Shown: piece after piece, positions 1 through 64,000 of the stretch | Layout of the letters: every line of letters starts with the position of its first letter | Position numbering within the stretch: the stretch's first letter is position 1 | DNA from: Escherichia phage vB_EcoM_NBG2 | Sequence record: NC_054925.1 | Strand: one strand, 5' to 3' | Length of the DNA stretch: 64,000 nt | Translations under genes and position numbers: made by a program | The notes under the pieces: model-generated | Database searches by the model: none | Seen by the model: only the letters and a program-made list of their open reading frames with translations | What the model was told of the DNA's origin: nothing

Positions 1-92
1 ATACGTTTAAGAGCATTTAATAATTGGTCTGGAACATCAACCTGCCTTTGGAACTCTTCAAACATTGAATTGAAATCACTTTGCATTCTCAT
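1..92 (-). CDS. hypothetical protein, N-terminal fragment; gene continues beyond window start
   Basis: Minus-strand ATG at 92 or 86 with AGGA/GGAG upstream; open frame runs off the window. Confidence 0.3.
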   Translation of the reverse strand, partial: MRMQSDFNSMFEEFQRQVDVPDQLLNALKR

Positions 93-113
93 TCCTATTT
101 ACTCCAAGTAATA

Positions 114-127
114 GGGGCCGAAGCCCC
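114..127 (-). terminator. GC-rich stem-loop GGGGC-UUCG-GCCCC on the minus transcript, just downstream of the 134..727 stop
   Basis: Perfect 5-bp stem with UUCG tetraloop when read on minus strand; no clean U-run, so may be a 3' stabilising hairpin rather than a strong terminator. Confidence 0.35.
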
Positions 128-133
128 TTATCA

Positions 134-727
134 TTATTTCAGAGAATTAATGTATTCCTGAACATCGGCAGAGGTAGTTTCAACCCCAGAAATATTACCG
201 TTAAAGGTTTCAACTCGAGCAAGAGTATCTTCAATATCAACCTTAGTCAGTGCTGCAATTTCAACTACATCATCAGCAGTACTAATTCCAAGGGCATTTG
301 CTGCACGAGTTTCACGGATATATTCCAATTTAACCGCAAGTTCTTGGCGTGCATCATCCAATTCAACTACTTTCTTAGCGATTTCAATTCGCATTTCAGC
401 ATAACCATCAGCTTTAGTAGTCAACTGCTCAGCTGTTCGACGATATAGTAAACCGAGTTTAGCATGCATTGTTACATCTTGACCTTCGGAAAGAAGCTTG
501 CGAATTTCACGCTCTTTTGATTCAGCCTGCTTATTCTTTTCGACAATAAGTTCACGAATACGTTTTTCTTCATTAATAGATTTAACAGAAGCAGTTTTTA
601 GATCTTTAATCTTATCAAGTAGTTTTGCTGCTGCAGCAGTATACTGTTCTTCAACAGATAGATTTTTAGCCATAGCAGAACCAAGTTTAGTGCGAATAAA
701 CTCAACAATTTTCTTCAGTGTGTTCAT
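134..727 (-). CDS. hypothetical coiled-coil protein, 197 aa; PspA/IM30-like composition, unverified
   Basis: Complete ORF; K/E/A/L-rich heptad-like sequence throughout. Confidence 0.6.
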
Positions 728-770
728 AGTATTTCCTTAGGTTAATTAAGATTTAAAATCCATGAGAGTA

Positions 771-947
771 TTATACTCCGGATAGTTTGTAAACTATGTT
801 AACATCGCCTTTTGCTGCTTTATAACCTTCAGCCCAAGATACAACCGAGTTTTTATCTGAAGATTCAAATTCTGGCATTGGGCTTTCGCCAATGTTCACG
901 CAGTATGTTTCTTCATTTTCGTCGAACCAAATAATTAAAGTAGTCAT
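771..947 (-). CDS. small hypothetical protein, 58 aa
   Basis: ORF below the 60-aa track cutoff; GGAG 7 nt upstream of ATG on minus strand. Confidence 0.3.
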   Translation of the reverse strand: MTTLIIWFDENEETYCVNIGESPMPEFESSDKNSVVSWAEGYKAAKGDVNIVYKLSGV

Positions 948-1015
948 TTATTTCTCCGTTTCTGTATTTGTTTTGATAAGTCTATAATAACACCATCCTT
1001 GGTGTTTGTACACAA

Positions 1016-1279
1016 TTATTTCATATTATTGAAATATTCTTCTGCGATTTCGTCGTTATCATGGTAAACTTTAGAAGACAGTTTAACATAACCTTCAGCA
1101 GTGAACATGTTAATCACAACCTTTACAGTATACCACTGACCATCTTCATTACCCATTACTGCGTAAGTTTCAAACATCGGATGATCAGGACCGATAACTT
1201 TAATATCATTCACTGTACGACCGAAATCTTCTGAAACACATTTCATAAAGAAGTTGAACAGTTCGCCGTAATTATCCAT
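1016..1279 (-). CDS. hypothetical protein, 87 aa (start moved to internal Met)
   Basis: Track ORF 1016..1342 begins inside its own predicted promoter; ATG at 1279 is preceded by GGAGAA. Confidence 0.5.
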   Translation of the reverse strand: MDNYGELFNFFMKCVSEDFGRTVNDIKVIGPDHPMFETYAVMGNEDGQWYTVKVVINMFTAEGYVKLSSKVYHDNDEIAEEYFNNMK

Positions 1280-1322
1280 TTCATTCTCCAAGTTGTTTTC
1301 TGTATCAGTAGTTGATAGTTGT

Positions 1323-1352
1323 ATAGTACCATGGAAGGACAAGGATGTAAAC
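1323..1352 (-). promoter_or_regulatory. T4 early-type promoter (-35 GTTTAC, 18-nt spacer, -10 TACTAT) on minus strand
   Basis: Plus strand shows gtaaac at 1347-1352 and atagta at 1323-1328; same cassette recurs at 4202, 4568, 53471, 62433. Confidence 0.5.
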
Positions 1353-1486
1353 AGTTTTGTGAAAAAAATTTTTAAAAAGTTTTAGGGAATTCTAGGGTCA
1401 GGAGGGGCAATTAAAAGGTAGGATAATATATTATAAAGGGTATAAACTAAATGATGCCTAGAGAGGCCCGGAAAGGCCTAGATACC

Positions 1487-1513
1487 AAAAAGCCCCAACC
1501 TTTCGGTCGGGGC
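1487..1513 (-). terminator. intrinsic terminator: stem GCCCCGACC-GAAA-GGUUGGGGC followed by UUUUU on minus transcript
   Basis: 9-bp stem with one G-U pair plus U5 tract immediately downstream of the 1522 stop. Confidence 0.7.
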
Positions 1514-1521
1514 TAAGAATG

Positions 1522-1995
1522 TTATTTGATTTGTTTAGCAGACCAAATGCGGTCTTTAATAATTTTTTGGATGTCTTCAACATACTCAAGAGAGTGAGCA
1601 TGTGGATTATCTTTGAAACTATAAGCACGAGCTAGTTTTTGGCCTTCAGTTTTGATTACTAAAAGCTCTTTAAGGATAGCTTCATATTTGGAGATAATTC
1701 CTTTAACAATATTTTTTTCTTGTGCAGCTTTAGGATCTGCTTTAGGAGCAGGTTTACCCGAAGCCTTTGCAAAAGCAGCGCCAGTAGCAACTAGACTTTT
1801 CCAGGCCATACTAACCGCATTTCCTGTAAATCCTTCTGCTTTCATGTCGCGAGCAAATTGGAATCGCGATTCGTCAGAAGCATCTTTATAAGAATATTTA
1901 CCCGCTGCAATGGCTGCTTTTGCGACAGCTTGAATTTCGGTGCTAGATGCTTCATTTAACACCGCTTCATTTAAAAATTGAGTATATGATTTCAT
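1522..1995 (-). CDS. internal-protein-like protein with N-terminal capsid targeting sequence (MKSYTQFLNE/A), 157 aa
   Basis: Start moved to Met at 1995 (AGGAAA RBS); N-terminus matches the T4 IP CTS pattern as I recall it; TATAAATA late promoter upstream. Confidence 0.55.
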   Translation of the reverse strand: MKSYTQFLNEAVLNEASSTEIQAVAKAAIAAGKYSYKDASDESRFQFARDMKAEGFTGNAVSMAWKSLVATGAAFAKASGKPAPKADPKAAQEKNIVKGIISKYEAILKELLVIKTEGQKLARAYSFKDNPHAHSLEYVEDIQKIIKDRIWSAKQIK

Positions 1996-2033
1996 CTTAT
2001 TTCCTGTTTTAATTCGTGGATTTAATATACTAA

Positions 2034-2041
2034 TATTTATA
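2034..2041 (-). promoter_or_regulatory. T4 late promoter TATAAATA on minus strand, about 40 nt upstream of the 1995 start
   Basis: Plus strand reads tatttata at 2034-2041. Confidence 0.5.
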
Positions 2042-2043
2042 CT

Positions 2044-2070
2044 AAAAAGCCCCAACCTTTCGGTCGGGGC
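2044..2070 (-). terminator. intrinsic terminator, second identical copy of the 1487-1513 hairpin plus U-tract; ends the tRNA/small-RNA transcription unit
   Basis: 31-nt string aaaaagccccaacctttcggtcggggctaag identical at 1487-1517 and 2044-2074. Confidence 0.7.
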
Positions 2071-2074
2071 TAAG

Positions 2075-2385
2075 CCTTGCGGCAACCTTGTCGGGGTTCC
2101 ACCTGCTAAGGCAAGTGTTTGTACGAAACGCCGGGATTCGAACCCGGTTATTAAGTAGTTGACGCTACTCAATATTTTTAAAAGGCCATATCTCGACCAT
2201 ATCCGAACGTTCCGTCAAAAACGCTACTCGGCTTATGGCAAAGATATTTCCTCGAATCGATAATTCGGTGCGCCGTTTCTGCTGTGATATAAGGGGACAT
2301 TAACAAAACATAAAGATTTATTAATGCCAGTCCTTAAACAGGGAACATCAGTCCGACGACTTGCCGGTAGCGACCCGGCTTCTTG
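2075..2385 (-). ncRNA. candidate small stable RNA(s) or degenerate tRNA-like element downstream of tRNA-Arg
   Basis: No convincing ORF; minus strand carries a tRNA-like T-arm CCGGG-UUCGAAU-CCCGG (plus 2131-2147) without a matching acceptor stem; position corresponds to where T4 encodes small stable RNAs. Confidence 0.3.
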
Positions 2386-2461
2386 TCTGGTCGAGGCAGT
2401 AGGGATCGAACCTACGACCCAGGACTTAGAAGGTCCTTGCTCTTCCTTCTGAGCTATGCCT
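2386..2461 (-). tRNA. tRNA-Arg (anticodon UCU), CCA encoded
   Basis: Manual fold: acceptor CGAGGCA/TGCCTCG, D-stem GCTC/GAGC, anticodon stem AGGAC/GTCCT with loop CTTCTAA, T-arm GTAGG-TTCGATC-CCTAC. Confidence 0.8.
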
Positions 2462-2467
2462 CGTATT

Positions 2468-2542
2468 TGGCGGACGTGATAGGATTCGAACCTATAACCA
2501 ATCGCTTAACAGGCGATCGCTCTGCCATTGAGCTACACATCC
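2468..2542 (-). tRNA. tRNA-Asn (anticodon GUU), CCA encoded
   Basis: Manual fold: acceptor GGATGTG/CACGTCC, D-stem GCTC/GAGC, anticodon stem ATCGC/GCGAT with loop CTGTTAA, T-arm ATAGG-TTCGAAT-CCTAT. Confidence 0.75.
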
Positions 2543-2546
2543 AAAT

Positions 2547-2633
2547 TGGTGGGGAGTGGTGGAGTCGAACCACCCGAGTCGCAATGACAATGAATTTACA
2601 GTCCACACCGCTACCCCTACGGGATAACTCCCC
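2547..2633 (-). tRNA. tRNA-Tyr (anticodon GUA), long variable arm, CCA encoded; D-arm atypical
   Basis: Acceptor GGGGAGT/ACTCCCC, anticodon loop CTGTAAA, variable-arm hairpin GTC-ATTGC-GAC, T-arm GGTGG-TTCGACT-CCACC; D-stem pairing weak. Confidence 0.55.
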
Positions 2634-2642
2634 AAATTAATT

Positions 2643-2717
2643 TGGTGGCCCTGGGTGGAATTGAACCACCATCTGGCGATTATGAGTCGCGTGCTTGAAC
2701 CTTCCAGCTACAGGGCC
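2643..2717 (-). tRNA. tRNA with CAU anticodon (Ile via lysidine, or Met), CCA encoded
   Basis: Acceptor GGCCCTG/CAGGGCC, anticodon loop CTCATAA, T-arm GGTGG-TTCAATT-CCACC. Confidence 0.7.
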
Positions 2718-2719
2718 TT

Positions 2720-2794
2720 GGTGCTGATTGACGGAATCGAACCGCCGACCTTCTCATTACAAGTGAGTTGCTCTACCTACTGAGCTAAATCAGC
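2720..2794 (-). tRNA. tRNA-Thr (anticodon UGU), CCA encoded
   Basis: Acceptor GCTGATT/AATCAGC, D-stem GCTC/GAGC, anticodon loop CTTGTAA, T-arm GGCGG-TTCGATT-CCGTC. Confidence 0.8.
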
Positions 2795-2799
2795 AAAAC

Positions 2800-2889
2800 T
2801 GGCGGAGGCGATAGGATTTGAACCTATGAGTCGCCGGAGCGACTGCCGGTTTTCAAGACCGGTGCATTAAACCACTCTGCCACGCCTCC
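2800..2889 (-). tRNA. tRNA-Ser (anticodon UGA), class II long variable arm, CCA encoded
   Basis: Acceptor GGAGGCG/CGCCTCC, anticodon stem CCGGT/ACCGG with loop CTTGAAA, T-arm ATAGG-TTCAAAT-CCTAT. Confidence 0.85.
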
Positions 2890-2891
2890 AG

Positions 2892-2965
2892 TCTCCATAC
2901 AAGGATTTGAACCTTGGACCTCCTGATCCCAAATCAGGCGCTCTACCAAACTGAGCTACACGGAG
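2892..2965 (-). tRNA. tRNA-Pro (anticodon UGG), no encoded CCA; 2 nt from tRNA-Ser (dimeric precursor arrangement)
   Basis: Acceptor CTCCGTG/TATGGAG with two G-U pairs, D-stem GCTC/GAGC, anticodon stem CCTGA/TCAGG with loop TTTGGGA, T-arm CAAGG-TTCAAAT-CCTTG. Confidence 0.8.
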
Positions 2966-2975
2966 TAAATTAAAT

Positions 2976-3049
<74 letters not shown>

Positions 3050-3054
3050 AAATT

Positions 3055-3141
3055 TGGTGCGAGAAGTGGGACTCGAACCCACAAGGAAATCATTCCGCAG
3101 CATTTTAAGTGCTGTGCCTTTACCAATTTGACCATTCTCGC
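3055..3141 (-). tRNA. tRNA-Leu (anticodon UAA), class II long variable arm, CCA encoded
   Basis: Acceptor GCGAGAA/TTCTCGC, anticodon stem CAGCA/TGCTG with loop CTTAAAA, T-arm GTGGG-TTCGAGT-CCCAC. Confidence 0.85.
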
Positions 3142-3142
3142 G

Positions 3143-3215
3143 CTGGGAATAAAGGACTCGAACCTTTGCATCCTGGAATCAAAATCCAGTGCCTTACCAA
3201 CTTGGCTAATTCCCA
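3143..3215 (-). tRNA. tRNA-Gln (anticodon UUG), no encoded CCA; 1 nt from tRNA-Leu
   Basis: Acceptor TGGGAAT/ATTCCCA, anticodon stem CTGGA/TCCAG with loop TTTTGAT, T-arm AAAGG-TTCGAGT-CCTTT. Confidence 0.8.
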
Positions 3216-3312
3216 ATTATTAACAAAGGCTCTTTAGCAAGAACCCTTGATGATAGAGGGTATTAATCAGTGCGGTATGAGTTAATAATAACAAATAATT
3301 CTTAAAGCATAT

Positions 3313-3606
3313 TTACCATTTATGATAATACATATTTACGATGCATTCAAGACCCAAAGGATTCTTGAAAATATCATATTCAAGAGGACCTTTTTCTGTT
3401 TCAATAAAGAAATCAAAATTTACTGTATTAAATTTACGGTCTTCCTTTACTAATTTAACTTGAGAAGATGAACGGTCAATGTAAACCTTTTCAACTTCAA
3501 AACATGTTAAAATGCCATAATCATCAATCAAGGCTTTAGCTGCTTCTTGATCATATTTATATCCATTTTCAATGGATGATACTTTAGCATAAAGAATCAT
3601 TATCAA
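3313..3606 (-). CDS. hypothetical protein, 97 aa
   Basis: Complete ORF, ATGA start/stop overlap with upstream gene (operon-like packing). Confidence 0.5.
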   Translation of the reverse strand: MIMILYAKVSSIENGYKYDQEAAKALIDDYGILTCFEVEKVYIDRSSSQVKLVKEDRKFNTVNFDFFIETEKGPLEYDIFKNPLGLECIVNMYYHKW

Positions 3607-3986
3607 CCTTCATCAACAATAGTATGAGTATGGGCATTTACAATTTGCCACCAATCAAAGCGATTAGAACCATACATCGGTTTGTTTTCATTTTCTTTGA
3701 TAATATCACGAAGTTCATCTTCAGTAGCGGCTTTCGCGATTAAATCAGCATATCCACCACGAGGATAATAATTATCACCTGCAAAAAGTAAAAAGTTTGG
3801 TTTAATGTTATTGAACTCTTCAAGAGTAATAACTGTTCCTGATGGTAGTTGAACAATCTCTACATATTTATATCCTAATTTTTGAGCAGCATCTACTGCT
3901 TCAAGCAAAGTATCATGAGCCCATCCAATTTGACAACCTGGCTTTTCAGATGGATTAGCCTGATAATCCGCATACACTTTGTACAT
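3603..3986 (-). CDS. hypothetical protein, 127 aa (start moved to internal Met)
   Basis: Track ORF 3603..4025 overlaps the upstream gene; ATG at 3986 preceded by AAGGTGA. Confidence 0.5.
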   Translation of the reverse strand: MYKVYADYQANPSEKPGCQIGWAHDTLLEAVDAAQKLGYKYVEIVQLPSGTVITLEEFNNIKPNFLLFAGDNYYPRGGYADLIAKAATEDELRDIIKENENKPMYGSNRFDWWQIVNAHTHTIVDEG

Positions 3987-3987
3987 T

Positions 3988-4173
3988 CTATTCACCTTTA
4001 GAAATTTTATCCATAACGATAGCAATTAAACCAATTAAAAATGCTACTACAAGTGAAAACACATTTTCTGCTGTAGTCAATAATCCGCATATAAATCCAA
4101 CAAACATTGAAAAACTAAAAGCAGAAGCAGAAATTGCAATAGCAACATTTCGAATTAATTCACAACGTTTCAT
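3988..4173 (-). CDS. small predicted membrane protein, 61 aa, two hydrophobic helices
   Basis: GAGGAG RBS; segments AIAISASAFSFSMFVGFICGLL and VFSLVVAFLIGLIAIV; early-type promoter upstream. Confidence 0.5.
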   Translation of the reverse strand: MKRCELIRNVAIAISASAFSFSMFVGFICGLLTTAENVFSLVVAFLIGLIAIVMDKISKGE

Positions 4174-4201
4174 TTTATTCTCCTCGGTAGTTGATAGGGT
4201 A

Positions 4202-4231
4202 ATAGTATCACAACTAAAACCCTATGTAAAC
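4202..4231 (-). promoter_or_regulatory. T4 early-type promoter (GTTTAC-N18-TACTAT) on minus strand; -10 lies between a 7-bp inverted repeat
   Basis: Plus strand gtaaac 4226-4231, atagta 4202-4207; inverted repeat atagggt / accctat. Confidence 0.5.
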
Positions 4232-4249
4232 AACTTTGTGAAATATTTA

Positions 4250-4537
4250 TTACAAAAGATTTTTAGCAATAATCTTGAGATGTGCCGCAGAAATGTGTTT
4301 AGCTTTAAACAACGCAGTTTCTTCAGCAGGAGAGATAACGATTGTAGCACCATCCTTTTTAGCAGACCACCCATCACCTAGGTAAACAGTACCTTTGATT
4401 TCTTCGCCATCAACCAGACTAATCATTGGTTTACCTTCTCGTCCTTTATTTGCTTTAATAACTTCAGAAGTAAGAGTAGCCTCGGTAATGGTAGAAACCG
4501 GGGTAGTTGTAGAAGTAAATTCTTTAAATGTTTTCAT
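4250..4537 (-). CDS. internal protein I-like head protein with CTS-like N-terminus (MKTFKEF...), 95 aa
   Basis: Same size as T4 IPI and located next to 57B as in T4; N-terminus resembles the CTS; body not recognisably IPI. Confidence 0.6.
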   Translation of the reverse strand: MKTFKEFTSTTTPVSTITEATLTSEVIKANKGREGKPMISLVDGEEIKGTVYLGDGWSAKKDGATIVISPAEETALFKAKHISAAHLKIIAKNLL

Positions 4538-4567
4538 TTTATTTTCCTAATTAATTTTGATGAGGTA

Positions 4568-4597
4568 ATAGTATCACTACCTCATCAACGTGTAAAC
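4568..4597 (-). promoter_or_regulatory. T4 early-type promoter (GTTTAC-N18-TACTAT) on minus strand; -10 sits in the loop of an 11-bp inverted repeat
   Basis: Plus strand gtaaac 4592-4597, atagta 4568-4573; inverted repeat ttgatgaggta / tacctcatcaa. Confidence 0.5.
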
Positions 4598-4609
4598 AAC
4601 TTTGTGAAA

Positions 4610-5306
<697 letters not shown>

Positions 5307-5307
<1 letters not shown>

Positions 5308-6032
5308 TATAGTACCTTTAGTGTATTTTTAATTTTAGAAAAAAGTTCTTCAAGAGAACCATCGTTTGTAATTACTAAATCGCCATCACGAATTGGCAAT
5401 CCAGCTTCTGTAATATGTGTATCATTGGATTTTTGACCAGGACGAACTACATGAATTACTGTAGCACCCATCGCCCTAGCCGCATCCATTTCATGATCTT
5501 GACGAGTATCAGGAACGATATAATAATCATAACCTGGGTTAAATTTATCAAGATAATCTAAAGCAAATAATTTTACCCAATACATGCGGTCGAAGTTATT
5601 AACAATCAAATCCGTACCTAGGGCTTGCATCAGACGACGGACTGACCATTGGTCTTCAATATTATTTATAACGTCAATAATCTTGTTAAATGCTACGGAA
5701 TTAACTGATTCTTTTCCTTCGTCATCAAAAACAAACACGCCTTTAATTGGGCTTTTACTATTAAGATAGCAAAATGCTTGTTCCATAATCGTAATTACTT
5801 CTAATTTAGTCAGATTTAAATTAGTCTCACGATCATAGTCAATTCCTTCAAACTCTTTACGAGTTAAGCAAGGATAGTCAGTGTTTGCTGCGAATACGCC
5901 CCATGCATAAGCCAATGCATCTTTAATAGGACCAGCAAGTTGATATTTAACTGCAGAATAATTATTCATGATAAAATCTGCAGTAGTATCTTTTCCACTA
6001 CGCTTTACACCACTCAAAAAGATTAGTTTCAT
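5307..6032 (-). CDS. 1: deoxynucleoside monophosphate kinase, 241 aa
   Basis: P-loop GVKRSGKDT near N-terminus; size and synteny match T4 gp1. Confidence 0.9.
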
Positions 6033-6081
6033 ATGTTTCTCCTCAAATTTAGTTAAGATTATAACACATGAAACTGAAGCA

Positions 6082-6612
6082 TTAAACTTCTGCTATAATT
6101 TTACCATCTTTTTCTACTTGAAAATACGTATAAGGAATCGTTGCTGTACATACTAAAGCCGGGTCTGAATCTTCCGTGTAGCTAAATTCTACTTCAGACA
6201 GGTCAGAAACCCAAGGCTTATAAAAGTTTATTGACATCACGATTTCAGTTTTACTATTATCTAAAATGTAAAGCGTAATGTATTCAGGACCTGTTTTTTG
6301 GGCAGTATTTTCGCCTGTAAGATAGTTACTAGTTCCTAGCATCCATTCATACATTCCTATCCACGACTTAAGTTCTTCATCAACTATAAATCTCACGATG
6401 AGTGGATCGTACTCAAATGTAACTCCTGGACGCTGTGCTCGGCCTAGTCCAAACGGCCCAGTCACGGTATCAGTAACAGGTATCCTAATTCCCGGAATAG
6501 GAACTGACTGAGCATTTAAAGTAAAAGCAGATGTAGTATTACTATGCGGTATTGATACTACAAAGTTAGTTGTATTTGCTTGGTTAAAAATTTGTTGCAG
6601 AGCTTGCGACAT
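6082..6612 (-). CDS. 3: tail completion / sheath stabiliser gp3, 176 aa (start moved to internal Met)
   Basis: Internal ATG at 6612 with GAGGAA RBS gives the 176 aa I recall for T4 gp3; synteny 1-3-2-4. Confidence 0.7.
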   Translation of the reverse strand: MSQALQQIFNQANTTNFVVSIPHSNTTSAFTLNAQSVPIPGIRIPVTDTVTGPFGLGRAQRPGVTFEYDPLIVRFIVDEELKSWIGMYEWMLGTSNYLTGENTAQKTGPEYITLYILDNSKTEIVMSINFYKPWVSDLSEVEFSYTEDSDPALVCTATIPYTYFQVEKDGKIIAEV

Positions 6613-6718
6613 ATATTCCTCATAATGCTTTATAAATGTTGGTGGTATAATGGGTCTAAGTCCCTTCCATTCAATTCCAATTAGAACAAACAATAGAAAA
6701 GAATGGAAGATAATAGAA

Positions 6719-7543
6719 TTAGATATTTGACCAGACTTTGTTTGCAGAGAAACGTTTTCCTTTTGAAACGAACTGCTGAAGTGGCATTAACACAACGTTC
6801 GCCCAGTCTTTCGGGGCGATTTCAACTAGGCTACCCATAATATTACCGGGTATATATGCCTTAATCATTTGGTCTGCACCCCTAAATCCTTTCACTTGAC
6901 TCCAATCAATTTTTAATTTCGTTTTATTAGTAATAGTAGGTGTATTCGAATATTGCTTTAAAAGCTCTTCTAGAAATTGCTGACGAGCTTTAGGTGGAAT
7001 ATAGTGCAAGTTCAATCCATACATTAAATTATGTTTACCTAAACCAAGATAAATTATCAAAGGAAATTTATCCCAGTAAGGAAGAGTTTCTTTGTGTTTA
7101 GCATCATAAGCAAAAGCATATATTCGTCCCGGCTGAGGGCGAACAACTTTATGTCCTTTTACCTGCTTAATAGTTTCAGCAAACCACTTTCTGGTTTTAT
7201 TATTAATTGCTGCACCTTCATTACGAATTTTATCGCGCAATGTTTGCCTGAATGAATTTATCATAAGCAGTTGTCTTTCTTGCTTATTGAGTTTATTCAT
7301 TGGTTTCGATTCAAGCTTTTGAATCTTTTCAGCTGTTTTAATTCCTGAAGCATATTTTGACATTGCCGAAGTAAACGTAGAATATTTAATTCCTCTTTCT
7401 TCAGCAAATTGCTTTCCTGTCATTCCTTTTGCTTTGGCCTTTTTGTATTCAAGACCTATCTGAATCCATTTCTTTTCGTTTAATGATTGCTTAACCTTTG
7501 GAACTTGGGGAGTGCTTTCATTAATTATTTGAAAAATAGCCAT
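6719..7543 (-). CDS. 2: DNA end protector protein gp2, 274 aa
   Basis: Size and synteny match T4 gp2. Confidence 0.8.
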
Positions 7544-7995
7544 TATGCCCCCTTAAAGCCAAGAGCTCGTAATCCATCTTCTGTTAGAATTCTAAATTTT
7601 ATTCCACGCTTTTCAGCTAAAGATTGTGCTGCTTTCCATTTGTCAGTATTAACGGAATATGTATAAATTTCATTCATAAATCTTTTCTTCGCTGCAGTTG
7701 TTAGATGTGCTGGTTTAACTGGTGGTTGTGTTTCTTTTTTAGGCTTTATTTCAATAAAAAATTCTTGTCCAGAAGAATCTTTCATCCAAATATCCATGAA
7801 GTATCTACGTTTTTTCCCTTCTGCATTACAAAAATAAGGAATTACTGCTGTTTCACTACCCCATGCAATAATTTCTGGATTTTTATCTAACCATTCAAAA
7901 AAGAATTTTTCCCAATTTGATCTATACGTAATTTTTTTAGGGTCACCTCTATATTTTGATATATTTTTAGGAACCCATTTTCCAGAATATGCCAT
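7543..7995 (-). CDS. 4: head completion protein gp4, 150 aa
   Basis: Size and synteny match T4 gp4; ATGA overlap with gene 2. Confidence 0.8.
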
Positions 7996-8006
7996 TGGAT
8001 TCTCCT

Positions 8007-8014
8007 TATAAATA
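8007..8014 (+). promoter_or_regulatory. T4 late promoter TATAAATA for gene 53
   Basis: Exact octamer 29 nt upstream of the gp53 ATG. Confidence 0.55.
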
Positions 8015-8021
8015 GATAATA

Positions 8022-8029
8022 TATTTATA
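8022..8029 (-). promoter_or_regulatory. T4 late promoter TATAAATA on minus strand for gene 4
   Basis: Plus strand tatttata 27 nt upstream of the minus-strand ATG at 7995. Confidence 0.5.
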
Positions 8030-8042
8030 AACAGGAGGGCCC

Positions 8043-8633
8043 ATGCTCTTTACATTTTTTGATCCGATTGAATATGCGGCCAAAACGGTGAATAAAAACG
8101 CGCCGACTATTCCTATGACAGATATTTTTAGAAACTATAAAGACTATTTCAAACGCGCTCTTGCGGGATACCGTTTACGTACTTATTATATTAAAGGTTC
8201 ACCACGCCCGGAAGAATTAGCAAATGCTATATATGGAAATCCACAGTTGTATTGGGTTTTATTGATGTGTAATGATAATTATGATCCGTATTATGGATGG
8301 ATTACTTCGCAAGAAGCTGCTTATCAAGCATCTATACAAAAATACAAAAATGTAGGTGGAGACCAAATAGTATATCATGTGAATGAGAATGGTGAAAAAT
8401 TTTATAATTTAATATCATACGATGATAATCCATATGTTTGGTATGACAAAGGCGATAAAGCTAGAAAATATCCTCAATATGAAGGAGCACTTGCTGCGGT
8501 CGATACGTATGAAGCTGCTGTTCTTGAAAATGAAAAACTTCGTCAAATAAAAATAATAGCAAAATCAGACATCAATTCATTTATGAACGACCTTATACGT
8601 ATAATGGAGAAATCTTATGGAAATGATAAGTAA
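8043..8633 (+). CDS. 53: baseplate wedge protein gp53, 196 aa
   Basis: AGGAGGG RBS; size and position match T4 gp53. Confidence 0.8.
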   Translation: MLFTFFDPIEYAAKTVNKNAPTIPMTDIFRNYKDYFKRALAGYRLRTYYIKGSPRPEELANAIYGNPQLYWVLLMCNDNYDPYYGWITSQEAAYQASIQKYKNVGGDQIVYHVNENGEKFYNLISYDDNPYVWYDKGDKARKYPQYEGALAAVDTYEAAVLENEKLRQIKIIAKSDINSFMNDLIRIMEKSYGNDK

Positions 8634-10344
8634 TAACCTTAATTGGTTTGTTGGTGTTGTTGAAGATAGAATGGACCCATTAAAATTAGGTCGTGTTCGT
8701 GTTCGTGTAGTTGGTCTGCATCCACCTCAAAGAGCACAAGGCGATGTAATGGGTATTCCAACTGATAAATTACCATGGATGTCAGTTATTCAACCTATAA
8801 CTTCTGCAGCAATGTCTGGAATTGGAGGCTCCGTTACTGGTCCGGTAGAAGGAACTAGAGTTTATGGTCATTTTTTAGACAAATGGAAAACTAACGGAAT
8901 TGTTCTTGGCACGTATGGTGGAATAGTTCGCGAAAAGCCTAATAGACTTGAAGGATTTTCTGACCCGACTGGACAGTATCCTAGACGTCTAGGAAATGAT
9001 ACTAACGTATTAAACCAAGGCGGAGAAGTAGGATATGATTCGTCTTCTAATATTATCCAAGATAGTAATTTAGATACTGCGATAAATCCCGATGATAGAC
9101 CACTATCAGAGATTCCAACTGATGATAATCCAAATATGTCAATGGCTGAAATGCTTCGCCGTGATGAAGGATTAAGACTAAAAGTTTATTGGGATACTGA
9201 AGGATATCCGACAATTGGTATTGGTCATCTTATCATGAAGCAGCCAGTTCGTGATATGGCCCAAATTAATAAAGTTTTATCAAAACAAGTTGGTCGTGAA
9301 ATTACCGGAAATCCAGGTTCTATTACAATGGAAGAAGCGGTAACTTTATTTGAACGTGATTTAGCTGATATGCAACGTGACATTAAATCACATTCTAAAG
9401 TTGGCCCAGTTTGGAAAGCAGTTAATCGTTCTCGTCAAATGGCATTAGAAAATATGGCATTTCAGATGGGTGTTGGCGGTGTAGCTAAATTTAACACAAT
9501 GTTAACAGCTATGTTAGCCGGAGATTGGGAAAAAGCATATAAAGCTGGTCGTGATTCATTGTGGTATCAACAAACAAAAGGCCGTGCATCTCGTGTTACC
9601 ATGATTATTCTTACAGGGAATTTGGAATCATACGGTATTGAAGTGAAAACACCAGCTAGGTCTTTGTCGGCAATGGCTGCTACTGTAGCAAAGTCTTCTG
9701 ATCCAGCTGACCCTCCTATTCCGAATGATTCGAGAATTTTATTTAAAGAACCTGTTTCTTCATATAAAGGTGAATATCCGTATGTTCATACAATGGAAAC
9801 TGAAAGCGGTCATATTCAGGAATTTGATGATACCCCTGGGCAAGAACGATATAGATTAGTTCATCCGACTGGAACGTATGAGGAAGTGTCACCGTCAGGA
9901 AGAAGAACAAGAAAAACTGTTGATAATTTGTATGATATAACAAACGCTGACGGTAATTTTTTGGTAGCCGGCGATAAAAAGACTAACGTCGGTGGATCAG
10001 AAATTTATTACAACATGGATAATCGTCTTCACCAAATAGATGGAAGCAATACGATATTTGTGCGTGGCGATGAAACTAAGACGGTTGAAGGTAATGGAAC
10101 TATCCTAGTCAAAGGTAATGTTACTATTGTAGTTGAAGGTAATGCTGACATTACAGTTAAAGGGGATGCTACTACTTTAGTTGAAGGAAACCAGACTAAT
10201 ACAGTAAATGGAAATCTTTCTTGGAAAGTTGCTGGAACAGTTGATTGGGATGTTGGTGGTGATTGGACAGAAAAAATGGCATCTATGAGTTCTATTTCAT
10301 CTGGTCAATACACAATTGATGGATCGAGGATTGACATTGGCTAA
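8617..10344 (+). CDS. 5: baseplate hub / tail lysozyme gp5, 575 aa
   Basis: Central lysozyme-like segment (DTEGYPTIGIGH...) and C-terminal VEGN/VxGN beta-helix repeats; size matches T4 gp5. Confidence 0.9.
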   Translation: MEMISNNLNWFVGVVEDRMDPLKLGRVRVRVVGLHPPQRAQGDVMGIPTDKLPWMSVIQPITSAAMSGIGGSVTGPVEGTRVYGHFLDKWKTNGIVLGTYGGIVREKPNRLEGFSDPTGQYPRRLGNDTNVLNQGGEVGYDSSSNIIQDSNLDTAINPDDRPLSEIPTDDNPNMSMAEMLRRDEGLRLKVYWDTEGYPTIGIGHLIMKQPVRDMAQINKVLSKQVGREITGNPGSITMEEAVTLFERDLADMQRDIKSHSKVGPVWKAVNRSRQMALENMAFQMGVGGVAKFNTMLTAMLAGDWEKAYKAGRDSLWYQQTKGRASRVTMIILTGNLESYGIEVKTPARSLSAMAATVAKSSDPADPPIPNDSRILFKEPVSSYKGEYPYVHTMETESGHIQEFDDTPGQERYRLVHPTGTYEEVSPSGRRTRKTVDNLYDITNADGNFLVAGDKKTNVGGSEIYYNMDNRLHQIDGSNTIFVRGDETKTVEGNGTILVKGNVTIVVEGNADITVKGDATTLVEGNQTNTVNGNLSWKVAGTVDWDVGGDWTEKMASMSSISSGQYTIDGSRIDIG

Positions 10345-10354
10345 TATACTTCCA

Positions 10355-10873
10355 ATGAGCGCTGATTTAGGAGAATCCATGGAAGGTTCTTCTATCGACG
10401 TCACCTTTACCGCTCAATTAGAAACAGGTGAAACGTTAGTATCTATAAATATAACTAGTTACGAAGAAACTCCTGGGGTTTTAGTAGAAGAAAATCGTTT
10501 ATATGGAACGTATGAATCTGTATTTGGATTTGGAAATGACGCATTGAAATATCGTTTAGATGATGAATTTAAAACTGCTGCTTCATGGGAAGACCTTCCA
10601 ACTGATTCTAATACTCAGTTATATTTATGGAAAGCTCCTCAAAACCTCCAGAAGACATTCACTTACGAAGTAACATTAATATATGACTACCAAGAACAAA
10701 GTGAATCTGGAGGTTCTGGTAGTAATTCTAGGTCATCTTCTGATACTACTGAACCAACGGATCCTCCTGCTCCAATAAGAAAAACTCTTGTTAAAAATTA
10801 CACAAAAACTATAGTTGGAAATTGGAGCCGTTGGGCTAATAAATTGAGAAGCTACGTATATGAGAGGCAATAA
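10355..10873 (+). CDS. 5.1: gp5.1-like protein (start uncertain)
   Basis: Position between 5 and 5.4; first ATG after the gene 5 stop chosen. Confidence 0.55.
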
Positions 10874-11166
10874 TGTCAGGATTAAGTTATGATAAGTGTG
10901 TCACTGCTGGCCATGAAGCGTGGCCTCCAACAGTTGTGAATGCTACACAAAGTAAAGTATTCACTGGAGGAATTGCTGTTCTCGTAGCAGGTGATCCAAT
11001 TACAGAACATACAGAAATTAAAAAGCCATATGAAACACATGGCGGAGTGACACAACCTAGAACTTCTAAGGTATATGTCACTGGAAAGAAAGCTGTTCAA
11101 ATGGCTGATCCAATATCATGCGGTGATACTGTGGCTCAGGCATCATCTAAAGTATTCATTAAATAG
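10873..11166 (+). CDS. 5.4: gp5.4 PAAR-like spike tip protein, 97 aa
   Basis: Size and position match T4 gp5.4. Confidence 0.7.
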
Positions 11167-11174
11167 GATTTAAA

Positions 11175-13157
11175 ATGGCAAATACCCCTGTAAATTATCA
11201 ATTAACAAGAACAGCAAATGCTATTCCCGAGATATTCGTCGGGGGTACATTTGCTGAAATAAAACAAAACCTCATTGAATGGCTTAATGGTCAAAATGAA
11301 TTTTTGGATTATGATTTTGAAGGCTCAAGATTAAACGTTCTGTGCGACCTTTTGGCTTATAACACATTATACATTCAGCAGTTTGGTAATGCTGCCGTGT
11401 ATGAAAGCTTTATGCGTACTGCTAACTTACGTAGTTCAGTAGTTCAAGCGGCACAAGATAATGGATATTTACCTACTTCAAAATCAGCTGCTCAAACTGA
11501 AATTATGCTAACTTGCACAGACGCATTGAATAGAAATTACATTACTATTCCTCGTGGTACTCGCTTTTTAGCATATGCAAAAGATACTTCCGTTAATCCT
11601 TACAACTTTGTATCTACCGAAGATGTTATTGCTATTCGCGATAAAAATAACCAATATTTTCCGCGTTTAAAATTAGCCCAGGGACGTATAGTAAGAACTG
11701 AAATCATTTATGATAAATTAACACCTATTATCATTTATGACAAAAATATAGATAGAAACCAAGTTAAACTATACGTTGATGGAGCAGAATGGATTAACTG
11801 GACAAGAAAGTCAATGGTTCATGCTGGTTCTACATCAACAATTTACTACATGCGTGAAACTATTGATGGAAATACTGAATTTTATTTTGGTGAAGGTGAG
11901 ATTTCTGTTAACGCGGCAGAAGGAGCATTGACCGCTAATTATATTGGGGGTCTTAAACCTACCCAGAACTCTACGATTGTTATTGAGTACATCAGTACTA
12001 ACGGTGCAGATGCGAATGGTGCAGTCGGATTTTCATACGCAGATACATTAACAAATATAACTGTCATCAATATTAACGAAAATCCAAATGATGACCCAGA
12101 TTTTGTTGGGGCAGATGGCGGCGGCGATCCAGAAGATATTGAGCGTATTCGCGAATTGGGTACTATTAAACGCGAAACCCAGCAACGCTGCGTAACTGCG
12201 ACTGATTATGATACATTCGTTTCAGAAAGATTCGGTTCTATTATTCAAGCGGTTCAGACTTTCACTGATTCTACTAAACCTGGTTATGCATTTATTGCTG
12301 CTAAACCTAAATCAGGACTATATTTAACTACTGTACAACGTGAAGATATTAAAAATTATCTCAAAGATTATAATTTAGCTCCTATTACACCATCAATTAT
12401 TTCTCCTAATTATCTTTTTGTTAAGACTAATTTAAAAGTCACATATGCTTTAAATAAGCTGCAAGAATCAGAACAGTGGCTAGAAGGTCAAATAATTGAT
12501 AAAATTGATCGTTATTATACCGAAGATGTAGAAATTTTTAACTCATCTTTCGCTAAATCTAAGATGCTGACATACGTAGATGATGCAGATCATTCTATCA
12601 TTGGCTCATCCGCGACAATTCAAATGGTACGTGAAGTACAAAACTTCTATAAAACGCCTGAAGCGGGTATTAAATACAATAATCAAATAAAAGATCGTTC
12701 TATGGAATCTAATACGTTTTCATTTAATTCCGGACGAAAGGTTGTAAATCCTGATACTGGCTTAGAAGAAGATGTATTATATGACGTTCGTATAGTATCA
12801 ACAGACCGAGATTCTAAAGGAATTGGTAAAGTTATTATTGGTCCATTTGCTTCGGGTGATGTTACAGAAAATGAAAACATTCAGCCATATACAGGCAATG
12901 ATTTTAATAAATTAGCAAGTTCCGATGGACGTGACAAATACTATGTTATCGGTGAAATAAATTATCCAGCTGACATGATTTATTGGAATATCGCTAAAAT
13001 TAATTTAACATCCGATAAATTTGAGGTTCAGACTATTGAGCTATATTCTGATCCAATAGACGATGTTATTTTCACACGCGATGGTTCACTGATCGTATTT
13101 GAAAATGATTTACGTCCACAATACTTAACTATCGATTTGGAGCCTATATCACAATGA
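11175..13157 (+). CDS. 6: baseplate wedge protein gp6, 660 aa
   Basis: Size and synteny. Confidence 0.85.
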   Translation: MANTPVNYQLTRTANAIPEIFVGGTFAEIKQNLIEWLNGQNEFLDYDFEGSRLNVLCDLLAYNTLYIQQFGNAAVYESFMRTANLRSSVVQAAQDNGYLPTSKSAAQTEIMLTCTDALNRNYITIPRGTRFLAYAKDTSVNPYNFVSTEDVIAIRDKNNQYFPRLKLAQGRIVRTEIIYDKLTPIIIYDKNIDRNQVKLYVDGAEWINWTRKSMVHAGSTSTIYYMRETIDGNTEFYFGEGEISVNAAEGALTANYIGGLKPTQNSTIVIEYISTNGADANGAVGFSYADTLTNITVININENPNDDPDFVGADGGGDPEDIERIRELGTIKRETQQRCVTATDYDTFVSERFGSIIQAVQTFTDSTKPGYAFIAAKPKSGLYLTTVQREDIKNYLKDYNLAPITPSIISPNYLFVKTNLKVTYALNKLQESEQWLEGQIIDKIDRYYTEDVEIFNSSFAKSKMLTYVDDADHSIIGSSATIQMVREVQNFYKTPEAGIKYNNQIKDRSMESNTFSFNSGRKVVNPDTGLEEDVLYDVRIVSTDRDSKGIGKVIIGPFASGDVTENENIQPYTGNDFNKLASSDGRDKYYVIGEINYPADMIYWNIAKINLTSDKFEVQTIELYSDPIDDVIFTRDGSLIVFENDLRPQYLTIDLEPISQ

Positions 13158-16100
13158 CAGTAAAAGCACCTTCAGTCACTAGTCTCAGAATTTCCAAGTT
13201 ATCCGCAAATCAGGTGCAAGTACGCTGGGATGACGTTGGTGCTAATTTCTACTATTTTGTAGAAATCGCTGAGACAAAAACAGACTCGGGGGAAAATCTC
13301 CCGAGTAATCAATACAGATGGGTTAACTTAGGATATACTGCAAATAACAGCTTCTTTTTTGATGATGCCGACCCATTGACATCGTACATTATTAGAGTAG
13401 CTACAGCTGCGCAGGATTTTGAGCAGTCTGATTGGATTTATACTGAAGAGTTTGAAACTTTTGCTACAAACGCTTATACATTTCAAAACATGATTGAAAT
13501 GCAATTAGCTAATAAATTCATTCAGGAAAAATTTACTCTTAATAATTCTGACTATGTCAATTTTAACAATGACACTATAATGGCTGCATTGATGAATGAA
13601 TCGTTTCAATTCAGCCCATCATATGTTGATGTTTCATCAATAAGTAATTTTATTATTGGTGAAAATGAGTATCATGAAATACAAGGTTCTATTCAGCAAG
13701 TATGTAAGGATATTAACCGAGTTTATTTGATGGAATCAGAAGGGATTCTATATCTTTTTGAGCGTTATCAACCTGTAGTTAAAGTATCTAATGATAAAGG
13801 ACAAACCTGGAAAGCTGTAAAGCTCTTCAATGACCGCGTAGGATATCCTTTATCTAAGACTGTATATTACCAATCTGCGAACACAACATATGTTCTAGGA
13901 TACGACAAGATTTTCTACGGCCGCAAATCTACTGATGTTAGATGGTCAGCTGATGATGTCAGATTTAGTTCGCAGGATATAACATTCGCTAAACTTGGCG
14001 ACCAATTACATCTAGGATTTGATGTAGAAATTTTTGCCACTTACGCGACTTTACCAGCTAATGTATATCGCATTGCAGAAGCTATTACTTGCACCGATGA
14101 TTACATTTACGTTGTCGCCAGAGACAAAGTTAGATACATAAAAACGAGTAATGCACCTATAGATTCTGATCCATTATCTCCAACGTATTCGGAAAGGCTA
14201 TTTGAACCTGATACGATGACTATAACTGGAAATCCTAAAGCAGTATGTTATAAAATGGATTCTATTGGTGATAAAGTTTTTGCTCTTATTATTGGTGAAG
14301 TTGAAACATTAAATGCTAATCCTAGAACATCAAAAATAATTGATTCTGTTGATAAAGGAATATATGTTTTAAATCATGACACAAAAACGTGGAAAAGAGT
14401 TTTTGGCAACACTGAAGAAGAAAGAAGACGTATTCAACCAGGGTATGCGAATATGTCAACTGATGGTAAATTAGTTTCTTTATCTTCTAGTAATTTTAAA
14501 TTTTTAAGCGATAACGTTGTTAATGACCCTGAAACTGTGGTGAAGTATCAGTTAATCGGTGCTGTTAAATATGAATTTCCTCGTGAATGGCTAGCTGATA
14601 AGCATTATCATATGATGGCATTTATAGCAGATGAAAAATCTGATTGGGAAACTTTTACACCTCAGCCGATGAAATACTACGCAGAACCATTCTTTAACTG
14701 GTCTAAAAAATCTAACACACGCTGTTGGATAAACAACTCTGATAGAGCTGTAGTAGTTTATGCTGATTTAAAATACACCAAAGTTATAGAAAATATTCCG
14801 GAAACATCACCAGATAGATTAGTTCATGAATACTGGGATGATGGTGATTGTACGATAGTAATGCCAAATGTTAAATTCACGGGATTTAAAAAATACGCAT
14901 CTGGGATGCTTTTTTATAAGTCTTCTGGTGAAATAATTTCTTACTATGATTTTAACTATCGAGTGAGAGACACGGTTGAAATAATTTGGAAGCCAACTGA
15001 AATATTTTTAAAAGCATTTTTACAAAACCAAGAGCGTGAAACTCCTTGGTCCCCGGAAGAAGAGCATGGATTAACTGATCCTGATTTAAGACCATTGATT
15101 GGCACAATGATGCCTGATTCTTATCTGCTACAGGATTCTAATTTTGAGGCATTCTGCGAAGCATATATTCAGTATCTTTCTGATGGATATGGAACTCAGT
15201 ATAATAATTTACGAAATTTAATTCGTAACCAATATCCGCGAGAAGAGCACGCGTGGGAATATTTGTGGTCAGAGATATATAAAAGAAACATTTATTTAAA
15301 TGCTGATAAACGTGATGCTGTTGCAAGATTTTTTGAATCACGTAGCTATGATTTTTATTCTACTAAAGGAATTGAAGCATCATACAAATTTCTTTTTAAA
15401 GTTCTTTATAATGAAGAAGTTGAAATTGAAATTGAATCTGGGGCTGGTACTGAATATGATATAATCGTTCAATCTGATTCTTTAACCGAAGACTTAGTAG
15501 GACAAACGATTTATACAGCTACAGGAAGATGTAATGTTACTTATATAGAAAGAAGCTATTCTAATGGTAAATTGCAATGGACCGTAACTATTCATAATCT
15601 TTTAGGAAGATTAATTGCCGGTCAAGAAGTTAAAGCAGAAAGACTCCCTAGTTTCGAAGGAGAAATTATTCGCGGGGTTAAAGGAAAGGATTTGCTTCAA
15701 AATAATATAGACTATATTAATAGAAGTAGATCATATTATGTAATGAAAATTAAATCCAATTTACCTTCTTCCCGCTGGAAATCTGACGTTATTCGTTTTG
15801 TTCATCCAGTAGGATTTGGATTTATAGCAATTACCCTTTTAACAATGTTTATTAATGTTGGTTTAACTCTTAAACATACAGAGACTATAATTAATAAATA
15901 CAAAAACTATAAATGGGATTCTGGATTGCCTACTGAATATGCTGATAGAGTAGCCAAATTGACTCCAACCGGTGAAATTGAGCATGATTCAGTAACAGGC
16001 GAAGCAATTTATGAACCTGGCCCAATGGCTGGTGTAGAATATCCTCTTCCTGATGACTATAATGCTGAAAATAATAATTCAATATTTCAAGGTCAATTGC

Positions 16101-16252
16101 CATCTGAACGACGTAAATTAATGAGTCCTCTATTTGATGCATCTGGAACAACATTTGCGCAATTTAGGGATTTAGTTAATAAACGTCTAAAAGATAATAT
16201 AGGAAATCCAAGAGACCCTGAAAATCCAACACAGGTTAAAATAGATGAATGA
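13154..16252 (+). CDS. 7: baseplate wedge protein gp7, 1032 aa
   Basis: Size and synteny. Confidence 0.85.
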   Translation: MTVKAPSVTSLRISKLSANQVQVRWDDVGANFYYFVEIAETKTDSGENLPSNQYRWVNLGYTANNSFFFDDADPLTSYIIRVATAAQDFEQSDWIYTEEFETFATNAYTFQNMIEMQLANKFIQEKFTLNNSDYVNFNNDTIMAALMNESFQFSPSYVDVSSISNFIIGENEYHEIQGSIQQVCKDINRVYLMESEGILYLFERYQPVVKVSNDKGQTWKAVKLFNDRVGYPLSKTVYYQSANTTYVLGYDKIFYGRKSTDVRWSADDVRFSSQDITFAKLGDQLHLGFDVEIFATYATLPANVYRIAEAITCTDDYIYVVARDKVRYIKTSNAPIDSDPLSPTYSERLFEPDTMTITGNPKAVCYKMDSIGDKVFALIIGEVETLNANPRTSKIIDSVDKGIYVLNHDTKTWKRVFGNTEEERRRIQPGYANMSTDGKLVSLSSSNFKFLSDNVVNDPETVVKYQLIGAVKYEFPREWLADKHYHMMAFIADEKSDWETFTPQPMKYYAEPFFNWSKKSNTRCWINNSDRAVVVYADLKYTKVIENIPETSPDRLVHEYWDDGDCTIVMPNVKFTGFKKYASGMLFYKSSGEIISYYDFNYRVRDTVEIIWKPTEIFLKAFLQNQERETPWSPEEEHGLTDPDLRPLIGTMMPDSYLLQDSNFEAFCEAYIQYLSDGYGTQYNNLRNLIRNQYPREEHAWEYLWSEIYKRNIYLNADKRDAVARFFESRSYDFYSTKGIEASYKFLFKVLYNEEVEIEIESGAGTEYDIIVQSDSLTEDLVGQTIYTATGRCNVTYIERSYSNGKLQWTVTIHNLLGRLIAGQEVKAERLPSFEGEIIRGVKGKDLLQNNIDYINRSRSYYVMKIKSNLPSSRWKSDVIRFVHPVGFGFIAITLLTMFINVGLTLKHTETIINKYKNYKWDSGLPTEYADRVAKLTPTGEIEHDSVTGEAIYEPGPMAGVEYPLPDDYNAENNNSIFQGQLPSERRKLMSPLFDASGTTFAQFRDLVNKRLKDNIGNPRDPENPTQVKIDE

Positions 16253-17249
16253 TTCAAGTGTTATCTATCGTGCGATAGTTACTTCAAAATTTAGAACAGA
16301 AAAAATGTTGAATTTTTATAATTCAATTGGAAGTGGTCCGGATAAAAACACTATCTTTATTACATTTGGAAGATCAGAACCGTGGTCATCAAACGAAAAT
16401 GAGGTGGGATTTGCCCCACCTTATCCCACCGATTCTGTGTTAGGTGTAACTGACATGTGGACTCATATGATGGGAACCGTGAAGGTTCTTCCATCTATGC
16501 TTGATGCAGTTATTCCTCGTCGAGATTGGGGGGATACTAGATATCCGGATCCATACACATTTAGAATTAACGATATTGTAGTGTGTAACTCAGCTCCTTA
16601 CAACGCTACCGAATCAGGCGCAGGCTGGTTAGTATATCGTTGTTTAGATGTTCCTGATACCGGAATGTGCTCAATTGAGTCTTTAACTAATAAGGATGAA
16701 TGCCTTAAGTTAGGTGGAAAATGGACTCCTTCTGTTAGGTCAATGACTCCTCCTGAAGGTCGAGGAGACGCGGAAGGAACAATCGAACCTGGAGACGGGT
16801 ATGTATGGGAATATCTTTTTGAGATTCCGCCTGATGTATCTATAAACAGATGCACAAATGAATATATCGTAGTTCCTTGGCCTGAGGAATTAAAAGAAGA
16901 CCCAACTAGATGGGGGTATGAAGATAACCTCACCTGGCAGCAAGATGATTTTGGATTAATTTACCGGGTTAAGGCAAATACTATTCGTTTTAAAGCATAC
17001 TTAGATTCAGTGTATTTTCCTGAAGCTGCATTGCCAGGAAATAAAGGATTTAGACAAATATCGATAATCACGAATCCTCTTGAAGCTAAAGTTCATCCAA
17101 ATGACCCAAACGTTAAAGCTGAAAAGGATTACTATGATCCGGAAGATTTAATGAGGCATTCGGGCGAAATGATTTATATGGAAAATAGGCCACCTATTAT
17201 TATGGCAATGGATCAAACAGAAGAAATCAATATTCTGTTTACATTTTAA
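16245..17249 (+). CDS. 8: baseplate wedge protein gp8, 334 aa
   Basis: Size and synteny. Confidence 0.85.
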   Translation: MNDSSVIYRAIVTSKFRTEKMLNFYNSIGSGPDKNTIFITFGRSEPWSSNENEVGFAPPYPTDSVLGVTDMWTHMMGTVKVLPSMLDAVIPRRDWGDTRYPDPYTFRINDIVVCNSAPYNATESGAGWLVYRCLDVPDTGMCSIESLTNKDECLKLGGKWTPSVRSMTPPEGRGDAEGTIEPGDGYVWEYLFEIPPDVSINRCTNEYIVVPWPEELKEDPTRWGYEDNLTWQQDDFGLIYRVKANTIRFKAYLDSVYFPEAALPGNKGFRQISIITNPLEAKVHPNDPNVKAEKDYYDPEDLMRHSGEMIYMENRPPIIMAMDQTEEINILFTF

Positions 17250-17254
17250 ATTAA

Positions 17255-17279
17255 GGGAGCCCATGGGCTCCCTTTTTCT
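17255..17279 (+). terminator. intrinsic terminator after gene 8 (stem GGGAGCCCAUGGGCUCCC plus U5)
   Basis: Perfect palindromic stem followed by ttttt. Confidence 0.65.
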
Positions 17280-17280
17280 T

Positions 17281-17288
17281 TATAAATA
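17281..17288 (+). promoter_or_regulatory. T4 late promoter TATAAATA for gene 9
   Basis: Exact octamer 25 nt upstream of the gp9 ATG. Confidence 0.55.
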
Positions 17289-17312
17289 CTATAAACTCAT
17301 AAGGAAACCGCT

Positions 17313-18179
17313 ATGTTCATTCAAGAACCAAAGAAATTGATTGATACCGGCGAAATTGGTAACGCTTCTACTGGTGATATCTTATTCGACGGTGGTAATA
17401 AAATTAATAGTGATTTTAACGCAATTTATAACGCGTTTGGCGATCAGCGTAAAATGGCAGTAGCAAATGGCACTGGTGCTAACGGCCAAATTATCCATGC
17501 TACTGGATATTATCAAAAACACTCTATTGCAGAGTACGCAACTCCAGTAAAAGTTGGTACTAGACATGATATTGATACCTCTACTGTTGGTGTTAAAGTT
17601 ATCATTGAAAGAGGCGAACTTGGCGACTGCGTTGAATTTATTAACTCAAATGGATCAATATCAGTTACTAATCCTTTAACGATTCAAGCTATTGATTCAA
17701 TTAAAGGCGTTTCAGGTAATTTGGTAGTAACTAGCCCATATAGTAAAGTTACTTTACGTTGTATTTCATCTGATAATTCTACGTCAGTTTGGAATTATTC
17801 TATTGAAAGTATGTTTGGCCAAAAGGAATCACCGGCCGAAGGTACATGGAATATTTCTACATCTGGGTCAGTTGACATTCCATTATTTCATCGTACTGAA
17901 TATAACATGGCTAAATTGTTAGTTACATGCCAATCAGTAGATGGAAGAAAAATTAAAACAGCAGAAATAAATATTCTTGTAGATACTGTTAATTCAACGG
18001 TCATTTCTTCTGAATATGCTGTCATGCGGGTTGGGAATGAAACCGAAGAAGACGAAATCGCTAATATTGCATTTAGTATTAAAGAAAATTATGTAACGGC
18101 GACTATAAGTTCTTCAACTGTCGGTATGAGAGCAGCAGTTAAAGTTATCGCTACGCAGAAAATCGGGGTGGCTCAATAA
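17313..18179 (+). CDS. 9: baseplate protein gp9 (long tail fiber socket), 288 aa
   Basis: Size and synteny. Confidence 0.85.
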   Translation: MFIQEPKKLIDTGEIGNASTGDILFDGGNKINSDFNAIYNAFGDQRKMAVANGTGANGQIIHATGYYQKHSIAEYATPVKVGTRHDIDTSTVGVKVIIERGELGDCVEFINSNGSISVTNPLTIQAIDSIKGVSGNLVVTSPYSKVTLRCISSDNSTSVWNYSIESMFGQKESPAEGTWNISTSGSVDIPLFHRTEYNMAKLLVTCQSVDGRKIKTAEINILVDTVNSTVISSEYAVMRVGNETEEDEIANIAFSIKENYVTATISSSTVGMRAAVKVIATQKIGVAQ

Positions 18180-19984
18180 TGAAACAAAATATTAATATCG
18201 GTAATGTTGTTGATGATGGTACCGGTGACTACCTGCGTAAAGGTGGTATAAAAATAAATGAAAACTTTGATGAACTTTATTATGAACTTGGTGATGGAGA
18301 TGTTCCATATTCAGCCGGTGCCTGGAAAACTTATGATGCTTCATCTGGACAAACACTAACGGCAGAATGGGGAAAATCATACGCTATTAATACCTCTTCT
18401 GGAAGAGTAACTCTACAACTTCCTAAAGGAACTGTTAATGATTACAACAAGGTAATTAGAGCTAGAGACGTATTCGCTACATGGAACATCAATCCAGTTA
18501 CTTTAGTAGCTGCTTCCGGAGATACAATTAAAGGGTCGTCATCGTCAGTTGAAATTAATATTCAATTTAGTGATTTAGAGCTCGTTTATTGCGCTCCAGG
18601 ACGCTGGGAGTATGTCAAAAATAAGCAAATTGATAAAATTATTAGTTCAGACATTAGTAATGTAGCTCGCAAAGAATTTTTAGTTGAAGTTCAAGGGCAA
18701 ACAGACTTTTTAGATGTTTTCAATGGAACTAGTTATAATGTCAATAACATCAGAGTAAAACATCGTGGTAACGAATTGTATTACGGTGATGTATTTAGCG
18801 AAAATAGTGACTTTGGCTCTCCGGGCGAAAATGAAGGCGAATTAGTTCCTCTTGATGGATTTAATATTCGATTAAGACAGCCTTGTAATATTGGTGACAC
18901 CGTTCAAATTGAAACATTTATGGATGGTGTATCACAATGGAGAAGTTCATATACAAGACGCCAAATAAAAGTACTAGATTCAAAACTAACATCAAAGACT
19001 TCTTTAGAAGGAAGCATTTATGTTACTGATTTATCGGCGATGAAATCAATTCCATTTTCTGCATTTGGATTAATTCCTGGTGAACCCATTAATCCTAATT
19101 CTCTTGAGGTTCGTTTTAATGGAATTTTACAGCAGCAGGCTGGAACCGCTGGATATCCTCTGTTTTTGTGTGAAGGCGCTAGTTCAGATACGCGAGAAGG
19201 TTGTATATCTCTTGGTGGTGAATGGAAAGAATCAAACACAGATTATTCTATAGAATATGAAGATGGAAAACCTACCAGTCTTTTATTTGATAGAAAATTT
19301 GAATCAGGTGATATAATCGTTATAACGTGGTTCAATAATGATTTAGGAACTCTTTTAGAAAAAGATGACATTATTGAATTAACGGATGACCGTTATGTTA
19401 GCAAAGGATCATCTACCGAAGTTACTGGTGATGTAGCCTTAACAGATTTTGATAAAATCGGTTGGCCAAATGTTGAAAAAGTTGATTCTTATACTAGAAT
19501 GTATAATTCAATATCATCTATTTTCGACAGCATTTATCCTGTTGGTTCAATTTATGAAAATGCTATAAATCCAAATAATCCGGTGACTTATATGGGATTT
19601 GGTTCATGGAAATTATTTGGTAAAGGACAAGTTTTAGTAGGATGGAATGATGATGTTACGGATCCAAACTTTGCTTTAAACAATAATGATTTAGATTCTA
19701 GCGGAAATCCTTCACATACTGCCGGTGGAACAGTTGGAACAACAACGGTGACACTTGAAAACGCAAATCTTCCTGCAACTAAAACCGACGAAAGAGTTTT
19801 AATTGAAGACGAAAACGGATCAGTTATTATTGGAGGTTGCCAATATGACCCAGATGAAACTGGTCCTATATATACAAAATATCGTGAAGACTACGCAACA
19901 ACAAACTCTTCACATACTCCTCCTGCTAATATTAGTAATATTCAACCGTCTATTACTGTATACCGTTGGATAAGGATTGCATAA
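18179..19984 (+). CDS. 10: baseplate protein gp10, 601 aa
   Basis: Size and synteny. Confidence 0.85.
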
Positions 19985-20643
19985 TGAGTTTACTTAATAA
20001 TAAAGCGGGAGTTATTTCCCGCTTAGCAGATTTTCTTGGTTTTAGAACTAAGAAAAATGATATTTCGGTTATGAATAATCAGCCAGTAGGCGCTGTAACA
20101 ATTTCACAAATAGCAAAAGGTTTTTATGACCCAAATGTAGAATCTGCTATCAATGATGTTAGAAATATGGCAGAGCAACAAGTTGGAGCTGTATTAGTTA
20201 ATATAAGCGGCGTATCTCCTACTGGCGTGCAGCAAACAGACTATTGGTCATTTGAAGGAACTGTCAATGATACTTCAGCCAAACCAGGTGACCCAGTTAT
20301 TGTTAACATGTTTGGCATTCCTGTTAAAGCTACTAATGGAATGACTTCAATCGAATTTACCAGTGCCGTTAGAACAGCTCTGCAGGAAATGGTTGCAAAA
20401 TTTATTGCAATTGATTCATTTGAAGACCATCCTACCATAGGAAATAAAATACAAGTTAAGTATTTAGATAACCAAGAACATATCTTAGAACAATACTCTG
20501 ATAAAGGAATTACTTTCAAACAAGAAATAATTTCTCCTTCTAAACCTGGATACGGAACTTGGCAATTATTAGGTGCGCAAACTGTCACGCTAGATAGTCA
20601 CACACAACCTACGGTATTTTATTATTTTGAGAGAATAGCATGA
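19984..20643 (+). CDS. 11: baseplate protein gp11, 219 aa
   Basis: Start set to ATG overlapping the gene 10 stop (TAATG), giving 219 aa. Confidence 0.8.
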
Positions 20644-22196
20644 GTAACAATACATATCAGCACGTATCAAATGAATCAAAATATGTTAAATTCGATCCTA
20701 CTGGATCGAATTTTCCTGACACTGTCACGACAGTGCAGTCTGCATTATCAAAAATAAGTAATATCGGCGTAAATGGTATTCCTGATGCAACTATGGAAGT
20801 TAAAGGAATAGCAATGATTGCGTCAGAGCAAGAGGTTTTAGATGGAACTAATAATTCTAAAATCGTTACACCAGCTACATTAGCAACAAGATTATTGTAT
20901 CCAAATGCTACTGAAACTAAGTATGGTTTAACGCGCTATTCAACAAATGAAGAAACATTAGAAGGCTCAGATAATAATTCATCAATAACGCCGCAAAAAC
21001 TGAAATACCATACTGACGATGTGTTCCAAAATAGATATTCGTCTGAGTCATCAAACGGGGTTATTAAAATATCATCTACACCTGCAGCTTTAGCTGGAGT
21101 TGATGATACTACGGCGATGACTCCATTAAAAACGCAAAAACTTGCAATAAAATTAATTTCACAAATAGCTCCTTCCGAAGATACTGCATCAGAATCTGTG
21201 AGAGGTGTAGTTCAATTATCTACTGTTGCGCAAACTCGTCAAGGAACTCTCCGCGAAGGATATGCAATTTCTCCGTATACCTTTATGAATTCTGTTGCAA
21301 CACAAGAATATAAGGGTGTTATACGTTTAGGAACACAATCGGAAATTAACAGTAATTTAGGAGATGTTGCAGTAACAGGTGAAACACTAAATGGTCGAGG
21401 AGCTACTGGTTCTATGCGTGGGGTGGTAAAATTAACGACGCAAGCCGGTATTGCCCCTGAAGGTGATAGCTCTGGTGCATTAGCATGGAACGCAGATGTA
21501 ATTAATACTCGTGGTGGACAAACTATTAATGGTTCTTTAAATTTAGACCATCTTACAGCAAACGGAATTTGGTCGCGCGGCGGAATGTGGAAAAATGGCG
21601 ATCAACCTGTTGCCACTGAAAGATATGCGTCAGAAAAGGTTCCAGTTGGAACTATTATGATGTTTGCGGGAGATTCAGCACCTCCGGGTTGGATTATGTG
21701 CCATGGTGGAACAGTGTCAGGAGATCAATATCCTGATTATAGAAACACAGTTGGAACAAGATTTGGTGGTGATTGGAATAATCCTGGTATTCCTGATATG
21801 CGAGGTCTTTTCGTCAGAGGAGCCGGCACGGGCGGTCATATTTTAAATCAACGAGGACAAGATGGTTATGGGAAGGATAGACTTGGTGTAGGATGTGACG
21901 GAATGCATGTTGGTGGCGTTCAGGCACAACAAATGTCATACCATAAACATGTTGGTGCCTGGGGGGAAAATGGAAATAACAGAGGTTATGCACCGTTTGG
22001 CGCATCTAATGGCAGTGGATATTTAGGCAATGGTAGAAGCGCCGACTGGGACAACCATTTGTTCTTTACTAACGACGGATTTGAAATGGGTGGTGCTCGT
22101 GACTCGTTTGGCACGTTAAACCGTGAAGGATTAATTGGTTATGAAACTAGACCATGGAATATATCATTAAACTATATTATTAAAGTTCATTACTAA
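20640..22196 (+). CDS. 12: short tail fiber protein gp12, 518 aa
   Basis: Size, synteny, Gly/Asn-rich receptor-binding C-terminus. Confidence 0.85.
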
Positions 22197-22205
22197 GGAT
22201 TACAA

Positions 22206-23663
22206 ATGATTGAATTAAAAGAGTTACCTTTTGTTGATAGCGTTCCTGGCGAAGGTCAGGAACGTATTTCATGGATTAAAAATGGTGAAGAAATATTAGG
22301 AGCTAGTACTAAGTATGGAAACGATGGGTCAATGAATAGACCAACTGTTTCCGTGTTTAAAAATGTCGAGGTTCTCGACGAAAATGTAGGAATTCTTAAA
22401 ACTGCCATTGAAACATCTCAGGAAGATATTAAAACAATTCAAGGAGTTTTAGATGTATCAGGAGATATAGAAGCACTATCGCAGATCAGCATTAATAAAA
22501 ATGATATATCAAATTTAAAGACACTTACTAATGAACACACTGATATATTAACTGGAACTAATAATACAGTTGATAATATTCTTTCTGATATTGGTCCATT
22601 TAATTCGCAAGCAAATTCAGTTTATAGAACGATTAGAAATGATTTGTTATGGATTAAAAGAGAATTAGGACAATATGCTGGGCAAGACATTAATGGTCTT
22701 CCTGTTGTAGGAAATAGCAGCACGGGTATGAAGCACCGCATCATTAATAATACAGATGCTATAACTTCCCAAGGAATACGTCTAAGTGATTTGGAAGAAA
22801 AATTTATTGAATCTGATGTAGGTTCACTGACAATTGAAGTCGGAAATCTTAGACAAGAACTTGGACAAAGACCATCTTCATTCAGTGAAAGCATATATTC
22901 ACGTGTTCATAATTTAGATCAATCGCAGATTAATCTTAGTTCCGAAATTAAATCTATCAAAACTTCTATTGGATATCCAGGAAATACTTCAATAATCACA
23001 GATGTTAACACTAATACACGAGAAGTTTCAGCTTTAAATGATGAACTAAATAAAAGCGGAGGTATTAAACAACGATTGACTGTCATTGAAACGTCAATTG
23101 GCTCAGATGATATTCCTTCTAGTATTAAAGGTAGAATTAAAGATAATACCACATCAATTGAGTTTTTAAATGGAATTGTTGGTGAAAACACTTCATCTGG
23201 ACTACGAGCAAACGTTTCATGGCTAAACCAAATCGTTGGAACTGATTCTAGTGGAGGTCAGCCTTCTCCTCCTGGGTCTCTTTTAAATAGGGTTTCAACT
23301 GTTGAAACTTCAGTTAATAGACTGAACAATGATGTTCAAAACTTACAAGTTGAAATTGGTAATAACACTACTGGAATTAAAGGCCAAGTTGTTGCACTAA
23401 ATAAACTAGTAAGCGGCACAAATCCAAATGGTTCAACAGTAGAAGAGCGCGGATTAACTAATTCAATAAAAGCTAATGAAACTAACATTTCTTCTATTAA
23501 TCAAGAAATGCGTAGTATTAAAAGTAATGTATCTTCATTACAGGGGGATGTTCAGACTTTACAGGAAGCAGGTTATATCCCTGAAGCTCCAAAAGATGGC
23601 CAAGCTTACGTTCGTAAAGACGGCGAATGGGTACTACTTTCTACCTTTTTATCACCAGCATAA
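22206..23663 (+). CDS. wac: fibritin (whisker antigen control), 485 aa
   Basis: C-terminal foldon [27 protein letters not shown]; coiled-coil body. Confidence 0.9.
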
Positions 23664-23666
23664 CAT

Positions 23667-23682
23667 GGGGCCGCAAGGCCCC
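23667..23682 (+). terminator. stem-loop GGGGCCGCAAGGCCCC after wac; weak U-tract
   Basis: Seen directly; followed by aaaggattttt. Confidence 0.4.
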
Positions 23683-23695
23683 AAAGGATTTTTAA

Positions 23696-25397
<1,702 letters not shown>

Positions 25398-25438
25398 TAA
25401 ATATTATAAACTAATTAAAGCCCAGATTAGGAGAAATC

Positions 25439-28579
<3,141 letters not shown>

Positions 28580-28607
28580 TATTAAAGCATATTAAAGAGG
28601 ATTAAAA

Positions 28608-30587
28608 ATGACTTTATTATCTCCGGGCATTGAGCTCAAAGAAACTACGGTTCAAAGCACCGTGGTTAATAACTCTACTGGTACAGCAGCTTTGGCCGGT
28701 AAATTCCAGTGGGGTCCTGCTTTTCAGATCAAACAGGTTACAAATGAAGTAGATTTAGTTAATACTTTTGGTCAACCTACAGCTGAAACTGCTGACTATT
28801 TTATGTCTGCAATGAATTTCTTACAATATGGAAATGATTTGCGAGTTGTGCGTGCTGTCGATAGAGATACCGCTAAAAACTCATCTCCGATTGCTGGTAA
28901 TATTGAATACACTATTTCTACCCCAGGTAGTAACTACGCGGTTGGAGATAAAATCACAGTTAAGTATGTTTCAGAAGACATTGAAACGGAAGGTAAAATT
29001 ACCGAAGTAGATGCTGATGGAAAAATTAAGAAAATTAATATTCCTACCGCAAAAATTATCGCTAAAGCGAAAGAAGTCGGTGAATATCCAGCATTAGGTT
29101 CTAACTGGACCGCGGAAATTTCTTCGTCTTCCTCTGGTTTAGCTGCAGTAATAACTCTTGGAAAAATTATTACTGATTCTGGTATTTTATTAGCTGAAAT
29201 TGAAAATGCCGAAGCTGCTATGACAGCGGTTGAATTTCAAACAAATCTCGAAAAATATGGAATTCCAGGAGTAGTAGCTCTTTATCCAGGCGAGTTGGGC
29301 GATAAAATCGAAATCGAAATCGTATCTAAAGCTGACTACGCAAAAGGAGCTTCTGCATTACTCCCAATTTATCCAGGTGGCGGAACACGCGCATCTACTG
29401 CCAAAGCAGTGTTTGGATATGGACCACAAACTGATTCGCAATACGCTATTATAGTTCGTCGTAATGATGCTATTGTTCAAAGCGTTGTTCTTTCAACAAA
29501 GCGTGGTGAAAAAGATATTTACGATAGTAACATCTACATTGATGACTTTTTCGCAAAAGGCGGTTCAGAATATATTTTCGCAACTGCACAAAACTGGCCA
29601 GAAGGATTCTCTGGAATTTTAACTCTGTCTGGTGGATTATCATCAAATGCTGAAGTAACAGCAGGAGATTTGATGGAAGCTTGGGACTTCTTTGCTGACC
29701 GTGAATCTGTTGACGTTCAGTTGTTTATTGCGGGTTCTTGTGCCGGTGAATCTTTAGAAACAGCATCTACTGTCCAAAAACACGTCGTTTCAATTGGGGA
29801 TGCTCGCCAGGATTGCTTAGTATTGTGCTCACCACCGCGCGAAACTGTAGTTGGAATTCCTGTAACTCGCGCTGTTGATAACTTAGTCAATTGGAGAACC
29901 GCAACAGGTTCATACACTGATAATAACTTTAATATCAGTTCAACCTACGCAGCAATTGATGGTAACTACAAATATCAGTATGACAAATATAATGATGTCA
30001 ATCGCTGGGTTCCATTAGCAGCTGATATTGCCGGTTTATGTGCAAGAACCGATAACGTTTCTCAGACTTGGATGTCTCCAGCTGGTTATAATCGCGGCCA
30101 GATTCTTAACGTTATTAAACTTGCTATTGAAACTCGCCAAGCTCAGCGCGACCGTTTATATCAAGAAGCTATCAACCCAGTAACTGGTACAGGTGGTGAT
30201 GGTTACGTATTATATGGTGATAAAACAGCTACTTCTGTTCCTTCTCCATTTGATCGTATTAACGTTCGTCGTCTGTTTAATATGTTGAAAACGAATATCG
30301 GACGTAGTTCAAAATATCGTTTGTTCGAATTAAACAACGCGTTTACTCGTTCATCATTCCGCACAGAAACTGCCCAATACTTACAGGGAATTAAAGCTCT
30401 CGGTGGAATTTATGAATATCGTGTAGTTTGCGATACAACAAATAACACTCCGTCAGTAATTGATAGAAATGAGTTTGTTGCAACATTCTACATCCAACCG
30501 GCTCGTAGTATAAATTATATCCAACTTAATTTCGTCGCAACTGCTACTGGTGCAGATTTTGATGAGTTAACTGGTCTTGCAGGTTAA
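28608..30587 (+). CDS. 18: tail sheath protein gp18, 659 aa
   Basis: Size and synteny. Confidence 0.9.
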   Translation: MTLLSPGIELKETTVQSTVVNNSTGTAALAGKFQWGPAFQIKQVTNEVDLVNTFGQPTAETADYFMSAMNFLQYGNDLRVVRAVDRDTAKNSSPIAGNIEYTISTPGSNYAVGDKITVKYVSEDIETEGKITEVDADGKIKKINIPTAKIIAKAKEVGEYPALGSNWTAEISSSSSGLAAVITLGKIITDSGILLAEIENAEAAMTAVEFQTNLEKYGIPGVVALYPGELGDKIEIEIVSKADYAKGASALLPIYPGGGTRASTAKAVFGYGPQTDSQYAIIVRRNDAIVQSVVLSTKRGEKDIYDSNIYIDDFFAKGGSEYIFATAQNWPEGFSGILTLSGGLSSNAEVTAGDLMEAWDFFADRESVDVQLFIAGSCAGESLETASTVQKHVVSIGDARQDCLVLCSPPRETVVGIPVTRAVDNLVNWRTATGSYTDNNFNISSTYAAIDGNYKYQYDKYNDVNRWVPLAADIAGLCARTDNVSQTWMSPAGYNRGQILNVIKLAIETRQAQRDRLYQEAINPVTGTGGDGYVLYGDKTATSVPSPFDRINVRRLFNMLKTNIGRSSKYRLFELNNAFTRSSFRTETAQYLQGIKALGGIYEYRVVCDTTNNTPSVIDRNEFVATFYIQPARSINYIQLNFVATATGADFDELTGLAG

Positions 30588-30595
30588 TTGATTAT

Positions 30596-30609
30596 GGGGC
30601 TTCGGCCCC
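30596..30609 (+). terminator. stem-loop GGGGC-UUCG-GCCCC immediately after gene 18
   Basis: UUCG tetraloop hairpin; no strong U-tract. Confidence 0.4.
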
Positions 30610-30674
30610 TATTCTCGAGGAAACAAGTGATTATTTCTAAGTTTGTTACAATAAAACCAAGAAATCATTCAAAA

Positions 30675-31232
30675 ATGTGGTCGACAATTCTGGGATATAA
30701 AGTATCATATCATGATACAGTATCTGTTCCAATAGAATTAATGCCAAAGAATAGTAATAAAATAGTTGACGCTAAGTGTGATTTGTGTGGTATTAAATTT
30801 AGTAGAAGCATTCAGCTTTTAAATAGAACACCCACGCATGCATGTAGAAAATGTAGCATTAAACAAGTTGCTATTAAAAATTCGGAAGTTCAATCTGGAA
30901 TAAGCAGACCATGGCAAAGAGGTGATAAACATCCTCGATGGACTGGTAAAAGAAAAGAGTTTGCATTATATGCTAGTAGAGTTCATTCTATAACTAAGTC
31001 AGCTAAAATAAGAAAAATCTGGTCAAAATGGCCGAATGCTGATAAAATAGGAGTGTGTGGTACAAAAGGTGCTTACCAACTCGATCATAAGGTATCTATC
31101 AAATATGGATTTGATAATTTAATTCCGCCGGAAATTATAGCAAGCGTAAAAAATTTAGAAATAATCACTTGGGAATCTAACCGAGAAAAGTCAAAAAGAA
31201 ATAGCGTAGATCTTTGGGATTTACTAGAATGA
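30675..31232 (+). CDS. HNH-family homing endonuclease-like protein (start uncertain; track ORF begins at 30588)
   Basis: Cys pairs CDLCG...CRKCS followed by YQLDHKVSIKYGFDN...NLEIITWESN, an HNH-like motif; sits between genes 18 and 19. Confidence 0.55.
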   Translation: MWSTILGYKVSYHDTVSVPIELMPKNSNKIVDAKCDLCGIKFSRSIQLLNRTPTHACRKCSIKQVAIKNSEVQSGISRPWQRGDKHPRWTGKRKEFALYASRVHSITKSAKIRKIWSKWPNADKIGVCGTKGAYQLDHKVSIKYGFDNLIPPEIIASVKNLEIITWESNREKSKRNSVDLWDLLE

Positions 31233-31239
31233 TTCTAAA

Positions 31240-31257
31240 GGCCTGTTTCGGCAGGCC
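31240..31257 (+). terminator. stem-loop GGCCTG...CAGGCC after the HNH ORF
   Basis: 6-bp stem seen directly; no U-tract. Confidence 0.35.
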
Positions 31258-31258
31258 A

Positions 31259-31266
31259 TATAAATA
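31259..31266 (+). promoter_or_regulatory. T4 late promoter TATAAATA (distal, upstream of gene 19)
   Basis: Exact octamer. Confidence 0.45.
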
Positions 31267-31317
31267 CACTATATCCTTAATTCTTTAATTCTATATGCCC
31301 TAGGTTAAACATAGGGA

Positions 31318-31325
31318 TATAAATA
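31318..31325 (+). promoter_or_regulatory. T4 late promoter TATAAATA (proximal) for gene 19
   Basis: Exact octamer 15 nt upstream of the gp19 ATG. Confidence 0.55.
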
Positions 31326-31339
31326 CTACAGAGGCTAAT

Positions 31340-31831
31340 ATGTTTGTAGATGATGTAACACGAGCGTTTGAATCTGGTGATTTTGCTCGACCTAACTTAT
31401 TCCAAGTAGAAATTTCTTATCTTGGACAAAATTTTACGTTTCAATGCAAAGCCACTGCTTTACCAGCTGGTATTGTAGAAAAAATTCCAGTCGGATTTAT
31501 GAACCGTAAAATTAACGTAGCAGGCGATCGTACATTCGATGACTGGACTATTACAGTAATGAATGATGAGGCACATGATGCACGCCAGAAGTTTGTTGAC
31601 TGGCAAAGCATTGCTGCTGGGCAAGGAAACGAAATTACTGGTGGAAAACCAGCAGAGTATAAAAAGAGTGCTATTGTACGCCAATATGCTCGTGACGCTA
31701 AAACTGTAACAAAAGAAGTCGAAATTAAAGGCCTGTGGCCTACTAACGTGGGTGAACTTCAGTTAGATTGGGATTCAAACAATGAAATCCAAACCTTTGA
31801 AGTAACTCTCGCTCTCGATTATTGGGAATAA
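31340..31831 (+). CDS. 19: tail tube protein gp19, 163 aa
   Basis: Size and synteny. Confidence 0.85.
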   Translation: MFVDDVTRAFESGDFARPNLFQVEISYLGQNFTFQCKATALPAGIVEKIPVGFMNRKINVAGDRTFDDWTITVMNDEAHDARQKFVDWQSIAAGQGNEITGGKPAEYKKSAIVRQYARDAKTVTKEVEIKGLWPTNVGELQLDWDSNNEIQTFEVTLALDYWE

Positions 31832-31835
31832 AATG

Positions 31836-31853
31836 AATGGGGAGAAATCCCCA
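31836..31853 (+). terminator. stem-loop AUGGGGA-GAAA-UCCCCAU after gene 19
   Basis: 7-bp stem with GNRA loop. Confidence 0.4.
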
Positions 31854-31863
31854 TCCTGCTTAA

Positions 31864-33488
<1,625 letters not shown>

Positions 33489-33489
<1 letters not shown>

Positions 33490-33743
33490 TGGAAGGTTTA
33501 ATTGAAGCTATTAAATCAAACGACCTCGTAGCCGCTCGTAAATTATTTGCTGAAGCCATGGCTGCAAGAACGATTGATTTAATTAAAGAAGAAAAAATTG
33601 CTATCGCTCGTAATTTCTTAATTGAAGGTGAAGAACCTGAAGACGAGGATGAAGATGAAGATGATGACGAAGATAGCGATGATAAAGACGACAAAAAAGA
33701 CAAAGACTCTGATGAAGATGACGAAGACGAGGATGATGAATAA
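33489..33743 (+). CDS. 67: prohead core protein gp67, 84 aa, acidic C-terminus
   Basis: Asp/Glu-rich tail, position between 20 and 68. Confidence 0.7.
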
Positions 33744-34168
33744 TGCTTCTGATCCCTGAAACTCATGAATTAGTTCTCGAGAATGTCGAAGCACTTATTC
33801 CTGAAGCACAGGGTCGCTTTGACGAATTGTCTTCTGCTTTAAATAAAGACGATATAAATACAATTGTCGAGAATATGCTTGATGATGAAACTGATTTAGC
33901 GGTTGCATTAGCTTCTATTAATGAAAATATGCCGTTAAATGAATTTATCGTTAAACATGTTTCTGCCCGTGGTGAAATTACTCGCACTAAAGATCGCAAA
34001 ACCCGCGAACGTAATGCATTTCAAACTACCGGGTTGTCTAAAGCAAAACGTAGACAAATTGCTCGTAAAGCTACCAAAACGAAGATTGCCAATCCAGCAG
34101 GTCAATCTCGTGCTCAGCGTAAGCGTAAAAAAGCTCTTAAACGCCGTAAAGCATTAGGATTAAGCTAA
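33743..34168 (+). CDS. 68: prohead core protein gp68, 141 aa
   Basis: Size and synteny. Confidence 0.7.
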
Positions 34169-34806
34169 TGAATGAACCCCAATTACTAATTGAAACTTGG
34201 GGTCAACCTGGCGAAATTATTGATGGCGTACCAATGCTTGAATCTCATGATGGAAAAGACTTAGGTTTAAAACCGGGTTTATACATCGAAGGAATATTCA
34301 TGCAAGCGGAAGTCGTCAATAGAAATAAACGTCTTTATCCAAAACGTATATTAGAAAAAGCGGTAAAAGACTATATTAATGAGCAAGTTTTAACTAAACA
34401 AGCTCTCGGAGAATTAAATCATCCTCCACGCGCTAATGTTGACCCGATGCAAGCCGCTATCATTATAGAAGATATGTGGTGGAAAGGAAATGACGTATAC
34501 GGACGAGCTCGTGTTATTGAAGGTGACCACGGTCCTGGAGATAAATTAGCAGCTAATATTCGTGCCGGATGGATTCCAGGAGTTTCTTCTCGTGGATTAG
34601 GTTCATTGACTGACACAAATAAAGGTTATCGTATCGTAAACGAAGGATTCAAATTAACTGTAGGTGTTGATGCAGTATGGGGTCCAAGTGCTCCAGATGC
34701 ATGGGTAACTCCTAAGGAAATTACCGAATCACAGACGGCGGAAGCCGATACAAGTGCCGATGACGCCTATATGGCTCTCGCAGAGGCCATGAAAAAAGCG
34801 TTATAA
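34168..34806 (+). CDS. 21: prohead core protease gp21, 212 aa
   Basis: Size and synteny. Confidence 0.9.
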   Translation: MNEPQLLIETWGQPGEIIDGVPMLESHDGKDLGLKPGLYIEGIFMQAEVVNRNKRLYPKRILEKAVKDYINEQVLTKQALGELNHPPRANVDPMQAAIIIEDMWWKGNDVYGRARVIEGDHGPGDKLAANIRAGWIPGVSSRGLGSLTDTNKGYRIVNEGFKLTVGVDAVWGPSAPDAWVTPKEITESQTAEADTSADDAYMALAEAMKKAL

Positions 34807-34809
34807 ATA
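34802..34809 (+). promoter_or_regulatory. T4 late promoter TATAAATA for gene 22
   Basis: Exact octamer 28 nt upstream of the gp22 ATG. Confidence 0.5.
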
Positions 34810-34836
34810 TTATTATCTAAACAACAGGACTACAAA

Positions 34837-35646
34837 ATGCTTAAAGAACAACTGATTGCCGAAGCGCAGAAAATTGATGCTTCCGTTGCTCTTGATAGTA
34901 TTTTCGAATCAGTTAATATTTCTCCGGAAGCAAAAGAAACTTTCGGCACTGTATTCGAAGCTACCGTCAAGCAGCACGCCGTTAAATTAGCTGAATCTCA
35001 TATCGCTAAAATTGCTGAAAAAGCAGAAGAAGAAGTAGAAAAAAATAAAGAAGAAGCAGAAGAAAAAGCTGAGAAGAAAATCGCTGAGCAAGCTTCTAAA
35101 TTCCTTGACCATCTTGCAAAAGAATGGCTCACTGAAAATAAATTAGCAGTAGATAAAGGTATCAAAGCCGAACTGTTTGAATCCATGCTTGGTGGATTGA
35201 AAGAGCTCTTCGTTGAACACAACGTTGTTGTTCCAGAAGAATCAGTTGATGTTGTAGCTGAAATGGAAGAAGAACTGCAAGAACATAAAGAAGAATCAGC
35301 TCGTCTGTTCGAAGAACTCAATAAGCGTGACGCATATATCAATTATGTGCAGCGTGAAGTGGCATTGAGCGAAAGTACTAAAGATCTGACTGAGTCTCAA
35401 AAAGAAAAAGTCTCTGCTCTGGTCGAAGGTATGGATTATTCAGATGCATTCTCAAGTAAATTGAGTGCAATCGTAGAAATGGTGAAGAAATCTAATAAAG
35501 ATGAAAGCACTATTACTGAGAGTATAAATACTCCTGATACTGAAGCAGCCGGACTGAATTTCGTCACTGAAGCTGTAGAAGATAAAGCTGCACAGGGTGC
35601 AGAAGATATTGTAAGTGTATATGCGAAAGTCGCATCTCGTTTCTAA
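34837..35646 (+). CDS. 22: prohead core scaffold protein gp22, 269 aa
   Basis: Glu/Lys-rich coiled coil; size and synteny. Confidence 0.85.
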   Translation: MLKEQLIAEAQKIDASVALDSIFESVNISPEAKETFGTVFEATVKQHAVKLAESHIAKIAEKAEEEVEKNKEEAEEKAEKKIAEQASKFLDHLAKEWLTENKLAVDKGIKAELFESMLGGLKELFVEHNVVVPEESVDVVAEMEEELQEHKEESARLFEELNKRDAYINYVQREVALSESTKDLTESQKEKVSALVEGMDYSDAFSSKLSAIVEMVKKSNKDESTITESINTPDTEAAGLNFVTEAVEDKAAQGAEDIVSVYAKVASRF

Positions 35647-35664
35647 TTTTAAAGGTTAACACAA

Positions 35665-37230
35665 ATGACTATCAAAACTAAAGCTGAACTTTTGAACAAA
35701 TGGAAGCCATTACTGGAAGGTGAAGGTTTACCGGAAATTGCTAATAGCAAACAAGCGATTATCGCTAAAATCTTTGAAAACCAGGAAAAAGATTTCCAGA
35801 CAGCTCCGGAATATAAAGACGAAAAAATTGCTCAGGCATTCGGTTCTTTCTTAACAGAAGCTGAAATTGGTGGTGACCACGGTTACAATGCTACCAACAT
35901 CGCTGCAGGTCAGACTTCTGGCGCAGTAACCCAGATTGGCCCGGCTGTTATGGGTATGGTACGTCGTGCTATTCCTAACCTGATTGCTTTCGATATTTGT
36001 GGTGTTCAGCCGATGAACAGCCCAACCGGTCAGGTATTCGCACTCCGCGCGGTATATGGTAAAGATCCGATCGCTGCCGGTGCTAAAGAAGCATTCCACC
36101 CAATGTATGGTCCAGATGCAATGTTCTCTGGTCAGGGTGCTGCTAAGAAATTCGCTGCTTTGAAAGCAAGTGATACTCTTGAAGTTGGAACTATTTACAC
36201 CCACTTCTTCCAGGACACTGGTACAGTATATCTGCAAGCTACAGAAGTTAAGCAAATTGATACTAGTGCATCTGACGCAGACAAATTAGATGCTGAAATT
36301 AAGAAACAAATGGAAGCTGGTGTACTGGTAGAAATCGCTGAAGGTATGGCTACTTCTATCGCTGAACTTCAGGAAGGTTTTAACGGTTCTACCGATAACC
36401 CATGGAATGAAATGGGCTTCCGTATCGATAAGCAAGTTATCGAAGCTAAATCTCGTCAGCTGAAAGCTGCTTACTCTATTGAATTAGCACAAGACCTTCG
36501 CGCTGTTCACGGTATGGATGCTGATGCTGAACTGTCTGGTATTCTGGCTACCGAAATTATGCTGGAAATCAACCGCGAAGTTGTTGATTGGATTAACTAC
36601 TCCGCTCAGGTTGGTAAATCTGGTATGACCCTGACTCCTGGTTCTAAAGCTGGTGTATTTGACTTCCAGGACCCAATCGATATTCGTGGTGCTCGCTGGG
36701 CAGGTGAATCCTTTAAAGCTCTGTTGTTCCAGATTGACAAAGAAGCAGTTGAAATTGCTCGTCAGACCGGTCGTGGTGAAGGTAACTTCATTATCGCTTC
36801 CCGTAACGTAGTTAACGTTCTGGCTTCAGTTGATACCGGCATTTCTTATGCTGCACAAGGTCTGGCTACCGGCTTTAACACTGATACTACCAAGTCAGTA
36901 TTTGCTGGTGTTCTGGGTGGTAAATACCGTGTATATATCGACCAGTATGCTAAACAGGATTATTTCACTGTAGGTTATAAAGGTCCGAACGAAATGGATG
37001 CTGGTATTTACTATGCTCCATATGTAGCTCTGACTCCGCTGCGTGGTTCCGATCCGAAGAACTTCCAACCAGTAATGGGATTCAAAACTCGTTACGGTAT
37101 CGGTATCAACCCATTTGCAGAATCCGCTGCTCAGGCTCCGGCTTCTCGCATCCAGAGCGGTATGCCTTCTATTCTGAATAGCCTTGGTAAAAACGCTTAC
37201 TTCCGCCGTGTATATGTTAAAGGTATCTAA
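35665..37230 (+). CDS. 23: major capsid protein gp23, 521 aa
   Basis: Recognised as T4 gp23 by sequence and length. Confidence 0.95.
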   Translation: MTIKTKAELLNKWKPLLEGEGLPEIANSKQAIIAKIFENQEKDFQTAPEYKDEKIAQAFGSFLTEAEIGGDHGYNATNIAAGQTSGAVTQIGPAVMGMVRRAIPNLIAFDICGVQPMNSPTGQVFALRAVYGKDPIAAGAKEAFHPMYGPDAMFSGQGAAKKFAALKASDTLEVGTIYTHFFQDTGTVYLQATEVKQIDTSASDADKLDAEIKKQMEAGVLVEIAEGMATSIAELQEGFNGSTDNPWNEMGFRIDKQVIEAKSRQLKAAYSIELAQDLRAVHGMDADAELSGILATEIMLEINREVVDWINYSAQVGKSGMTLTPGSKAGVFDFQDPIDIRGARWAGESFKALLFQIDKEAVEIARQTGRGEGNFIIASRNVVNVLASVDTGISYAAQGLATGFNTDTTKSVFAGVLGGKYRVYIDQYAKQDYFTVGYKGPNEMDAGIYYAPYVALTPLRGSDPKNFQPVMGFKTRYGIGINPFAESAAQAPASRIQSGMPSILNSLGKNAYFRRVYVKGI

Positions 37231-37244
37231 TCTTTGACGATTTA

Positions 37245-37263
37245 AGGGACCTTCGGGTCCCTT
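37245..37263 (+). terminator. intrinsic terminator after gene 23 (GGGACC-UUCG-GGUCCC plus U-rich tail)
   Basis: Perfect stem with UUCG loop then tttagttgttttt. Confidence 0.6.
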
Positions 37264-37278
37264 TAGTTGTTTTTATGG

Positions 37279-37286
37279 TATAAATA
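37279..37286 (+). promoter_or_regulatory. T4 late promoter TATAAATA for gene 24
   Basis: Exact octamer 28 nt upstream of the gp24 ATG. Confidence 0.55.
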
Positions 37287-37313
37287 AATCATATAAACTG
37301 AAAGGAAAGCGCA

Positions 37314-38597
37314 ATGGCTAAAATCAACGAACTTCTGCGCGAATCAACCACAACGAATAGCAACTCAATCGGTCGCCCAAATCTCGTTGCTTTGACTCGC
37401 GCTACCACTAAATTAATATATTCTGACATTGTAGCAACGCAAAGAACTAATCAACCTGTTGCTGCTTTTTATGGTATCAAATACCTTAACCCAGATAACG
37501 AATTTACATTTAAAACTGGTGCTACTTATGCTGGCGAAGCTGGATATGTAGACCGAGAACAAATCACAGAATTAACAGAAGAGTCTAAATTAACTCTCAA
37601 TAAAGGCGATTTATTCAAATATAATAATATCGTTTATAAAGTATTAGAAGATACACCATTTGCTGATATTGAAGAAAGTGATTTAGAATTAGCTCTTCAG
37701 ATTGCAATTGTTCTTTTAAAGGTTCGTCTATTTTCTGATGCTGCAGTAACAAGCAAATTTGAAAGCTCTGATAGTGAAATTGCGGATGCTAGATTCCAGA
37801 TTAATAAATGGCAAACCGCAGTTAAATCTCGTAAACTTAAAACTGGCATTACAGTTGAATTAGCACAAGATTTAGAAGCAAATGGATTCGATGCTCCTAA
37901 TTTCTTGGAAGATTTGCTTGCAACCGAAATGGCAGATGAAATCAATAAAGATATTCTGCAGTCTTTGATTACAGTGTCAAAACGTTATAAAGTTACAGGA
38001 ATTACTGATACTGGATTCATTGATTTGAGTTATGCATCTGCACCTGAAGCGGGTCGTTCATTATATCGAATGGTATGTGAAATGGTTTCACATATCCAAA
38101 AAGAATCAACTTATACAGCAACGTTCTGTGTTGCTTCAGCTCGTGCTGCTGCGATTCTTGCTGCATCAGGTTGGTTAAAACATAAACCAGAAGATGATAA
38201 ATATCTTTCACAAAATGCCTACGGGTTCTTAGCTAATGGTTTACCGCTTTATTGCGATACTAACAGCCCATTAGATTATGTAATCGTTGGTGTAGTAGAA
38301 AATATCGGTGAAAAAGAAATTGTTGGATCAATTTTCTATGCTCCATATACAGAAGGTCTCGACTTAGATGACCCTGAACATGTAGGTGCATTTAAAGTTG
38401 TTGTTGACCCAGAAAGTTTGCAGCCATCTATCGGTTTATTAGTTAGATATGCTTTATCAGCAAATCCTTACACTGTAGCAAAAGATGAAAAAGAAGCAAG
38501 AGTAATTGATGGTGGAGATATGGATAAAATGGCGGGTCGTTCAGATTTGTCTGTTTTATTAGGTGTTAAGCTACCAAAAATTATCATTGATGAATAA
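37314..38597 (+). CDS. 24: capsid vertex protein gp24, 427 aa
   Basis: Paralog of gp23; size and synteny. Confidence 0.9.
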   Translation: MAKINELLRESTTTNSNSIGRPNLVALTRATTKLIYSDIVATQRTNQPVAAFYGIKYLNPDNEFTFKTGATYAGEAGYVDREQITELTEESKLTLNKGDLFKYNNIVYKVLEDTPFADIEESDLELALQIAIVLLKVRLFSDAAVTSKFESSDSEIADARFQINKWQTAVKSRKLKTGITVELAQDLEANGFDAPNFLEDLLATEMADEINKDILQSLITVSKRYKVTGITDTGFIDLSYASAPEAGRSLYRMVCEMVSHIQKESTYTATFCVASARAAAILAASGWLKHKPEDDKYLSQNAYGFLANGLPLYCDTNSPLDYVIVGVVENIGEKEIVGSIFYAPYTEGLDLDDPEHVGAFKVVVDPESLQPSIGLLVRYALSANPYTVAKDEKEARVIDGGDMDKMAGRSDLSVLLGVKLPKIIIDE

Positions 38598-38601
38598 AAC
38601 A

Positions 38602-38624
38602 AAGGGACCGAAAGGTCCCTTTTT
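38602..38624. terminator. bidirectional terminator between convergent gene 24 and rnlB (AGGGACC-GAAA-GGUCCCU flanked by A- and T-tracts)
   Basis: Palindromic stem with T-run on plus side and A-run upstream. Confidence 0.6.
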
Positions 38625-38626
38625 AT

Positions 38627-39631
38627 TTAACTTACCAATTCAATCCAAGCCGGACGAAGTACATCTTGTACCATTTTAACTAATTCCTTTTTAATCAAAG
38701 AAGGATTATCCGCTTGAGTTAGAGTAATACCTTCACGAGAAGTTTCTTCCAAAATATCTTGAACAGTTAGTCCCATCACCTTTCCAAAATCTTTTGGACC
38801 AATTTCGCCAATTTTAGAAATAACGTTATTTACTCGGTTTAGTGTAACGTAACAAGCTAAAATCCCCACCAATTTGTTATCAGCTTCTGACAGTTCAACT
38901 TTAGCTTTAATAGGCTTATCAGACTTTTTCTTTTCACTAAATTTAGAGTTCTTGCATTTGATAGCTACGCGATTGCCATTAGGCATCCAAGAAGGATAAC
39001 AAGGTTTCAATACATATCCTTCAGCGGTAAATACTTCGCCTTTTACTTCAGCATTCCAAACGCATTTATTTGCATCAACTAATCCAGCATGGTCTACCGT
39101 AAAATTATAATCCTGGACGACAGAATCTAAATCATTTGGCAATTTAATAAGTTCTTCAAATTTACCGCGACCTAAAAGTGGAGCCATTTTAAATTTAAAT
39201 GTATTACAAAATGATTCCATCATATAATCATCGACATAAGTCACATCACCACTTTCTGTAGTGACAATAATGTCAAATACATAAAAATCTTTATCGCCAT
39301 AATCGACATTCTTCTGAATGCCAGGTCCAGCGAATTCGCCAAAAACTTGATAAGATACAACCGCTGAAGTTTCCATAATATCTTGTACTGCTTTAATGGA
39401 ATCAGAGTAATTCTTCAAAATAATTTCATACCCAAAGAAATCTTCAGCAGGAAGAATAGGACCAGTGCGTTTAGCGCAAGTTACTTTATCACGCTCAATA
39501 ATCAATGAGAAATTTGTGCCGTGAATCTTTTCACGAGCTACCCACTTCCCACCAGTCAATCCCAAGCTATAAAGTTTTTCAATAAATTTAGAATTGTAAT
39601 GATTTTCAAGACTGCTATACTTTTTAAACAT
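38627..39631 (-). CDS. rnlB: RNA ligase 2, 334 aa
   Basis: Nucleotidyltransferase motif I lysine in EKIHGTN; size and position after gene 24 as in T4. Confidence 0.85.
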
Positions 39632-39640
39632 AATTAATCC

Positions 39641-39919
39641 TCAAAATGTAATTTCTAACCAATCACCATCACGCTGATCACTATTGACTTTAAAGCTGAA
39701 TCCTTCTTTTCTCAGCCAATCACCAATTTCTTCAGTAATCAATTTATCACGAGCAGTACAATAATAACTAAAATGTGTTTTACCTTGTTCAGCTGCTTTA
39801 TTAGCAAGTTCCGAAAAATCTTTAATAAAACACTCTAGCTTAAACTGTTTACTTTTGAATGCTTTTTCGCGTAATTGATTAGCAAAAGATTCATTTTCAT
39901 AAAGATCATACTGTTCCAT
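39641..39919 (-). CDS. hypothetical protein, 92 aa
   Basis: Complete ORF in the rnlB-hoc interval. Confidence 0.5.
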   Translation of the reverse strand: MEQYDLYENESFANQLREKAFKSKQFKLECFIKDFSELANKAAEQGKTHFSYYCTARDKLITEEIGDWLRKEGFSFKVNSDQRDGDWLEITF

Positions 39920-40121
39920 TTTTCACCTTTTTATTGATATGTCTTTTTCTATAGACAACTTTTTCTCGAGTTTCAAATTTATTCTTAGCAGTCATAGCTC
40001 GAGCCCATAATACAGCCACCTCTTTTGCCTGTAAGTTCAATTCACGAGCAATTTCAATGAATGACTTTCCAGACTCATGGAGAGTAAACACCACAACCTC
40101 AGTTCTCATAATCAATCTCAT
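39906..40121 (-). CDS. hypothetical protein, 71 aa, basic
   Basis: Complete ORF overlapping the downstream gene start. Confidence 0.45.
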   Translation of the reverse strand: MRLIMRTEVVVFTLHESGKSFIEIARELNLQAKEVAVLWARAMTAKNKFETREKVVYRKRHINKKVKNGTV

Positions 40122-40190
40122 GTTATCGAGTTGGTGCCATTATATACATCATTTTCTGATTGTGTTTTGCGTGCTTTCAAAATGAAGAAA

Positions 40191-40204
40191 GGGGCCGAAG
40201 CCCC
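40191..40204 (-). terminator. stem-loop GGGGC-UUCG-GCCCC on minus transcript after hoc, followed by U-rich stretch
   Basis: Seen directly 7 nt downstream of the hoc stop. Confidence 0.5.
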
Positions 40205-40210
40205 TTATGA

Positions 40211-41629
40211 TTATGGATAGGTATAGATGATACCAGTTTCTAAAGCAGTTTTATGAATGATGTATCCATTACGCGATTCTTGGACATCAACTTCTGGATA
40301 GTCTTTAATCATCTTCTGAAGAGTGTAACGATGCAGGTAGTATTTACTATCTGGGTCGTCAGTTTTCCAATCTTTACCTTCTTCGGTCATTTTTTGGATT
40401 TCATCCATAACCCACCAACCGCACCAGATATAAGCTGAAGTACGATGTGGAAGAGGATGAACATAAGGTAGTTCACCTTCTGGTTCCGGAGCAACTTTAT
40501 CAGTCACTTGAACTTGACCTGTGGCTTTAACTGTTTTACTATCATAGTCAGTTGCTGTAACGACAGCAGTAACTTCAATAGTTTGACTTCCAATAGATGA
40601 GGTATCAACAGTATATACGTTAGTTGACCCTTCCACAGGAGAAGAATCTTTCTTCCATGAGTAAGTAATTTGTGCTGCTTCAGGTGCGCCATTAACATTA
40701 GCAGTAAATGTAGCCGAAGCATCTTGCTGAACATTAATAGAAGGAGGAGTCAATGTAACCTGTGGATTCATTGTCTTCTTATTAACTGTCAATGATACTT
40801 CATTGGAAGTAACTTCCTTTTCATTATAATTTTCTGCAGTTACTTGGGCTACGCATTTAATTCTTTTTACTCCACTTGTAGTTGGAGTATAGTTAAATGT
40901 AGAGTTAGTTTCTCCACCAACTTGTGAATCATCTACATACCACTGATACGTAGCAGACGCTCCGTCAGGTTGAGAAGCTAATGCAGCAGTAAATTGAACC
41001 GGGGTTCCAATTACTCCAGCAGCAGGACTAGCAGGAGTTACTGCCAAGGTAGTTGTCTGTGTCTTTTTATTAACTGTCAATGATACTTCATTGGAAGTAA
41101 CGCTCAGTGCATCATAATCTGTCGCAGTTACTTGAGCTACACACTTAATTTTTTTAACTCCGCTTGTAGTAGGAGTATAATTGAATGTAGCAGAAGTTGC
41201 TTCGCTCACAGGAGAACCGTCAACGTACCATTGATACGTAGCAGATGCGCCCGATGGCTGTGAAGCTAAGGCAGCAGTAAATTCAACGGCTGTTCCGATT
41301 ACTCCTTCTGGAGGACTATTAGGAGTTACAGCTAAAGTAGTTGTCTGTGTTTTATTTTGAACTGTAATAGTTGTACTAATTTCAGCTGTTTCAGCTTCAG
41401 AATCAGGAATAGTATTTGTTGCAACTACCTTAATAGTCTTTTGACCAGCAGGTCCTTTTAATACATAATTAAAAGTTGCTTCAGCTCCATCTTGTGGAAC
41501 ATCATCTACAGTCCAAGCATATGTAATAGGTCCATCTCCAGTTTGACCACTGGGTGTAGCAGTAAACTGCTTAGTTTCATCAATAACCCCTGTCGGTGTT
41601 TTAGGAGTTATATCAACTGTAAAAGCCAT
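40211..41629 (-). CDS. hoc: highly immunogenic outer capsid protein Hoc, 472 aa, with one extra Ig-like domain relative to T4
   Basis: Recognised N-terminus and C-terminal capsid-binding region; two tandem 96-aa Ig-like repeats. Confidence 0.9.
   Translation of the reverse strand: MAFTVDITPKTPTGVIDETKQFTATPSGQTGDGPITYAWTVDDVPQDGAEATFNYVLKGPAGQKTIKVVATNTIPDSEAETAEISTTITVQNKTQTTTLAVTPNSPPEGVIGTAVEFTAALASQPSGASATYQWYVDGSPVSEATSATFNYTPTTSGVKKIKCVAQVTATDYDALSVTSNEVSLTVNKKTQTTTLAVTPASPAAGVIGTPVQFTAALASQPDGASATYQWYVDDSQVGGETNSTFNYTPTTSGVKRIKCVAQVTAENYNEKEVTSNEVSLTVNKKTMNPQVTLTPPSINVQQDASATFTANVNGAPEAAQITYSWKKDSSPVEGSTNVYTVDTSSIGSQTIEVTAVVTATDYDSKTVKATGQVQVTDKVAPEPEGELPYVHPLPHRTSAYIWCGWWVMDEIQKMTEEGKDWKTDDPDSKYYLHRYTLQKMIKDYPEVDVQESRNGYIIHKTALETGIIYTYP
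40777..41353 (-). repeat. tandem direct repeat, 2 x 288 bp, inside hoc, encoding the duplicated Ig-like domain
   Basis: Plus-strand string ttattaactgtcaatgatacttcattggaagtaac occurs at 40779 and 41067 (period 288 bp). Confidence 0.8.
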
Positions 41630-41638
41630 AAGTTATCC

Positions 41639-42319
41639 TTATTTTAATGTTACGAAAGAAGAATTGCGTGTTTCACGAATTAAAACCGATCCATCGCGAT
41701 TAATGTAATAAATTAAGCTAAATAAAGTTTGGTGTGCTGACGCATGCTCAAAACTTGTTGGGTGAGATTTCCAATCTGGAGTTTCAGCAATCCATTGATA
41801 AATCCACCAAGGAACAGTGCAGAATCCTGGATTTTTTCCAATCAGCTGAAGATTTGGGCTAAAGTTTTCTGGAAGAGTAAATACAGACGGCTTTTCAGAT
41901 TCAATAATCTCAGCTACAGCCTGTTCGAATTTTTCTTCAACAAAAGGAGTATCTTCAATTAAAACAGTGGTATTTTCAGGAATTTTATCCGTTTCTACTA
42001 CTTCAATTTTAATGTCAGATTTAACCGGAGAATCAATCAGAAGTGCTGCCTCTGGATTGACTTCTTCATCGTCATATTTTAATCCGTCTGCGGCATCAGC
42101 AGCATCAATTAAGTCTTTAATAGATAACCCATCAGTCTCTGGCATAGGTTCACTAGCGAGCTTCTGGAGAGCTTCTTCAATATCATTAACGATATTATCA
42201 AAAGATTTATTCTTTTTGACCTTTATACCAAACTGTTCAGCATATTCAGCTAATTTAGCTTTAGCTTCTTTATTATCATCAAGAGCCTTCAGCTCTGCAA
42301 TATAATCTTTATCTATCAT
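41639..42319 (-). CDS. inh: inhibitor of prohead protease, 226 aa
   Basis: Size and position next to hoc as in T4. Confidence 0.7.
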   Translation of the reverse strand: MIDKDYIAELKALDDNKEAKAKLAEYAEQFGIKVKKNKSFDNIVNDIEEALQKLASEPMPETDGLSIKDLIDAADAADGLKYDDEEVNPEAALLIDSPVKSDIKIEVVETDKIPENTTVLIEDTPFVEEKFEQAVAEIIESEKPSVFTLPENFSPNLQLIGKNPGFCTVPWWIYQWIAETPDWKSHPTSFEHASAHQTLFSLIYYINRDGSVLIRETRNSSFVTLK

Positions 42320-42368
42320 AATATTTCCTCAGTATAAATATAGATATATTTATTACTCGGAAAATAGT

Positions 42369-42986
42369 ATGTACCACTTTGTATATGAAACAACAAATCT
42401 AATAAATGGTAAAAAGTATATAGGAAAGCACTCTACTGATGACTTGAATGATGGTTACCTTGGTTCCGGTAAGGCAATTCAGCAGGCTATAAAGAAATAT
42501 GGTGAAAACAATTTCTCTAGAACAATACTAAAAGAGTTTAAAACTTCCGAAGAAGCGTACATGTATGAAGAAGAAATTATAACTCCTGAACTAATAAAAA
42601 GCAAAAATTATTATAATATGAAACCTGGTGGAATTGGTGGAATTGTTATGACTACAGATGTTATAGCAAAGATGAAAGAATCTTCCGCTAAAAGATTTGA
42701 AAACTCACCGGGCACGGTATTAGGTAAAACTTGTTATACTAATGGAACTAAAAATATTTTTATTAAACCTGGAGAACTTGTTCCAGAAGGATTTGTAAAA
42801 GGGATGGTTCATCCTAATAGAAAGTCCAGAAAAGGATGTAAAGTCAAACCGACTACCACAGGAACTTTTTGGGTCAATAATGGCACAATAAATAAATTAA
42901 TACAACCAGACGGTATTATTCCCGACGGATTTATTAAAGGTCGTCTCATGAAAAGAGATTCTAAAGGCAAATTTAGTAAGGCATAA
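42369..42986 (+). CDS. segD: GIY-YIG homing endonuclease, 205 aa
   Basis: N-terminal GIY-YIG module (FVY...YIGKH, conserved R, E, N); position between inh and uvsW as for T4 segD. Confidence 0.7.
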   Translation: MYHFVYETTNLINGKKYIGKHSTDDLNDGYLGSGKAIQQAIKKYGENNFSRTILKEFKTSEEAYMYEEEIITPELIKSKNYYNMKPGGIGGIVMTTDVIAKMKESSAKRFENSPGTVLGKTCYTNGTKNIFIKPGELVPEGFVKGMVHPNRKSRKGCKVKPTTTGTFWVNNGTINKLIQPDGIIPDGFIKGRLMKRDSKGKFSKA

Positions 42987-42988
42987 TT

Positions 42989-44497
42989 ATGGATATTAAA
43001 GTACATTTTCACGACTTCAGTCATGTACGCATCGATTGTGAAGAGAGCACGTTCCACGAATTAAGAGATTTCTTTTCGTTTGAGGCCGATGGATATAGAT
43101 TTAATCCTCGCTTCAGATATGGCAACTGGGATGGACGAATCCGTCTTTTAGATTATAATCGCCTTCTTCCATTCGGTTTAGTCGGGCAAATTAAAAAGTT
43201 CTGTGATAACTTTGGCTATAAAGCCTGGATTGACCCGCAAATTAACGAAAAAGAAGAATTATCAAGAAAAGATTTTGATGAATGGCTTTCTAAATTAGAA
43301 ATCTATTCAGGAAATAAAAGAATTGAACCACACTGGTATCAAAAAGATGCAGTGTTCGAAGGATTAGTTAATCGTCGTAGAATTCTTAATCTTCCAACAT
43401 CCGCTGGTAAATCGTTAATTCAAGCTTTGCTTGCGCGATATTATTTGGAAAATTATGAAGGTAAAATTCTTATCATTGTTCCAACAACTGCTCTGACAAC
43501 TCAGATGGCTGATGACTTCGTCGACTATCGTTTATTCAGTCATGCAATGATAAAGAAAATTGGCGGCGGAGCATCAAAAGATGATAAATATAAAAATGAT
43601 GCACCAGTCGTTGTTGGTACATGGCAAACTGTAGTTAAACAACCGAAAGAATGGTTCTCACAGTTTGGAATGATGATGAATGATGAATGCCATCTTGCTA
43701 CAGGAAAAAGTATTTCATCTATCATATCAGGTTTAAATAACTGCATGTTCAAATTCGGTTTGTCTGGTTCATTACGTGATGGCAAAGCCAATATCATGCA
43801 GTATGTTGGAATGTTTGGTGAAATATTTAAGCCAGTAACGACTTCTAAATTAATGGAAGATGGACAAGTAACTGAGCTAAAAATTAATAGTATTTTTCTT
43901 CGCTATCCCGATGAGTTCACTACTAAATTAAAGGGAAAAACTTATCAAGAAGAAATAAAAATTATTACTGGGCTTAGTAAAAGAAATAAATGGATCGCTA
44001 AATTAGCTATTAAGCTTGCGCAAAAAGATGAAAACGCTTTTGTCATGTTTAAACATGTATCGCATGGTAAAGCTATTTTCGATTTAATTAAAAATGAATA
44101 CGATAAAGTTTATTACGTATCAGGGGAAGTTGATACCGAAACCCGCAATATAATGAAAACCTTAGCTGAAAATGGTAAAGGAATAATTATAGTAGCTAGT
44201 TATGGTGTATTTTCTACTGGTATTTCAGTTAAAAATCTGCATCACGTTGTTTTAGCGCACGGTGTTAAATCAAAAATCATTGTATTACAAACAATCGGTC
44301 GTGTATTACGTAAGCATGGTTCTAAGACAATAGCAACCGTCTGGGACCTCATAGATGATTGTGGCGTTAAGCCAAAATCTGCTAATACGAAAAAGAAATA
44401 CGTTCATTTGAACTATCTTTTAAAACACGGCATTGATCGTATTCAGCGCTACGCAGATGAAAAATTTAATTACGTAATGAAAACAGTTAATTTATAA
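42989..44497 (+). CDS. uvsW: UvsW recombination/repair helicase, 502 aa
   Basis: SF2 helicase motifs (PTSAGKS Walker A, DECH box); size and position. Confidence 0.9.
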   Translation: MDIKVHFHDFSHVRIDCEESTFHELRDFFSFEADGYRFNPRFRYGNWDGRIRLLDYNRLLPFGLVGQIKKFCDNFGYKAWIDPQINEKEELSRKDFDEWLSKLEIYSGNKRIEPHWYQKDAVFEGLVNRRRILNLPTSAGKSLIQALLARYYLENYEGKILIIVPTTALTTQMADDFVDYRLFSHAMIKKIGGGASKDDKYKNDAPVVVGTWQTVVKQPKEWFSQFGMMMNDECHLATGKSISSIISGLNNCMFKFGLSGSLRDGKANIMQYVGMFGEIFKPVTTSKLMEDGQVTELKINSIFLRYPDEFTTKLKGKTYQEEIKIITGLSKRNKWIAKLAIKLAQKDENAFVMFKHVSHGKAIFDLIKNEYDKVYYVSGEVDTETRNIMKTLAENGKGIIIVASYGVFSTGISVKNLHHVVLAHGVKSKIIVLQTIGRVLRKHGSKTIATVWDLIDDCGVKPKSANTKKKYVHLNYLLKHGIDRIQRYADEKFNYVMKTVNL

Positions 44498-44512
44498 GGG
44501 CTTCGGCCCTTT
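44498..44512 (+). terminator. stem-loop GGGC-UUCG-GCCC between uvsW and uvsW.1
   Basis: Seen directly. Confidence 0.4.
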
Positions 44513-44753
44513 GGAGAAAAAGATGTTACTAGAATTTAAACAATTTCTTTATGAAGCTTCTATTGATGAATTTATGGGTAAAATTGCCTCTTGTCAAACA
44601 TTAGAAGGTTTAGAAGAACTTGAAGCGTATTATAAGAAAAGAGTTAAAGAAACTGAATTAAAAGATACTGATGACATCTCTGTGAGAGATGCTTTGGCAG
44701 GAAAAAGAGCTGAATTAGAAGATTCAGACGATGAAGTAGAAGAAAGCTTTTAA
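44511..44753 (+). CDS. uvsW.1: UvsW.1-like small acidic protein, 80 aa
   Basis: Position immediately after uvsW. Confidence 0.6.
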   Translation: MEKKMLLEFKQFLYEASIDEFMGKIASCQTLEGLEELEAYYKKRVKETELKDTDDISVRDALAGKRAELEDSDDEVEESF

Positions 44754-44808
44754 ATTAAAAAAGGCCCAACCAAAAAGGAAGGGCCAAAACTATAGACTAA
44801 AGGTCACA

Positions 44809-44976
44809 CTATAGCAAAAGTTGTGTTTCATTTAATTGTTCTTCCGAACTTTCTGAAACTGGTAGTTCTTTGATGTAATTATAGCAAGGCCCAGGATGTA
44901 CAGGACCTTTGTCTGTTTCAACAACCAATGCAGAATCGATTGGAGTTTTACAGACAACACAAATCTTATCTGACAT
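44809..44976 (-). CDS. small Cys-containing protein, 55 aa (uvsY.-2 position)
   Basis: ORF below track cutoff; GAGGAGA RBS; CVVC...C motif. Confidence 0.35.
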   Translation of the reverse strand: MSDKICVVCKTPIDSALVVETDKGPVHPGPCYNYIKELPVSESSEEQLNETQLLL

Positions 44977-45099
44977 GATTGTCTCCTCTAAATTATATAT
45001 CTATTTATAACGCCATCTTAAAACGCATTTCTTGTACACGCTTTAAACATGCTTCCATTTCTGCTAAAAGTCTAAATACTTCTTTATAATTTGTCATAT

Positions 45100-45327
45100 T
45101 TACCCCATATCTCTCATATGCATATCAATGCCCATATCTTTAGAATAAAAATATTCATCAAGATATCCGGCAAATTTTCCTTTAATATAAAGTACATCTT
45201 CACCACACGGGTGGTCGGCCAGGATACGAATATCCTGACGCTTAAGATTATGCTTTTTCATTAAGAATTGAATTTCCGTTTCAAATTCTTCTTCATAATT
45301 AAAAGCATCATCAATGCTATATTTCAT
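45100..45327 (-). CDS. hypothetical protein, 75 aa (uvsY.-1 position)
   Basis: Complete ORF directly downstream of uvsY. Confidence 0.55.
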   Translation of the reverse strand: MKYSIDDAFNYEEEFETEIQFLMKKHNLKRQDIRILADHPCGEDVLYIKGKFAGYLDEYFYSKDMGIDMHMRDMG

Positions 45328-45740
45328 TATTTTCCAGCCTCAAATGCTCGCATGTCTTGAATATGCTTAATAGCAAATCCACGTGATTTAATAGCATCAA
45401 GAGCTCCGCTACAGAAATCTAATAAAATTCCCCAATATTGTAATGAAGTATCAACTTTTAAAACGTCCTTATCAGCTGATAGAACTGTCTTCATTTCTGA
45501 TTTTTCATAACGATCCATACTAAATTCATCACCATCTCCTCGTCCCGAGTAGTAGTCTAATTTAGCTTTAAGAGCAACTTTTTTCTGTGCTTCAATTCTA
45601 AGCATTTCCTTTTTAATACTTGAATGCTTATTAAGCCATTTACTGTATAACATCACATTATTAGCTGCTTCATACTGTAATTTAGTCGAATCTATAAACA
45701 CATCTTTCTTCAATTCTTCTTGAAGATCTTCTAATTTCAT
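45327..45740 (-). CDS. uvsY: recombination mediator UvsY, 137 aa
   Basis: Recognised by sequence and length. Confidence 0.85.
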   Translation of the reverse strand: MKLEDLQEELKKDVFIDSTKLQYEAANNVMLYSKWLNKHSSIKKEMLRIEAQKKVALKAKLDYYSGRGDGDEFSMDRYEKSEMKTVLSADKDVLKVDTSLQYWGILLDFCSGALDAIKSRGFAIKHIQDMRAFEAGK

Positions 45741-45780
45741 ATTGTTCTCTATTCAATTGTTATTGGATGGACTTAGATTC

Positions 45781-45808
45781 ATTATACCACGTTTATACGT
45801 GAAGCATT
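45781..45808 (-). promoter_or_regulatory. candidate T4 middle promoter for uvsY (MotA box ATGCTTCA, 13-nt spacer, -10 TATAAT) on minus strand
   Basis: Plus strand tgaagcat 45800-45807 and attata 45781-45786. Confidence 0.4.
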
Positions 45809-46205
45809 ATACTCTATTACTGGAAGCCAGTTGCAGTTTTATCTGCTCAATATCATCAGGGTTATCAATGACCGAAAAGCGTATTTCTACTATCAAAGTA
45901 TAATCATCATAAACTGGTATTACATTAACTGCTAATTTATCAATACGTGGCTCGTAGTTTCTTACTGCGCTTTCGATGTTACGCTCAACTGTATCAGCAG
46001 TAAGAGGAGTCATATTCTCAAAAAGCTGATCAGATAAATCGCATCCAAATTCTGGGTCAAACGGTCTCGACCCTTTCCTGGTTGTAATAATTCCCAAAAG
46101 GCTATTTTTAATTGACCTTAATCCAAGAGATCTAGAAACATCTTTGTCCCAATCCATTTTCATTTCTGGGTCAATGTCAGAATAAAGCTTATTAATATTT
46201 GCCAT
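45807..46205 (-). CDS. 25: baseplate wedge protein gp25, 132 aa
   Basis: Size and synteny. Confidence 0.85.
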   Translation of the reverse strand: MANINKLYSDIDPEMKMDWDKDVSRSLGLRSIKNSLLGIITTRKGSRPFDPEFGCDLSDQLFENMTPLTADTVERNIESAVRNYEPRIDKLAVNVIPVYDDYTLIVEIRFSVIDNPDDIEQIKLQLASSNRV

Positions 46206-46831
46206 TACAATAGCTCAAAGAATTCTTTGAGTCCTCTTATTACATGAGCGTGAGTTTTTCCACACTCTGGACACTTAATTGGAACAGCCAAATAAACAGT
46301 AGGCTTTAAAAGTATATCTTTTATAGCTACAATATCTGACTCTGTGATGATAGAATATAAATCTTCCAACTCTTTTTCATTTAAGTCTTCAATTGGAATG
46401 CTTTCACCGTTAGCATGAATCGTTTCTATACATGATACTATCATGTGGGCTATATTTTTATCATCAAAAATTTTAGGGTAATGGAACTTAATTTTAATGT
46501 CACCCAGTGTATACCAGAGGTCTTCTGGTGCATCTATTTGTGTATGTAATAGATTTATATGGGTTGGTATTTCAGTTCCACAGGTGCACTTCCAGGAGTT
46601 TTCGTGATTAACTTCCCCAAGAGAATGTGCCCATAAATGAATCAACAAGAGTTCTGATTCTTGGCGGTTTAAATCTTTTGCGTTTGTACAGTCTTTAATT
46701 AGCTTTTTAACGATCTCTTCTACTGAACCGTTCTTTTTAGCAGTAATAAGTTCTAGATATTCTTTAAGAGTAAATGCGCGACAGTTGATTATTTTAGAAC
46801 CAACTGTCACGTCAAATTTGTATTCATACAT
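46205..46831 (-). CDS. 26: baseplate hub protein gp26, 208 aa
   Basis: Size and synteny. Confidence 0.8.
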
Positions 46832-46852
46832 ATTTAGCTCCTTTATTTATCA

Positions 46853-46864
46853 TATTTATAAATA
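46853..46864. promoter_or_regulatory. overlapping divergent late promoters: TATAAATA on plus (46857-46864, gene 51) and on minus (46853-46860, gene 26)
   Basis: Plus strand reads tatttataaata. Confidence 0.5.
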
Positions 46865-46881
46865 GAATAAAAGGAGCATCT

Positions 46882-47631
46882 ATGGCAAACATTATTCGTT
46901 GTAAATTACCAGATGGTGTTCATCGTTTTAAACCATTTACGGTAGAAGATTATCGAGATTTTTTGTTAGTTCGAAACGATATAGAACATCGGTCACCACA
47001 AGAACAAAAAGAAATAATTGCTGATTTAATTGCCGATTATTTTGGAGACTATCCGAAGACTTGGCAACCATTTATATTTTTGCAGGTATTTGTAGGGTCA
47101 ATAGGTAAAACTAAAGTACCGGTCACATTTGTATGTCCAAAATGTAAAAAAGAAAAGACAGTTCCATTTGAAATATATCAAAAAGAATTAAAGGAACCTG
47201 TTTTTGATGTAGCTAATGTTAAAATTAAATTAAAGTTTCCTTCTGAGTTTTATGAAAATAAAGCAAAGATGATTACTGAAAATATTCATTCTGTTCAAGT
47301 AGATGAAACATGGTATGATTGGAAGGAAATTAGTGAATCGAGTCAAATAGAACTTGTTGATGCAATCGAGATAGAAACATTAGAAAAAATTCTCGATGCA
47401 ATGAATCCTATTAATTTAACATTGCATATGTCGTGTTGTAATAAGTATGTAAAAAAATACACTGATATAGTAGATGTGTTTAAGCTATTAGTTAACCCAG
47501 ATGAGATATTTACTTTTTATCAAATTAATCACACACTCGTAAAAAGTAATTATAGCTTAAATTCAATAATGAAAATGATTCCTGCCGAGCGCGGATTCGT
47601 ATTAAAACTGATTGAGAAGGATAAACAATAA
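46882..47631 (+). CDS. 51: baseplate hub assembly protein gp51, 249 aa
   Basis: Size and synteny. Confidence 0.8.
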
Positions 47632-48806
47632 TGAGTATGTTGCAACGCCCTGGATATCCAAATCTCAGCGTTAAATTATTTGATAGCTACGACGCTTGGA
47701 GTAATAATAGATTTGTTGAATTAGCTGCTACTATTACCACATTAACTATGCGGGATTCTCTTTATGGCCGAAATGAAGGAATGCTGCAGTTTTATGATTC
47801 TAAAAACATTCATACAAAAATGGATGGAAATGAAATAATTCAGATTTCTGTAGCTAATGCAAACGATATTAATAATGTTAAAACAAGAATTTATGGATGT
47901 AAGCATTTTTCTGTGTCAGTAGATTCAAAGGGTGATAACATCATTGCTATTGAATTGGGAACTATTCATTCTATAGAAAATCTTAAATTTGGCAGACCGT
48001 TTTTCCCTGATGCAGGTGAATCTATAAAGGAAATGCTTGGCGTCATTTATCAAGACCGCACATTATTAACTCCAGCAATAAATGCTATAAATGCTTATGT
48101 TCCTGATATTCCGTGGACTAGTACATTTGAAAACTATTTGTCATATGTCAGAGAAGTTGCTCTAGCTGTAGGAAGTGACAAATTTGTATTTGTATGGCAA
48201 GACATCATGGGAGTTAACATGATGGACTATGATATGATGATAAATCAAGAACCGTATCCAATGATTGTCGGTGAGCCATCTTTAATAGGTCAATTCATCC
48301 AAGAATTAAAATATCCATTGGCATATGATTTCGTTTGGTTGACTAAATCGAATCCTCACAAACGTGACCCAATGAAAAACGCTACTATCTATGCTCATTC
48401 ATTTTTAGATTCTTCATTGCCAATGATTACTACAGGAAAGGGCGAAAACTCTATTGTAGTGTCAAGGTCAGGTGCTTATTCTGAAATGACTTATAGGAAT
48501 GGATATGAAGAAGCTATTCGTCTTCAAACTATGGCGCAATACGATGGCTATGCTAAATGTTCTACTGTCGGTAATTTTAACTTGACACCTGGCGTTAAAA
48601 TTATTTTTAATGATAGTAAAAACCAATTTAAAACAGAATTTTACGTTGATGAAGTCATCCATGAATTATCCAATAATAATTCAGTAACTCATCTATATAT
48701 GTTCACTAATGCAACGAAACTGGAAACAATAGACCCAGTTAAGGTTAAAAATGAATTTAAATCTGATACTACCACTGAAGAAAGTAGTTCTTCCAATAAG
48801 CAATAA
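47631..48806 (+). CDS. 27: baseplate hub protein gp27, 391 aa
   Basis: Size and synteny. Confidence 0.85.
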
Positions 48807-49284
48807 AGAAGTTTCTATTCCTAAAATGGGTCTTAAACATTATAACATTTTAAAAGATGTTAAAGGTCCTGATGAAAATTTAAAACTTCTTATTGATTCT
48901 ATTTGTCCGAATTTATCACCGGCAGAAGTTGATTTCGTTTCTATTCATTTATTGGAATTTAATGGAAAGATTAAATCTCGTAAAGAAATAGATGGTTATA
49001 CTTATGACATTAATGATGTTTATGTATGCCAAAGATTGGAATTTCAATACCAAGGAAATACATTTTATTTTAGACCGCCTGGAAAATTTGAACAATTTTT
49101 AACTGTGAGCGATATGTTATCCAAATGCTTGCTTAAGGTCAATGATGAAGTTAAAGAAATTAATTTTCTTGAGATGCCAGCATTCGTTTTAAAATGGGCA
49201 AATGATATTTTTACAACTTTAGCAATTCCTGGCCCTAATGGTCCAATAACCGGAATTGGCAATATTATTGGATTATTTGAATGA
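48751..49284 (+). CDS. 28: baseplate hub protein gp28, 177 aa
   Basis: Size and synteny; overlaps the gene 27 end. Confidence 0.8.
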
Positions 49285-51053
49285 AAAAGCCACAAGAAAT
49301 GCAAACGATGCGTAGAAAAGTTATTTCAGATAATAAACCAACACAGGAAGCGGCTAAATCCGCTTCTAACACTTTATCTGGACTTAACGATATATCTACG
49401 AAATTGGATGATGCTCAAGCTGCTTCTGAATTAATTGCTCAAACGGTCGAAGAAAAATCAAATGAAATAATTGGAGCAATTGATAATGTAGAAAGCGCAG
49501 TGAGTGATACTACTGCCGGTTCTGAGTTAATTGCTGAAACTGTCGAAATTGGCAACAATATTAATAAAGAAATTGGTGAATCGCTCGGGAGCAAATTAGA
49601 TAAATTAACAAGTTTACTAGAGCAAAAAATTCAGACAGCTGGAATTCAACAGACGGGAACTAGTTTAGCCACGGTTGAAAGCGCTATTCCTGTTAAAGTT
49701 GTTGAGGATGATACAGCTGAATCTGTGGGTCCTTTATTACCGGCTCCTGAAGCAGTTAATAATGATCCTGATGCTGATTTTTTCCCTACCCCTCAGCCAG
49801 TTGAACCCAAACAAGAATCGCCAGAAGAAAAACAGAAAAAAGACGCATTTAACTTAAAATTATCTCAAGCTTTAGATAAATTAACAAAGACTGTTGATTT
49901 TGGATTTAAGAAATCCATTTCAATTACTGATAAAATATCAAGCATGTTATTTAAGTACACCGTCAGTGCTGCTATTGAAGCTGCTAAAATGACTGCAATG
50001 ATATTGGCTGTTGTTGTTGGAATAGACCTGTTGATGGTTCATTTTAAATATTGGTCAGATAAATTTTCACAGGCTTGGGATTTGTTTAGTACAGACTTTA
50101 CTAAATTCTCTAGCGAAACCGGAACATGGGGTCCTTTATTACAGAGCATCTTTGGTTCTATCGATGAAATTAAAAAATTCTGGGAAGCGGGAGATTGGGG
50201 TGGTTTGACGGTAGCTATTGTAGAAGGGCTTGGAAAGGTTCTTTATAATTTAGGTGAACTTATTCAGCTTGGAATGGCTAAATTATCTGCGGCAATTCTT
50301 CGAGTTATTCCTGGTATGAAGGATACCGCTGATGATGTAGAAGGAAGAGCACTAGAAAATTTCCAAAATACTACAAATGCTTCTCTTAGCAAAGAAGACC
50401 AAGAAAAAGTTGCAAATTATCAATATAAAAGAATGAATGGAGAACTTGGTCCGATAGCAAAAGGACTAGACAAAATTGCGAACTGGAAAACTCGCGCATC
50501 TAACTGGATTCGTGGTGTTGATAATAAAGAAGCACTAACGACTGATGAAGAGAGAGAAGAGGAAGAAGAAAAATTAAAGCAACTTTCTCCGGAGGAAGCT
50601 AAAATTGCTTTAATGAAAGCTAATGAAGCTCGTGCTGCTATGAATCGTTTTGATCAATATGCCGATTCAGCTGATATGAGTAAAGACTCAACAGTTAAAT
50701 CAGTTGAAGCTGCCTATGAAGACCTTAAAAAACGGATGGATGACCCGGATTTAAATAATTCACCGGCAGTTAAAAAAGAACTTGCTGCTAGATTTTCTAA
50801 AATTGATGCTACTTATCAAGAACTAAAGAAAAATCAACCTAATGCCAAACCTGAAACTTCTGCTAAATCGCCAGAAGCAAAACAAGTCCAGGTAATAGAA
50901 AAGAACAAAGCACAGCAAGCTCCTGTTCAACAAGCATCTCCTTCGATCAATAATACTAATAATGTTATTAAGAAAAATACTGTCGTTCATAATATGACAC
51001 CTGTTACGAGTACAACTGCTCCCGGTGTATTTGACGCGACTGGAGTTAATTAA
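49281..51053 (+). CDS. 29: tail length / baseplate hub protein gp29, 590 aa
   Basis: Size and synteny. Confidence 0.85.
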   Translation: MKKPQEMQTMRRKVISDNKPTQEAAKSASNTLSGLNDISTKLDDAQAASELIAQTVEEKSNEIIGAIDNVESAVSDTTAGSELIAETVEIGNNINKEIGESLGSKLDKLTSLLEQKIQTAGIQQTGTSLATVESAIPVKVVEDDTAESVGPLLPAPEAVNNDPDADFFPTPQPVEPKQESPEEKQKKDAFNLKLSQALDKLTKTVDFGFKKSISITDKISSMLFKYTVSAAIEAAKMTAMILAVVVGIDLLMVHFKYWSDKFSQAWDLFSTDFTKFSSETGTWGPLLQSIFGSIDEIKKFWEAGDWGGLTVAIVEGLGKVLYNLGELIQLGMAKLSAAILRVIPGMKDTADDVEGRALENFQNTTNASLSKEDQEKVANYQYKRMNGELGPIAKGLDKIANWKTRASNWIRGVDNKEALTTDEEREEEEEKLKQLSPEEAKIALMKANEARAAMNRFDQYADSADMSKDSTVKSVEAAYEDLKKRMDDPDLNNSPAVKKELAARFSKIDATYQELKKNQPNAKPETSAKSPEAKQVQVIEKNKAQQAPVQQASPSINNTNNVIKKNTVVHNMTPVTSTTAPGVFDATGVN

Positions 51054-51061
51054 GGAATAAT

Positions 51062-52156
51062 ATGGCAATTGTTAAAGAAATAACTGCTGATTTAATTAAA
51101 AAGTCCGGTGAGAAAATTTCAGCCGGACAGAGTACTAAATCAGAAGTAGGAACTAAAACATACACTGCCCAGTTTCCAACTGGGCGTGCTAGTGGTAATG
51201 ACACTACAGGGGACTTCCAGGTAACAGATCTATATAAGAATGGATTATTATTTACTGCATACAATATGTCATCTAGGGATTCTGGAAGTCTTAGATCGAT
51301 GAGATCTAACTACTCTTCTTCATCTTCGAGTATTTTACGTACAGCCAGAAACACTATCAGTAATACAGTATCAAAACTGTCAAATGGATTAATATCAGAT
51401 AATAATTCAGGAACAATAAGTAAAGCTCCTGTGGCAAACATTCTTTTACCGAGATCTAAATCTGACGTTGATACATCATCACATAGATTTAATGATGTTC
51501 AAGAAAGTCTTATCAGTAGAGGCGGAGGAACTGCTACTGGTGTGCTAAGTAATATTGCTTCAACTGCAGTATTTGGAGCACTGGAAAGTATAACACAAGG
51601 TATAATGGCTGATAATAATGAACAGATTTATACTACAGCCAGAAGTATGTATGGTGGTGCTGAGAATAGAACTAAAGTGTTTACATGGGATTTGACTCCA
51701 CGTTCAACAGAAGATTTAATGGCTATTATTAATATCTATCAATATTTTAACTATTTTTCTTATGGTGAAACGGGTAAATCTCAATATGCTGCTGAAATAA
51801 AGGGGTATTTAGATGATTGGTATCGTTCTACGTTAATTGAACCTTTATCTCCGGAAGACGCAGCTAAAAATAAAACACTATTTGAGAAAATGACATCGAG
51901 TTTAACTAACGTCCTAGTAGTTTCAAACCCGACAATTTGGATGGTGAAAAACTTTGGTGCAACATCTAAGTTTGATGGAAAAACTGAAATATTTGGTCCA
52001 TGCCAAATACAAAGCATCAGATTTGATAAAACGCCTAATGGTAACTTTAACGGATTAGCTATTGCTCCAAACCTCCCTAGTACATTTACTCTTGAGATTA
52101 CTATGAGAGAAATTATCACGTTAAACCGTGCTTCTTTATATGCGGGGACTTTTTAA
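51062..52156 (+). CDS. 48: baseplate-tail tube junction protein gp48, 364 aa
   Basis: Size and synteny. Confidence 0.85.
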   Translation: MAIVKEITADLIKKSGEKISAGQSTKSEVGTKTYTAQFPTGRASGNDTTGDFQVTDLYKNGLLFTAYNMSSRDSGSLRSMRSNYSSSSSSILRTARNTISNTVSKLSNGLISDNNSGTISKAPVANILLPRSKSDVDTSSHRFNDVQESLISRGGGTATGVLSNIASTAVFGALESITQGIMADNNEQIYTTARSMYGGAENRTKVFTWDLTPRSTEDLMAIINIYQYFNYFSYGETGKSQYAAEIKGYLDDWYRSTLIEPLSPEDAAKNKTLFEKMTSSLTNVLVVSNPTIWMVKNFGATSKFDGKTEIFGPCQIQSIRFDKTPNGNFNGLAIAPNLPSTFTLEITMREIITLNRASLYAGTF

Positions 52157-53121
52157 TGTATTCTTTAGAGGAATTTAATAATCAAGCAATAAACGCAGAT
52201 TTCCAACGTAATAATATGTTTAGCTGCGTTTTTGCGACAACTCCATCAACTAAAAGCTCTTCGTTGATAAGTTCAATTAGCAACTTTTCTTATAATAACT
52301 TGGGCCTAAATTCAGATTGGTTAGGATTGACTCAAGGTGATATTAATCAGGGAATTACCACGCTAATTACAGCTGGCACACAAAAACTGATAAGAAAATC
52401 AGGGGTTAGTAAATATCTTATTGGTGCCATGAGTCAACGTACAGTTCAAAGTTTATTGGGCTCATTTACAGTTGGTACATATTTAATTGACTTCTTTAAC
52501 ATGGCATATAACTCATCTGGATTGATGATATATTCCGTAAAAATGCCAGAGAATAGATTATCCTATGAAACTGACTGGAACTATAATTCTCCTAATATTC
52601 GTATAACTGGGAGAGAATTAGACCCTTTGGTTATTTCATTTAGAATGGATTCAGAAGCATGTAATTATCGTGCGATGCAAGACTGGGTTAACGCTGTTCA
52701 AGACCCAGTAACTGGATTACGCGCTTTGCCACAAGATGTCGAGGCAGACATTCAGGTTAATCTTCATGCTCGCAATGGATTGCCTCATACTGCAGTGATG
52801 TTCACCGGATGCATTCCAGTGTCAGTGAGCGCTCCTGAGTTATCATATGATGGAGATAACCAAATAACTACATTTGATGTTACTTTTGCGTATAGAGTCA
52901 TGCAGGCTGGAGCAGTTGATAGACAAGCTGCGCTTGAATGGCTTGAATCTGCTGCTATAAACGGTATTCAAAGCGTTCTCGGAAATAGCGGAGGCGTTAC
53001 TGGACTATCTAATTCGCTTTCACGACTTAGTAGATTAGGAGGAACTGCTGGAAGCATTTCAAACATTAATACTATGACGGGAATTGTCAACTCGCAAAGT
53101 AAAATATTAGGAGCAATATAA
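52156..53121 (+). CDS. 54: baseplate-tail tube initiator gp54, 321 aa
   Basis: Size and synteny. Confidence 0.85.
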   Translation: MYSLEEFNNQAINADFQRNNMFSCVFATTPSTKSSSLISSISNFSYNNLGLNSDWLGLTQGDINQGITTLITAGTQKLIRKSGVSKYLIGAMSQRTVQSLLGSFTVGTYLIDFFNMAYNSSGLMIYSVKMPENRLSYETDWNYNSPNIRITGRELDPLVISFRMDSEACNYRAMQDWVNAVQDPVTGLRALPQDVEADIQVNLHARNGLPHTAVMFTGCIPVSVSAPELSYDGDNQITTFDVTFAYRVMQAGAVDRQAALEWLESAAINGIQSVLGNSGGVTGLSNSLSRLSRLGGTAGSISNINTMTGIVNSQSKILGAI

Positions 53122-53123
53122 CA

Positions 53124-53154
53124 ATGGGGACCTTTCGGTCCCCATGTTTTTATT
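53124..53154 (+). terminator. intrinsic terminator after gene 54 (9-bp stem AUGGGGACC...GGUCCCCAU plus U-rich tail)
   Basis: Stem followed by gtttttattt. Confidence 0.6.
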
Positions 53155-53440
53155 TACGGAATGAAATAAAAGCAGCAACTGAAGCAACTAAACTGTCTTC
53201 AATATAAACTTCAATTTTTACCGGAGCTTCTGACTCAAATTTGCCTGTTACTACACCTTGGAAAATGCTTTCAGTCTGTTCTGGCTTTGAAAAATTTTCA
53301 GAAGGAAAAATTCCGAACTTTTTATCTGTTCCAAAAATTTTGATAAATTCATCATAAACTGCTTCATTAAAAGCGTTATCAGCAGGAATAACGCCTTCAA
53401 CTACAAGTTCTTGACCTAAAAAGCGCAAAGAAGATTTCAT
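53150..53440 (-). CDS. hypothetical protein, 96 aa, downstream of the alt genes
   Basis: GAGGAA RBS; early-type promoter immediately upstream. Confidence 0.5.
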   Translation of the reverse strand: MKSSLRFLGQELVVEGVIPADNAFNEAVYDEFIKIFGTDKKFGIFPSENFSKPEQTESIFQGVVTGKFESEAPVKIEVYIEDSLVASVAAFISFRK

Positions 53441-53470
53441 TTTGTGTTCCTCATGTTATGTCAGTAAGTT

Positions 53471-53500
53471 TACTATAACACAACACGAGGGACTTGTAAA
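53471..53500 (-). promoter_or_regulatory. T4 early-type promoter (GTTTAC-N18-TATAGT) on minus strand
   Basis: Plus strand gtaaac 53495-53500 and actata 53471-53476. Confidence 0.45.
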
Positions 53501-55558
53501 CTACATTTTGAACTTTTTAGACATTCCGTTAATATTAACCAAAGAAGCCAAGATTTGAGAAACTTCGTTTTCCTCTTCTTTTGATTCTTCTACAAGGAAT
53601 TGATTAAATCCAGTCATTGGACGAACTTCACCAGTTTCCATTAGATGGTCGCCATCATATACCGATTCTTCTAATTGTTCAGAAGGAGGAACGATTGTGC
53701 CTTCGATTAGATACTTGTTATAAGCAGTTTCTTTCATCATGTACGTACTCACTTTATTAATCTTCAGCAAAATTCCACGTGGTAAAATAACTTCAGCTTC
53801 TGATGGAAATCCTGATAAATGACCCGGAACGATAACTTTGATTCGCTCAGCTCCTTTAATTACCATACCTACGCTAGTTTCAGCATCTTCATTCGCATAA
53901 GCAGAGTGACTGCCCATATGCATCAAATCTTCTGCGTCAACTGAACCTTCTCCTTCACCAGAAAATACTGCACTGGAATCATCTAGGGCCATATAGTTTT
54001 TACCATACTCACCGAAGATATTTGGTTTAAGCGATGTGGATACGAAGTTCTTGAAATAGAACATTTTATTTTCAATATTATGACGTAAAGTTTTAAAGGT
54101 AACTTCTTGGCCACGGTAAAGCGTAGTTCCTGGAGGAAGAACTGATCCTTTGGCAAAGGCAGAATCCATTGTCTCGATGTGTTTAATAGCTCGTTCCATA
54201 TATTCTTCACGGGTAGAATCCGGTTTACCTAAAAGGAACGAGTTCATTTCAACATATGAATCTGCACAATAATCTTCAATTACATCAGACTCAGCTTGAG
54301 TTAATCCTTTTGGAGTTACTTCAGTACTTGCATATTCATACGCTTGAGAAGCAGACTCATTAATCAATTTATAAACGCCATTCATGACAAATTGAACAAT
54401 AGCTACCTTTTCATCTGGTGTGGCTTTAGAACCTTTAACTAAATCATTGACAATTTTCTTAATAACATCAAAGCTATTAGAAATATTAATGTCAGCAAGA
54501 TCGCTTAAAATTTTATCAGTTTTATAATCAAAAAATTCTTTATTCTTTAAATATTCTTGAGAACCTTGATATGTTATATCGCTCTGTAACTTGATAGATG
54601 GATCACGTAAACGCGCATGAGCCAATGCAATATGATTTCGGAAGCTTTCTAATTCATAATCACTAGATTTAAAACGGGAAGCACTTCTCATACCACCGAT
54701 AGCTCCTTTGCTGAAGTTTGAACCAACCTGAATAACGCCAGAGTTCATTGGTCCTTCTGCTTTATATACCGGAACTTTAGATTCAAACTCTTGATATTTC
54801 TTAGCAGCGAAGCTATCACCCTGAAGTGAAGCATCGACAGTAGAATATTGAGCTTGTGCTGCTAACCGACGACTAATTTTAGTTTTCTGAATAACAGCTT
54901 GATCCGTGCGCTTATCGTTTTCTAAAGCAATAGAAGCAGCAACAGCAACAGCTTTAGGAACAGCATTACCTGTTTTAACATCTATATAAACATCACCAAC
55001 CTTTGATTCAACTTTTGTGAATAACTCAGTTGAAATAGGAGGTACACCTGGAATGTCTTCTAAATTAGCATTTTTACGGTAAACCATAATATATGCGTAC
55101 TTTTTATCGTAATCCCAGATTTCCTTTAAAAGAACATATCGACCTGCTCCTTTAGTACGTACTAAACGGTCGGCAATAACTTGCATTTGACGAGCTGCAC
55201 CATTTGTTTTACTCTTTAGTACGCGGAATAAGCATGCGTCAATTTTGTATTGTTTCATTGTCTGAAGAGCAGTATCAAAAACCGCATTAATGACACCAAT
55301 TGGATTTCCACCCAAGTTTTTAAGTTTAACTAATGATAGTTTTTCATTGACCCCTATCATTACGATATGCATCATTTTATCGCCTGGCTTAACGTTTTTA
55401 TTTGTATCACCGCCAGAGGTGTATGTACAAAATCTAAATCCAGGAAGCACGCTTTCTTCACCGGCTTGAATAGCAAAAATTTGAGGTATTTTATGCTTAG
55501 GATTTAAGTTAACAACCGGCGCCGAAGCGCCGTCAAATAATTCTGTAATAAGTTCCAT
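53501..55558 (-). CDS. Alt-family ADP-ribosyltransferase paralog, 685 aa
   Basis: N-terminal ~270 aa closely similar to the adjacent alt gene; C-terminal R-S-E type motifs (YRGQ, FVSTSL, SEAEVILPRG). Confidence 0.8.
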   Translation of the reverse strand: MELITELFDGASAPVVNLNPKHKIPQIFAIQAGEESVLPGFRFCTYTSGGDTNKNVKPGDKMMHIVMIGVNEKLSLVKLKNLGGNPIGVINAVFDTALQTMKQYKIDACLFRVLKSKTNGAARQMQVIADRLVRTKGAGRYVLLKEIWDYDKKYAYIMVYRKNANLEDIPGVPPISTELFTKVESKVGDVYIDVKTGNAVPKAVAVAASIALENDKRTDQAVIQKTKISRRLAAQAQYSTVDASLQGDSFAAKKYQEFESKVPVYKAEGPMNSGVIQVGSNFSKGAIGGMRSASRFKSSDYELESFRNHIALAHARLRDPSIKLQSDITYQGSQEYLKNKEFFDYKTDKILSDLADINISNSFDVIKKIVNDLVKGSKATPDEKVAIVQFVMNGVYKLINESASQAYEYASTEVTPKGLTQAESDVIEDYCADSYVEMNSFLLGKPDSTREEYMERAIKHIETMDSAFAKGSVLPPGTTLYRGQEVTFKTLRHNIENKMFYFKNFVSTSLKPNIFGEYGKNYMALDDSSAVFSGEGEGSVDAEDLMHMGSHSAYANEDAETSVGMVIKGAERIKVIVPGHLSGFPSEAEVILPRGILLKINKVSTYMMKETAYNKYLIEGTIVPPSEQLEESVYDGDHLMETGEVRPMTGFNQFLVEESKEEENEVSQILASLVNINGMSKKFKM

Positions 55559-55561
55559 GAT

Positions 55562-57658
55562 TTATCCTTGAACGAACTTGTAAGGCATGTTTGTAATATC
55601 TATGCAAGACGCAATAATTCCAAGAGATGATTCTACTTTCTGTTTAACATTTGATGAAACAAATGATGCAAAGTCAACTCTGTCTTCTATTTCAATATCA
55701 TCTGTCATTGCAACTACTTCACCCGTTTCCATTAGACGGTCACCGTCATAAATTACTGATTCGGTGAGTTCTTCCGTAGTCATAACTTCAGCTTGAATGA
55801 GTTTTGTATTATTAGATGTTGTTCCGTCATTATTAGAAGCATCAGTTATTTTATTAACTTTGACCATCAATCCGCGCGGTAGAATAACTTCAGCTTCAGT
55901 TGCTATTCCGAGACTTCCTGGATATACAACATTAACTTTATGAGCTCCATCAATTGCCCATCCTATTTGAACTTTAACGTATTCAGGATTTTCTTTATAC
56001 GCTCTTATTTCGTTTGGATTAATAGTTATTCCTTCTTCATTTTTATCAACTGTTAATTCATTACGAGCTTCTGGTTCTAAAAGACCGATACCAGCATGTG
56101 TAATTCCAAAACGTCCAAAAATGATAGGAGTTAAAGAAGTAGATACAAAATTTCTGAAATAGAACACTTTATTTTTAACTAGCGCTTCGTATATAGGAGC
56201 AGTCATACTTTGAGCACGATAAACTGTAATGCCCTCTGGTATACGGTCACCATTTTCAAAAGCTGAATCTAAATTATTTATCGCAGATTCAATTTCTTTT
56301 TCACTCATTACATCATATCGTTCTGGATTGTAGCGGCCTAAAAGAAGATTATTGATGTCAGTATATCCTGATCCACAATACTCTCTAATGCCGCGCTTTT
56401 GCGATGGAGTATATTTAGAACCATCACGTGCAATGGTAATATCAATCATTGGACCTGCACCAATTCCAGAAAAGCTATAAATCATTCGTTTGAGGAATTT
56501 AGTTTTTGCTGCGTTCCAGGAATTTTTAGTTATTTCTTCCCAGACTTCATCTGGCTGCCCTTTACGAGTTTTATTATGTTTATCAAGCCAATTATCTTTA
56601 TATTCTTCAAATAATTGATTAACAGCTGCTGCGTATTTCTCTAAACATTTTATTGAAGTAGTTGGTTCATTTTTAATCGCATTAAGAATTACATCTTTAA
56701 TTTTTTCAGAAACTTCATTAACCTCACTTTTTGAAAAGAATTTATAGTCATAGTGAAGTTCATCTGCGGTTCCTTCGGCAATAATTTTTGCTGCCTTAGT
56801 TTTAGAAGCTAATGAATTAATTCCAAGCTTCATTTCTTCTGCTTCGGGAATTAAAGGAGCTGTAGCAGGTTTATTGAAATTAGCTGCGGTAGATTCATAT
56901 TTCTGGAATAATTCGCTTTCAAATCTAGAAGATTCTAATGACTGACTTTGTGCAATTGCTCTACGGGAAATTTTAACTTTAACGATAACAGCTTGGTCAG
57001 AGCGTTTATCATTTTCTTGTGCAATAGATGCTGCAATTGCCTCATTTTTAGTTACTTGAGCTCCAGTATCTTTATTGATATAAACATCGCCGACTTTCGA
57101 TTCAACCTTAGTAAAGAGCTCGGTACTAATTTCAGGAACTCCTGGAATGTCTTCTAGTGATACATTTTTGCGATGTATAAGAATATATGCGTACTTTTTA
57201 TCATAATCCCAGAGTTCCTTAAGAAGGACGTATCTGCCACCTGAACGACTACGGATAAGTCTATCAGCAATAACTTGAATTTGTCGAGCTTGACCAGCAG
57301 TTTTAGACTTAAGAATACGAAGCATACAGGCATCAATTTTATACTGACGCATCGTCTGCATTGCAACAGTAAAAACTGAATTGATGTAATTAATTGGGCT
57401 TGGACCGAGACCTTTTAATTTAGCAATTGAACCTTTAGCAGTTAATGTAAAAGGAACAATATGCATCATTTTATCGCCCATTTTTAAATCGCGATTAGTA
57501 TCACCTCCAGATGTATAGGTACATAAACGAAAGCCTGGTTGTTCAATTGCATCATCAACATGAACTGAAAAAATTTGTGGTATTTTCTTCTTTGGATTTA
57601 AGTTTGTAATCGGAAGAGTAGTATCTTCGTCAAATAATTCTGTAATGAGTTCCATCAT
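55562..57658 (-). CDS. alt: ADP-ribosyltransferase Alt, 698 aa
   Basis: R-S-E type motifs (YRAQ, FVSTSL, TEAEVILPRG); size and position next to DNA ligase. Confidence 0.85.
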   Translation of the reverse strand: MMELITELFDEDTTLPITNLNPKKKIPQIFSVHVDDAIEQPGFRLCTYTSGGDTNRDLKMGDKMMHIVPFTLTAKGSIAKLKGLGPSPINYINSVFTVAMQTMRQYKIDACMLRILKSKTAGQARQIQVIADRLIRSRSGGRYVLLKELWDYDKKYAYILIHRKNVSLEDIPGVPEISTELFTKVESKVGDVYINKDTGAQVTKNEAIAASIAQENDKRSDQAVIVKVKISRRAIAQSQSLESSRFESELFQKYESTAANFNKPATAPLIPEAEEMKLGINSLASKTKAAKIIAEGTADELHYDYKFFSKSEVNEVSEKIKDVILNAIKNEPTTSIKCLEKYAAAVNQLFEEYKDNWLDKHNKTRKGQPDEVWEEITKNSWNAAKTKFLKRMIYSFSGIGAGPMIDITIARDGSKYTPSQKRGIREYCGSGYTDINNLLLGRYNPERYDVMSEKEIESAINNLDSAFENGDRIPEGITVYRAQSMTAPIYEALVKNKVFYFRNFVSTSLTPIIFGRFGITHAGIGLLEPEARNELTVDKNEEGITINPNEIRAYKENPEYVKVQIGWAIDGAHKVNVVYPGSLGIATEAEVILPRGLMVKVNKITDASNNDGTTSNNTKLIQAEVMTTEELTESVIYDGDRLMETGEVVAMTDDIEIEDRVDFASFVSSNVKQKVESSLGIIASCIDITNMPYKFVQG

Positions 57659-57678
57659 ATCCTCTCTAGTGTTTATTC

Positions 57679-57686
57679 TATTTATA
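57679..57686 (-). promoter_or_regulatory. T4 late promoter TATAAATA on minus strand upstream of alt
   Basis: Plus strand tatttata, 21 nt upstream of the ATG at 57658. Confidence 0.5.
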
Positions 57687-57692
57687 AAATTA

Positions 57693-57708
57693 AAGGCCCG
57701 AAGGCCTT
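57693..57708 (-). terminator. stem-loop AAGGCC-UUCG-GGCCUU on minus transcript
   Basis: Seen directly; followed by U-rich sequence. Confidence 0.45.
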
Positions 57709-57896
57709 TAATAATCTAGTGGTAAGAGAGTACGATATATTTCAAACTTTGGACCTTTTTCGTAGGCATCAAATGTTTCTGTAAATTTATTATAAGCATA
57801 TGCATCTACAAATTCGAGAATGACTTGTGATACCGAAGTAGAAACATCTCCACCTTCTTTTTGAGCAACGACAATTGTTTCTAAGTAAGCTTTCAT
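57708..57896 (-). CDS. hypothetical protein, 62 aa
   Basis: Complete ORF overlapping the ligase stop. Confidence 0.45.
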   Translation of the reverse strand: MKAYLETIVVAQKEGGDVSTSVSQVILEFVDAYAYNKFTETFDAYEKGPKFEIYRTLLPLDY

Positions 57897-59353
57897 AAAC
57901 CAGTTACCTCATGAAAATCACCAAATACATCCTCGAATGTATTAGCTTTAGTTTTATCTTCACGTAAACGAATCGCAATTGGAAGAAATAATTTAACGTA
58001 ATCAGTGCGACCATCAGATTTTAACCAACCATTGCATTCGCACTCTAGAATTTTTCCAATATAATAATTTTGGTTTTCCATAATGCGAGTACGGTCAAGT
58101 TCATGTGATTTTACACCGGCTTTATCTTTTAAGCCTGAACCAGCATTTACTTTAATTTTTCCACACTCTGATTCAAGAATAAATCCACCCGCTTTAGTAG
58201 GGTCTTTACGGTGAGGATAAATTCCTACAATTTTTAAATCAACATCAATTACTTCTTTAAATTTATAGAGATTTTTTGAACGAGCATTTTCCCACAATCC
58301 ATCGGTATTTTTGAGAATAATACCTTCAAGACCTTGGTCAATATATTTTTTATAAATTACCTTAGCTTCATCTAGGTTATTTACTACTTGGTTTTCAATT
58401 AAAATTACTTTATCATATCCTGATGTCATTTGTTCTAGTTTAGAAAAACGTACATCATATTTTAAACGAAACGCCGGAAGACCGTATATTTCTACCAACG
58501 GAACATAATCCCAGACCTGAAACTTCATACATTGGGCTTCTTTTTCTGAAATAGTTCCCTTTAAAGATTTATTAGCGATTCCATTAGAAGCAGTACGAGA
58601 TTCAGCTACTTCTGTGAAGTCTTTAGCTTTGCTAATTTCAGGAGTGTCAAAAAGAAAATCTAGGCCTTCTGGTTCCTTTTTAACTTGCTCATGGTATACC
58701 AATTCGCCATCAATTAACACACCTTCTGGATGAATCTGGCGGGCTTCAGCGGTCATTTTGATTAACTCTTCCTTAAGAAGATCTAATCCTAGATATTCAT
58801 TACCAGCTCGTGATAAAAGACGAACATCATCTAATTCATCTCCTCTGACTTCAGCAAAACACCGGGCTCCATCTGCTTTTAACTGCGCAAAAGCTGGAAA
58901 TTTGATATTCTTACTAATGCCTTTTTCATCATAAGAACTTGCAAGCATTTGAGGTTGTTCAGGAATTAAACCTGGCCAAACTTTGTTTGCAATAGATACT
59001 GAAGCACCGCATTCAAGGTCTCGCATCATAACTCGGCGCAAAACTTCAACATCATCCTTTTTACCATCGGTGATATATCCAGTTAATTCCTCAATTGCTG
59101 CATTTCCAGTCAATTTCCGAGTAGCTAACGTAAATTCAATAAAGTCAAGCATATCGGTAATGGTCAGCATTCCAAAACTCTGGGTAGCAATACCAGGCTT
59201 AGGCCATTTCTTGATATAATACTGTAACCCACGAGAATAAGTCAGACGATATACTCGTTTAAGCAATTCATTATCTTTATTCTTTTCAAGAATTGCTTGC
59301 TTCTGCTTAGTTGATCCAATAGATGCTATTTCATTCAGAATTTTAAGAATCAT
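57893..59353 (-). CDS. 30: ATP-dependent DNA ligase, 486 aa
   Basis: Adenylation motif I KADGARC; size and position match T4 gp30. Confidence 0.9.
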   Translation of the reverse strand: MILKILNEIASIGSTKQKQAILEKNKDNELLKRVYRLTYSRGLQYYIKKWPKPGIATQSFGMLTITDMLDFIEFTLATRKLTGNAAIEELTGYITDGKKDDVEVLRRVMMRDLECGASVSIANKVWPGLIPEQPQMLASSYDEKGISKNIKFPAFAQLKADGARCFAEVRGDELDDVRLLSRAGNEYLGLDLLKEELIKMTAEARQIHPEGVLIDGELVYHEQVKKEPEGLDFLFDTPEISKAKDFTEVAESRTASNGIANKSLKGTISEKEAQCMKFQVWDYVPLVEIYGLPAFRLKYDVRFSKLEQMTSGYDKVILIENQVVNNLDEAKVIYKKYIDQGLEGIILKNTDGLWENARSKNLYKFKEVIDVDLKIVGIYPHRKDPTKAGGFILESECGKIKVNAGSGLKDKAGVKSHELDRTRIMENQNYYIGKILECECNGWLKSDGRTDYVKLFLPIAIRLREDKTKANTFEDVFGDFHEVTGL

Positions 59354-59619
59354 TGTTCATCCTTCAGAGTTTGATTTACATCTCTATTATAAATCAATTC
59401 ATCATTAAGCTCAGGCAAAGACTTATGATATGTAGTTCTAACTTTATTTCCTTGCATCCAGTGCTTGACGTAAATGAAACCTTGCTCTACACATTTTTTA
59501 AAAATTCGTTCGTCTTTTTGAGCACGGAATTCTGGATTGCATCTAAAAAATTGATTTACGTGACCGTAATCACGTGTAGTATTACCTTCATTTTCATAAA
59601 TAGTATGAACAACAAACAT
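59350..59619 (-). CDS. hypothetical protein, 89 aa
   Basis: Complete ORF, translationally coupled to neighbours. Confidence 0.5.
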   Translation of the reverse strand: MFVVHTIYENEGNTTRDYGHVNQFFRCNPEFRAQKDERIFKKCVEQGFIYVKHWMQGNKVRTTYHKSLPELNDELIYNRDVNQTLKDEQ

Positions 59620-60464
59620 TAGAATGCTCCTTGAAAAATATTATCACCACTAGTAGGTCTATTATACAAATACTCTATGCCACCAGGTTTAATATAGTTC
59701 CATGTCTGAAACGGATATGTCTGATATGGATAATATGGATGATATAGATTATAAGGATTAAATCCAGGCGTTCTCCAGGTAGTGTTCCAAGGAAAAGAAT
59801 CGTTTTTAACCATCTTCTCAATTACATCTTTTATAGCTTTTTCACTATCAAAATTTTCTTTATTTTCCTTCGGTGAAAAAAGCTTATTTTCTACATCATT
59901 CCATGTATAAACTCGCTGAGCAGTTTTTGGAATATTGTCACGTTCTCCTCGAGCCATCCAATAAACCGGAACATTTAATATTTCACTCGCGTGGTCGCAG
60001 TGGTGAGCGAGATCGTCAATATAACAAATTACGTTATATTTCTCTTTTGCCTTTTTAAACAACTCTTCTTTTGAAGAATCATGACCACACATCATTACTT
60101 CTGAGAAGGCACCAGGAAAAAGAGCATTCAAATTAAATTGACGATTTAATAGAGCATCAATAGAATCACCCAATGCTGTAACAGCTACAAAATTATAATC
60201 TTCTTTTAATTTGTTAATTACACACAGGGCATCTTTATACGGAGACAAGTAACGAATAAAATCTGAACGATTGTATTTTTCAATTAACTTGACGCCAAGT
60301 TCTTCGTCACAATTAAAGAGTTTACCTGGAGAAATAAATTTCTCATCTTGGATCATTTTTAAAATATGTTCTAATGGAAGATTATATTTCTGAGCAAAAT
60401 AAGGAAGGCCTGATTGCCAGCTTAAACATACTCCATCAATATCAGTCAAAATAGTTGGCTTCAT
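59619..60464 (-). CDS. HAD-superfamily hydrolase-like protein, 281 aa
   Basis: N-terminal DIDGV motif I; later S/T and K...DD motifs. Confidence 0.55.
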   Translation of the reverse strand: MKPTILTDIDGVCLSWQSGLPYFAQKYNLPLEHILKMIQDEKFISPGKLFNCDEELGVKLIEKYNRSDFIRYLSPYKDALCVINKLKEDYNFVAVTALGDSIDALLNRQFNLNALFPGAFSEVMMCGHDSSKEELFKKAKEKYNVICYIDDLAHHCDHASEILNVPVYWMARGERDNIPKTAQRVYTWNDVENKLFSPKENKENFDSEKAIKDVIEKMVKNDSFPWNTTWRTPGFNPYNLYHPYYPYQTYPFQTWNYIKPGGIEYLYNRPTSGDNIFQGAF

Positions 60465-60925
60465 AGAGAGTCTCTTAATAGGTTTAACACATCAATAAAT
60501 TCAGCTTCGGTTAGTATTGTATCATCTTTTGTTAGACCACTAGCCATGCTGTGCTTCAAAACTTTTCCTTTCGAGGCTTGTAATGCATCACGAAAGCCCC
60601 TGTTTTGGATCGCTGCTTCAAAATATGCATTTGTGTATAATTCTTTCCATGCTTCGGAATATCTTGAAAACGGAGTTCCAAGCCAGAACAACGTGCCACG
60701 GTCCTGAGCTCTTGCATAAGCTCGTCCAGCTTTTTGCGCATCCAACCCGGACATCCCAAATATGCGTCTTTGCTGTTCAACATTTTTCACCTTACACCCT
60801 TGGAGGAATCCTTCGAGACCTCCAAATTGGATACCATCCATAACGAAAGGCCATTGGGCGAAATTGCTTAATGCACATGATGGCCATCTAAAATTGCTTC
60901 TTATCTCTAGCTCAGACATTTTCAA
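60461..60925 (-). CDS. NADAR / YbiA-like (DUF1768) protein, 154 aa
   Basis: Core LSNFAQWP...DG...EGFLQGCK matches the YbiA FSNFxxWP...DG...EHYFQAQK pattern as I recall it. Confidence 0.55.
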   Translation of the reverse strand: MKMSELEIRSNFRWPSCALSNFAQWPFVMDGIQFGGLEGFLQGCKVKNVEQQRRIFGMSGLDAQKAGRAYARAQDRGTLFWLGTPFSRYSEAWKELYTNAYFEAAIQNRGFRDALQASKGKVLKHSMASGLTKDDTILTEAEFIDVLNLLRDSL

Positions 60926-61118
60926 TACTTATAATTTCAACATCAGCCCAATGACCATAGCAAGGAAGACGAAATTCAACTGGCCAGTTAGGGTCCTTTT
61001 CTAATATAATAGACTTAACTTGTGGTTCTTCATGTTCATCGGTATACGGACCTTTATACGTTACTTTATATGTGACCTTAATGTACTGAATTCCAAAAAT
61101 CTTATTAATTATATTCAT
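60912..61118 (-). CDS. hypothetical protein, 68 aa
   Basis: Complete ORF in a chain of overlapping small genes. Confidence 0.4.
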   Translation of the reverse strand: MNIINKIFGIQYIKVTYKVTYKGPYTDEHEEPQVKSIILEKDPNWPVEFRLPCYGHWADVEIISIENV

Positions 61119-61312
61119 ACTAATTCCTTTAATCCATAGATAGGAGATAATTCATCACCCATACGAAGGTCTTCATTTCCATCTACCCAGGAAACAATAT
61201 AAGCCTCTTTTATTTGAACGTCTCTCCATTTAAATGCAGGCAAAACCTTAGAAATTAATCCAGGTATACCGACTCCCTTTAATTCAACAGTTTGACCCAA
61301 AAAGAATTTCAT
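61115..61312 (-). CDS. hypothetical protein, 65 aa
   Basis: Complete ORF in a chain of overlapping small genes. Confidence 0.4.
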   Translation of the reverse strand: MKFFLGQTVELKGVGIPGLISKVLPAFKWRDVQIKEAYIVSWVDGNEDLRMGDELSPIYGLKELV

Positions 61313-61599
61313 TAGAACCTCATCTGAAATCCGTGCGATTTAACATTACCACCACCAATGTCAGAAATATTAATTTCACTCGCAATTGAAGGGTCAATGT
61401 CAATTTCACGATTGAGTTTAATGATTGCTAGAGTATCACGTCCATTTACAGTACGGAACTCTAAAGGACATACTACATTAACGTAGTTTTTAATCGATTC
61501 ACTGGTAGGCTGCAAATGAGCAGGAAGGTCTTTAGGCGCCTTAGAGAAAACCACTTCACAGAAATTTTTGCGGGTATCAAAATAAGTAGTCATAAACAT
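61312..61599 (-). CDS. hypothetical protein, 95 aa (start moved to internal Met)
   Basis: Track ORF 61312..61650 runs through a stem-loop; ATG at 61599 has a GAGGAAA RBS. Confidence 0.45.
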   Translation of the reverse strand: MFMTTYFDTRKNFCEVVFSKAPKDLPAHLQPTSESIKNYVNVVCPLEFRTVNGRDTLAIIKLNREIDIDPSIASEINISDIGGGNVKSHGFQMRF

Positions 61600-61616
61600 A
61601 GTATTTTCCTCAGTAA

Positions 61617-61630
61617 GGGGCCGAAGCCCC
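61617..61630 (-). terminator. stem-loop GGGGC-UUCG-GCCCC on minus transcript after the 61640..62017 gene
   Basis: Same hairpin sequence as at 114 and 40191. Confidence 0.4.
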
Positions 61631-61639
61631 TGTTTTATT

Positions 61640-62017
61640 TTAAATATCAAATTCGTTAAGAACTACATCAAAGATTGCTTCAAGATGCTCAGGTTTAGCT
61701 CTGTTACTCAGAATATGACGAATCCAAGTTTTAACCAGAAGCTTACGATTGACGCCATTCCAACAAGGATGAGTCCCTAAATCACGTTGACGAAAATCAT
61801 CATCCAGAGCGATTTTAAAAGAAGAACCTTCTTTCGTGATTGAAACCGTAATGCCATTTTCAAATCGCATATAAACGTAGTTAGGAGTCATATACTGTTC
61901 AATTTCGCATACTGATCCATTTTGATGTTTCCAAAGGCAAATAGTATCAATAGAACCTGCAATACCGTTAGAAACATATTTACGTTCAAAGTTAATGTAG
62001 TTCATTTTATTCTCCAA
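61640..62017 (-). CDS. hypothetical protein, 125 aa
   Basis: Complete ORF. Confidence 0.5.
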   Translation of the reverse strand: MENKMNYINFERKYVSNGIAGSIDTICLWKHQNGSVCEIEQYMTPNYVYMRFENGITVSITKEGSSFKIALDDDFRQRDLGTHPCWNGVNRKLLVKTWIRHILSNRAKPEHLEAIFDVVLNEFDI

Positions 62018-62072
62018 GATGTTTAATTGCGGTACAGGTATATAATATCATATCCTGTACCAAAGTAAACAA

Positions 62073-62405
62073 TTATTTTACTAATTTCCAATGCTTCATG
62101 TCAAGTTTGCCAACTTTTTTCATCTTCTCAATTAAGCGTTCGGCACGCTGGCGAGCTGTAACATAATACCATTCACCCAATTCATTTTGTTCAATTTTTC
62201 CAACGATTACTGTATTCAATTCATAAATCCAACCAGTAAAGAAATTATGAACTTGAATTGTAAAGGTGAAATCTGTTCCCATACCTTCTGTTGTTTCTAC
62301 TTCAACAATATCACCTTCAACTGCCATTAAGAACCACATAGTTTCATCATATTTACCATTGAAGCATTTAGTTTTAACTGCAGCGTTCAGATTAATCGTT
62401 TTCAT
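62073..62405 (-). CDS. hypothetical protein, 110 aa
   Basis: AAGGAG RBS; early-type promoter upstream. Confidence 0.5.
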   Translation of the reverse strand: MKTINLNAAVKTKCFNGKYDETMWFLMAVEGDIVEVETTEGMGTDFTFTIQVHNFFTGWIYELNTVIVGKIEQNELGEWYYVTARQRAERLIEKMKKVGKLDMKHWKLVK

Positions 62406-62432
62406 TTTATTCTCCTTTGTTTGTGTAAGATA

Positions 62433-62462
62433 ATACTATCACAAAGGAACCATACTGTAAAC
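62433..62462 (-). promoter_or_regulatory. T4 early-type promoter (GTTTAC-N18-TAGTAT) on minus strand
   Basis: Plus strand gtaaac 62457-62462 within the recurring tgtaaacaactttgtg cassette. Confidence 0.4.
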
Positions 62463-62483
62463 AACTTTGTGCAATCTTTGGAA

Positions 62484-62510
62484 AATAAAAAAGGACTCCC
62501 GAAGGAGTCC
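62484..62510 (-). terminator. intrinsic terminator (GGACUCC-UUCG-GGAGUCC plus U6) on minus strand
   Basis: 7-bp stem with UUCG loop followed by a run of T on the minus strand. Confidence 0.65.
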
Positions 62511-62515
62511 TCAAC

Positions 62516-62692
62516 TTATGCTTTCTGCTTACCAAAACGAGAAGCATCATCTCGAAGAACCGCACGTGCTCGGCGCATGATCTTCTCAACAGTTTGATTG
62601 ATACGAGAGTTCGACCCACGCTTGTAACCAGCGCGTTTAGAATCACCAACTTTCTTTTCAACTGCTTTCTTTGCTTTAGCTTGTTTTGCCAT
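62516..62692 (-). CDS. small basic protein, 58 aa (start moved to internal Met)
   Basis: Lys/Arg-rich MAKQAKAKKAVEKK...; ATG at 62692. Confidence 0.4.
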   Translation of the reverse strand: MAKQAKAKKAVEKKVGDSKRAGYKRGSNSRINQTVEKIMRRARAVLRDDASRFGKQKA

Positions 62693-63089
62693 TATAAATT
62701 CTCTTTTAAATGAAAATGCAGGACTTATTGGCATTGCCTGCGCAAGCCCTCAAGGGGAACATAGGTTTTGTATATTTACCGACAGGATAACCATAAACCT
62801 CGTCAACATACCTTATAGCTCTTATCTGTTGCACACCGTTAGCTTAAAGGTTCCGGGTTCGATTTCTCGAGGATAAGATATATACTGATGGATATATAGG
62901 CCTTGAGGCGTACTCCCGATTGGCCATCACCTCGGGGTAGCATGCACTTGCCGCTATAAGAATAACATTCAAGAGGTACACCATAAAACTGCCGGGGTCT
63001 TAAAACTATAATGATTCGCAAATCATTAATCAGACAGTTCGATGGCTCCTCGATTTTAGCTCACACTAAGGCAGTGAATCTCCAATAAA

Positions 63090-63338
63090 TTACTTCAGTG
63101 TTACCACAAAGTGACGAACTGCTTTTCGTGCGGCAGAAGCCAGAGGCTTAGCATATTTAAGTTCATCTTTTTCCTGGAGCTCAGCAGCTAATGCAGTTTG
63201 AGCAGGATTCAGATGTTTGAAATAACGCAGGATTTCAAGAGCTTCGGCTTCAACATCAATAGATGCGCCATAGTTTTCGTGACCATTATTCCATGCGTTT
63301 CGTTGCAGTTCAAGAGCGTGTTGTAATTGTTTAATCAT
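63090..63338 (-). CDS. rIII: lysis inhibition accessory protein rIII, 82 aa
   Basis: Size and position beside gene 31 as in T4. Confidence 0.7.
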   Translation of the reverse strand: MIKQLQHALELQRNAWNNGHENYGASIDVEAEALEILRYFKHLNPAQTALAAELQEKDELKYAKPLASAARKAVRHFVVTLK

Positions 63339-63485
63339 TTAAAAATTCTCGTTAGAGATTAAAACTCGGTAGTCACGTTCTTCTGAATTTCATCTTCTTT
63401 CGACAGATCTCTCAGTTGTAGACTACCACGTAGAATTGTTCGGTTAACTTATTATTCCGACACCCAATTCATATTATTATTTATA

Positions 63486-63821
63486 TCACTTATAAAGACA
63501 CGGAATAGCTTTATAATGACATGTTACGAATTTTTGTTTAATTTCTTTTGGCTGCTTAAGACCCAGAGCTACAAAAGGATGCGGAACGTTTCGAATTTGA
63601 CCAACTGGAAGAGAAGTCAAATCACCAACTTCGCAGAAACCTTCAGGAACATCAGGACCAACAGAGTGAACTACACACAGTTCAGGAACTTCACCTTGAA
63701 CACGTTTACCGATAATAAGTCCTGATTCTGTAACTTCTTCATCACCGGCTTGCGCAGGTTCAGAAACTAAAATAACATATTCACCGACAGCACGAATTGG
63801 TAGCTGTTGTACTTCAGACAT
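63486..63821 (-). CDS. 31: GroES-like co-chaperonin for capsid protein folding, 111 aa
   Basis: Recognised by sequence and length. Confidence 0.85.
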
Positions 63822-63878
63822 CGTTTTTCCTTTTTGTTAACAGATGAATTAATAATAACAAATAATTCTTAAAGCATT

Positions 63879-64000
63879 TATTTACCAATAAATTGAAGCA
63901 AATGCTCAACTTTCATACCATTAACGGAAATCAATTTGTCAATAGAAAAACCTCGCCATGCACCAAGCTCAACATCAAATACTGGAATCATATCAGTAGA
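63879..64000 (-). CDS. hypothetical protein, C-terminal fragment; gene starts beyond window end
   Basis: Open frame on minus strand ending at a TAA at 63879-63881. Confidence 0.25.

Follow-up and report, generated by a model that had tools for sequence, protein, structure and literature searches.

The locus analysed here raises the question of whether T-even phages carry a further internal protein (Ip), packaged in the head and injected with the DNA, at a site where T4 has no ip gene, and of how such a gene came to lie between two identical terminators. The DNA examined, referred to as the window, is a 64,000-nt stretch of Escherichia phage vB_EcoM_NBG2 (NC_054925.1), a Tequatrovirus. An open reading frame at 1522-1995 on its minus strand encodes 157 aa plus stop, with the N-terminus MKSYTQFLNEAVLNEA. 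The names ipX and IpX are given here to this hitherto unnamed internal-protein family and its product.

Identification and genomic context of ipX

The ipX coding sequence (1522..1995, minus strand) matched PHROG 2280 (E = 2e-60), a group annotated as being of unknown function, and corresponds to RB32ORF133c and to g140 of Yersinia phage fD1. Its ATG is preceded at a distance of 6 bases by the Shine-Dalgarno sequence AGGAAA (2000..2005, minus strand), which was kept in all Tequatrovirus homologues compared. Two longer versions were rejected, namely a 216-aa TTG-initiated frame (1522-2172) and the 187-aa annotation in PP01, as both are spurious N-terminal extensions that cross the terminator and rnaC. 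In essentially every record the gene is annotated as 'hypothetical'; the sole exception found was the UniRef name 'Internal head protein' for the homologue in Klebsiella phage KPKp. No mention of RB32ORF133c was found in searchable papers. None of the model phages T2, T4 and T6 carries the gene, which explains why it has stayed 'hypothetical' and its locus uncounted among the ip loci.

All of the neighbouring features are on the minus strand. Downstream lies e.8 (1016..1279), 97.7% identical to T4 e.8 by blastn against T4 features, for which a promoter scan placed a separate sigma-70-like promoter at 1351-1323. Upstream are the stable RNAs rnaC (2122-2260, 98.6% identity) and rnaD (2267-2383, 85.6% identity), both assigned by blastn against T4 features, and beyond rnaD ten tRNA genes (2388-3215) identified by ARAGORN. 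The classical internal-protein gene of the window, ipI (4250..4537), was assigned by Pfam (IPI_T4, E = 7e-54) and by synteny with T4; it adjoins 57B and occupies a known ip locus.

The leader and its candidate cleavage sites

Codons 1-15 (1951..1995, minus strand) encode the putative capsid-targeting leader, MKSYTQFLNE|AVLNE|A, which was aligned with 13 known Ip leaders (T4 IPI/II/III, T2 Ip4/5/7, T6 Ip5/6 and the RB69 Ips). It carries Y4, F7, L8 and E10. In experiments with T4 IPIII, positions 4 and 7 governed targeting, and positions 8 and 10 governed processing (PMC9026906). The match at these positions supports the N-terminus of IpX as a good candidate capsid-targeting sequence. The window has 573 ATG-initiated frames that reach 40 aa or more, of which only ipX and ipI matched the pattern MK[ST][YF]x[EQ]F.

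Across the family, M1 and F7 of the leader are invariant, L8 is nearly so and position 4 is always aromatic, and in relatives that are 24-37% identical overall conservation within the leader is strongest at Y4, F7, L8 and E10. Every complete and correctly started leader variant in a set of 60 family members has [L/M/F]-x-E immediately ahead of the conserved mature start. When 1.84 billion representative proteins were searched, no more than 13 relatives emerged; those that are distant and full-length (P0071, P0073-P0076) all start M..F.[EDS]F[LV] and have a leader ending in E.

Within the leader, a 15-bp tandem duplication (1949..1974, no strand assigned; repeat family D2) presents GCTTCATTTAA twice, 15 nt apart, and doubles the LNE|A motif. 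Two candidate gp21 sites result, L8-N9-E10|A11 and L13-N14-E15|A16. Phage LH2 is without the duplication, and its 152-aa protein begins MKSYAQFLNE|ASAS. The presumed trans-acting partner, the gene 21 prohead protease, is encoded in the window at 34168..34806 on the plus strand (Pfam Peptidase_S77, E = 1.5e-111), in keeping with the gp21 protease and T4-type head pathway that characterise phages with Ips. Its product was 99.5% identical to a T4 gp21 sequence.

The late promoter and the two terminators

An exact T4-type late promoter, TATAAATA, was found on the minus strand at 2041-2034, 38 nt 5' of the ATG and 2 nt past the T-tract of the upstream terminator. This motif occurs 22 times in the window, compared with an expectation of 9.6 ± 3.4, and 100 shuffles never yielded as many. 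A late promoter was present at the same position in RB32, RB68, fD1, Nami, LH2, RB27, Klebsiella KP1 and ValerieMcCarty04, and the Mosigvirus version, AATAAATA, is one mismatch off. On the minus strand, the promoter scan reported no sigma-70-like site in the interval from the upstream terminator to the ATG. By promoter criteria, ipX would be a T4 late transcription unit.

The unit is bracketed by two intrinsic terminators on the minus strand, an upstream one (2044..2074, repeat copy 2) that ends the tRNA/rnaD/rnaC unit and a downstream one (1487..1517, repeat copy 1) located 4 nt past the stop codon. The 31-nt string is identical at both sites and, with up to 3 mismatches allowed, occurs nowhere else in the window, where chance would produce 0 copies; the repeat extends to 36 nt with 35/36 identity (1482-1517 and 2039-2074). 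Read on the minus strand, each copy forms a 10-bp stem, in which 7 pairs are G-C, capped by a GAAA loop and followed by a T5 tail. With a centroid energy of -20.3 kcal/mol, this fold was equalled by none of 200 shuffles (z = -4.3 and -3.2). In RB32 and RB68, the two copies differ at 2-3 positions, and the differing copies of RB32 still pair via G-U swaps. A flanking direct repeat is already recorded in the GenBank entry of RB32.

The original prediction had described a minus-strand frame at 1522..1995 starting MKSYTQFLNE-A behind an AGGAAA ribosome-binding site, with an N-terminus like those of IPI, IPII and IPIII, an exact late promoter and two identical 31-nt strings of hairpin plus U-tract. 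All of these elements were found as described: the leader matched the T4 IPI/IPII/IPIII N-termini on alignment, including the experimentally mapped targeting and processing positions, and the promoter proved to be conserved across three genera.

Presence and absence of the gene

The ipX gene sits between e.8 and rnaC. In T4, T2 and T6 this site holds a single terminator copy and lacks the gene, in agreement with the statement in the original prediction that T4 has no ip gene here. Removal of exactly 557 bp from the window gives the arrangement of T2 and T6, and the T4 intergenic region aligns to both ipX flanks with an overlap at the repeat; the 557-bp presence/absence unit is bounded exactly by the terminator repeat. 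The clean empty site in the three phages marks ipX as non-essential and polymorphic, as is usual for the Ip class. The recognised ip loci, 57B-trna.4 and denV-e, are customary rather than defining for that class, and ipX lies in neither.

Most sequenced Tequatrovirus and Mosigvirus genomes carry ipX, which was found in ~510 phage records compared with 595 that have e.8; absence is therefore the minority state. The arrangement of terminator, late promoter and leader-bearing gene recurs at the same site in Mosigvirus and in Klebsiella Jiaodavirus, sometimes with a different leader gene. In some Jiaodaviruses ipX is replaced or absent, and it is absent from Klebsiella phages ValerieMcCarty03 and ValerieMcCarty04.

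The duplicated terminators could be read as the mark of a recent insertion of a mobile cassette rather than of an ancestral gene lost by T4, T2 and T6. The repeat copies are 31/31 identical here, as opposed to those of RB32 and RB68; T-even phages recombine freely; and the 95-99% identity of the neighbour ipY between Mosigvirus and Tequatrovirus suggests horizontal exchange. A recent insertion is nevertheless unlikely, given that homologues lie directly 3' of the tRNA/rnaC cluster, with a terminator and late promoter 5', in Tequatrovirus, Mosigvirus and Jiaodavirus, that carriage predominates among the records, and that synonymous divergence between genera is saturated (dS >1.2), from which ipX appears to be old at this site. 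Since homologues occupy the same site in Mosigvirus and Jiaodavirus, loss in T4, T2 and T6 is the more parsimonious course, and these comparisons suggest that ipX was probably lost by those phages and not acquired here. The proposed cassette between duplicated terminators was thus upheld to the base pair, and its description as 'acquired' was not.

Predicted domains and selection

The AF2 model divides IpX into two domains joined by a basic linker. The N-domain (residues 16-76; 1768..1950, minus strand) is a predicted three-helix module with the conserved motifs GKYSY, RF.F..D and AWKS in alignments, and is also kept in the homologues from Klebsiella and Yersinia phages. The Lys/Pro/Ala-rich linker, KASGKPAPKADPKAAQEKN (residues 77-95; 1711..1767, minus strand), has a charge of +2.8 and is of the same compositional type in all family members; model confidence is low in this region, with mean pLDDT values of 54 for residues 81-90 and 70 for residues 91-100. 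The C-domain (residues 96-157; 1525..1710, minus strand) is predicted to form a long helical hairpin, its helices spanning residues 88-124 and 131-154. The Klebsiella and Yersinia phage homologues have a different C-domain in its place. Weak profile similarity was detected between the IpX C-domain and the C-terminus of the ipY product (hhalign probability 70%).

Compared with 7 homologues, ipX is under purifying selection (dN/dS 0.02-0.19). The N-domain is the faster-evolving part, with dN of ~0.20-0.37 and omega of ~0.17-0.22 between divergent alleles, and the C-domain is strongly conserved, with dN of 0.007-0.05 and omega of ~0.03-0.07. Positive selection was considered in a domain-level test and rejected, as omega was <0.25 everywhere. 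Most IpX homologues are 95-99% identical, and conservation of this strength is atypical for an arms-race inhibitor.

No Pfam family and no PADLOC entry matched IpX, and the sequence-profile search of the PDB was negative. Foldseek with the IpX model gave no structural match in the PDB and, in BFVD, only orthologues and one distant protein of Serratia phage PS2. The look at fold and homology proposed in the original prediction therefore yielded an all-helical prediction and no functional homologue, and neither fold nor sequence homology gives an indication of effector function.

The linker and the hairpin would also fit a DNA-binding or structural role in the head core. In such a case, IpX would be packaged by the same leader but would have no specific host defence target, serving instead to bind or neutralise the packaged DNA, aid its exit or protect its ends. 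The protein is basic (pI 9.5, charge +8; mature form pI 9.5-9.6, +7 to +8), the linker of the Klebsiella homologue is even more histone-tail-like (KPKPGAAKPKAAKK), the long C-terminal hairpin is highly conserved, and the high conservation over hundreds of phages is unlike what is seen in a fast-evolving inhibitor. Against this, ipX is dispensable in nature, as T2, T4, T6 and ValerieMcCarty03 attest, it is exchangeable for unrelated leader-bearing genes in the same slot, and all three T4 Ips, once deemed generic basic DNA-associated proteins, are specific GmrSD inhibitors (PMC12373910). A purely structural role is accordingly considered rather improbable.

Evidence from virion proteomics

Protein g140 of Yersinia phage fD1, identical to IpX at 156/157 residues, was particle-associated by LC-MS/MS of purified particles. 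The known Ip homologues g129 and g146 were flagged likewise in this list, which is of low specificity, with 113/277 phage proteins and 672 host proteins, and which includes DenV, lysozyme e and NudE. For ValerieMcCarty04, the product of the leader gene in the same slot, a different protein, had no spectra in part of a CsCl-virion dataset in which peptide assignments are poor. The virion dataset of Shigella phage SH7, with 13 proteins detected, was too shallow to be informative.

The original prediction of a virion-packaged, injected protein gained a near-identical protein in a particle list, and we infer targeting, cleavage at one or both of the two sites and injection. IpX probably ends up inside the head and enters the host together with the DNA. 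That it is instead a late cytoplasmic protein, its leader likeness due to descent or chance and the fD1 detection due to contamination, is very hard to credit: although many plainly non-structural proteins were present in the fD1 preparation, no N-terminally processed peptide is reported, and positions 3 and 9 are Ser and Asn rather than Thr and Ala, no feature of the N-terminus is better conserved than the leader in relatives down to 24% identity, its critical residues and the L-x-E before the mature domain are kept despite insertions and deletions, a pattern difficult to account for unless targeting and cleavage are selected for, further leader-bearing genes fill the same slot in relatives, and ten residues of the T4 leader suffice to package foreign proteins (PMC9026906).

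Proposed role of IpX

IpX is quite likely a new member of the Ip class, expressed from an insulated late unit, cut by gp21 and injected, and would act against a nuclease. The upstream terminator would stop the tRNA/rnaC transcript, and the late mRNA would start from TATAAATA two bases on and end at the second terminator copy. The leader, MKSYTQFLNE(AVLNE), would send the pre-protein to the prohead scaffolding core, where the gp21 protease may cut after Glu10 and/or Glu15. The mature N-terminus would then be AVLNEASS... (AVLNEASSTEIQAVAK) or ASSTEIQ... (peptide ASSTEIQAVAK). The basic mature protein of ~15.5 kDa would stay in the head with the DNA, enter the cell with it and act ahead of any phage gene expression. 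Its most likely role would be to disarm a nuclease with which the host attacks modified T-even DNA, for example a GmrSD-type type IV variant; inhibition of such a restriction enzyme is proposed by analogy with the T4 Ips. Homologous recombination at the 36-nt terminator repeat could delete or swap the cassette, and this simple architecture could explain both gain and loss of such genes.

The recurrence of the same terminator, promoter and leader gene in Mosigvirus and Jiaodavirus would therefore make the e.8/rnaC site a third, unrecognised Ip locus. A broader reading, which is offered tentatively and is more doubtful than not, treats this locus as one of the Tevenvirinae in general, with swappable IpX, IpY and IpZ cassettes, and IpX as an injected two-domain effector that disarms a host defence. 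Each cassette would consist of a terminator, TATAAATA and a leader, and would be swapped or lost via the shared terminator, promoter and leader sequences. The N-domain of IpX would be the specificity module, the helical C-domain would be conserved or exchangeable, and the target would differ from the GmrSD variants of Ip1-3. IpX and the neighbouring IpY and IpZ are three new candidate injected anti-defence proteins, a point of relevance to which hosts therapeutic T4-like phages can infect. For ipX itself, the site is not recognised as an internal-protein locus, and by analogy its product is a candidate new anti-defence factor.

Comparison with known systems

Each of Ip1, Ip2 and Ip3 inhibits a GmrSD enzyme of its own, and the authors of that work predicted the same activity for the other Ips of 'the two Ip loci' (PMC12373910); the supplements of that paper did not contain the IpX sequence. 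The closest leaders are those of T4 IPII and IPIII, MKTYQEFIAE, which share with MKSYTQFLNE of IpX the aromatic residue at position 4, Phe-7, Leu/Ile-8 and Glu-10, followed by Ala. Like IpX in its mature form, IPII and IPIII are small and basic, and their genes are non-essential and polymorphic among T-even phages. Identity of IpX with IPII/IPIII was rejected, as the leader alone is shared: BLASTP returned nothing and hhalign aligned 18 leader columns. Their locus is denV/e rather than e.8/rnaC, and IpX differs in its two-domain architecture with a basic linker.

T4 IPI/IPI* is likewise leader-bearing, and IPI is cleaved after Glu, packaged and injected. The IPI leader, unlike that of IpX, has 19 residues. 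IPI is a GmrSD inhibitor of family PF11634, whereas IpX had no PF11634 match and has a predicted all-helical fold without a match among solved structures. By Pfam, BLASTP, hhalign and structure, no similarity to IPI* (PF11634), Ip2 or Ip3 was found beyond the leader.

The same criterion, a shared leader on unrelated small proteins, underlies Ip4-Ip7 of T2 and T6 and the 'internal head proteins' of RB69, as far as the work of Repoila et al. 1994 is conveyed in PMC12373910. T2 Ip7 (MKTFKEFINEA) shares with IpX the I/L-N-E-A cleavage context. IpX is unrelated to Ip4-Ip7 and the RB69 Ips; T2 Ip4, also of 157 aa, was considered as a counterpart and rejected for lack of similarity. The T2, T6 and RB69 genes map to the two recognised ip loci, and ipX lies elsewhere.

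Outside the T-even phages, P1 DarA/DarB have no homology to IpX and use another packaging signal and head-assembly pathway. The likeness would be functional, in that DarA/DarB are packaged in the virion and delivered with the DNA to counter restriction before phage gene expression.

Genomic setting of ipX

The window is a segment of a Tequatrovirus (T4-like) genome, and its 1.1-kb ipX region matches many T-even-type phages of Escherichia, Shigella and Yersinia at 96-98% identity. The minus-strand gene order is gene 1, 57A, 57B, ipI (4250-4537, minus; Pfam IPI_T4), trna.2-4 homologues, ten tRNAs, rnaD, rnaC, ipX, e.8 (1279-1016, minus), an ORF replacing e.7, and e.6. The contiguous tRNAs (2388-3215) are Arg, Asn, Tyr, Met, Thr, Ser, Pro, Gly, Leu and Gln, whereas T4 has eight tRNAs plus the segB homing endonuclease, which is absent from the window. 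Between the tRNAs and ipX lie rnaD and rnaC (2383-2122, minus). Beyond e.8, a 58-aa ORF of T2/RB14ORF134 type (771-947) takes the place of e.7. The e.6 homologue (134-727, minus) encodes a 197-aa coiled-coil protein. In the ValerieMcCarty phages the homologue carries the annotation "host specificity protein"; the counterpart in Yersinia phage fD1, g137, was listed as particle-associated in the fD1 proteome.

Expression unit and flanking terminators

The ipX gene (1522-1995, minus) encodes 157 aa with the N-terminus MKSYTQFLNEAVLNEA. Its AGGAAA ribosome-binding site lies 6 bases 5' of the ATG, and an exact late promoter, TATAAATA, is found upstream on the minus strand at 2041-2034; this sequence occurs 22 times in the window, a count that none of the shuffles attained (9.6 expected). 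The sequence check thus found ORF, promoter and AGGAAA just as the original prediction had described them. A 31-nt string was identical at 1487-1517 (copy 1) and 2044-2074 (copy 2), with no further copy in the window and a chance expectation of 0, and the repeat could be extended to 36 nt (35/36 identical). On the minus strand, each copy gives a 10-bp stem (7 G-C pairs) capped by a GAAA loop and followed by a T5 tail, with a centroid energy of -20.3 kcal/mol that none of 200 shuffles equalled. By these predicted folds both copies are textbook intrinsic terminators, in agreement with the claim that two identical terminators bracket ipX.

The repeat is not a new observation, since the RB32 GenBank record already describes RB32ORF133c as "flanked by 34 bp imperfect direct repeat", with no function given. 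The RB32 copies were located at 1424-1459 and 1979-2014 of locus L005. In other phages, RB32 and RB68 among them (L005 for RB32; also L006 and L013), 2-3 stem positions distinguish one copy from the other (GACC versus AGCC or TAGCC), with pairing mostly kept through G-U wobble. The 31/31 identity of the window's copies may reflect recent conversion between them.

The terminator-TATAAATA-RBS layout was kept in RB32, RB68, fD1, Nami, LH2 and RB27, and also in the distant Klebsiella Jiaodaviruses KP1 and ValerieMcCarty04, which use another terminator sequence. The Mosigvirus promoter at ipX reads AATAAATA. A promoter scan reported no sigma-70-like site on the minus strand between the upstream terminator and the ipX ATG. 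Because of this and the conserved layout, ipX appears to form an insulated unit transcribed only late, and such expression fits a protein required in head assembly.

Two longer reading frames were rejected as having spurious starts: a 216-aa TTG-initiated ORF (1522-2172, minus), which runs through the terminator into rnaC, and the 187-aa PP01 GenBank annotation (P0026), which extends upstream across the terminator into rnaC. Further database members of the family (P0011-P0013, P0072 and P0077) were truncated or chimeric.

Selection and family relationships

The ipX ORF is a real gene. Pairwise dN/dS values for seven homologues were 0.02-0.19. In divergent alleles, the N-domain (residues 16-76) was the faster-evolving part (dN 0.20-0.37, omega about 0.17-0.22), compared to a dN of about 0.02-0.05 and an omega of 0.03-0.07 for the C-domain (residues 96-157). 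IpX belongs to PHROG 2280, where no function is assigned, and is a hypothetical protein in nearly every source; the exception is the name "Internal head protein", which UniRef gives to one homologue from a Klebsiella phage. The family is small, as only 13 relatives emerged when 1.84 billion representative proteins were searched with a profile. In a 12-sequence alignment, identity to the window IpX fell to 24-37%. Two family alignments (A2 and A3; window residues 96-157) revealed domain shuffling, in which a conserved N-domain is joined to either of two C-domains: a "DRIWSAKQIK" helical hairpin in E. coli phages, P0071 and P0075, or a longer "DVGRHYKKL" domain in Klebsiella phages, Yersinia fHe-Yen9-01 and P0073.

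The leader

The predicted resemblance to the T4 internal-protein leaders was borne out by alignment of MKSYTQFLNEA of IpX with those of IPII and IPIII (MKTYQEFIAE) and IPI (MKTFKEFTS...TE); T2 Ip4 (MKTYQEFITE), T2 Ip7 (MKTFKEFINEA) and T6 Ip6 (MKTYQEFIAE) are also similar. Amber-suppression mapping of the IPIII leader assigned targeting mainly to residues 4 and 7 and processing to residues 8 and 10 (review PMC9026906); at these positions IpX carries Y4, F7, L8 and E10. Among 573 ATG-initiated frames in the window, only ipI and ipX have the core leader motif.

Evolutionary conservation is the most telling argument for a targeting leader. Full-length distant relatives begin MLKFNEFLAE, MINFSDFLNE, MKSFSSFLNE, MISFNEFVDGNLITE or (M)ATSFNEFLLSE; across the 12-sequence alignment M1 and F7 are invariant, L8 is nearly so and position 4 is always aromatic. 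Indels alter leader length, and in 60 family members all complete, correctly started leaders end [L/M/F]-x-E, with the homologous start of the mature protein, A/Q-S-S-x-D/E-V/I, following at once. The window's leader contains a tandem duplication of 15 bp (1949-1959 and 1964-1974, spanning 1949-1974) that doubles the LNE|A motif, so that gp21 could cut after E10 or after E15. Phage LH2 is without it (MKSYAQFLNE|ASAS), and the leaders of RB27 and Mosigvirus differ again in length. At the sequence level, there is strong evidence that the IpX N-terminus would act as a capsid-targeting sequence. The window also carries the gene for the gp21 protease that cleavage would require (Peptidase_S77, E = 1.5e-111). 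The predicted mature protein (142-147 aa, pI 9.5-9.6, charge +7 to +8) is similar in pI and charge to IPII and IPIII.

Virion evidence

The fD1 (phiD1, HE956711) protein g140 is identical to the window IpX at 156 of 157 residues and was listed as particle-associated by LC-MS/MS of particles purified by ultracentrifugation. It was marked as lacking a T4 counterpart. The fD1 proteins g129 (Ip4-like) and g146 (IPI-like) are likewise flagged as particle-associated. Of the 277 phage proteins, 113 were on the particle list, including DenV, lysozyme e and NudE, and 672 proteins of the host came down with them. This co-listing of non-structural and host proteins is a serious caveat, so the fD1 proteome is supportive of packaging but not decisive. 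The SH7 proteome was too shallow to be informative, and two CsCl-purified Jiaodaviruses (ValerieMcCarty03 and 04) are without ipX.

Probable loss of ipX and a proposed third ip locus

As the original prediction held, T4 has no ip gene at this site: its e.8-rnaC interval is 284 bp with a single terminator copy and no gene, and it aligned to the window in two blocks whose overlap is the repeat. T2 and T6 likewise are without ipX. Their junction (ggcctagatacc, the 31-mer, then ccttgcggc) carries the left flank of copy 1 and, on the other side, the right flank of copy 2; both phages correspond to the window minus exactly 557 bp. By tblastn, ipX was found in 510 phage records (466 full-length) and the neighbouring e.8 in 595. 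The predicted acquisition as a cassette by the window phage probably did not occur; since same-site homologues are present in three genera with saturated synonymous divergence, ipX was probably ancestral and lost from T4, T2 and T6 by recombination between terminator copies.

In Mosigvirus (L007, ST2/PhAPEC2-like), ipX occupies the same place between two identical terminator copies, followed by a late-promoter-like AGTAATAAATAA and a leader-bearing gene, IpY (187 aa, MKTYAEFLTEAAKLPSEA...; L007 3089-3652). IpY was also located in Tequatrovirus Nami (L011 1200-1671) and in RB69 (L009 11429-11991), where it is broken by a frameshift into ORF149c and ORF148c. It is hypothetical in all of its 165 phage records and 95-99% identical across Mosigvirus and Tequatrovirus; its C-terminal 80 residues gave a weak alignment to the C-domain of IpX (hhalign probability 70%). 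In the KP1 slot, IpX has the same N-domain and a different C-domain. ValerieMcCarty04 instead carries IpZ (VMC04_131, 194 aa, MKFKDFLTEEELFEA.../MKFKDFLTEEELFEAAPG...; L014 202-786, minus) behind the same terminator and TATAAATA; IpZ received no spectra in the examined part of the CsCl-virion dataset. ValerieMcCarty03 (L015) has neither. A recent paper speaks of "the two Ip loci in T-even phages" (PMC12373910); the slot between e.8 and rnaC would add a third, so far unrecognised, with IpX as a new, unannotated and probable T-even internal protein at that locus. The original observation is confirmed and its interpretation essentially supported.

Function of mature IpX

In the AlphaFold2 model (mean pLDDT 77), a small N-domain of three helices is connected by a Lys/Pro/Ala-rich linker, modelled with low confidence, to a long C-terminal helical hairpin. 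The basic linker, the hairpin and the strong conservation would all suit a DNA-associated or structural head component, the main rival explanation, but the natural dispensability of ipX and cassette replacement at its slot argue against such a role. By analogy with Ip1, Ip2 and Ip3, IpX would most likely neutralise a host nuclease that attacks modified T-even DNA. Those three proteins are mutually unrelated outside the leader, and the GmrSD enzyme that is blocked differs from one to the next (PMC12373910). Given packaging, an anti-defence function in the general sense is somewhat favoured, while a type IV/GmrSD-like target is a more tentative suggestion. There is a clear route to an experimental test. 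IpX is not categorically new, and for a T4 specialist it should be plausible rather than shocking.

Follow-up and report, generated by a model that had tools for sequence, protein, structure and literature searches.

The minus strand of the window, by which we mean the whole analysed stretch of 64,000 nucleotides from Escherichia phage vB_EcoM_NBG2 (NC_054925.1), very probably carries at 2386..2122 this phage's rnaD and rnaC genes, which form the tail of a ten-tRNA operon and the second of which is predicted to fold into a tRNA-shaped RNA with a kissing loop. Both genes are already known as those of the T4 species 2 and species 1 RNAs, and finding them here is a re-discovery.

In the T4 record NC_000866, two misc_RNA features directly follow tRNA-Arg on the same strand, namely rnaD ('species 2 RNA', 119 nt) and rnaC ('species 1 RNA', 139 nt). 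The minus strand of the window aligned with this stretch in a single colinear alignment, with the same gene order after tRNA-Arg. The rnaD homolog (120 nt) occupies 2267..2386 on the minus strand, is identical to T4 rnaD at 102 of 121 positions and scored 144 bits with model R2. It is separated by the 6-nt spacer GAAUUA (2261..2266, minus strand) from the rnaC homolog at 2122..2260 (minus strand, 139 nt), which scored 157-167 bits with models R1 and R3 and matches T4 rnaC at 137 of 139 positions without gaps, the two copies differing by two substitutions only. The leader AAUUA is also found ahead of rnaC-like RNAs in other genera. T4 rnaC (T4s001) lies at the same site, after rnaD and before the operon terminator, with the same strand logic and flanks. 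T4 rnaD (T4s002) likewise begins one base after the CCA of tRNA-Arg, has the same fold and is almost invariant in its 5' 48 nt and 3' 25 nt, whereas the window has a different sequence version of the central ~50 nt, which form the long-hairpin tip. The array upstream also differs from that of T4: it includes Tyr and Asn tRNAs, lacks segB and has another allele of tRNA-Arg, which is identical to the T4 gene at only 40 of 76 positions.

An earlier note, made from the letters of this DNA, had proposed one or two small RNAs or a decayed tRNA, with processing signals of tRNA type, and had suggested an alignment with T4 rnaC and rnaD; this alignment found both genes, in the T4 order directly after tRNA-Arg. 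The stretch had also been described as structured, and both halves indeed fold better than their shuffles (z = -5.2 for 2260..2122 and z = -2.7 for 2386..2267). The covariance-model search that had been suggested alongside matched no family: Rfam 15 held none for the window interval or for the divergent homologs, at either the gathering or a permissive threshold, which marks a gap in Rfam and not a lack of structure. A search for a host origin gave no match of the RNAs in 5,426 E. coli genomes.

The ten tRNA genes were identified with ARAGORN and the Rfam tRNA model on the minus strand at 3215..2388, in the order Gln, Leu, Gly, Pro, Ser, Thr, Met/Ile, Tyr, Asn and Arg. The last of them is tRNA-Arg(UCU) at 2388..2463 (minus strand), which was recognized by both programs (65.8 bits with the Rfam model) and whose encoded CCA lies one base before rnaD. 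Transcription runs leftward, and the products of the operon end with rnaD and rnaC, behind which lie a 46-nt trailer and the terminator. This intrinsic terminator (2043..2071, minus strand) has a 10-bp stem with 7 GC pairs and a GAAA loop (hairpin 2071..2048), followed by UUUUU, and is the strong terminator with which the earlier note had closed the stretch. The segment 1950-2480 of the window is 100% identical to Escherichia phage vB-Eco-KMB39 and matches 736 phage records, nearly all of them Tequatrovirus and relatives; the rnaD-rnaC block is common to 736-809 phage records, and the window is that of a T4-like phage, a Tequatrovirus. With its extra Tyr and Asn genes and without segB, the array resembles the layout of T2L, RB1 and RB3 (PMC2330249). 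The same paper, on SegB, describes rnaC and rnaD as part of a tRNA precursor of ~1.75 kb that ends after species I, and reports them also in T2L, RB1 and RB3.

The 36-nt terminator sequence occurs twice in the window (1482-1517 and 2039-2074, 97% identical). These twin terminators flank a 157-aa minus-strand gene at 1995..1522 (PHROG 2280, function unknown), which suggests that this gene is a cassette bounded by identical terminators. Directly after the U run of the operon terminator and upstream of the next minus-strand gene, TATAAATA at 2036-2046 of the minus strand is the T4 late-promoter consensus. The trailer itself (2076..2121, minus strand; CAAACACUUGCC...GCCGCAAGGC) is conserved between rnaC and the terminator, shows three short hairpins in its predicted fold and is kept even where rnaC is absent; it is present in JS98, IME341 and VR20. 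Its first motif, CACUUGCC, also stands after the CCA of the Klebsiella JD18-type rnaC (locus L060, 4314-4330). Candidate roles for the trailer are a processing signal, a recombination joint or a third small RNA.

As judged from the comparison of homologous sequences, rnaC is a tRNA-shaped four-way junction without an anticodon. Nucleotides 2-8 pair with 131-137 of the 139-nt RNA in an acceptor stem of 7 positions (CGAUUCG at 2253..2259, minus strand, with CGUUUCG at 2130..2124), which in the window has 5 Watson-Crick pairs and two U.U mismatches. Among relatives, the acceptor pair 4-142 is A-U or G-C, and other lineages have C-G/C-G, U-A/A-U or U-A/U-A at the two U.U positions, which are Watson-Crick in the JD18, TG1 and PM2 groups. 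The T-arm CCGGG-UUCGAAU-CCCGG (2131..2147, minus strand) leads directly into the acceptor 3' strand at 2130..2124, followed by U73 and A74, and its third stem pair is G-C, U-A, A-U or C-G among relatives. This arm (CCGGGTTCGAATCCCGG), which had been noticed before, was confirmed at 2147..2131 and is unique in the 64-kb window at up to 2 mismatches, with 0 occurrences expected in shuffles. The 'weak acceptor partner' ascribed to it does exist, but it does not lie nearby, being the 5' end of the 139-nt RNA itself. Similarly, the D and anticodon arms that had been reported missing are absent in their canonical form (ARAGORN, Rfam tRNA model), but equivalents supported by covariation exist. A D-like stem of 3 bp, AGG (9-11) with CCU (76-78), encloses an irregular arm of ~60 nt, and all three of its pairs are compensatory (AGG/CCU, CAC/GUG, UGG/CCA, AAC/GUU). 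Then come a 9-nt A-rich linker and, at the place of the anticodon arm, a 10-bp hairpin with a 6-nt loop (2174..2149). The linkers AAAAU, GG and UAAC are invariant in rnaC.

This fold was assessed in two alignments, both fitted to the nested structure of the model, so that their nested pair counts lean towards that structure while the kissing helix lies outside the model: in the first (22 sequences), 98.1% of cells were paired and 21 pairs were changed on both sides, compared with ~38% of cells paired for slid partners, and in the second (24 sequences, seven phage groups), 93.0% were paired, compared with 36-46% for slid partners, and 40 of 51 pairs were double-changed. The RNAalifold consensus of the first alignment was identical to the single-sequence fold. 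Conserved structure in related phages, on which the earlier note had staked its reading, is thus present. A pairing between the rnaD loop CGCUA and UAGCG of rnaC was also considered and rejected; it comprises 5 nt only, lies inside stems and is conserved in the T4 type alone.

The apical loop of the long arm, UUGACG (2213..2218, minus strand), is complementary to 2164..2159, that is, to the loop CGUCAA (2159..2164, minus strand) at the tip of the 10-bp hairpin 2174..2149. Both loops are invariant and perfectly complementary in all T4-type sequences, even where the stems beneath them wholly differ. In place of the T4-type combination of long-arm loop and hairpin loop (UUGACG and CGUCAA), we found UUGCAG and CUGCAA in Klebsiella JD18, KPV15 and Roth79, UUGAUG and CAUCAA in Yersinia TG1 and phiR1-RT, UUGGCG and CGCCAA in Klebsiella Marfa, and UUAGCG and CGCUAA in Erwinia Cronus. 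Among the 24 sequences, 99.3% of the cells of the six kissing pairs were paired, and three of the six pairs were double-changed in four lineages, with none changed on one side only; the covariance search models had been built without this helix. By exception, just 4 contiguous kissing pairs are left in Pectobacterium PM2. The covarying complementary 6-mers indicate a putative kissing loop, and the loop-loop pairing may lie within one rnaC molecule or join two. With its two 6-nt loops paired to each other, rnaC would therefore have no free anticodon.

The likeness of rnaC to a tRNA lies in the 7-bp acceptor joined directly to a 5-bp T-stem, the UUCGAAU loop, a GG at the D-loop position and the placement of rnaC-like genes inside tRNA arrays with tRNA-like spacing. 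It differs by the lack of an anticodon, the 60-nt arm in the D region and the 10-bp 'anticodon' hairpin with a 6-nt loop predicted to pair with the long arm. The window rnaC has an acceptor stem contiguous with a T-arm that carries a UUCRANU loop, and it encodes U-ACA at the place of a 3' CCA. No tRNA was detected in 2075-2385 by ARAGORN or the Rfam tRNA model, and a cloverleaf with a 7-nt anticodon loop and a D-arm was not found there; the sole weak Rfam match of tRNA type was to tRNA-Sec, with 17 bits against a gathering score of 47. U73-N74-C75-A76 is found in almost all homologs, and U73-CCA is encoded in the JD18, Marfa and PM2 groups. The GG, which stands just 5' of the 3' strand of the D-like stem, is nearly invariant and may correspond to G18/G19 of tRNA. 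In Q7622 (L003, 709-848) and Kc304 (L038, 334-473), the T-loop is UGCAUGC or UGCAUUC (UGCAUKC) and not UUCGAAU, so the canonical T-loop is not universally kept. The rnaC of Pectobacterium phage PM2 (L163, 15222-15360) has the acceptor AGGUUCG/CGAAUCU with G3.U70, as well as U73 and a CCA encoded in the DNA. Among rnaC-like RNAs, the alanine identity pair G3.U70 was seen only in PM2, which is also the lineage with reduced kissing.

Several known RNAs invite comparison. In the tRNA-like domain of tmRNA, on which RNase P acts, the two ends of the molecule pair as an acceptor stem beside a T-arm, with a large insertion between them. The end-formed acceptor stem, the T-arm and the large insertion are shared by rnaC, but it lacks the conserved G3.U70 (A3-U70 in the window), a tag reading frame and a pseudoknot series; the Rfam tmRNA models gave no match to rnaC beyond the T-loop, and inner short ORFs are not conserved between lineages. 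The bacterial Y-RNA-like YrlA is an ncRNA with an internal tRNA-like module that is handled by tRNA enzymes, and its ends form a Ro-binding stem. rnaC is comparable to it as an RNA with a tRNA-like module, the two having no similarity in sequence or model. In its position, rnaD corresponds to 3'ETS-leuZ, a stable and functional RNA freed from the 3' side of a tRNA, again with no similarity in sequence or model, and no Hfq or sponge role is known for rnaD. The core recognition motif of the homing endonuclease SegB is GGTTCRANTCC (PMC2330249). The T-arm of rnaC (2131-2147) contains GGTTCGAATCC, which matches this motif, so that rnaC could be a SegB cleavage site in mixed infections.

The window rnaD has a 5' hairpin at 2379..2363 (GCCGG-GUCGCUA-CCGGC, 5 bp with a 7-nt loop) and a long hairpin whose base is invariant (2360..2339 with 2286..2268) and whose tip is hypervariable. 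In twenty-one T4-type rnaD sequences, the 5' 48 nt and the 3' 25 nt are nearly invariant, and the central ~50 nt exist in at least four unrelated versions, each folding as a closed hairpin. The RNAalifold consensus comprises a base helix of GUCGUCG with CGGCG.AC and an invariant purine-rich internal loop, and two further helices are compensatory, e.g. U40-A107 or A40-U107. Weaker matches to the rnaD model (15-40 bits) were obtained in Karamvirus, Kanagawavirus, Moonvirus, the Marfa group, PM2 and JD18-type loci, where each rnaD-like RNA begins right after the CCA of a tRNA. In the wider alignment of rnaD-like RNAs, 96.3% of cells were paired and 12 of 22 pairs were double-changed. Directly ahead of rnaD stands the 3' end of a tRNA or, in some phages, a protein gene. 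A hammerhead- or K-turn-like reading of CUGAUG...GAAAC in rnaD was rejected, there being no three-way junction and the tandem G.A being speculation. In an evolution experiment published in 2025, phage BW1 acquired a convergent SNP in its rnaD homolog while adapting to one E. coli host (PMC12685909). This SNP, near rnaD position 41 (PMC12685909), falls within the near-invariant CUGAUGUUCC, beside the helix of the covarying pair 40-107. A natural variant (L018) carries U42 -> C in rnaD, by which a U.G pair becomes C-G.

As our searches show, at least seven groups of T4-like Enterobacterales phages have rnaC-like RNAs in their tRNA arrays. Divergent rnaC homologs were found by BLAST in Karamvirus, Kanagawavirus, Moonvirus and Winklervirus, always inside tRNA arrays and with no adjacent T4-type rnaD, and a covariance model based on rnaC found homologs that BLAST had missed. 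When 79 loci around the conserved dNMP kinase gene (gene 1) of diverse T4-like phages were fetched and searched with the second model, 24 rnaC-like RNAs were obtained, all of them on the strand of the dNMP kinase gene and 2.5-7 kb downstream of it. When viral and metagenome contigs were scanned with T4-type motifs, this returned only near-identical copies or chance matches; the covariance-model searches of the gene 1 loci reached divergent lineages. The slot between rnaD and the trailer holds rnaC in T4 and the window, is empty in JS98 and IME341 (L002, L007), and in Escherichia phage VR20 (L017, 3600-4100) holds the late promoter TATAAATA and an ORF of ~125 aa. Since the contents of this slot vary among phages, rnaC behaves as one more cassette of the tRNA array.

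A shorter tRNA-like domain of 94 nt, in which the internal segment ACGGAACG (2215..2208) serves as acceptor strand for the 3' end, was rejected, as none of its 8 pairs is compensatory and one of them is disrupted in 13 of 27 sequences. This competing 8-bp internal acceptor accounts for the 95-nt 'tRNA-Met' that ARAGORN and GenBank give in Enterobacter phage PG7 (L004, 754-848), which is the 3' 95 nt of an rnaC homolog; many records also place a 'hypothetical protein' CDS over rnaC/rnaD. Both kinds of call are likely to be annotation artefacts, made because no RNA family model exists.

In the 1970s, Paddock and Abelson reportedly determined the sequence of species 1 RNA. RNase III cleaves this RNA in vitro, RNase P acts on its precursor, and T4 phages that lack the whole tRNA region still grow on laboratory strains. 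A transcriptome and proteome study of 2022 confirmed T4 RNAC by northern blot and classed rnaC and rnaD as late and 'of yet unknown functions' (PMC9697503). Papers of 2010, 2022 (PMC9697503) and 2025 (PMC12685909) continue to describe their function as unknown, and no phenotype is known for them (PMC3014915, PMC9697503), the convergent rnaD SNP of phage BW1 being the one experimental link of either RNA to a phenotype (PMC12685909). The recent papers that our literature search covered gave neither a function nor a structure for rnaC or rnaD; within that scope, the comparative structure, above all the kissing loop and the CCA lineages of rnaC, may be new to the literature.

By analogy with T4, RNase P would cut the precursor in tRNA-like fashion at the base of the rnaC acceptor stem, at the 5' end of this RNA. 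Together with the 3' maturation of tRNA-Arg, this cut would release rnaD, exonucleases would trim the 3' tail of rnaC to the end of the acceptor, and both RNAs would accumulate owing to their compact folding. Our tentative suggestion, which we hold to be possible but short of probable, is a role of rnaC in trans as a non-decoding mimic of tRNA, in which it would occupy a factor that recognises the acceptor/T-arm end of tRNAs. Candidates for this factor are an enzyme of processing or repair and a host defence directed at tRNAs, and rnaD would be a separate structured RNA ligand with a fast-evolving variable tip. With two U.U mismatches in the acceptor and ACA for CCA, the T4 type would be a poorer tRNA mimic than other lineages.

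Alternatively, the two RNAs could have no function in trans and be structural modules in cis, serving as processing landmarks or as 3' protection of the precursor and accumulating as stable by-products. Their position at the operon 3' end just ahead of the terminator in T4-type phages would suit such a role, as would the fact that rnaD always abuts a tRNA 3' end or gene end and the lack of a known phenotype (PMC3014915, PMC9697503). We nevertheless consider it unlikely: rnaC stands in the middle of the array in PG7, KMB17 and myPSH1140, where it protects no 3' end, and it is absent (JS98) or replaced by an ORF (VR20) in phages that keep the tRNAs and rnaD. Moreover, loops that stay complementary through four independent changes, together with invariant linkers, reflect more constraint than a spacer or cap needs. 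Loop conservation bears equally on the quite improbable view that these are base-pairing regulatory sRNAs, in which the rnaD tip or the rnaC loops pair with phage or host mRNAs, since the mutual complementarity of the rnaC loops explains their conservation without an external target. One transcriptome paper does speak of 'small regulatory RNAs' (PMC9697503), the convergent SNP arose in rnaD during host adaptation (PMC12685909), and at least four unrelated versions of the rnaD tip sit on one conserved scaffold; however, the variable region is a closed hairpin in every version, no target is known, and there is no similarity to any E. coli sequence.

The earlier note had also offered a decayed tRNA, and a pseudogene marked by the T-arm in an otherwise drifting spacer would leave just such a perfect T-arm without a cloverleaf, with the acceptor stem weakened in the T4 type. 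This idea did not hold up and is highly improbable: rnaC is identical to its T4 counterpart at 137 of 139 positions while the adjacent tRNA-Arg is so at 40 of 76, the model-fitted alignment has 93% of its cells paired and compensatory changes in 40 of 51 pairs across seven phage groups and several genera, and T4 makes a stable RNA from rnaC (PMC9697503). The chance that the interval encodes small proteins is close to nil, even though automated annotation puts one to four CDS ('hypothetical protein') over the block in many records. The earlier note had seen no ORF with an RBS in the stretch. Only mechanical ORFs of 22-42 aa lie wholly inside 2075-2385, mostly with TTG starts, and the sole inside ORF of the minus strand (2306..2178, TTG, 42 aa) crosses the boundary between rnaD and rnaC. 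These ORFs are not kept between lineages, substitutions track base-pairing and not codon positions, and the T4 reference annotates RNAs here.

The reading of rnaC as a tRNA mimic could be widened, with still more reserve, to all its relatives. On the fold and distribution supported by our comparison, rnaC-like RNAs would be a widespread, uncatalogued family of anticodon-less tRNA mimics, locked by the kissing loop, ancestrally CCA-ended and acting in trans, and rnaD-like RNAs would be a second family, of tRNA trailers with a fast-evolving tip. The role in trans might be, for example, that of a decoy for tRNA-targeting defence or of a modulator of RNase P or CCA-end metabolism. As Rfam holds no family for them, annotation pipelines routinely place spurious 'hypothetical protein' genes or a false 95-nt 'tRNA-Met' on these RNAs. 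The comparative model, with its fold, kissing loop, CCA lineages, rnaC cassette and broad rnaD-like family, provides experimental handles on the role of rnaC and rnaD, a question ~50 years old, and a seed for an RNA family.

Follow-up and report, generated by a model that had tools for sequence, protein, structure and literature searches.

Three small open reading frames (ORFs) between ipI and the tRNA genes of Escherichia phage vB_EcoM_NBG2 are, with near certainty, the orthologs of T4 trna.4, trna.3 and trna.2, and they share the cassette architecture of their T4 counterparts. These are long-annotated T4 genes that were already known, and not new ones. Taken as a whole, the region is best explained, with somewhat more confidence than doubt on our part, as a coupled accessory early cassette that is headed by a PeSL promoter, ends before a MotA promoter, and acts in host modulation or counter-defense. 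The functional class taken by itself, host modulation or counter-defense, is a tentative assignment that we put forward as a serious possibility. An earlier note on this DNA had described the three ORFs; its observation is confirmed and its interpretation is partly supported. To this our analysis adds the limits of the cassette at the PeSL and middle promoters, the two-domain structure of Trna.3 and its allele swap, and, for the Trna.3 C-terminal domain, the size of the family, its apparent restriction to phages, and its weak association with tRNA clusters.

Gene identity and cassette layout

The window (the whole 64,000-nt stretch of record NC_054925.1 that was analyzed) is a T4-like (Tequatrovirus) segment, and the region lies on its minus strand with the gene order 57A, 57B, ipI, three small ORFs and ten tRNA genes (Table 1). 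When positions 3200-4300 were searched by megablast, 822 phage records matched, 274 of them across most of the query. The T4 reference carries trna.2, trna.3 and trna.4 at the same place, from tRNA-Gln to ipI, in the same order and on the same strand. Amino acid identity to the T4 proteins is 100% for Trna.4, 58% for Trna.3 and 97% for Trna.2. The earlier note had recognized none of the three products, and their identical map position in T4 now gives them names. Both promoters, early and middle, are likewise near-identical in sequence to those of T4; what differs here is the allele of Trna.3 and the tRNA cluster, which comprises 10 tRNAs and is without segB.

Table 1. The cassette, its regulatory elements, protein domains and neighboring genes (window coordinates; T4 accessions are UniProt entries)
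Feature	Position	Strand	Description	T4 entry
57B = Acb1	4610..5065	-	anti-CBASS phosphodiesterase; two genes upstream of cassette	
ipI	4250..4537	-	internal protein I, nuclease inhibitor; own PeSL promoter 4596-4568	
PeSL-type early promoter	4194..4231	-	-35 TTTACA 4230-4225, 17-nt spacer, -10 TACTAT 4207-4202	
trna.4	3988..4173	-	61 aa; predicted two-TM inner-membrane hairpin; RBS GAGGAG 4185-4180	P13322
trna.3	3603..3986	-	127 aa from ATG; acidic soluble, pI 4.7	P13323
Trna.3 variable N-domain	3986-3807	-	aa 1-60; divergent vs T4	
Trna.3 conserved C-domain		-	aa 62-127, ~65 aa; YYPxGG...DWW(Q/H)IVD signature	
trna.2	3313..3600	-	95 aa from ATG (MILYAK...); acidic soluble, pI 4.9	P13324
MotA-type middle promoter	3285..3309	-	TGCTTTA 3309-3303, 12 nt, TATTAT 3290-3285	
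tRNA cluster	2388..3215	-	Gln, Leu, Gly, Pro, Ser, Thr, Met, Tyr, Asn, Arg (ARAGORN, Rfam); without segB	

All three proteins belong to recognized families. Trna.4 matches PHROG 1692 (E 6e-35, full length), Trna.3 matches PHROG 1411 (E 1.6e-55, residues 1-127), and Trna.2 matches PHROG 2023 (E 3e-48, full length); these PHROGs carry no functional assignment. In precomputed Pfam annotation, the homologs of Trna.4, Trna.3 and Trna.2 fall into PF26870 (Phage_T4_Y07D), PF26894 (Phage_T4_Y07C) and PF27001, respectively, which are recent families named after uncharacterized T4 proteins. Searches of all three proteins against a local Pfam copy, NCBIfam, PADLOC and PDB sequences returned nothing past threshold. 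Weak matches to DUF5092, DUF2721, DUF7554 and TusC all fell well under the cut-offs and were set aside, including DUF2721, which one GenBank annotator had used as a label for the 61-aa protein and which scores 11.5 bits against a gathering cut-off of 28.3 (E 0.28). No homolog with a known function was found for Trna.4, Trna.3 or Trna.2, and the T4 homologs are themselves without a settled function. Nor was sequence or structural homology to characterized anti-defense proteins or defense components found for the cassette products.

The earlier description of three tightly packed ORFs with ribosome binding sites, at 3988-4173, 3603-3986 and 3313-3606 on the minus strand, is borne out, and each ORF has its own Shine-Dalgarno sequence. 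Its details change at the third ORF, which is 97 aa when read from a TTG at 3606 and 95 aa when read from an ATG at 3600. The ATG is almost certainly the true start, because T4 and all homologs begin there, with no homolog starting at the TTG, and because a GAAGG ribosome binding site lies 6 nt upstream of the ATG but abuts the TTG. With ATG starts, the start/stop overlaps reported before become gaps of 1 nt (TAG-A-ATG) and 2 nt (TGA-TA-ATG), a packing tight enough to be sufficient for translational coupling. At the orthologous loci of Mosigvirus and a Klebsiella phage, the annotated coding sequences do overlap.

Promoters that delimit the cassette

The cassette is headed by a promoter of the PeSL type. 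The early-type promoter that had been proposed at 4202-4231 stands, since positions 4230-4202 fit the consensus TTTACW-N17-TAYWAT described for T4/PST early promoters (PMC4122927). It carries an extended -10 TG at 4210-4209 and is enclosed by a stem-loop formed by ATAGGGT (4225-4219) and ACCCTAT (4200-4194). A generic sigma-70 scan by itself was not above chance (7 sites vs 7.1 expected). At the orthologous Mosigvirus site the stem reads ATAGGACTA/TAGTCCTAT, and at the Klebsiella phage site it reads AGGTCAT/ATGACC; in both, the sequence is altered and the pairing is kept. An early promoter with a covarying stem-loop is in this way conserved across three genera. Paralogous copies of the element lie at 4532-4615, upstream of ipI, and at 62400-62479. 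The same combination of promoter and stem-loop characterizes the PeSL cassettes of T4-type phages (Arbiol et al. 2010; Comeau et al. 2014), and as in those cassettes, the repeated copies here flank small accessory genes, with ipI deleted exactly between two copies in one variant contig. Unlike the strain-specific ORFans of PeSL cassettes, however, the block headed by this copy is conserved across genera.

At its other end the protein-coding cassette is limited by a MotA-type middle promoter, a perfect match that directly follows the trna.2 stop codon. It lies inside a 44-bp repeat, with a second copy upstream of gene 31 (63844-63887); T4 has the identical promoter, and in the Klebsiella phage it is conserved. 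In T4, most transcription of the tRNA cluster starts at a middle promoter immediately ahead of it, according to the statement in PMC2330249 that cites Broida and Abelson 1985. With a separate middle promoter for the tRNAs, the three ORFs form a distinct early unit. Read-through from the cassette into the tRNAs is possible, and not required; a search for a terminator at the cassette end yielded none that was convincing. The region also holds two TATAAATA octamers.

Published T4 data agree with this timing. In time-resolved omics of T4 infection, trna.2 and trna.3 are classed as early at both the RNA and the protein level, and trna.4 yields early RNA while its protein was not detected (PMC9697503 supplement). 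The small early operon that the earlier note had inferred is upheld by the promoter together with the three early T4 RNAs and the two early proteins, and the genes are expressed during T4 infection.

Conservation and occasional loss

Compared with their orthologs in Mosigvirus PhAPEC2, at a dS of ~0.8-1.5, the genes have dN/dS values of 0.10 (trna.4), 0.39 (trna.3) and 0.20 (trna.2), and all three are under purifying selection. By tblastn, phage records matched number 789 for Trna.4, 762 for Trna.3 and 802 for Trna.2, and the hosts cited in their names include Escherichia, Shigella, Salmonella, Yersinia, Klebsiella, Enterobacter, Serratia, Edwardsiella and Erwinia. The order ip-trna.4-trna.3-trna.2-tRNAs is shared by Tequatrovirus, Mosigvirus and Klebsiella T4-like phages, one of the last carrying an additional stand-alone gene for the Trna.3 C-domain between trna.4 and trna.3. 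Given some 800 phage records and the same order across genera, the trio is a conserved block and not part of a hypervariable slot, as had been supposed; only trna.3 shows allelic replacement. An Rfam search of 3313-4173 matched no family.

The block is not always retained. One Logan contig from a related phage has a 2.07-kb deletion that runs from window position 3691, inside trna.3, to 1622, so that trna.2 and all tRNAs are gone and Trna.3 is fused to a downstream ORF. The same contig is without ipI, with a junction within the shared PeSL arm (a single observation). This deletion indicates that, in some conditions at least, phages can lose the region.

Trna.3 joins a swapping domain to a widespread phage mini-domain

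AlphaFold2 (AF2) models Trna.3 with a pLDDT of 84 as two beta-beta-alpha-beta-beta units, at residues 1-59 and 62-127. An origin of the two units by internal duplication found no support (hhalign probability 0.06; ~3 bits by hmmsearch with a 145-sequence C-domain profile), and no homology between them is detectable. Between the window and T4, the genes flanking trna.3 differ at a dS of 0.02-0.08, whereas trna.3 itself has a dS of 0.98. Nucleotide identity drops abruptly to ~50% exactly at the start of trna.3, stays there across the N-domain (3986-3791), returns to ~80-85% across the C-domain, and is >=90% from ~3640 on. About 270 phage records have the window-type trna.3 allele, and about 450 have alleles that are <60% identical. 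The N-domain of trna.3 has undergone domain-level allelic replacement between otherwise near-identical phages, which is the pattern expected of a specificity-determining surface.

The C-domain carries the motif F-x-G-x2-YYP-x-GG-x2-D ... DWW[Q/H]IVD. An exhaustive profile search with Trna.3 returned 622 clusters (formed at 50% identity) at E <=1e-3, nearly all of which match profile positions 62-127 only; the majority stand alone as proteins of 60-100 aa, with the consensus KRYLLFAGDNYYPSGGWEDLIGSFDTIEEAKELI...FDWWQIVDLETLKIVEEG, and one C-domain protein carries a fused HTH domain. Structural relatives occur both in phages of Staphylococcus and in enterobacterial ones, and when the genomes of bacteria and archaea were scanned with a narrow pattern, only 2 MAG contigs turned up. 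The C-domain family is widespread and, apparently, restricted to phages. Among 39 unrelated (non-T4-like) environmental loci with a stand-alone C-domain gene, 6 have same-strand tRNA genes within 4 kb, a raw count with no proper background rate behind it; at one of them, L022, the gene is embedded in a cluster of 10 tRNAs. Analysis of the neighbors at the 39 loci found no conserved neighboring family, and the association of the C-domain with phage tRNA clusters is weak and unexplained.

Trna.4 is a predicted membrane hairpin

The earlier proposal of a two-helix membrane protein is supported by hydropathy, which shows two hydrophobic segments in the 61-aa product of 3988..4173. Helix 1 (residues ~9-32) is Ala/Ser/Gly-rich, with Kyte-Doolittle values of ~1.6-2.1, and helix 2 (residues ~37-54) reaches 3.0. 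The two are linked by a short five-residue TTAEN loop and flanked by K/R at both ends, and by the positive-inside rule Trna.4 is predicted to form an N-in/C-in membrane hairpin. The N-terminus MKRxELIRN, E36-N37 of the loop and, within helix 2, SLVV.FLIG are invariant among homologs.

Trna.4 resembles T4 Imm and Sp and class II holins in being a small two-helix phage inner-membrane protein. It differs from them in that it has no detectable sequence relationship to them, no holin tail and no lysis-gene context. No Imm, Sp or holin family was matched in Pfam, PHROGs or NCBIfam at E values up to 1. Nor does Trna.4 fit a holin of the class II or pinholin type: the C-terminal tail DKISKGE has a net charge of ~0 and is not a charged tail, transcription is early, the neighbors are ipI and trna.3, there is no linkage to an endolysin, and no holin family matches.

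Leads for Trna.2

Structure prediction and distant homology say little about Trna.2. Its AF2 model, built from a shallow alignment, has a pLDDT of 49 and is unusable, and homology searches found no distant relatives. Experimental work on T4 offers two leads. A CRISPRi-ART screen lists trna.2 among "Semi-Fit" genes without an assigned function, a class that passes the fold-change threshold and does not reach statistical significance. In a pull-down of DRT1, Inh and Trna.2 were the sole T4 proteins enriched with the wild-type protein vs an RT-dead control (PMC13275509). Since this enrichment of Trna.2 could come from an infection arrested at an early/middle stage, it gives a lead but does not prove binding.

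Of 45 early proteins that were screened for toxicity in Mosigvirus AV110, six were inhibitory (gp94, 135, 204, 208, 214 and 263). By gene count the AV110 homologs of trna.2-4 are gp245-247, which may lie outside the 45 screened; that they are not among the six inhibitory genes speaks against strong toxicity and a part in host shutoff of that kind. The toxic early peptide "Emp" of AV110 is a different gene, located next to motA, and is not one of trna.2-4.

What the cassette may do

The cassette adjoins two proven counter-defense genes, Acb1 (57B) and ipI. The product of 57B matches Acb1 in the PDB (7t26, phmmer E 5.6e-62), and PF23474 Acb1 is annotated in an orthologous contig; IPI is 100% identical to T4 IPI (Pfam IPI_T4, E 7e-54). 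The earlier note had stated that this neighborhood in T4 holds internal protein genes and a homing endonuclease and is a hot spot for host-interaction functions. The host-interaction genes are indeed present here, and the homing endonuclease is absent from the tRNA cluster of the window. Counter-defense is favored because the unit is early, apparently coupled, non-enzyme-like, and located beside Acb1 and ipI. Proximity to Acb1 and IPI is weak evidence, however, since unrelated small genes abound in the early regions of T4.

If the favored reading of a host-modulation or counter-defense cassette is correct, its products would bind host or host-defense components stoichiometrically, early in infection. 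We consider them most likely to be stoichiometric binders and not enzymes because they are small, because Trna.2 and Trna.3 are acidic, and because no catalytic family is matched. Trna.4 would work in the inner membrane or at its surface, where it might anchor Trna.2 and Trna.3 or partner with them, and the fast-evolving N-domain of Trna.3 would supply target specificity. Only from their conserved order and tight spacing do we infer that the three products may form a complex. Comparison with the small acidic phage inhibitors T4 Dmd, AcrIF9/AcrIC8 and IPI* gives no sequence similarity to the cassette proteins, and structural scores that do not rise above noise for folds of this small size.

One other way to account for the cassette is that it serves the adjacent phage tRNAs in their maturation, modification, charging, or protection from host anticodon nucleases, and the retention of the order ipI-trna.4-trna.3-trna.2-tRNAs in three genera would fit such a role, as would the C-domain loci with tRNA genes nearby, among them the gene inside the cluster at L022. 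The timing differs, however, with the ORFs under an early PeSL promoter and the tRNAs under a MotA middle promoter. At 33 of the 39 environmental C-domain loci there is no nearby tRNA, nor is there a conserved neighbor family, and the six loci that do have one give a raw count. The proteins resemble no RNA-binding or tRNA-modifying family, and phage tRNA clusters generally lie among small early ORFs, which by itself would produce some co-location. We consider service to the tRNAs unlikely on this evidence. A little less likely still is a more specific form of the counter-defense reading, in which the C-domain belongs to a phage-restricted mini-protein family that binds a universal target, is fused here to a swapping domain, and constitutes a counter-defense module with Trna.4 and Trna.2. 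Candidate targets for the C-domain are a defense-related nucleotide signal or a tRNA/anticodon-nuclease component, the latter because the domain recurs beside phage tRNA clusters.

For the membrane component, the earlier note had suggested superinfection exclusion, host takeover or defense evasion. It is conceivable, if quite improbable, that Trna.4 is the effector, with a superinfection-exclusion or membrane-perturbing activity (Imm/Sp or pinholin-like), and that the soluble proteins are unrelated passengers. The exclusion proteins of T4 are Imm and Sp, and Imm is expressed early, as the RNA of Trna.4 is in T4. Class II holins and pinholins have a moderately hydrophobic first helix and a strongly hydrophobic second one, much like Trna.4, whose moderately hydrophobic, Ala/Ser/Gly-rich TM1, strongly hydrophobic TM2 and predicted N-in/C-in topology, together with its strongly conserved cytoplasmic N-terminus, would suit such an effector. 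Yet no Imm, Sp or holin family matches it up to E 1, its C-terminal tail is not highly charged as that of holins is, exclusion in T4 is already served by Imm and Sp, and the T4 proteome study did not detect the protein; that trna.4 stays coupled to trna.3 and trna.2 across three genera suggests that they act jointly. The notion that the ORFs are non-functional, being chance or decaying frames in a leader with an RNA- or DNA-level role (promoters, recombination cassettes), deserves the least credence of all. Several regulatory elements do occur there (the PeSL, the MotA-type promoter and the two octamers), and the Logan contig from which the 3' part of trna.3, all of trna.2 and the tRNAs are missing suggests that the region is dispensable under some conditions. 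Against this stand dN/dS values well <1 across a large synonymous divergence, hundreds of intact orthologs, the detection of Trna.2 and Trna.3 proteins in T4 infection, and the lack of any Rfam family there. Selection, together with the proteomic evidence, excludes a non-coding reading.

As a finding, three catalogued T4 genes are ordinary, and the residual value of this work is as a pointer. The leads that it offers are the DRT1 pull-down for Trna.2 and, for Trna.3, a widespread phage mini-domain with an allele-swapping partner domain. The cassette is among the better conserved early units without an assigned function in the Tevenvirinae, and a function for it would cover a family that is present in hundreds of phages.

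Repeated promoter cassettes and a deletion variant

We observe three paralogues of a PeSL-type early-promoter cassette (promoter-early stem-loop) of about 80 bp in the window, 77-79% identical to one another and each ending in an RBS and ATGAAA, and ipI is flanked on either side by such a cassette. In a related phage represented by a Logan contig (ERR11570814, L062), which we compared with window 1302-6651, ipI is missing and the deletion junction falls within the shared PeSL arm. A second deletion there, of 2.07 kb (window 3691 to 1622), takes out the 3' end of trna.3, trna.2, and all ten tRNAs, and gives rise to a chimeric protein, P0020; trna.3 is additionally broken into two called ORFs of 39 and 94 aa.

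A 44-bp cassette is likewise present twice in the window, with copies that are 93% identical and that both include a perfect MotA-box middle promoter (TGCTTTA-12-TATTAT). The T4 late-promoter octamer TATAAATA occurs on the coding strand inside both trna.3 and trna.2, in each case as part of GGATATAAATATG, which supplies G-Y-K-Y codons in either protein. This octamer is commoner in the window than expected by chance (22 found versus 9.6 expected).

Coordinates of features (window positions unless a contig is named)
Feature	Position	Strand	Remark
PeSL-type cassette	4168-4248
PeSL-type cassette	4532-4615
PeSL-type cassette	62400-62479
44-bp cassette, copy 1	3277-3318		immediately 5' of tRNA cluster
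44-bp cassette, copy 2	63844-63887		5' of gene 31 (CDS 63486-63821)
Octamer in trna.3	3865-3872	-
Octamer in trna.2	3554-3561	-
Octamer ahead of 157-aa ORF	2041-2034
tRNA cluster	2388-3215		Gln, Leu, Gly, Pro, Ser, Thr, Met, Tyr, Asn, Arg
157-aa ORF 3' of tRNAs	1522-1995	-	PHROG 2280, function unknown
57B	4610-5065	-
C-domain gene, kv_tblp8	L004 2820-3005		61 aa
C-domain gene near tRNAs	L022 3944-4246
C-domain genes near tRNAs	L010; L013; L029; L030; L039

The tRNA cluster and its neighbors

The Trna.3 C-domain also stands alone. Klebsiella phage kv_tblp8 carries such a copy (MYGLFMWSRYYPCGGMGDF...) inserted between its trna.4 and trna.3 orthologues, and in six of 39 unrelated environmental phage loci, by raw count, tRNA genes are found no more than 4 kb from a stand-alone C-domain gene. 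In one of these, L022, the gene is flanked by tRNA-Trp and tRNA-Lys within a 10-tRNA cluster.

The 157-aa ORF on the 3' side of the window's ten tRNAs begins with MKSYTQFLNEAVLNEA, which resembles the capsid-targeting and gp21-cleavage N-terminus of T4 internal proteins, and is preceded by the octamer TATAAATA. The ORF may be an additional internal protein. The tRNA cluster itself lacks the segB homing endonuclease, and has the T2L-type arrangement described in PMC2330249, which differs from that of T4.

Upstream of ipI, 57B frequently carries the label "RNA ligase" in annotations, or is listed there as hypothetical. Judged by its match to PDB 7t26 (E 5.6e-62), 57B is the anti-CBASS phosphodiesterase Acb1. 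With this assignment, Acb1, IPI, and the trna.2-4 cassette are consecutive in the window.

Follow-up and report, generated by a model that had tools for sequence, protein, structure and literature searches.

Early promoters with a hairpin around the -10 element at the internal-protein locus of a T4-like phage, and a possible role in read-through RNA

At the ipI locus of Escherichia phage vB_EcoM_NBG2 (NC_054925.1) two early promoters carry their -10 element within an inverted repeat. The question is what such a repeat does in a promoter, and in which molecule: as a protein-binding site in the DNA, as a hairpin in the promoter's own message, or elsewhere. The window analysed is a stretch of 64,000 nucleotides of this genome, and all positions refer to it. 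Judged from its sequence, the window belongs to a T4-like phage (Tequatrovirus) with the genes and promoters of the locus on the minus strand. The 3-kb part at 3000-6000 has about 98% identity with Tequatrovirus genomes, e.g. vB_EcoM-G28, and the minus-strand gene order is as in T4: 4, 2, 3, 1, 57A, 57B (Acb1), ipI, trna.4, trna.3, trna.2 and the tRNA cluster. The 57B/Acb1 gene (4610-5065, 151 aa, Pfam Acb1) lies upstream of the ipI promoter, P_ipI. The ipI gene (4250-4537) encodes 95 amino acids (Pfam IPI_T4, E=7e-54) and has its SD AGGA at 4545-4548. The trna.4 homologue (3988-4173) encodes a predicted membrane protein of 61 amino acids and has its SD GAGG at 4182-4185. The P_ipI region (4530-4625) has an identity of 100% with phage RB27 and of about 96% with T4, and at least 80% of this query was matched in 640 phage records. 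No Rfam family was matched in a scan of 3800-4800.

Both promoters read TTTACA-N17-TACTAT with TG two bases ahead of the -10 (P_ipI, 4596-4568; P_trna.4, 4230-4202). They were identified as promoters from sequence, and their layout is that of the T4 early promoter type 'UP/-35/TGn/-10' (Hinton, PMC2988021). An earlier note on this DNA had placed early promoters at 4568-4597 and 4202-4231; the T4-type elements are present there, with the coordinates off by one at most. The upstream block and -35 of P_ipI (ATTTCACAAAGTTGTTTACA, 4591-4610, with the -35 TTTACA at 4591-4596) begin at the 57B/Acb1 stop codon, which lies 13 nt from the -35. The extended -10 (GTGATACTAT, 4568-4577, with TACTAT at 4568-4573) forms the 10-nt loop of an 11-bp inverted repeat that is perfect at 11/11 positions, as that note had described. 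The 5' arm (TTGATGAGGTA, 4578-4588) lies within the promoter spacer and the 3' arm (TACCTCATCAA, 4557-4567) covers approximately -6 to +5. As RNA the stem reaches 14 bp through G·U pairs (4575-4588 with 4557-4570), has the tetraloop AUAC and folds at -18.1 kcal/mol (z = -3.7; 0/200 shuffles equally stable). In the 64-kb window an inverted repeat that is perfect over 11 bp or more and has a loop no longer than 25 nt occurs twice, against 0.47 times in dinucleotide shuffles, and one of the two falls exactly on the P_ipI -10.

The upstream block and -35 of P_trna.4 (4225-4244, -35 at 4225-4230) are a 20-mer identical to that of P_ipI, and the -10 TACTAT (4202-4207) is inside a 14-nt core, GTGATACTATTACC, common to both promoters (4198-4211 in P_trna.4, 4564-4577 in P_ipI). 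The 7-bp repeat reported here earlier is present (ATAGGGT, 4219-4225, and ACCCTAT, 4194-4200; 7/7 bp), but what it encloses is the spacer and the -10, not the whole promoter. Extended to 13-nt arms (4213-4225 and 4194-4206) it pairs at 11/13 positions, and the RNA folds at -17.4 kcal/mol (z = -2.6). The stems of both promoters are AT-rich.

Five of the seven early promoters predicted in the window have a hairpin around the -10 (ipI, trna.4, 30.7, 30.8 and alt.-3; z from -2.6 to -5.0), and no such hairpin was found at the e.8 and e.6 promoters when folds were compared with shuffles. The 20-mer cassette recurs at the four sites previously claimed (1346, 4225, 4591 and 62456, with 3, 0, 0 and 1 mismatches; 0.04 expected by chance). 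It equals the -35 plus upstream consensus of one T4 early-promoter subfamily and is also found at about ten T4 promoters. The other promoters described here are likewise on the minus strand. P_30.7 (62031-62069, -35 at 62064-62069, -10 at 62042-62047) has the architecture of P_ipI, with arms GGTACAGG (62054-62061) and CCTGTACC (62031-62038) and a fold z of -5.0. P_alt.-3 (53449-53500, -35 at 53495-53500, -10 at 53472-53477, fold z = -3.8) is a variant that would mask the SD: its arms are 53476-53490 and 53449-53463, and the SD GAGG (53449-53452) is within the 3' arm. P_30.8 (62413-62510, -35 at 62456-62461), the fourth cassette copy, has an intrinsic terminator ahead of it at 62487-62510 and a weak repeat that pairs with the SD (TCCTTTGT, 62441-62448, and ACAAAGGA, 62413-62420). 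P_e.8 (1323-1365, -35 at 1346-1351, -10 at 1323-1328) is the copy with three mismatches and has no significant hairpin (z = -0.1).

A scan of the T4 early regions gave 39 candidates, from which 33 predicted early promoters with a gene downstream were retained. Pairing was scored as the folding energy gained on joining the promoter halves upstream and downstream of the middle of the -10, and the null consisted of 990 chimeras joining the upstream half of one promoter to the downstream half of another. The mean pairing energy across the -10 was -9.15 kcal/mol in the real promoters and -4.15 kcal/mol in the chimeras (Mann-Whitney p = 4e-5). The energies are bimodal: 15 of the 33 promoters beat all their own chimeras, and no such hairpin is present in roughly half of T4's early promoters. 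The view that the repeats are meaningful is borne out in that they are non-random against both shuffles and chimeras. Two classes can be distinguished, with T4 promoters assigned to genes by CDS coordinates (P@65798 to ipII, P@66497 to ipIII, P@65412 to denV, P@136335 to alc and P@166806 to ndd.4). In class A (ipI, ipII, ipIII, trna.4, dmd, mobD.2, motB, 30.7 and e.7) the 3' arm begins directly after the -10 and covers the predicted start site. In class B (regB, alc, denV, alt.-3, ndd.4, nrdC.8 and, weakly, 30.8) the 3' arm is the SD, in many cases 20-30 nt downstream.

For comparison with relatives, 36 related loci were retrieved from IMG/VR with the 57B protein as query; a scan of IMG/VR with the exact 16-mer CACAAAGTTGTTTACA gave mostly chance matches in unrelated contigs. 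Compensatory changes in the arms are found in promoters downstream of 57B, as in GATGAGGTA/TACCTCATC versus GATAGGGTA/TACCCTATC versus GATGGGGTA/TACCCTATC, the last with a G·U pair, and in AGGGCTA/TAGCCCT versus AGGGTTA/TAACCCT. The pair AGGTCTATAG/CTATAGACCT has a counterpart ending in GGCCT (G·U), and the SD and its partner change jointly (TCTCCATTTGG/CCAAATGGAGA versus TCCTCATTTGT/ACAAGTGAGGA). The arms themselves are unrelated among promoters (TTGATGAGGTA, ATAGGGT, GGTACAGG, CCTCGTGTT and others). As far as these alleles tell, the relatives conserve complementarity and not arm sequence.

In the stem register of P_ipI, 58% of the cells were paired among the 36 locus-defined promoters against 31-45% with the partner slid. 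Covariation in this register was 0.206 against 0.173 in shuffles (5/500 as high), and helices scoring at least 16 in 102 non-redundant promoters had 33 G·T and ten A·C mismatches (ratio in the chimera null 0.49, p = 2e-4), both statistics being inflated by the lack of phylogenetic independence among related promoters. The covariation of a single register is only modestly significant, since the family uses more than one register, and the chimera test in T4 is the stronger evidence. That G·T outnumbers A·C is a strand asymmetry, and it suggests that the sense strand is the one that folds, most simply as RNA. A G·T wobble fits a hairpin in single-stranded sense DNA equally well.

With canonical sigma-70 spacing from the -10, the predicted +1 is at about 4561 in P_ipI and about 4195 in P_trna.4, in both cases inside the 3' arm, so that the promoter's own mRNA would lack the 5' arm and be unstructured. 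Folded from the predicted +1, the own transcripts of the two promoters give 0 to -0.3 kcal/mol, compared with -18.4 (P_ipI) and -16.9 kcal/mol (P_trna.4) for read-through RNA; across the promoters examined the values are 0 to -2 and -17 to -23 kcal/mol, respectively. Given these predicted start sites, the hairpin of P_ipI and P_trna.4 can form only in read-through RNA; we infer both the position of the start sites and the occurrence of read-through. The earlier note had suggested a 5' UTR hairpin that affects translation or stability. An RNA hairpin was the right kind of idea, but the predicted +1 falls inside the 3' arm and the predicted 5' UTRs, when folded, contain no hairpin. On the minus strand no terminator-like site was found from the late-promoter motifs (8022-8029 and 5663-5670) to P_ipI, and no late-promoter motif was found between 57B and ipI. 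Any late synthesis of IPI would therefore need to pass through the hairpin, and late transcripts probably do run through it into ipI, the product being packaged into heads.

A comparable geometry is known from the T4 genes e, soc, 49 and I-TevI, where the promoter is described as lying inside the 5' half of an inhibitory hairpin (accessible text of the review PMC3014915). With these the present elements share a promoter within the structure, a local mRNA that lacks the 5' strand and is open, and a read-through RNA that folds, the +1 being predicted here. The sister promoters of alt.-3 and of T4 regB, alc, denV, ndd.4 and nrdC.8 also share the pairing of the spacer with the SD. The e, soc, 49 and I-TevI promoters are late promoters (TATAAATA) with temporal control, whereas those described here are early. 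The SD is outside the stem at P_ipI, where it lies 9 nt past it, and at P_trna.4; it is inside at P_alt.-3 and weakly so at P_30.8.

The reading that we prefer, with a probability of roughly 0.55, is a strong early promoter with a hairpin that insulates against read-through, a biochemical role that we infer, and with promoter blocks that also act as recombination linkers. In such an element, a strong early promoter of T4 type with a UP-like block, the -35 GTTTACA, TGn and the -10, the spacer and the stretch from -6 to +5 would have evolved to be complementary. The arms would occupy stretches that RNA polymerase leaves free while the constrained TGn/-10 is looped out, which would explain the position of the -10 in the loop. 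Initiation inside the 3' arm would leave the leader of the promoter's own mRNA open and unstructured. RNA arriving from upstream (57A/57B into ipI, and ipI into trna.4) would carry both arms and form a stable hairpin a few nucleotides past the upstream stop codon. The hairpin could then be a compact stand-in for an intergenic terminator and insulate the two transcription units from each other: it might attenuate read-through, or it might form a cap at the 3' end of the upstream message once this has been processed. Where a sister promoter has the SD as its 3' arm, downstream translation would be silenced on read-through RNA, and such masking of the SD is the obvious reading for the class B promoters.

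Translational masking cannot be the role of P_ipI and P_trna.4, because their SD is outside the stem. Neither stem is followed by a U-tract; the tails are A-rich (AAAATTAATT and CAACTACC), which makes classical termination unlikely. For these two promoters a post-transcriptional insulator (a 3' cap or a processing boundary) that leaves the ipI SD accessible is favoured over an efficient terminator. The P_ipI stem is followed by an A/U-rich stretch, AAAAUUAAUUAGG, which we take to resemble RNase E sites.

A wider and more tentative idea, which we consider possible though well short of probable, is that promoter-embedded hairpins form a genome-wide 'transcript-origin filter' in T-even phages. 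If this were true, about half of the early genes would depend on RNA from their own promoter for full expression or correct processing, and RNA that comes in from middle or late promoters further upstream would be folded. Such read-through RNA would give no translation of genes whose SD is the 3' arm (regB, alc, denV, alt.-3, ndd.4 and nrdC.8) and would still be translated where the SD is free (ipI, ipII and ipIII). The e/soc paradigm, which concerns a few late genes, would then apply to the early regulon as well, and it would help to explain why early protein synthesis stops after promoter shut-off despite continuing transcription. It would also provide a simple rule for separating overlapping transcription units in dense phage genomes, and design rules for compact promoter insulators.

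The relation of the hairpins to intrinsic terminators bears on the first alternative. Among the T4 promoters an embedded hairpin was found in 0/8 with an intrinsic GC-rich terminator at most 110 nt upstream and in 15/25 without one (Fisher p = 0.0036). This mutual exclusion makes the two look like alternative answers to RNA arriving from upstream. It would also suit a stem-loop that is itself a true terminator or attenuator of upstream transcription, a composite terminator-promoter as proposed by the authors of the work on promoter-early stem-loop (PeSL) cassettes. One RB49 PeSL stem-loop is reported in the accessible text of PMC2839356 to have lowered lacZ expression to an extent similar to that of rrnB T1. 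In the record of vB_EcoM_ASO78A (MZ726795) the annotation of the P_ipI element gives an early promoter and, overlapping with it, a 'rho-independent terminator' predicted by WebGeSTer and TransTermHP. We nevertheless regard a true terminator as unlikely: the stems at this locus lack a U-tract, a scan of 3900-5200 for terminators gave no terminator-like site, and the stems are rich in AT, whereas the T4 terminators at 62487-62510 and 1491-1514 are GC-rich. Late head-protein synthesis, moreover, would need read-through, as there is no late motif between 57B and ipI. With T4 intrinsic terminators the elements share a hairpin right after the upstream stop codon, and they differ in the missing U-tract, the lower GC content and the overlap with a promoter. 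A simple intrinsic terminator was rejected on the missing U-tract and the empty scan. At the places where hairpins are embedded, a separate element would not fit.

The second part of the preferred reading, recombination linkers, concerns the slot between 57B and trna.4. The ipI gene is bracketed by identical promoter blocks of 20 nt and 14 nt, which are proposed here to serve as homology linkers for swapping internal-protein (IP) gene cassettes. A trna.4 homologue was found in 29 of the 36 relatives, at a distance from 57B of 83 to 1667 nt. No true ipI orthologue was found in the slot of those relatives, similarity being confined to the first 28 codons or so (the capsid-targeting leader), and one promoter type recurs ahead of different IP genes. 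Natural chimeric promoters with a crossover in the shared core occur at L125:3470, L117:3844, L125:3803 and L111:3675, and at L117:4175 the -10 and the 3' arm are duplicated in tandem. The last three of these four chimeras have weakened stems, and their existence indicates that the hairpin is dispensable for viability. The variable ipI slot together with the chimeric promoters agrees with the cassette shuffling proposed for PeSLs.

The same crossovers, which lie in the central core and thus in the loop, could also point to a role in DNA: a cruciform or single-strand hairpin as a signal for recombination or cleavage (e.g. by endonuclease VII), or a modulator of promoter melting. The high variability of the IP slot agrees with this, and so do the RB49 PeSL mini-circle junctions that were mapped inside the loop according to the accessible text of PMC2839356. 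Ordinary homologous recombination in GTGATACTATTACC, the longest conserved block, explains the crossovers equally well. A predominance of G·T over A·C is not expected of a double-stranded cruciform, in which both strands fold, and the location of the 3' arm at the SD in many sister promoters, 20-30 nt downstream, fits a role in mRNA. A DNA-level role is therefore considered improbable.

Still less probable is a neutral by-product, in which chance complementarity or remnants of promoter-cassette recombination have no function. [quoted passage not shown] The least credible alternative, in which the repeats are operators bound by a dimeric regulator of early transcription, and which the earlier note had raised in the form of protein-binding operators, has in its favour a dyad with its centre on the -10, as in lac/LexA-type and many other repressor operators, and a shut-off of T4 early promoters whose mechanism is described in the accessible text of PMC3014915 as incompletely understood, but it can hardly be upheld when the arms have no common sequence, complementarity is what relatives keep, mismatches are G·U-biased in a way unlike a double-stranded palindromic site, and only about half of the early promoters have the repeat.

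The repeat is real, non-random and functional-looking, and it is already known in kind and at the ipI locus. As the element, the locus and the likely evolutionary role are in the T4 literature, it carries little weight as a discovery. The new observations are the absence of the hairpin from the promoter's own transcript (as judged from the predicted +1), an RNA-level signature in the form of covariation and a G·U bias, the presence of hairpins in about half of the T4 early promoters and their mutual exclusion with upstream terminators. Together they would clarify the structure as one selected at the RNA level, confined to read-through transcripts and an alternative to an upstream terminator; the terminator function published for PeSLs rested on a single GC-rich example from a different phage group. 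A literature search found no usable start-site or 3'-end maps for T4 (Cappable-seq, dRNA-seq or Term-seq), and the one promoter named in the accessible text of the SegB paper is the tRNA cluster's middle promoter.

PeSL cassettes have been described, in the accessible texts, from the T4-like phages RB49/phi1, PST/T4 and nt-1/KVP40 (Arbiol et al. 2010, PMC2839356; Comeau et al. 2014, PMC4122927), and both a terminator/attenuator role and a recombination role were proposed for them by Arbiol et al. Shared with the present elements are an early promoter fused to a stem-loop, mostly in the stretch that separates the -35 from the -10 or overlapping the -10, an A/T-rich region upstream with a properly spaced -35/-10 (the promoters being predicted here), the upstream gene's stop codon at the 5' edge of the element, many copies among small non-essential ORFs in hyperplastic regions, and conserved blocks as recombination linkers. 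The RB49/phi1 elements differ in a near-consensus TTGACA, compared with the T4-type GTTTAC here, and the stems here are AT-richer and without polyG/polyC or a U-tract. There is also a match with the PeSL-like elements at the two T-even IP loci (Repoila et al. 1994, EMBO J 13:4181), which according to the accessible text of PMC2839356 are T4 early promoters with weaker AT-rich stem-loops, analogues and not homologues of PeSLs. These share the locus, the ipI slot, and the kind of phage with the present elements, as well as early-promoter repeats with AT-rich stem-loops that flank variable IP genes. In PST/T4 the stem-loops are placed just upstream of the promoter in the accessible text of Comeau et al. 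(PMC4122927) and are not embedded in it as here, an arrangement that corresponds to the terminator-plus-promoter class in the present data.

The promoters at 65412, 65798, 66497 and 73938 of T4 (NC_000866) were compared. All three internal-protein genes (ipI, ipII and ipIII) have a class A hairpin, in which the 3' arm lies directly after the -10 and over the start site and the Shine-Dalgarno (SD) sequence is left free, whereas the SD of denV, the next gene downstream, pairs with the promoter spacer. This pattern, in cases that are too few for statistics, would be consistent with translation of the internal-protein genes, and not of denV, on late RNA that reads through from e or 57A. In the early promoter of e.7, the T4 reference sequence has an ambiguous base (N) at ~70340, which falls in the spacer and within the 5' arm region of the hairpin.

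The product of ipI is an inhibitor of a GmrSD-type nuclease. A true ipI orthologue is absent from the interval between 57B and trna.4 in all 36 IMG/VR relatives (L102-L137) that encode a 57B (Acb1) homologue; within this sample, ipI thus counts as a minority occupant of the slot. The genes that replace it resemble ipI only in the N-terminal ~28 residues. In one relative (contig 2706796299_000001), the -10 and the 3' arm of the promoter at L117:4175 are tandemly duplicated, TACTATtacctcatcaagaTACTATtacctcatcaaaatt, which looks like the footprint of slippage or recombination within the element.

A second promoter-like site, TTGACA-N18-TAAAAT, is found on the minus strand of the window at 62069-62104 (-35 start at 62104), 35 nt upstream of P_30.7, an early promoter whose -10 is enclosed by a hairpin. 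RNA initiated at this site would contain the whole P_30.7 hairpin.

The window contains a second perfect 11-bp inverted repeat, the sole other one, at 20688-20713 (AAATTCGATCC tact GGATCGAATTT), within the late structural-gene region. In the interval between genes 4 and 53, the late-promoter motif TATAAATA is present at 8007-8014 on the plus strand and, divergently, at 8022-8029 on the minus strand; together the two motifs make a 9-bp inverted repeat (8006-8030) that has the appearance of a back-to-back late promoter pair.

Two identical GC-rich, terminator-like hairpins of 24 nt, AGCCCCGACCGAAAGGTTGGGGCT followed by TTTT, are located on the minus strand between e.8 and the tRNA cluster, at 1491-1514 and 2048-2071. 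They are spaced by ~560 bp and enclose a small segment, the T4 counterpart of which contains rnaC/rnaD. The pair looks like a duplicated terminator around an inserted or replaced cassette.

Follow-up and report, generated by a model that had tools for sequence, protein, structure and literature searches.

A probable free-standing HNH homing-endonuclease gene between genes 18 and 19 of a T6-like phage

Introduction

Work on free-standing homing endonucleases takes the T-even phages as its reference system. Among mobA–mobE of T4, MobE is the characterised case, and I-HmuI (PDB 1u3e), the HNH homing endonuclease of Bacillus phage SPO1, is one of the closest known systems to the protein described here. 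For SegF and SegG, which are GIY-YIG enzymes, cleavage and marker exclusion have reportedly been demonstrated, whereas for the present protein, a predicted HNH enzyme, cleavage and homing are what we infer. Hef-like (Vsr-like) genes of T4-related, ViI-like and Campylobacter phages are likewise sporadic and free-standing, and one of them, F-LimVIII of Dickeya phage LIMEstone1, has a tail-tube gene tabulated downstream (PMC3296691).

Here, we describe a gene inserted between gene 18 (tail sheath) and gene 19 (tail tube) of Escherichia phage vB_EcoM_NBG2, identified in a window of 64,000 nucleotides (the whole stretch of DNA analysed, from NC_054925.1). This 18|19 gene is an uncharacterised representative of a known kind of element, the kind to which the free-standing mob (HNH) and seg (GIY-YIG) genes of T4 belong (PMC2988022). 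Like mobA–mobE, it is a small, optional intergenic gene on the same strand as its conserved neighbours, combines an HNH-type domain with a separate putative DNA-binding part, occurs sporadically in near-identical genomes, and has a presumed target in an adjacent conserved gene, away from the insertion point. It differs from the T4 Mob proteins in its insertion site and in its domain order, the nuclease domain being C-terminal and the zinc finger N-terminal. T6 and RB3 carry mob-like genes (PMC2993671), and a tblastn search with the window protein (E ≤ 1e-3) matched only the 18|19 locus in the Tequatrovirus genomes listed, including T6 and RB3; with no match elsewhere in mob-carrying genomes, we rejected a Mob homologue. 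Kinship to T6ORF154, the HNH ORF between genes 13 and 14 of T6, was rejected as well, as sequence comparison gave no similarity. The single-domain phage or prophage HNH endonucleases of Gme (4h9d) and GVE2 (5h0o), of ~95 aa, share 9–17% identity with the window protein and are without its N-terminal zinc finger and the helical segment preceding its core. The biology that we propose is that of SegG and SegF, i.e., a cut at a distance in a neighbouring conserved gene, co-conversion of flanking sequence, and resistant target polymorphisms in carriers (PMC2988022).

Results

A base-precise insert between genes 18 and 19

The window comes from a Tequatrovirus near T6 (best match across 30000–31900: Shigella phage SF2-1, 99.1% identity) and keeps the T4 gene order, with genes 17 (26744–28576), 18 (28608–30587) and 19 (31340–31831) followed by gene 20. 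An ORF was called on the + strand between genes 18 and 19, at 30588–31232. We aligned this junction with those of T4, T6 and RB3, and with 19 further junctions. In 12 of 12 insert-free genomes compared, the stop codon of gene 18 and TTCTAAAGGCC are separated by TACGGTGCA alone, the empty site; in carriers, 645–657 bp take the place of TACGGTGCA, starting immediately 3' of that stop codon and with a base-precise boundary. The features of the junction are as follows.

30588..31232, + strand: insert relative to T4, 645 bp, in place of the 9-nt TACGGTGCA of insert-free Tequatroviruses
30596..30609, + strand: insert-borne GC-rich stem-loop GGGGCTTCGGCCCC with a cUUCGg tetraloop, present in both T6-type and RB3-type inserts (the two alleles described below)
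31240..31257, + strand: native stem-loop GGCCTG-TTTCGG-CAGGCC, outside the insert, directly following gene 18 in T4
31259..31266, + strand: native late-promoter consensus TATAAATA, found in insert-free phages too
31318..31325, + strand: native late-promoter consensus TATAAATA upstream of gene 19, found in insert-free phages too

The initial annotation had placed an endonuclease gene at 30588–31339, between the gene 18 hairpin and two late promoters of gene 19, and had taken T4 to have no gene at this position. The last point was borne out by the junction alignment, in which T4 has only TACGGTGCA. The ORF itself was also correctly located, but its end was not, as the stretch up to 31339 includes the native intergenic region. 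Both TATAAATA octamers are found before gene 19, but insert-free phages have them and the 31240–31257 stem-loop in identical or nearly identical form, which makes all three native T4 sequence outside the insert. Similarly, a hairpin does precede the gene, but it is the insert-borne GGGGCTTCGGCCCC, which forms part of the leader 5' to the endonuclease ORF and restores a stem-loop right after gene 18, while the hairpin that gene 18 has in T4 now lies downstream.

Start codon and expression signals

30627..31232, + strand: HNH endonuclease ORF, 201 aa, with a likely GTG start and a TGA stop at 31230–31232; the same as T6ORF160 or ‘ORF19.1 of T6’
30617..30620, + strand: Shine-Dalgarno-like GAGG, 6 nt upstream of the GTG, as read from the sequence

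The GTG at 30627 is likely the start codon. An alternative TTG start at 30588 was dropped on three grounds: the PHROG 5104 profile aligns only from residue 14 of the TTG-started protein onwards, the GTG is the annotated start in the T6, PST and RB3 records, and indels upstream of the GTG in N2, Ptacy1496 and W143 shift the frame of any extension to the TTG. Counts of sigma-70 promoters in the insert were no better than in shuffled sequences, and a terminator scan of the insert found none. The fold of the leader RNA (30575–30660) had a z-score of −0.29, with no significant structure beyond the UUCG hairpin and no convincing sequestration of the ribosome-binding site. Since the insert has no TATAAATA of its own, we propose that the gene would be transcribed late, through read-through from gene 18.

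A divergent HNH domain joined to an N-terminal zinc finger

30627..30911, + strand: predicted N-terminal zinc-finger domain, approximately residues 1–95, with the pattern CxxC-x18-CxxC (Cys codons at 30777, 30786, 30843 and 30852)
30939..31229, + strand: predicted C-terminal HNH (beta-beta-alpha-metal) nuclease domain, from alignments, fold matches and Pfam matches of homologues
31083–31085, 31086–31088, 31152–31154 and 31179–31181, + strand: HNH codons for D153, H154, N176 and N185, respectively

Eleven positions are invariant in an alignment of 22 full-length homologues: C54, Y150, Q151, D153, H154, N176, L177, W182, N185, R186 and K188. These include the Asp-His and the two Asn of an HNH-like motif, YQLDH...NL...N, whose spacing in YQLDHKVSIKYGF...NLEIITWESNREK matches the His-Asn-Asn form of HNH. 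We also drew 43 diverse C-terminal domains from related loci of the family and scanned them against Pfam. The equivalents of D153-H154, N176 (with Leu next to it) and N185 were invariant in all of them, and PF01844 (HNH) matched 7 of the 43 (best E 2.4e-5), HNH_4 matched 3 and HNH_5 matched 1. Both the motif seen by the initial annotation and the catalytic His/Asn residues expected of a homing endonuclease are therefore present and invariant across the family alignment.

The window protein itself matched no HNH model in Pfam, PHROGs or NCBIfam, its only strong match being to PHROG 5104 (‘unknown function’). Sequence searches of the PDB with the protein, the family profile and a profile of the C-terminal domain returned only chance matches to zinc-finger and leucine-rich-repeat proteins, and Foldseek found no PDB match below E 0.6. 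Against viral structure models, Foldseek retrieved members of the family first, followed by proteins annotated as HNH, homing or NUMOD endonucleases. In the predicted structure, the C-terminal core has the beta-hairpin and alpha-helix of the HNH fold, with the Asp-His pair at the end of strand 1, N176 as the structural Asn ahead of strand 2 and N185 as the putative metal ligand within the helix. From these comparisons, we conclude that the C-terminal ~95 residues form a predicted divergent HNH domain with its catalytic set intact, and we infer nuclease activity. A literature search found no published cleavage, homing or biased-inheritance assay for the 18|19 protein.

The N-terminal ~95 residues were modelled confidently and gave weak treble-clef (DUF4379) matches; a low-confidence linker joins them to the HNH domain. 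The Zn-ribbon-like Cys pairs noted earlier correspond to C51/C54 and C73/C76 (201-aa numbering), of which C54 is invariant and C51 and C73 are ≥90% conserved, the conservation of C76 being read from alignment blocks. In relatives, the partner of this nuclease domain may instead be NUMOD3, an HTH or another zinc-finger module, and the N-terminal domain is probably the DNA-recognition module, its binding being putative.

Some metagenomic proteins carry the present HNH domain fused to a module also found in a Hef-like protein. The 18|19 protein is nonetheless set apart from Hef-like (Vsr-type) endonucleases by annotation and fold: in Campylobacter phage F379, the Hef-like F379_132 is annotated as Vsr-type and is an ORF separate from the family member at the same locus, and the fold matches of the window protein are HNH proteins, not Vsr.

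Sporadic distribution decoupled from the flanks

With presence defined as a record covering ≥80% of the query, 115 of ~519 Tequatrovirus-level records (~22%) carry the insert, and T4, T2, RB51 and most other Tequatroviruses do not. The junction otherwise holds a base-precise empty site, and the ORF, missing from ~78% of Tequatrovirus records, is not conserved in all relatives, in line with the mobile insertion first proposed.

Population comparisons were based on 20 junctions (14 GenBank records, 5 IMG/VR loci and the window); the gp19-based scan of IMG/VR for Tequatrovirus junctions had yielded 15 loci. In gene 18, the nearest neighbour of the window is the insert-free IME537 (0.8% divergence), and that of the T6-type carrier N2 is the RB3-type carrier W143. 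The presence or absence of the insert is thus decoupled from the phylogeny of its flanks, although the high recombination of T-even phages could by itself produce such decoupling.

Two alleles of a protein under purifying selection

The insert occurs as two alleles, T6-type and RB3-type, which have common ends and unrelated middles. The leader and first codons (30588–30647) are 90–97% identical between the two, and most of the 3' 215 bp is common to both, with the exception of a short divergent stretch near 31120–31164. Between these lies the allele-specific segment.

30648..31010, + strand: allele-specific cassette, with ~45% nucleotide identity between T6-type and RB3-type (i.e., unrelated), compared to 93–97% at the two ends

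As judged from this alignment, the alleles differ by exchange of a cassette that encodes the putative recognition domain.

Within the T6-type, we counted 18 synonymous and 4 non-synonymous codon differences, which points to purifying selection on the protein and argues for a functional product. This bears on whether the gene could be an inactive or decaying homing-endonuclease remnant, passively carried, with the variable patch in gene 18 (see below) a recombination scar or ordinary mosaicism. Decay would fit the GTG start, the missing promoter and the lack of a significant match of the window protein to a curated HNH model, and activity is undemonstrated for many T4 mob genes too (Table 1 in PMC2988022). 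The excess of synonymous differences, an ORF that is intact in ~68 T6-type records at 95–99% amino-acid identity, and catalytic residues without variation in the 43 diverse domains make such a remnant very unlikely.

A hypervariable patch at the 3' end of gene 18

30500..30538, + strand: hypervariable patch in the 3' end of gene 18, over the codons of ARSINYI(T/Q)LNFV; candidate cleavage or immunity site

Across the 20 Tequatrovirus junctions, diversity summed per 40 nt reached 7.39 at this patch, with an average of 1.68 and a second-highest value of 4.41. This peak, 50–88 nt before the stop codon, is the only outstanding one in the final 1,500 nt of gene 18 and the strongest across 2.2 kb of flanks, and ~100 invariant nt immediately precede it; a peak of this kind beside an invariant stretch also speaks against the scar or mosaicism that a passive remnant would leave. 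The changes are almost all synonymous, with one codon alternating between Thr and Gln, and ARSINYI(T/Q)LNFV is kept in all T4-like sheaths examined, even those with a C-terminus 45–60% identical to that of the window.

At least four patch haplotypes were observed among the 20 junctions. The T4-type was found in insert-free genomes only, one haplotype was shared by 5 of 5 T6-type carriers and another by 3 of 3 RB3-type carriers. Since insert-free IME537, IME340, T2 and RB51 carry non-T4 patches (T6-like, RB3-like or RB51-type), the patch is not diagnostic of the insert. In the other direction, a chimeric query joining a T4-type patch to the T6 insert reached at best 93.7% identity among ~125 insert-bearing records, so that the T4-type patch was never linked to the insert, and the 77 records that it matched at ≥99% presumably did so via the T4-type gene 18 part alone. 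From its sequence variation, the patch is a candidate for the site that the endonuclease cleaves, or at which carriers are immune. The mutual exclusion of T4-type patch and insert would fit an enzyme that cuts the naive patch in genomes other than its recoded carriers; it is not proof, as linkage alone could yield such an association over the 50–90 bp that separate patch and insert.

The patch also contains TATAAATT (30509–30516), made by four synonymous changes common to all non-T4 haplotypes, and this permits another reading, in which the patch is a late promoter embedded in coding sequence that drives the endonuclease gene and travels with it, rather than a cleavage or immunity site. The octamer lies 111 nt upstream of the GTG, and the ATAAATTAT string recurs in several insert-bearing phages of other genera. 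We consider a promoter a rather unlikely explanation, given that the eighth base of TATAAATT deviates from the TATAAATA consensus, that TATAAATT occurs 10 times in the window, several of them intragenic, and also in insert-free phages, that three insert-bearing phages of other genera are without it, and that the haplotypes differ at many sites beyond the octamer.

An old, site-faithful and probably mobile family

Beyond the genus, a pattern scan of IMG/VR returned 80 loci with relatives. Where the match includes the N-terminal domain, 34 of 39 loci have a gp18 and/or gp19 homologue next to the gene, which nearly always lies between both; where only the nuclease domain is shared, 8 of 41 do. 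A location at 18|19 thus goes with possession of the N-terminal domain (odds ratio 28, p = 6e-10, with no correction for relatedness). The 18|19 relatives extend to phages with gp18 ~45% and gp19 ~30–35% identical to those of the window. Overall, the family is faithful to the 18|19 site across very distant T4-like phages and sporadic among close relatives. In one cluster of another genus, for instance, one locus (L095) has the gene and two (L094 and L096) do not. Members also occur elsewhere: in Acinetobacter phage 133, one annotated as having ‘some similarity to ORF19.1 of T6’ splits rnlA into two ORFs, and in Campylobacter phage F379, a member that is itself broken into two ORFs sits inside a split tail-sheath gene. 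Because of the decoupling from flanks, the sporadic spread in another genus, the split rnlA and sheath genes, and the hot spot in gene 18, the family appears, from these genome comparisons, to behave as a mobile, modular homing-endonuclease family. The proposal of a recent homing-endonuclease insertion thus holds as to an optional and mobile gene, but only in part as to ‘recent’, the tie of the family to this junction being ancient.

The family is large: an exhaustive HMMER search retrieved representatives of 5,580 clusters at a threshold of E ≤ 1e-3, and of 1,597 (50%-identity clusters) at E ≤ 1e-10. It has no Pfam model of its own. Its members are usually named ‘hypothetical’ in databases; other names are ‘type II restriction endonuclease’, ‘HNH endonuclease’ (recent) and, wrongly, ‘holin’ and ‘head morphogenesis protein’. 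A 2010 census table of T4-related genomes leaves RB3 blank under ‘other HNH’ and lists only seg-like genes for Acj61. Both phages have a member of the family between genes 18 and 19, and the family was apparently missed by the 2010 censuses. A literature search for a gene between 18 and 19, ORF19.1, gp19.1 or T6ORF160 found no relevant description.

HNH proteins are also encoded beside terminase and portal genes in cos phages, e.g., HK97 gp74, and the 18|19 protein might by analogy be a packaging-associated HNH protein that aids terminase. T4-type phages, however, package by a headful mechanism with gp16/gp17, most relatives, T4 and T2 among them, lack the gene, which already implies normal packaging without it, and family members occur in unrelated contexts, so that we regard a packaging role as highly improbable.

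The age of the tie to one locus in distant T4-like phages, together with the purifying selection, could instead point to a retained accessory nuclease kept by selection on the phage, which it would benefit by keeping out related phages in co-infection, promoting recombination or amplifying genes nearby. A precedent is SegB, a homing endonuclease of T6 for which a 2026 paper describes an anti-defence benefit (PMC13096335) and which is reported to amplify nearby genes. Such a role is compatible with homing. As the explanation for the gene, we give it a low probability, since most Tequatroviruses, and close relatives in the other genus, do not have the gene, no cargo gene adjoins the insert, and the gene-splitting members elsewhere fit selfish insertion better.

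Discussion

Taken together, precise insertion, decoupling from the flanks, modularity, mobility elsewhere, retained function, the patch signature and site specificity lead us to interpret the 645-bp insert as a free-standing homing-endonuclease gene, with proposed targeting of gene 18 and recoding of carriers, to which we assign a probability of roughly two in three. Transcription would be late and low-level, by polymerases that read through from gene 18 and beyond the UUCG hairpin, and the GTG start would give weak translation. When an insert-free phage infects the same cell, its DNA would be bound by the N-terminal domain at the 3' end of gene 18, in the codons of the invariant sheath motif PARSINYI(T/Q)LNFVA, and would be nicked or cut there by the one HNH site. 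Repair that depends on recombination would then copy the gene and flanking markers from the insert-bearing genome, and the synonymous recoding of the patch would protect carriers. Insert-free genomes with a recoded patch could have arisen through loss of the gene, or through conversion tracts ending short of it.

A bolder version of this homing account would see a deep, site-faithful HNH lineage whose treble-clef domain reads the DNA for PARSINYI(T/Q)LNFVA, with T6-type and RB3-type alleles that compete, each with its own immunity recoding of gene 18, and with insert-free recoded phages as survivors of past attack. We offer it tentatively and consider it doubtful as a whole. If true, the contest between the two alleles would be an arms race of endonuclease against endonuclease like that of I-HmuI and I-HmuII, inside an essential structural gene.

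The locus offers a natural test case, in which one junction holds two alleles with swapped putative recognition domains, at least four natural target haplotypes differ almost only synonymously, and classical laboratory phages provide both carriers (T6 and RB3) and empty sites (T4 and T2). With its annotation corrected, the gene also stands out as one likely to cause local exclusion of markers near genes 18 and 19, whether in crosses or among engineered therapeutic phages. The importance of the gene would grow if the patch is the target and the two alleles differ in specificity. Should the proposed target be the true one, a selfish nuclease would be tracking an invariant protein motif through a whole phage family, and the synonymous recoding of an essential gene would be a record of that conflict.

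Late-promoter consensus upstream of gene 18

The 645-bp insert between the tail sheath gene (gene 18) and the tail tube gene (gene 19) has no late promoter of its own, and late transcripts that would enter it probably originate from the following promoter consensus, 29 nt downstream of which gene 18 starts.

Window 28572-28579, + strand: late-promoter consensus TATAAATA, overlapping the final codons of gene 17

Endonuclease-gene content and mosaic identity relative to T6

T6-like phages vary widely among themselves in endonuclease-gene content. When the window was compared with T6 over the same stretch, four T6 insertions were found to be missing from the window phage:

Window ~10322-10336: lacks the seg-like ORF of T6, genes 5/5.1
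Window ~24603-24623: lacks T6ORF154, the HNH ORF of T6, genes 13/14
Window ~37233-37302: lacks segD of T6, genes 23/24
Window 42989-44497: lacks the T6 ORF associated with split uvsW

The window uvsW gene is intact (502 aa) and lies directly downstream of a segE-like gene, an arrangement shared by T6 and T4.

Window 42369-42986, + strand: segE-like gene for a 205-aa GIY-YIG endonuclease with the residues YIGKHS...GYLGSG

Identity to T6 was just 90.7% across genes 6-12 (window 10336-21350) and just 84% across the wac/gene 13 region (22130-24603), compared to 95-99% in the blocks adjoining these two regions. The baseplate and fibritin region of the window is of mosaic ancestry.

Among the compared loci, we also observed that gene 20 (portal) of Escherichia phage Ptacy1496 (L109, 3120-4305) is annotated as two ORFs, with a break at about residue 90 (tblastn), i.e., a frameshift or sequencing error.

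Split genes, clustering, and domain fusions in the HNH family

Relatives of the insert-encoded protein were found within two split genes:

L084 1570-3647: rnlA region of Acinetobacter phage 133, annotated as pieces rnlA-A and rnlA-B
L085 115-3484: split tail-sheath gene of Campylobacter phage F379, interrupted by ~1.6 kb

In phage 133, a 273-aa family member lies between rnlA-A and rnlA-B, with its ORF overlapping both, and rnlA is here a “gene in pieces” created by the HNH endonuclease family. The F379 sheath gene is broken at about T4 gp18 residue 516, and the intervening ~1.6 kb contains a family member whose own reading frame is split, giving ORFs of 290 aa and 113 aa that overlap. In this member, Ala takes the place of the Trp after the second strand.

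Members can also be clustered or fused to other modules. One IMG/VR phage contig (L058/L059, 700-5800) encodes four separate ORFs with the family's HNH C-terminal domain in ~5 kb, and IMG/VR proteins of 540-580 aa (L061, L065, and L081) combine the HNH domain with a C-terminal module (HARKC...FL..HH.QG...MTFGKPR...). Compared by eye, this module is similar to one in a Campylobacter endonuclease:

L085 3519-4691, - strand: F379_132, “Vsr/Hef-like” homing endonuclease

This likeness suggests that endonuclease families have exchanged domains by shuffling.

Follow-up and report, generated by a model that had tools for sequence, protein, structure and literature searches.

Why does the Hoc protein of Escherichia phage vB_EcoM_NBG2, a Tequatrovirus (T4-like), carry one Ig-like domain more than that of T4, and is this additional domain peculiar to the phage? 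The Hoc fibre on the T4 surface is a proposed means of retaining phages in mucus, and nanoparticle vaccines built on T4 use it as their main display scaffold. We analysed the hoc locus of NBG2 in a stretch of 64,000 nt of NC_054925.1, hereafter the window. Our main reading, to which we give a probability of about 85%, is that NBG2 has the common two-unit allele of an Ig-domain array whose copy number is polymorphic in Tequatrovirus hoc, and that the units of this array are old paralogues that are under selection and recombine.

Layout of hoc in NBG2 and in T4

The open reading frame of hoc lies on the minus strand and gives the length of 472 aa reported in a preliminary description of this DNA (Table 1). 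Tandem Repeats Finder detected a repeat inside it, at 40772-41365, with a period of 288, 2.1 copies, 79% matches, and a score of 743, and a separate repeat search returned two 288-nt copies at 79% identity. The period corresponds to 96 codons, and the two units lie head to tail, in frame and with no spacer. Both open with KTQTTTLAVTP and close with SNEVSLTVNK. The preliminary description had recognised the two consecutive 96-codon units from these shared ends, and the period and the unit limits (aa 93-188 and 189-284) bear it out; the interval it gave, 40777-41353, is right except for its start, which is off by one base (the exact interval is 40778-41353). The units are not near-identical, as had been claimed: they share 226 of 288 nucleotides (78.5%) and 76 of 96 residues (79%). 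The 62 nucleotide differences are distributed 13/13/36 over codon positions 1/2/3. The last 35 nt of each unit, at the 3' end, form an exact repeat, the longest stretch over which the two are identical. An in-frame, in-register repeat of 288 nt at 79% identity is far beyond what chance produces.

Table 1. Features of hoc and of its surroundings in NBG2 (positions in the window).
Feature	Position	Strand	Remarks
rnlB	38627-39631		
24.2 and 24.3	between rnlB and hoc		
Hairpin, intrinsic-terminator-like	40189..40206	-	GC-rich; AAGGGGCTTCGGCCCCTT, then T-rich tail
hoc coding sequence, 472 aa + stop	40211..41629	-	open reading frame; E 2.2e-217 against T4 Hoc 5vf3_Z
C-terminal capsid-binding domain, aa 381-472, + stop	40211..40489	-	aligns with T4 Hoc 285-376
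Ig-like domain 3, aa 285-380	40490..40777	-	orthologous to T4 Hoc domain 3; PF13927 Ig_3 at residues 289-355
Repeat unit 2, aa 189-284	40778..41065	-	Ig-like/PKD, 'b' type, with S279-L280-T281
35-nt exact repeat, 3' end of unit 2	40779..40813	-	twin at 41067..41101
Repeat unit 1, aa 93-188	41066..41353	-	Ig-like/PKD, 'a' type, with S183-L184-T185
35-nt exact repeat, 3' end of unit 1	41067..41101	-	twin at 40779..40813
Ig-like domain 1, aa 1-92	41354..41629	-	aligns with T4 Hoc 1-92; predicted beta-sandwich, pLDDT 85-94
hoc start codon, ATG	41629	-	open reading frame
Ribosome-binding site of hoc, AAGGA	41636-41640		overlaps the inh stop codon
inh	41639-42319		
segE	42369-42986		divergently transcribed
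uvsW	42989-44497		divergently transcribed

A phmmer search aligned NBG2 Hoc with T4 Hoc (PDB 5vf3 chain Z, 376 aa) at E 2.2e-217 in two collinear blocks, one pairing NBG2 1-103 with T4 1-103 and the other NBG2 189-472 with T4 93-376. Since T4 Hoc aligns end to end save for one unit, NBG2 Hoc is T4 Hoc plus exactly one 96-aa unit. The preliminary description had given the T4 length correctly, as about 376 aa, and the domain counts of the two proteins do differ, T4 having one unit fewer. Domain 1, domain 3, and the capsid-binding domain of T4 Hoc (NP_049793) are collinear with those of NBG2 and ~90% identical to them, whereas domain 2 is represented by one unit in T4 and by two in NBG2. Unit 2 is the NBG2 copy closest to the single domain 2 of T4 (91.0% in nucleotides). 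The T4 unit is similar to unit 2 of NBG2 over its first ~220 nt and to unit 1 in its 3' tail.

The place of the gene is also the same in the two phages. In T4, hoc has inh on one side and 24.3/24.2/rnlB on the other, past inh come segE and uvsW, and the open reading frames of NBG2 agree with the T4 annotation in the order rnlB-24.2-24.3-hoc-inh, followed by the divergent (segE)-uvsW. The inh stop codon is separated from the hoc start by a gap of 9 nt, with the AAGGA site in front of hoc. At the other end of the gene, the terminator-like hairpin lies 5 nt past the stop codon, at a site where the record of phage vB_EcoM_G2540-3 (MK327944) annotates a terminator. A search for the T4 late promoter TATAAATA ahead of hoc and of inh, on the strand that encodes hoc, gave no exact match; the sole nearby match, at 42333-42340 on the plus strand, is ahead of segE. 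Sigma-70-like promoter matches are not more frequent than in shuffled sequence. Over 12 kb of the NBG2 window, the closest phage records reach at most ~97% identity, and the hoc of G2540-3 is 98.2% identical in nucleotides to that of NBG2.

Profile and structure searches agree on the nature of the repeated domain. The Pfam profile PKD (PF00801) matched NBG2 Hoc with 43.1 bits, against a cut-off of 23.5, its best stretch being residues 197-267, and the profiles Ig_3, Ig_2, and I-set likewise scored above their cut-offs. From an alignment of 31 Hoc proteins with two units, AlphaFold2 predicted four beta-sandwich domains, which together span residues 1-378 (pLDDT about 85-95), with a matching seven-strand pattern in units 1 and 2, and a C-terminal domain of low confidence (pLDDT below 50). 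The best matches of Foldseek in the PDB were strings of four Ig domains (Sidekick, Dscam1, and ICAM-5 D1-D4), and the Hoc of RB49 (3shs) was matched at E 5.5e-10. Taken with the T4 alignment, these results support the proposal, made in the preliminary description, of an extra Ig-like domain that originated by tandem duplication. The C-terminal 96 residues of NBG2 Hoc are nearly identical to those of T4 Hoc (281-376). Eleven T4 residues that Fokine et al. (PMC10385173) named as capsid-contacting or conserved—Y293, H295, R300, W309, W310, D313, and E355-G359—are all present in NBG2 at an offset of +96. By alignment and structural model, NBG2 Hoc consists of four predicted Ig-like domains and an intact capsid-binding domain.

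The residue differences between the two units are found mainly at unit positions 46-55 and 78-84, and 16 of the 20 fall in predicted loops (Fisher p = 0.011). Given this concentration in predicted loops, units 1 and 2 probably present different surfaces.

Unit number and recombination among related alleles

A search of the phage collection with the hoc of NBG2 matched 677 records. We sampled 60 of these records at even steps and counted their units from the match span; match coverage is unusable for the purpose, as it joins two halves of the query onto one unit of the subject. The span was about 1131 bp in 28 of the 60 records (one unit), 1416-1425 bp in 22 (two units), and 1707 bp in 2 (three units, an assignment verified with a three-unit query), and hoc was partial or divergent in the remaining 8. 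The two-unit hoc is thus a common allele, present in about 40% of the sequenced relatives. Among the matches listed for the three-unit query, at least 14 records have a hoc of 1707 bp—UGKSEcP1, UGKSEcP2, KMB26, EC101, YUEEL01 (two records), ECML-123-2, TOPO13, OMNI12, ESh16, ESh26, ESh34, ESh36, and T4_ev151—and none has four units. The best 120 protein clusters, in a ranking that favours longer proteins, include 81 with one unit, 31 with two, and 8 with three; some of the two-unit clusters hold 58-167 member sequences. The corresponding proteins have 376 aa with one unit (T4), 472 aa with two (NBG2), and 568 aa with three (568-570 aa seen).

The two-unit alleles in GenBank, such as those of vB_EcoM_G2540-3 (MK327944), PP01, AR1, and ime09, have a hoc of 1419 or 1425 bp with the layout found in NBG2, and only point differences, in domains 1 and 3, separate them from it. 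Two-unit records are labelled Hoc, 'PKD domain protein', or 'capsid and scaffold protein', and the repeat goes unmentioned. The three-unit alleles (UGKSEcP1, UGKSEcP2, YUEEL01, and T4_ev151) share with NBG2 the flanking domains and the type of 96-aa unit, but they have one further unit, which makes five Ig-like domains, and their units are 75-81% identical to each other in nucleotides.

The preliminary description had cast the repeat as a substrate for both expansion and contraction, and the first of these processes fares differently from the second. Contraction is seen in a contig from SRR22802616: its one-unit hoc is that of Shigella phage ESh33, which has two units, less 288 bp, with 1 mismatch in 1131 nt. 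We modelled it as the 5' part of ESh33 unit 1 joined to the 3' part of unit 2; the crossover can be placed anywhere within the 14-nt GCTGCCTTAGCTTC (unit nt 79-92), which is identical in the two ESh33 units. The 1.5-kb flanks of ESh33 are 98.7% and 99.3% identical to the contig. We class the event as a loss because the ESh33 units are so diverged (76% alike). A second case is T4_ev240, whose single unit is similar to unit 1 of NBG2 up to unit nt 219 and to unit 2 from nt 231 (62 diagnostic sites), and whose domain 3 and C-terminal segment are 98.4% identical to those of NBG2. Finally, unit number is uncoupled from the flanks in a group of proteins that are identical in domain 1 as well as in domain 3 and the C-terminal segment: P0006 has three units, P0036 and P0037 have two, and P0107 has one. 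The first units of the two-unit alleles are fusions: of units 1 and 2 of P0006 in P0037, and of its units 1 and 3 in P0036.

Recent expansion has left no such trace. The signature of a recent duplication, near-identical units in one array, was not found, the highest identity within an array being 82 of 96 aa. The middle unit of three-unit alleles was also tried as a reciprocal crossover hybrid (5' part of unit 3 and 3' part of unit 1, or the reverse); this was rejected, with 49-67 mismatches. Since no multi-unit allele has near-identical units, recent de novo expansion is undocumented.

Units also move between alleles. Units 1 and 2 of ESh33 are each 1 nt in 288 away from units 1 and 2 of the three-unit UGKSEcP1, which indicates the transfer of a cassette; the hoc domains on either side of the units differ between ESh33 and UGKSEcP1 by 13% and 7%. 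Mosaicism is extensive: 167 units make up 131 distinct sequences, with many patterns of 'a'/'b' diagnostic residues. With UPGMA trees built from the flanks, 25-27 changes of unit number are required, against 33.5 with shuffled labels, and unit number barely follows the phylogeny of the flanking domains. In summary, the only processes for which these alignments give direct evidence are contraction and cassette exchange.

We therefore describe the locus as an array of 288-bp units of the 'domain 2' type (Ig-like/PKD), which follow one another head to tail and have domain 1 on one side and domain 3 on the other. The units are old paralogues under purifying selection, with conserved boundaries and variable surface loops. 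On this reading, homologous and unequal recombination, between units as well as between alleles of co-infecting phages, deletes units, moves cassettes, and makes mosaics.

A related question is which state came first. A multi-unit array may be ancestral in Tequatrovirus, in which case it would be misleading to speak of an extra domain, one-unit alleles such as that of T4 would be deletion derivatives, and the NBG2 allele would itself be contracted. We regard this scenario as a serious candidate with somewhat less than an even chance of being right. Every directly documented event is a loss, be it the derivation of SRR22802616 from an ESh33-type allele, that of T4_ev240 from an NBG2-type allele, or the unit 1 fusions of P0037 and P0036. 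ESh33 has the first two units of UGKSEcP1 and lacks the third, each of the three types of unit is old (75-90% nucleotide identity), and no allele has freshly duplicated units. However, the T4 unit, with a 5' part similar to unit 2 and a 3' tail similar to unit 1, is the opposite of what a simple deletion between units 1 and 2 would produce. Furthermore, distant Hoc proteins have from 1 to more than 10 Ig domains, which leaves the state at the root unconstrained (PMC10385173), and mosaicism blurs any tree (25-27 changes of unit number on the UPGMA trees, against 33.5 with shuffled labels).

Age of the units and selection on them

By the method of Nei and Gojobori, units 1 and 2 differ by a dS of 0.75 and a dN of 0.14, for a dN/dS of 0.19, and both units are under purifying selection. 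The orthologous segments of hoc (domain 1; domain 3 plus C-terminal segment) have dS values of 0.06-0.35 between NBG2 and five related phages, and the dS between units is 2-12 times as high. Both units of G2540-3 are 100% identical to those of NBG2. The split of the units predates the divergence of present-day alleles, because of this excess of dS, because unit 2 is closer to the T4 unit (91.0%) than to unit 1 (78.5%), and because the pair is found unchanged in G2540-3.

These data bear on whether unit number matters to the phage at all. Copy-number variation could be a neutral by-product of the very active recombination of T4, acting on a repetitive and non-essential gene, with no effect on adherence. 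Hoc is indeed non-essential (PMC10580926), all three size classes coexist in phages from similar hosts or sources, and unit number is nearly uncorrelated with the phylogeny of the flanks, all of which would be expected of a neutral trait. Nevertheless, we think this explanation rather unlikely: both units are under purifying selection (dN/dS 0.19), their differences concentrate in loops (p = 0.011), the units within arrays are always diverged, and changes of single Hoc domains or residues alter mucin binding in related phages (PMC11853027).

The preliminary description implied a recent duplication special to this phage, that is, a tandem duplication private to the NBG2 lineage with the three-Ig form of T4 as the ancestral state. 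The adjacency of the units, their shared frame, their length of exactly 288 bp, and their identical ends are what such an event would leave behind. Yet it is highly improbable for units that are 78.5% identical, whose dS of 0.75 is 2-12 times that of orthologous segments, and of which the second is closer to the T4 unit than to its neighbour. The units of G2540-3 are moreover those of NBG2, a hoc of 1419 bp is found in hundreds of records, and ~40% of related phage genomes have two units. The divergence between units and the orthologous two-unit alleles of other phages thus refute a recent private duplication. Tandem repeats are a classic cause of assembly errors, but a mis-joined or duplicated segment is the least probable explanation of all and is refuted in practice, since 62 of 288 positions distinguish the copies and let reads be placed unambiguously, the reading frame is intact, and the same layout occurs in independently sequenced phages and in metagenomes (31 clusters, and ~22 of the 60 sampled records with a 1419-bp hoc).

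Fibre reach, adherence, and known Hoc arrays

The T4 capsid has 155 Hoc fibres, each of 180 Å, at the centres of gp23 hexamers, and the fibre is linear in the model (PMC10385173). NBG2 Hoc, to judge from its C-terminal domain, probably still binds the centre of these hexamers. An Ig domain adds roughly 4 nm, and the NBG2 fibre is probably one such domain longer than that of T4, i.e., roughly 4 nm on top of 18 nm. It would show two non-identical domain-2 surfaces, including two copies of a putative mucin-binding S-L-T motif, which NBG2 Hoc has at 183-185 and a second time at 279-281. Fu et al. (PMC11853027) reported that PNJ-9 Hoc requires S183, L184, and T185, which lie in its domain 2, for binding to MUC2. 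NBG2 has the same letters as PNJ-9 at the residues quoted in that paper as N92/T97, A122/G127, A165/Y172, and N180/T185, a correspondence drawn from the quoted letters and numbers. According to a passage of the same paper, the change D246N in T4 Hoc alters mucin binding (PMC11853027); the equivalent residue in NBG2 is D342, in domain 3. A second copy of domain 2 could alter the reach of the fibre in mucus adherence, raise its valency, or widen its ligand range.

A bolder proposal is that the domain-2 array is an actively switching locus for the length and valency of an adhesin, with mucosal niches favouring different unit numbers or loop combinations. Unequal and inter-allelic recombination would then continually yield Hoc fibres with one, two, or three units and mosaic ones, and the exchange might be boosted by the homing endonuclease gene segE, ~740 bp upstream of hoc. 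We hold this proposal to be doubtful and offer it as speculation. If true, a switching hoc would be the phage equivalent of bacterial adhesins with variable repeats.

Our main reading, a common two-unit allele of a polymorphic array, has some practical consequences. About four in ten sequenced T4-like phages have a Hoc with four Ig domains, and a few have one with five, and it is worth knowing that unit number changes through clean recombination events of 288 bp. For phage therapy, this means that phages that are otherwise alike may adhere differently. For annotation, it matters that hoc often goes under the labels 'PKD domain protein' and 'capsid and scaffold protein'. For engineering, the array suggests a natural route to a longer display arm, but internal repeats are unstable.

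The extra domain of NBG2 is ordinary, since it belongs to an old and common allele of an array of one to three copies. Variation in the number of Ig domains of Hoc is already published, and the two-unit allele is already in GenBank. The population-level picture of unit number is thus a modest addition and does not define a new kind of system. We found no explicit description of a polymorphism of one, two, and three units within the genus, or of its junctions, in full-text searches of the literature, although absence there is no proof. The closest analogy outside Hoc is with the tandem BACON repeats of crAss-like phages, which are likewise tandem domains with an Ig-like fold and of carbohydrate-binding type in a structural or surface protein of a phage (PMC6949934). 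The same paper describes tandem arrays of the BACON type as evolutionary hotspots; these repeats belong to another domain family, another protein, and another group of phages than the array of NBG2.

Within the Hoc family, homologues with one, two, three, and ten Ig domains have been described, the last in Serratia phage Muldoon (PMC10385173), and PNJ-9 Hoc is without domain 3 (PMC11853027). Also varied are the lengths of C-terminally anchored relatives of Hoc, which, among representatives at 50% identity, are of about 185, 270, 360, 450-468, and 545-564 aa, and of up to ~1195 aa. These distant proteins (PNJ-9, Muldoon, and those with one or two Ig domains) resemble NBG2 Hoc in combining a C-terminal capsid anchor with a variable string of Ig domains. 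They differ from it in that their domain count changes between distant lineages, whereas in Tequatrovirus it changes among near-identical alleles, in which the junctions can be identified.

Exchange of unit cassettes within hoc

The 288-bp units of hoc, each encoding one Ig-like domain, were compared between ESh33, a Shigella phage with a two-unit hoc, and UGKSEcP1, in which hoc carries three units. Over the two-unit block (positions 1777-2352 in both loci) there is 1 mismatch per 288-nt unit, whereas domain 1 differs by 13% and domain 3 plus the C-terminus by 7%. The near-identity of the block between diverged flanking domains shows that domain cassettes are swapped inside the gene.

Hoc sequences in the databases

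Many Hoc sequences, among them the proteins P0020, P0025, P0026 and others, are placed in bacterial assemblies; 'PKD domain-containing protein [Escherichia coli]' is one such title, 'endonuclease [Shigella sonnei]' another. T4-like phage contigs thus enter databases under the label of bacterial genomes, and the product name is wrong in at least one of these entries. A full two-unit Tequatrovirus hoc (91.8% identity) was also found in MG010123.1, a 32-kb record titled 'Staphylococcus phage SAJK-IND'; mislabelling or contamination of this record seems likely. In MZ234042.1 and PP418986.1 the match to hoc is one nucleotide short (1418 nt, not 1419) and its annotation is split into two CDS, suggesting a frameshift in hoc that reflects either a pseudogene or a sequencing error.

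Late promoters and gene 24.3

The core of the T4 late promoter, TATAAATA, occurs 22 times in the whole window for 9.6 expected, a count reached by 0 of 100 shuffles. Neither hoc nor inh has one immediately upstream on its own (hoc) strand, and the occurrence nearest to these genes is at 42333-42340 on the + strand, ahead of segE. The small gene 24.3 varies in start or length among relatives: it is annotated as 56 aa (171 nt) in T4, against an ORF of 71 aa in the window, and has 61-67 aa in other relatives.

Features neighbouring hoc in the window
Feature	Coordinates	Strand	Remarks
segE	42369-42986	+	GIY-YIG homing endonuclease gene, between inh and uvsW
24.3 ORF	39906-40121	-	71 aa

The segE polymorphism beside hoc

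In the four loci compared (T4_ev240, UGKSEcP1, ESh33 and the SRR22802616 contig), segE is not present at the inh-uvsW position. It is a presence/absence polymorphism, located ~740 bp upstream of hoc, and might promote recombination there. T4 has segE in the same place as the window, and the two SegE proteins are identical at 204 of 205 aa, in contrast with the adjoining hoc domains, which show only ~89-91% nucleotide identity to those of T4.
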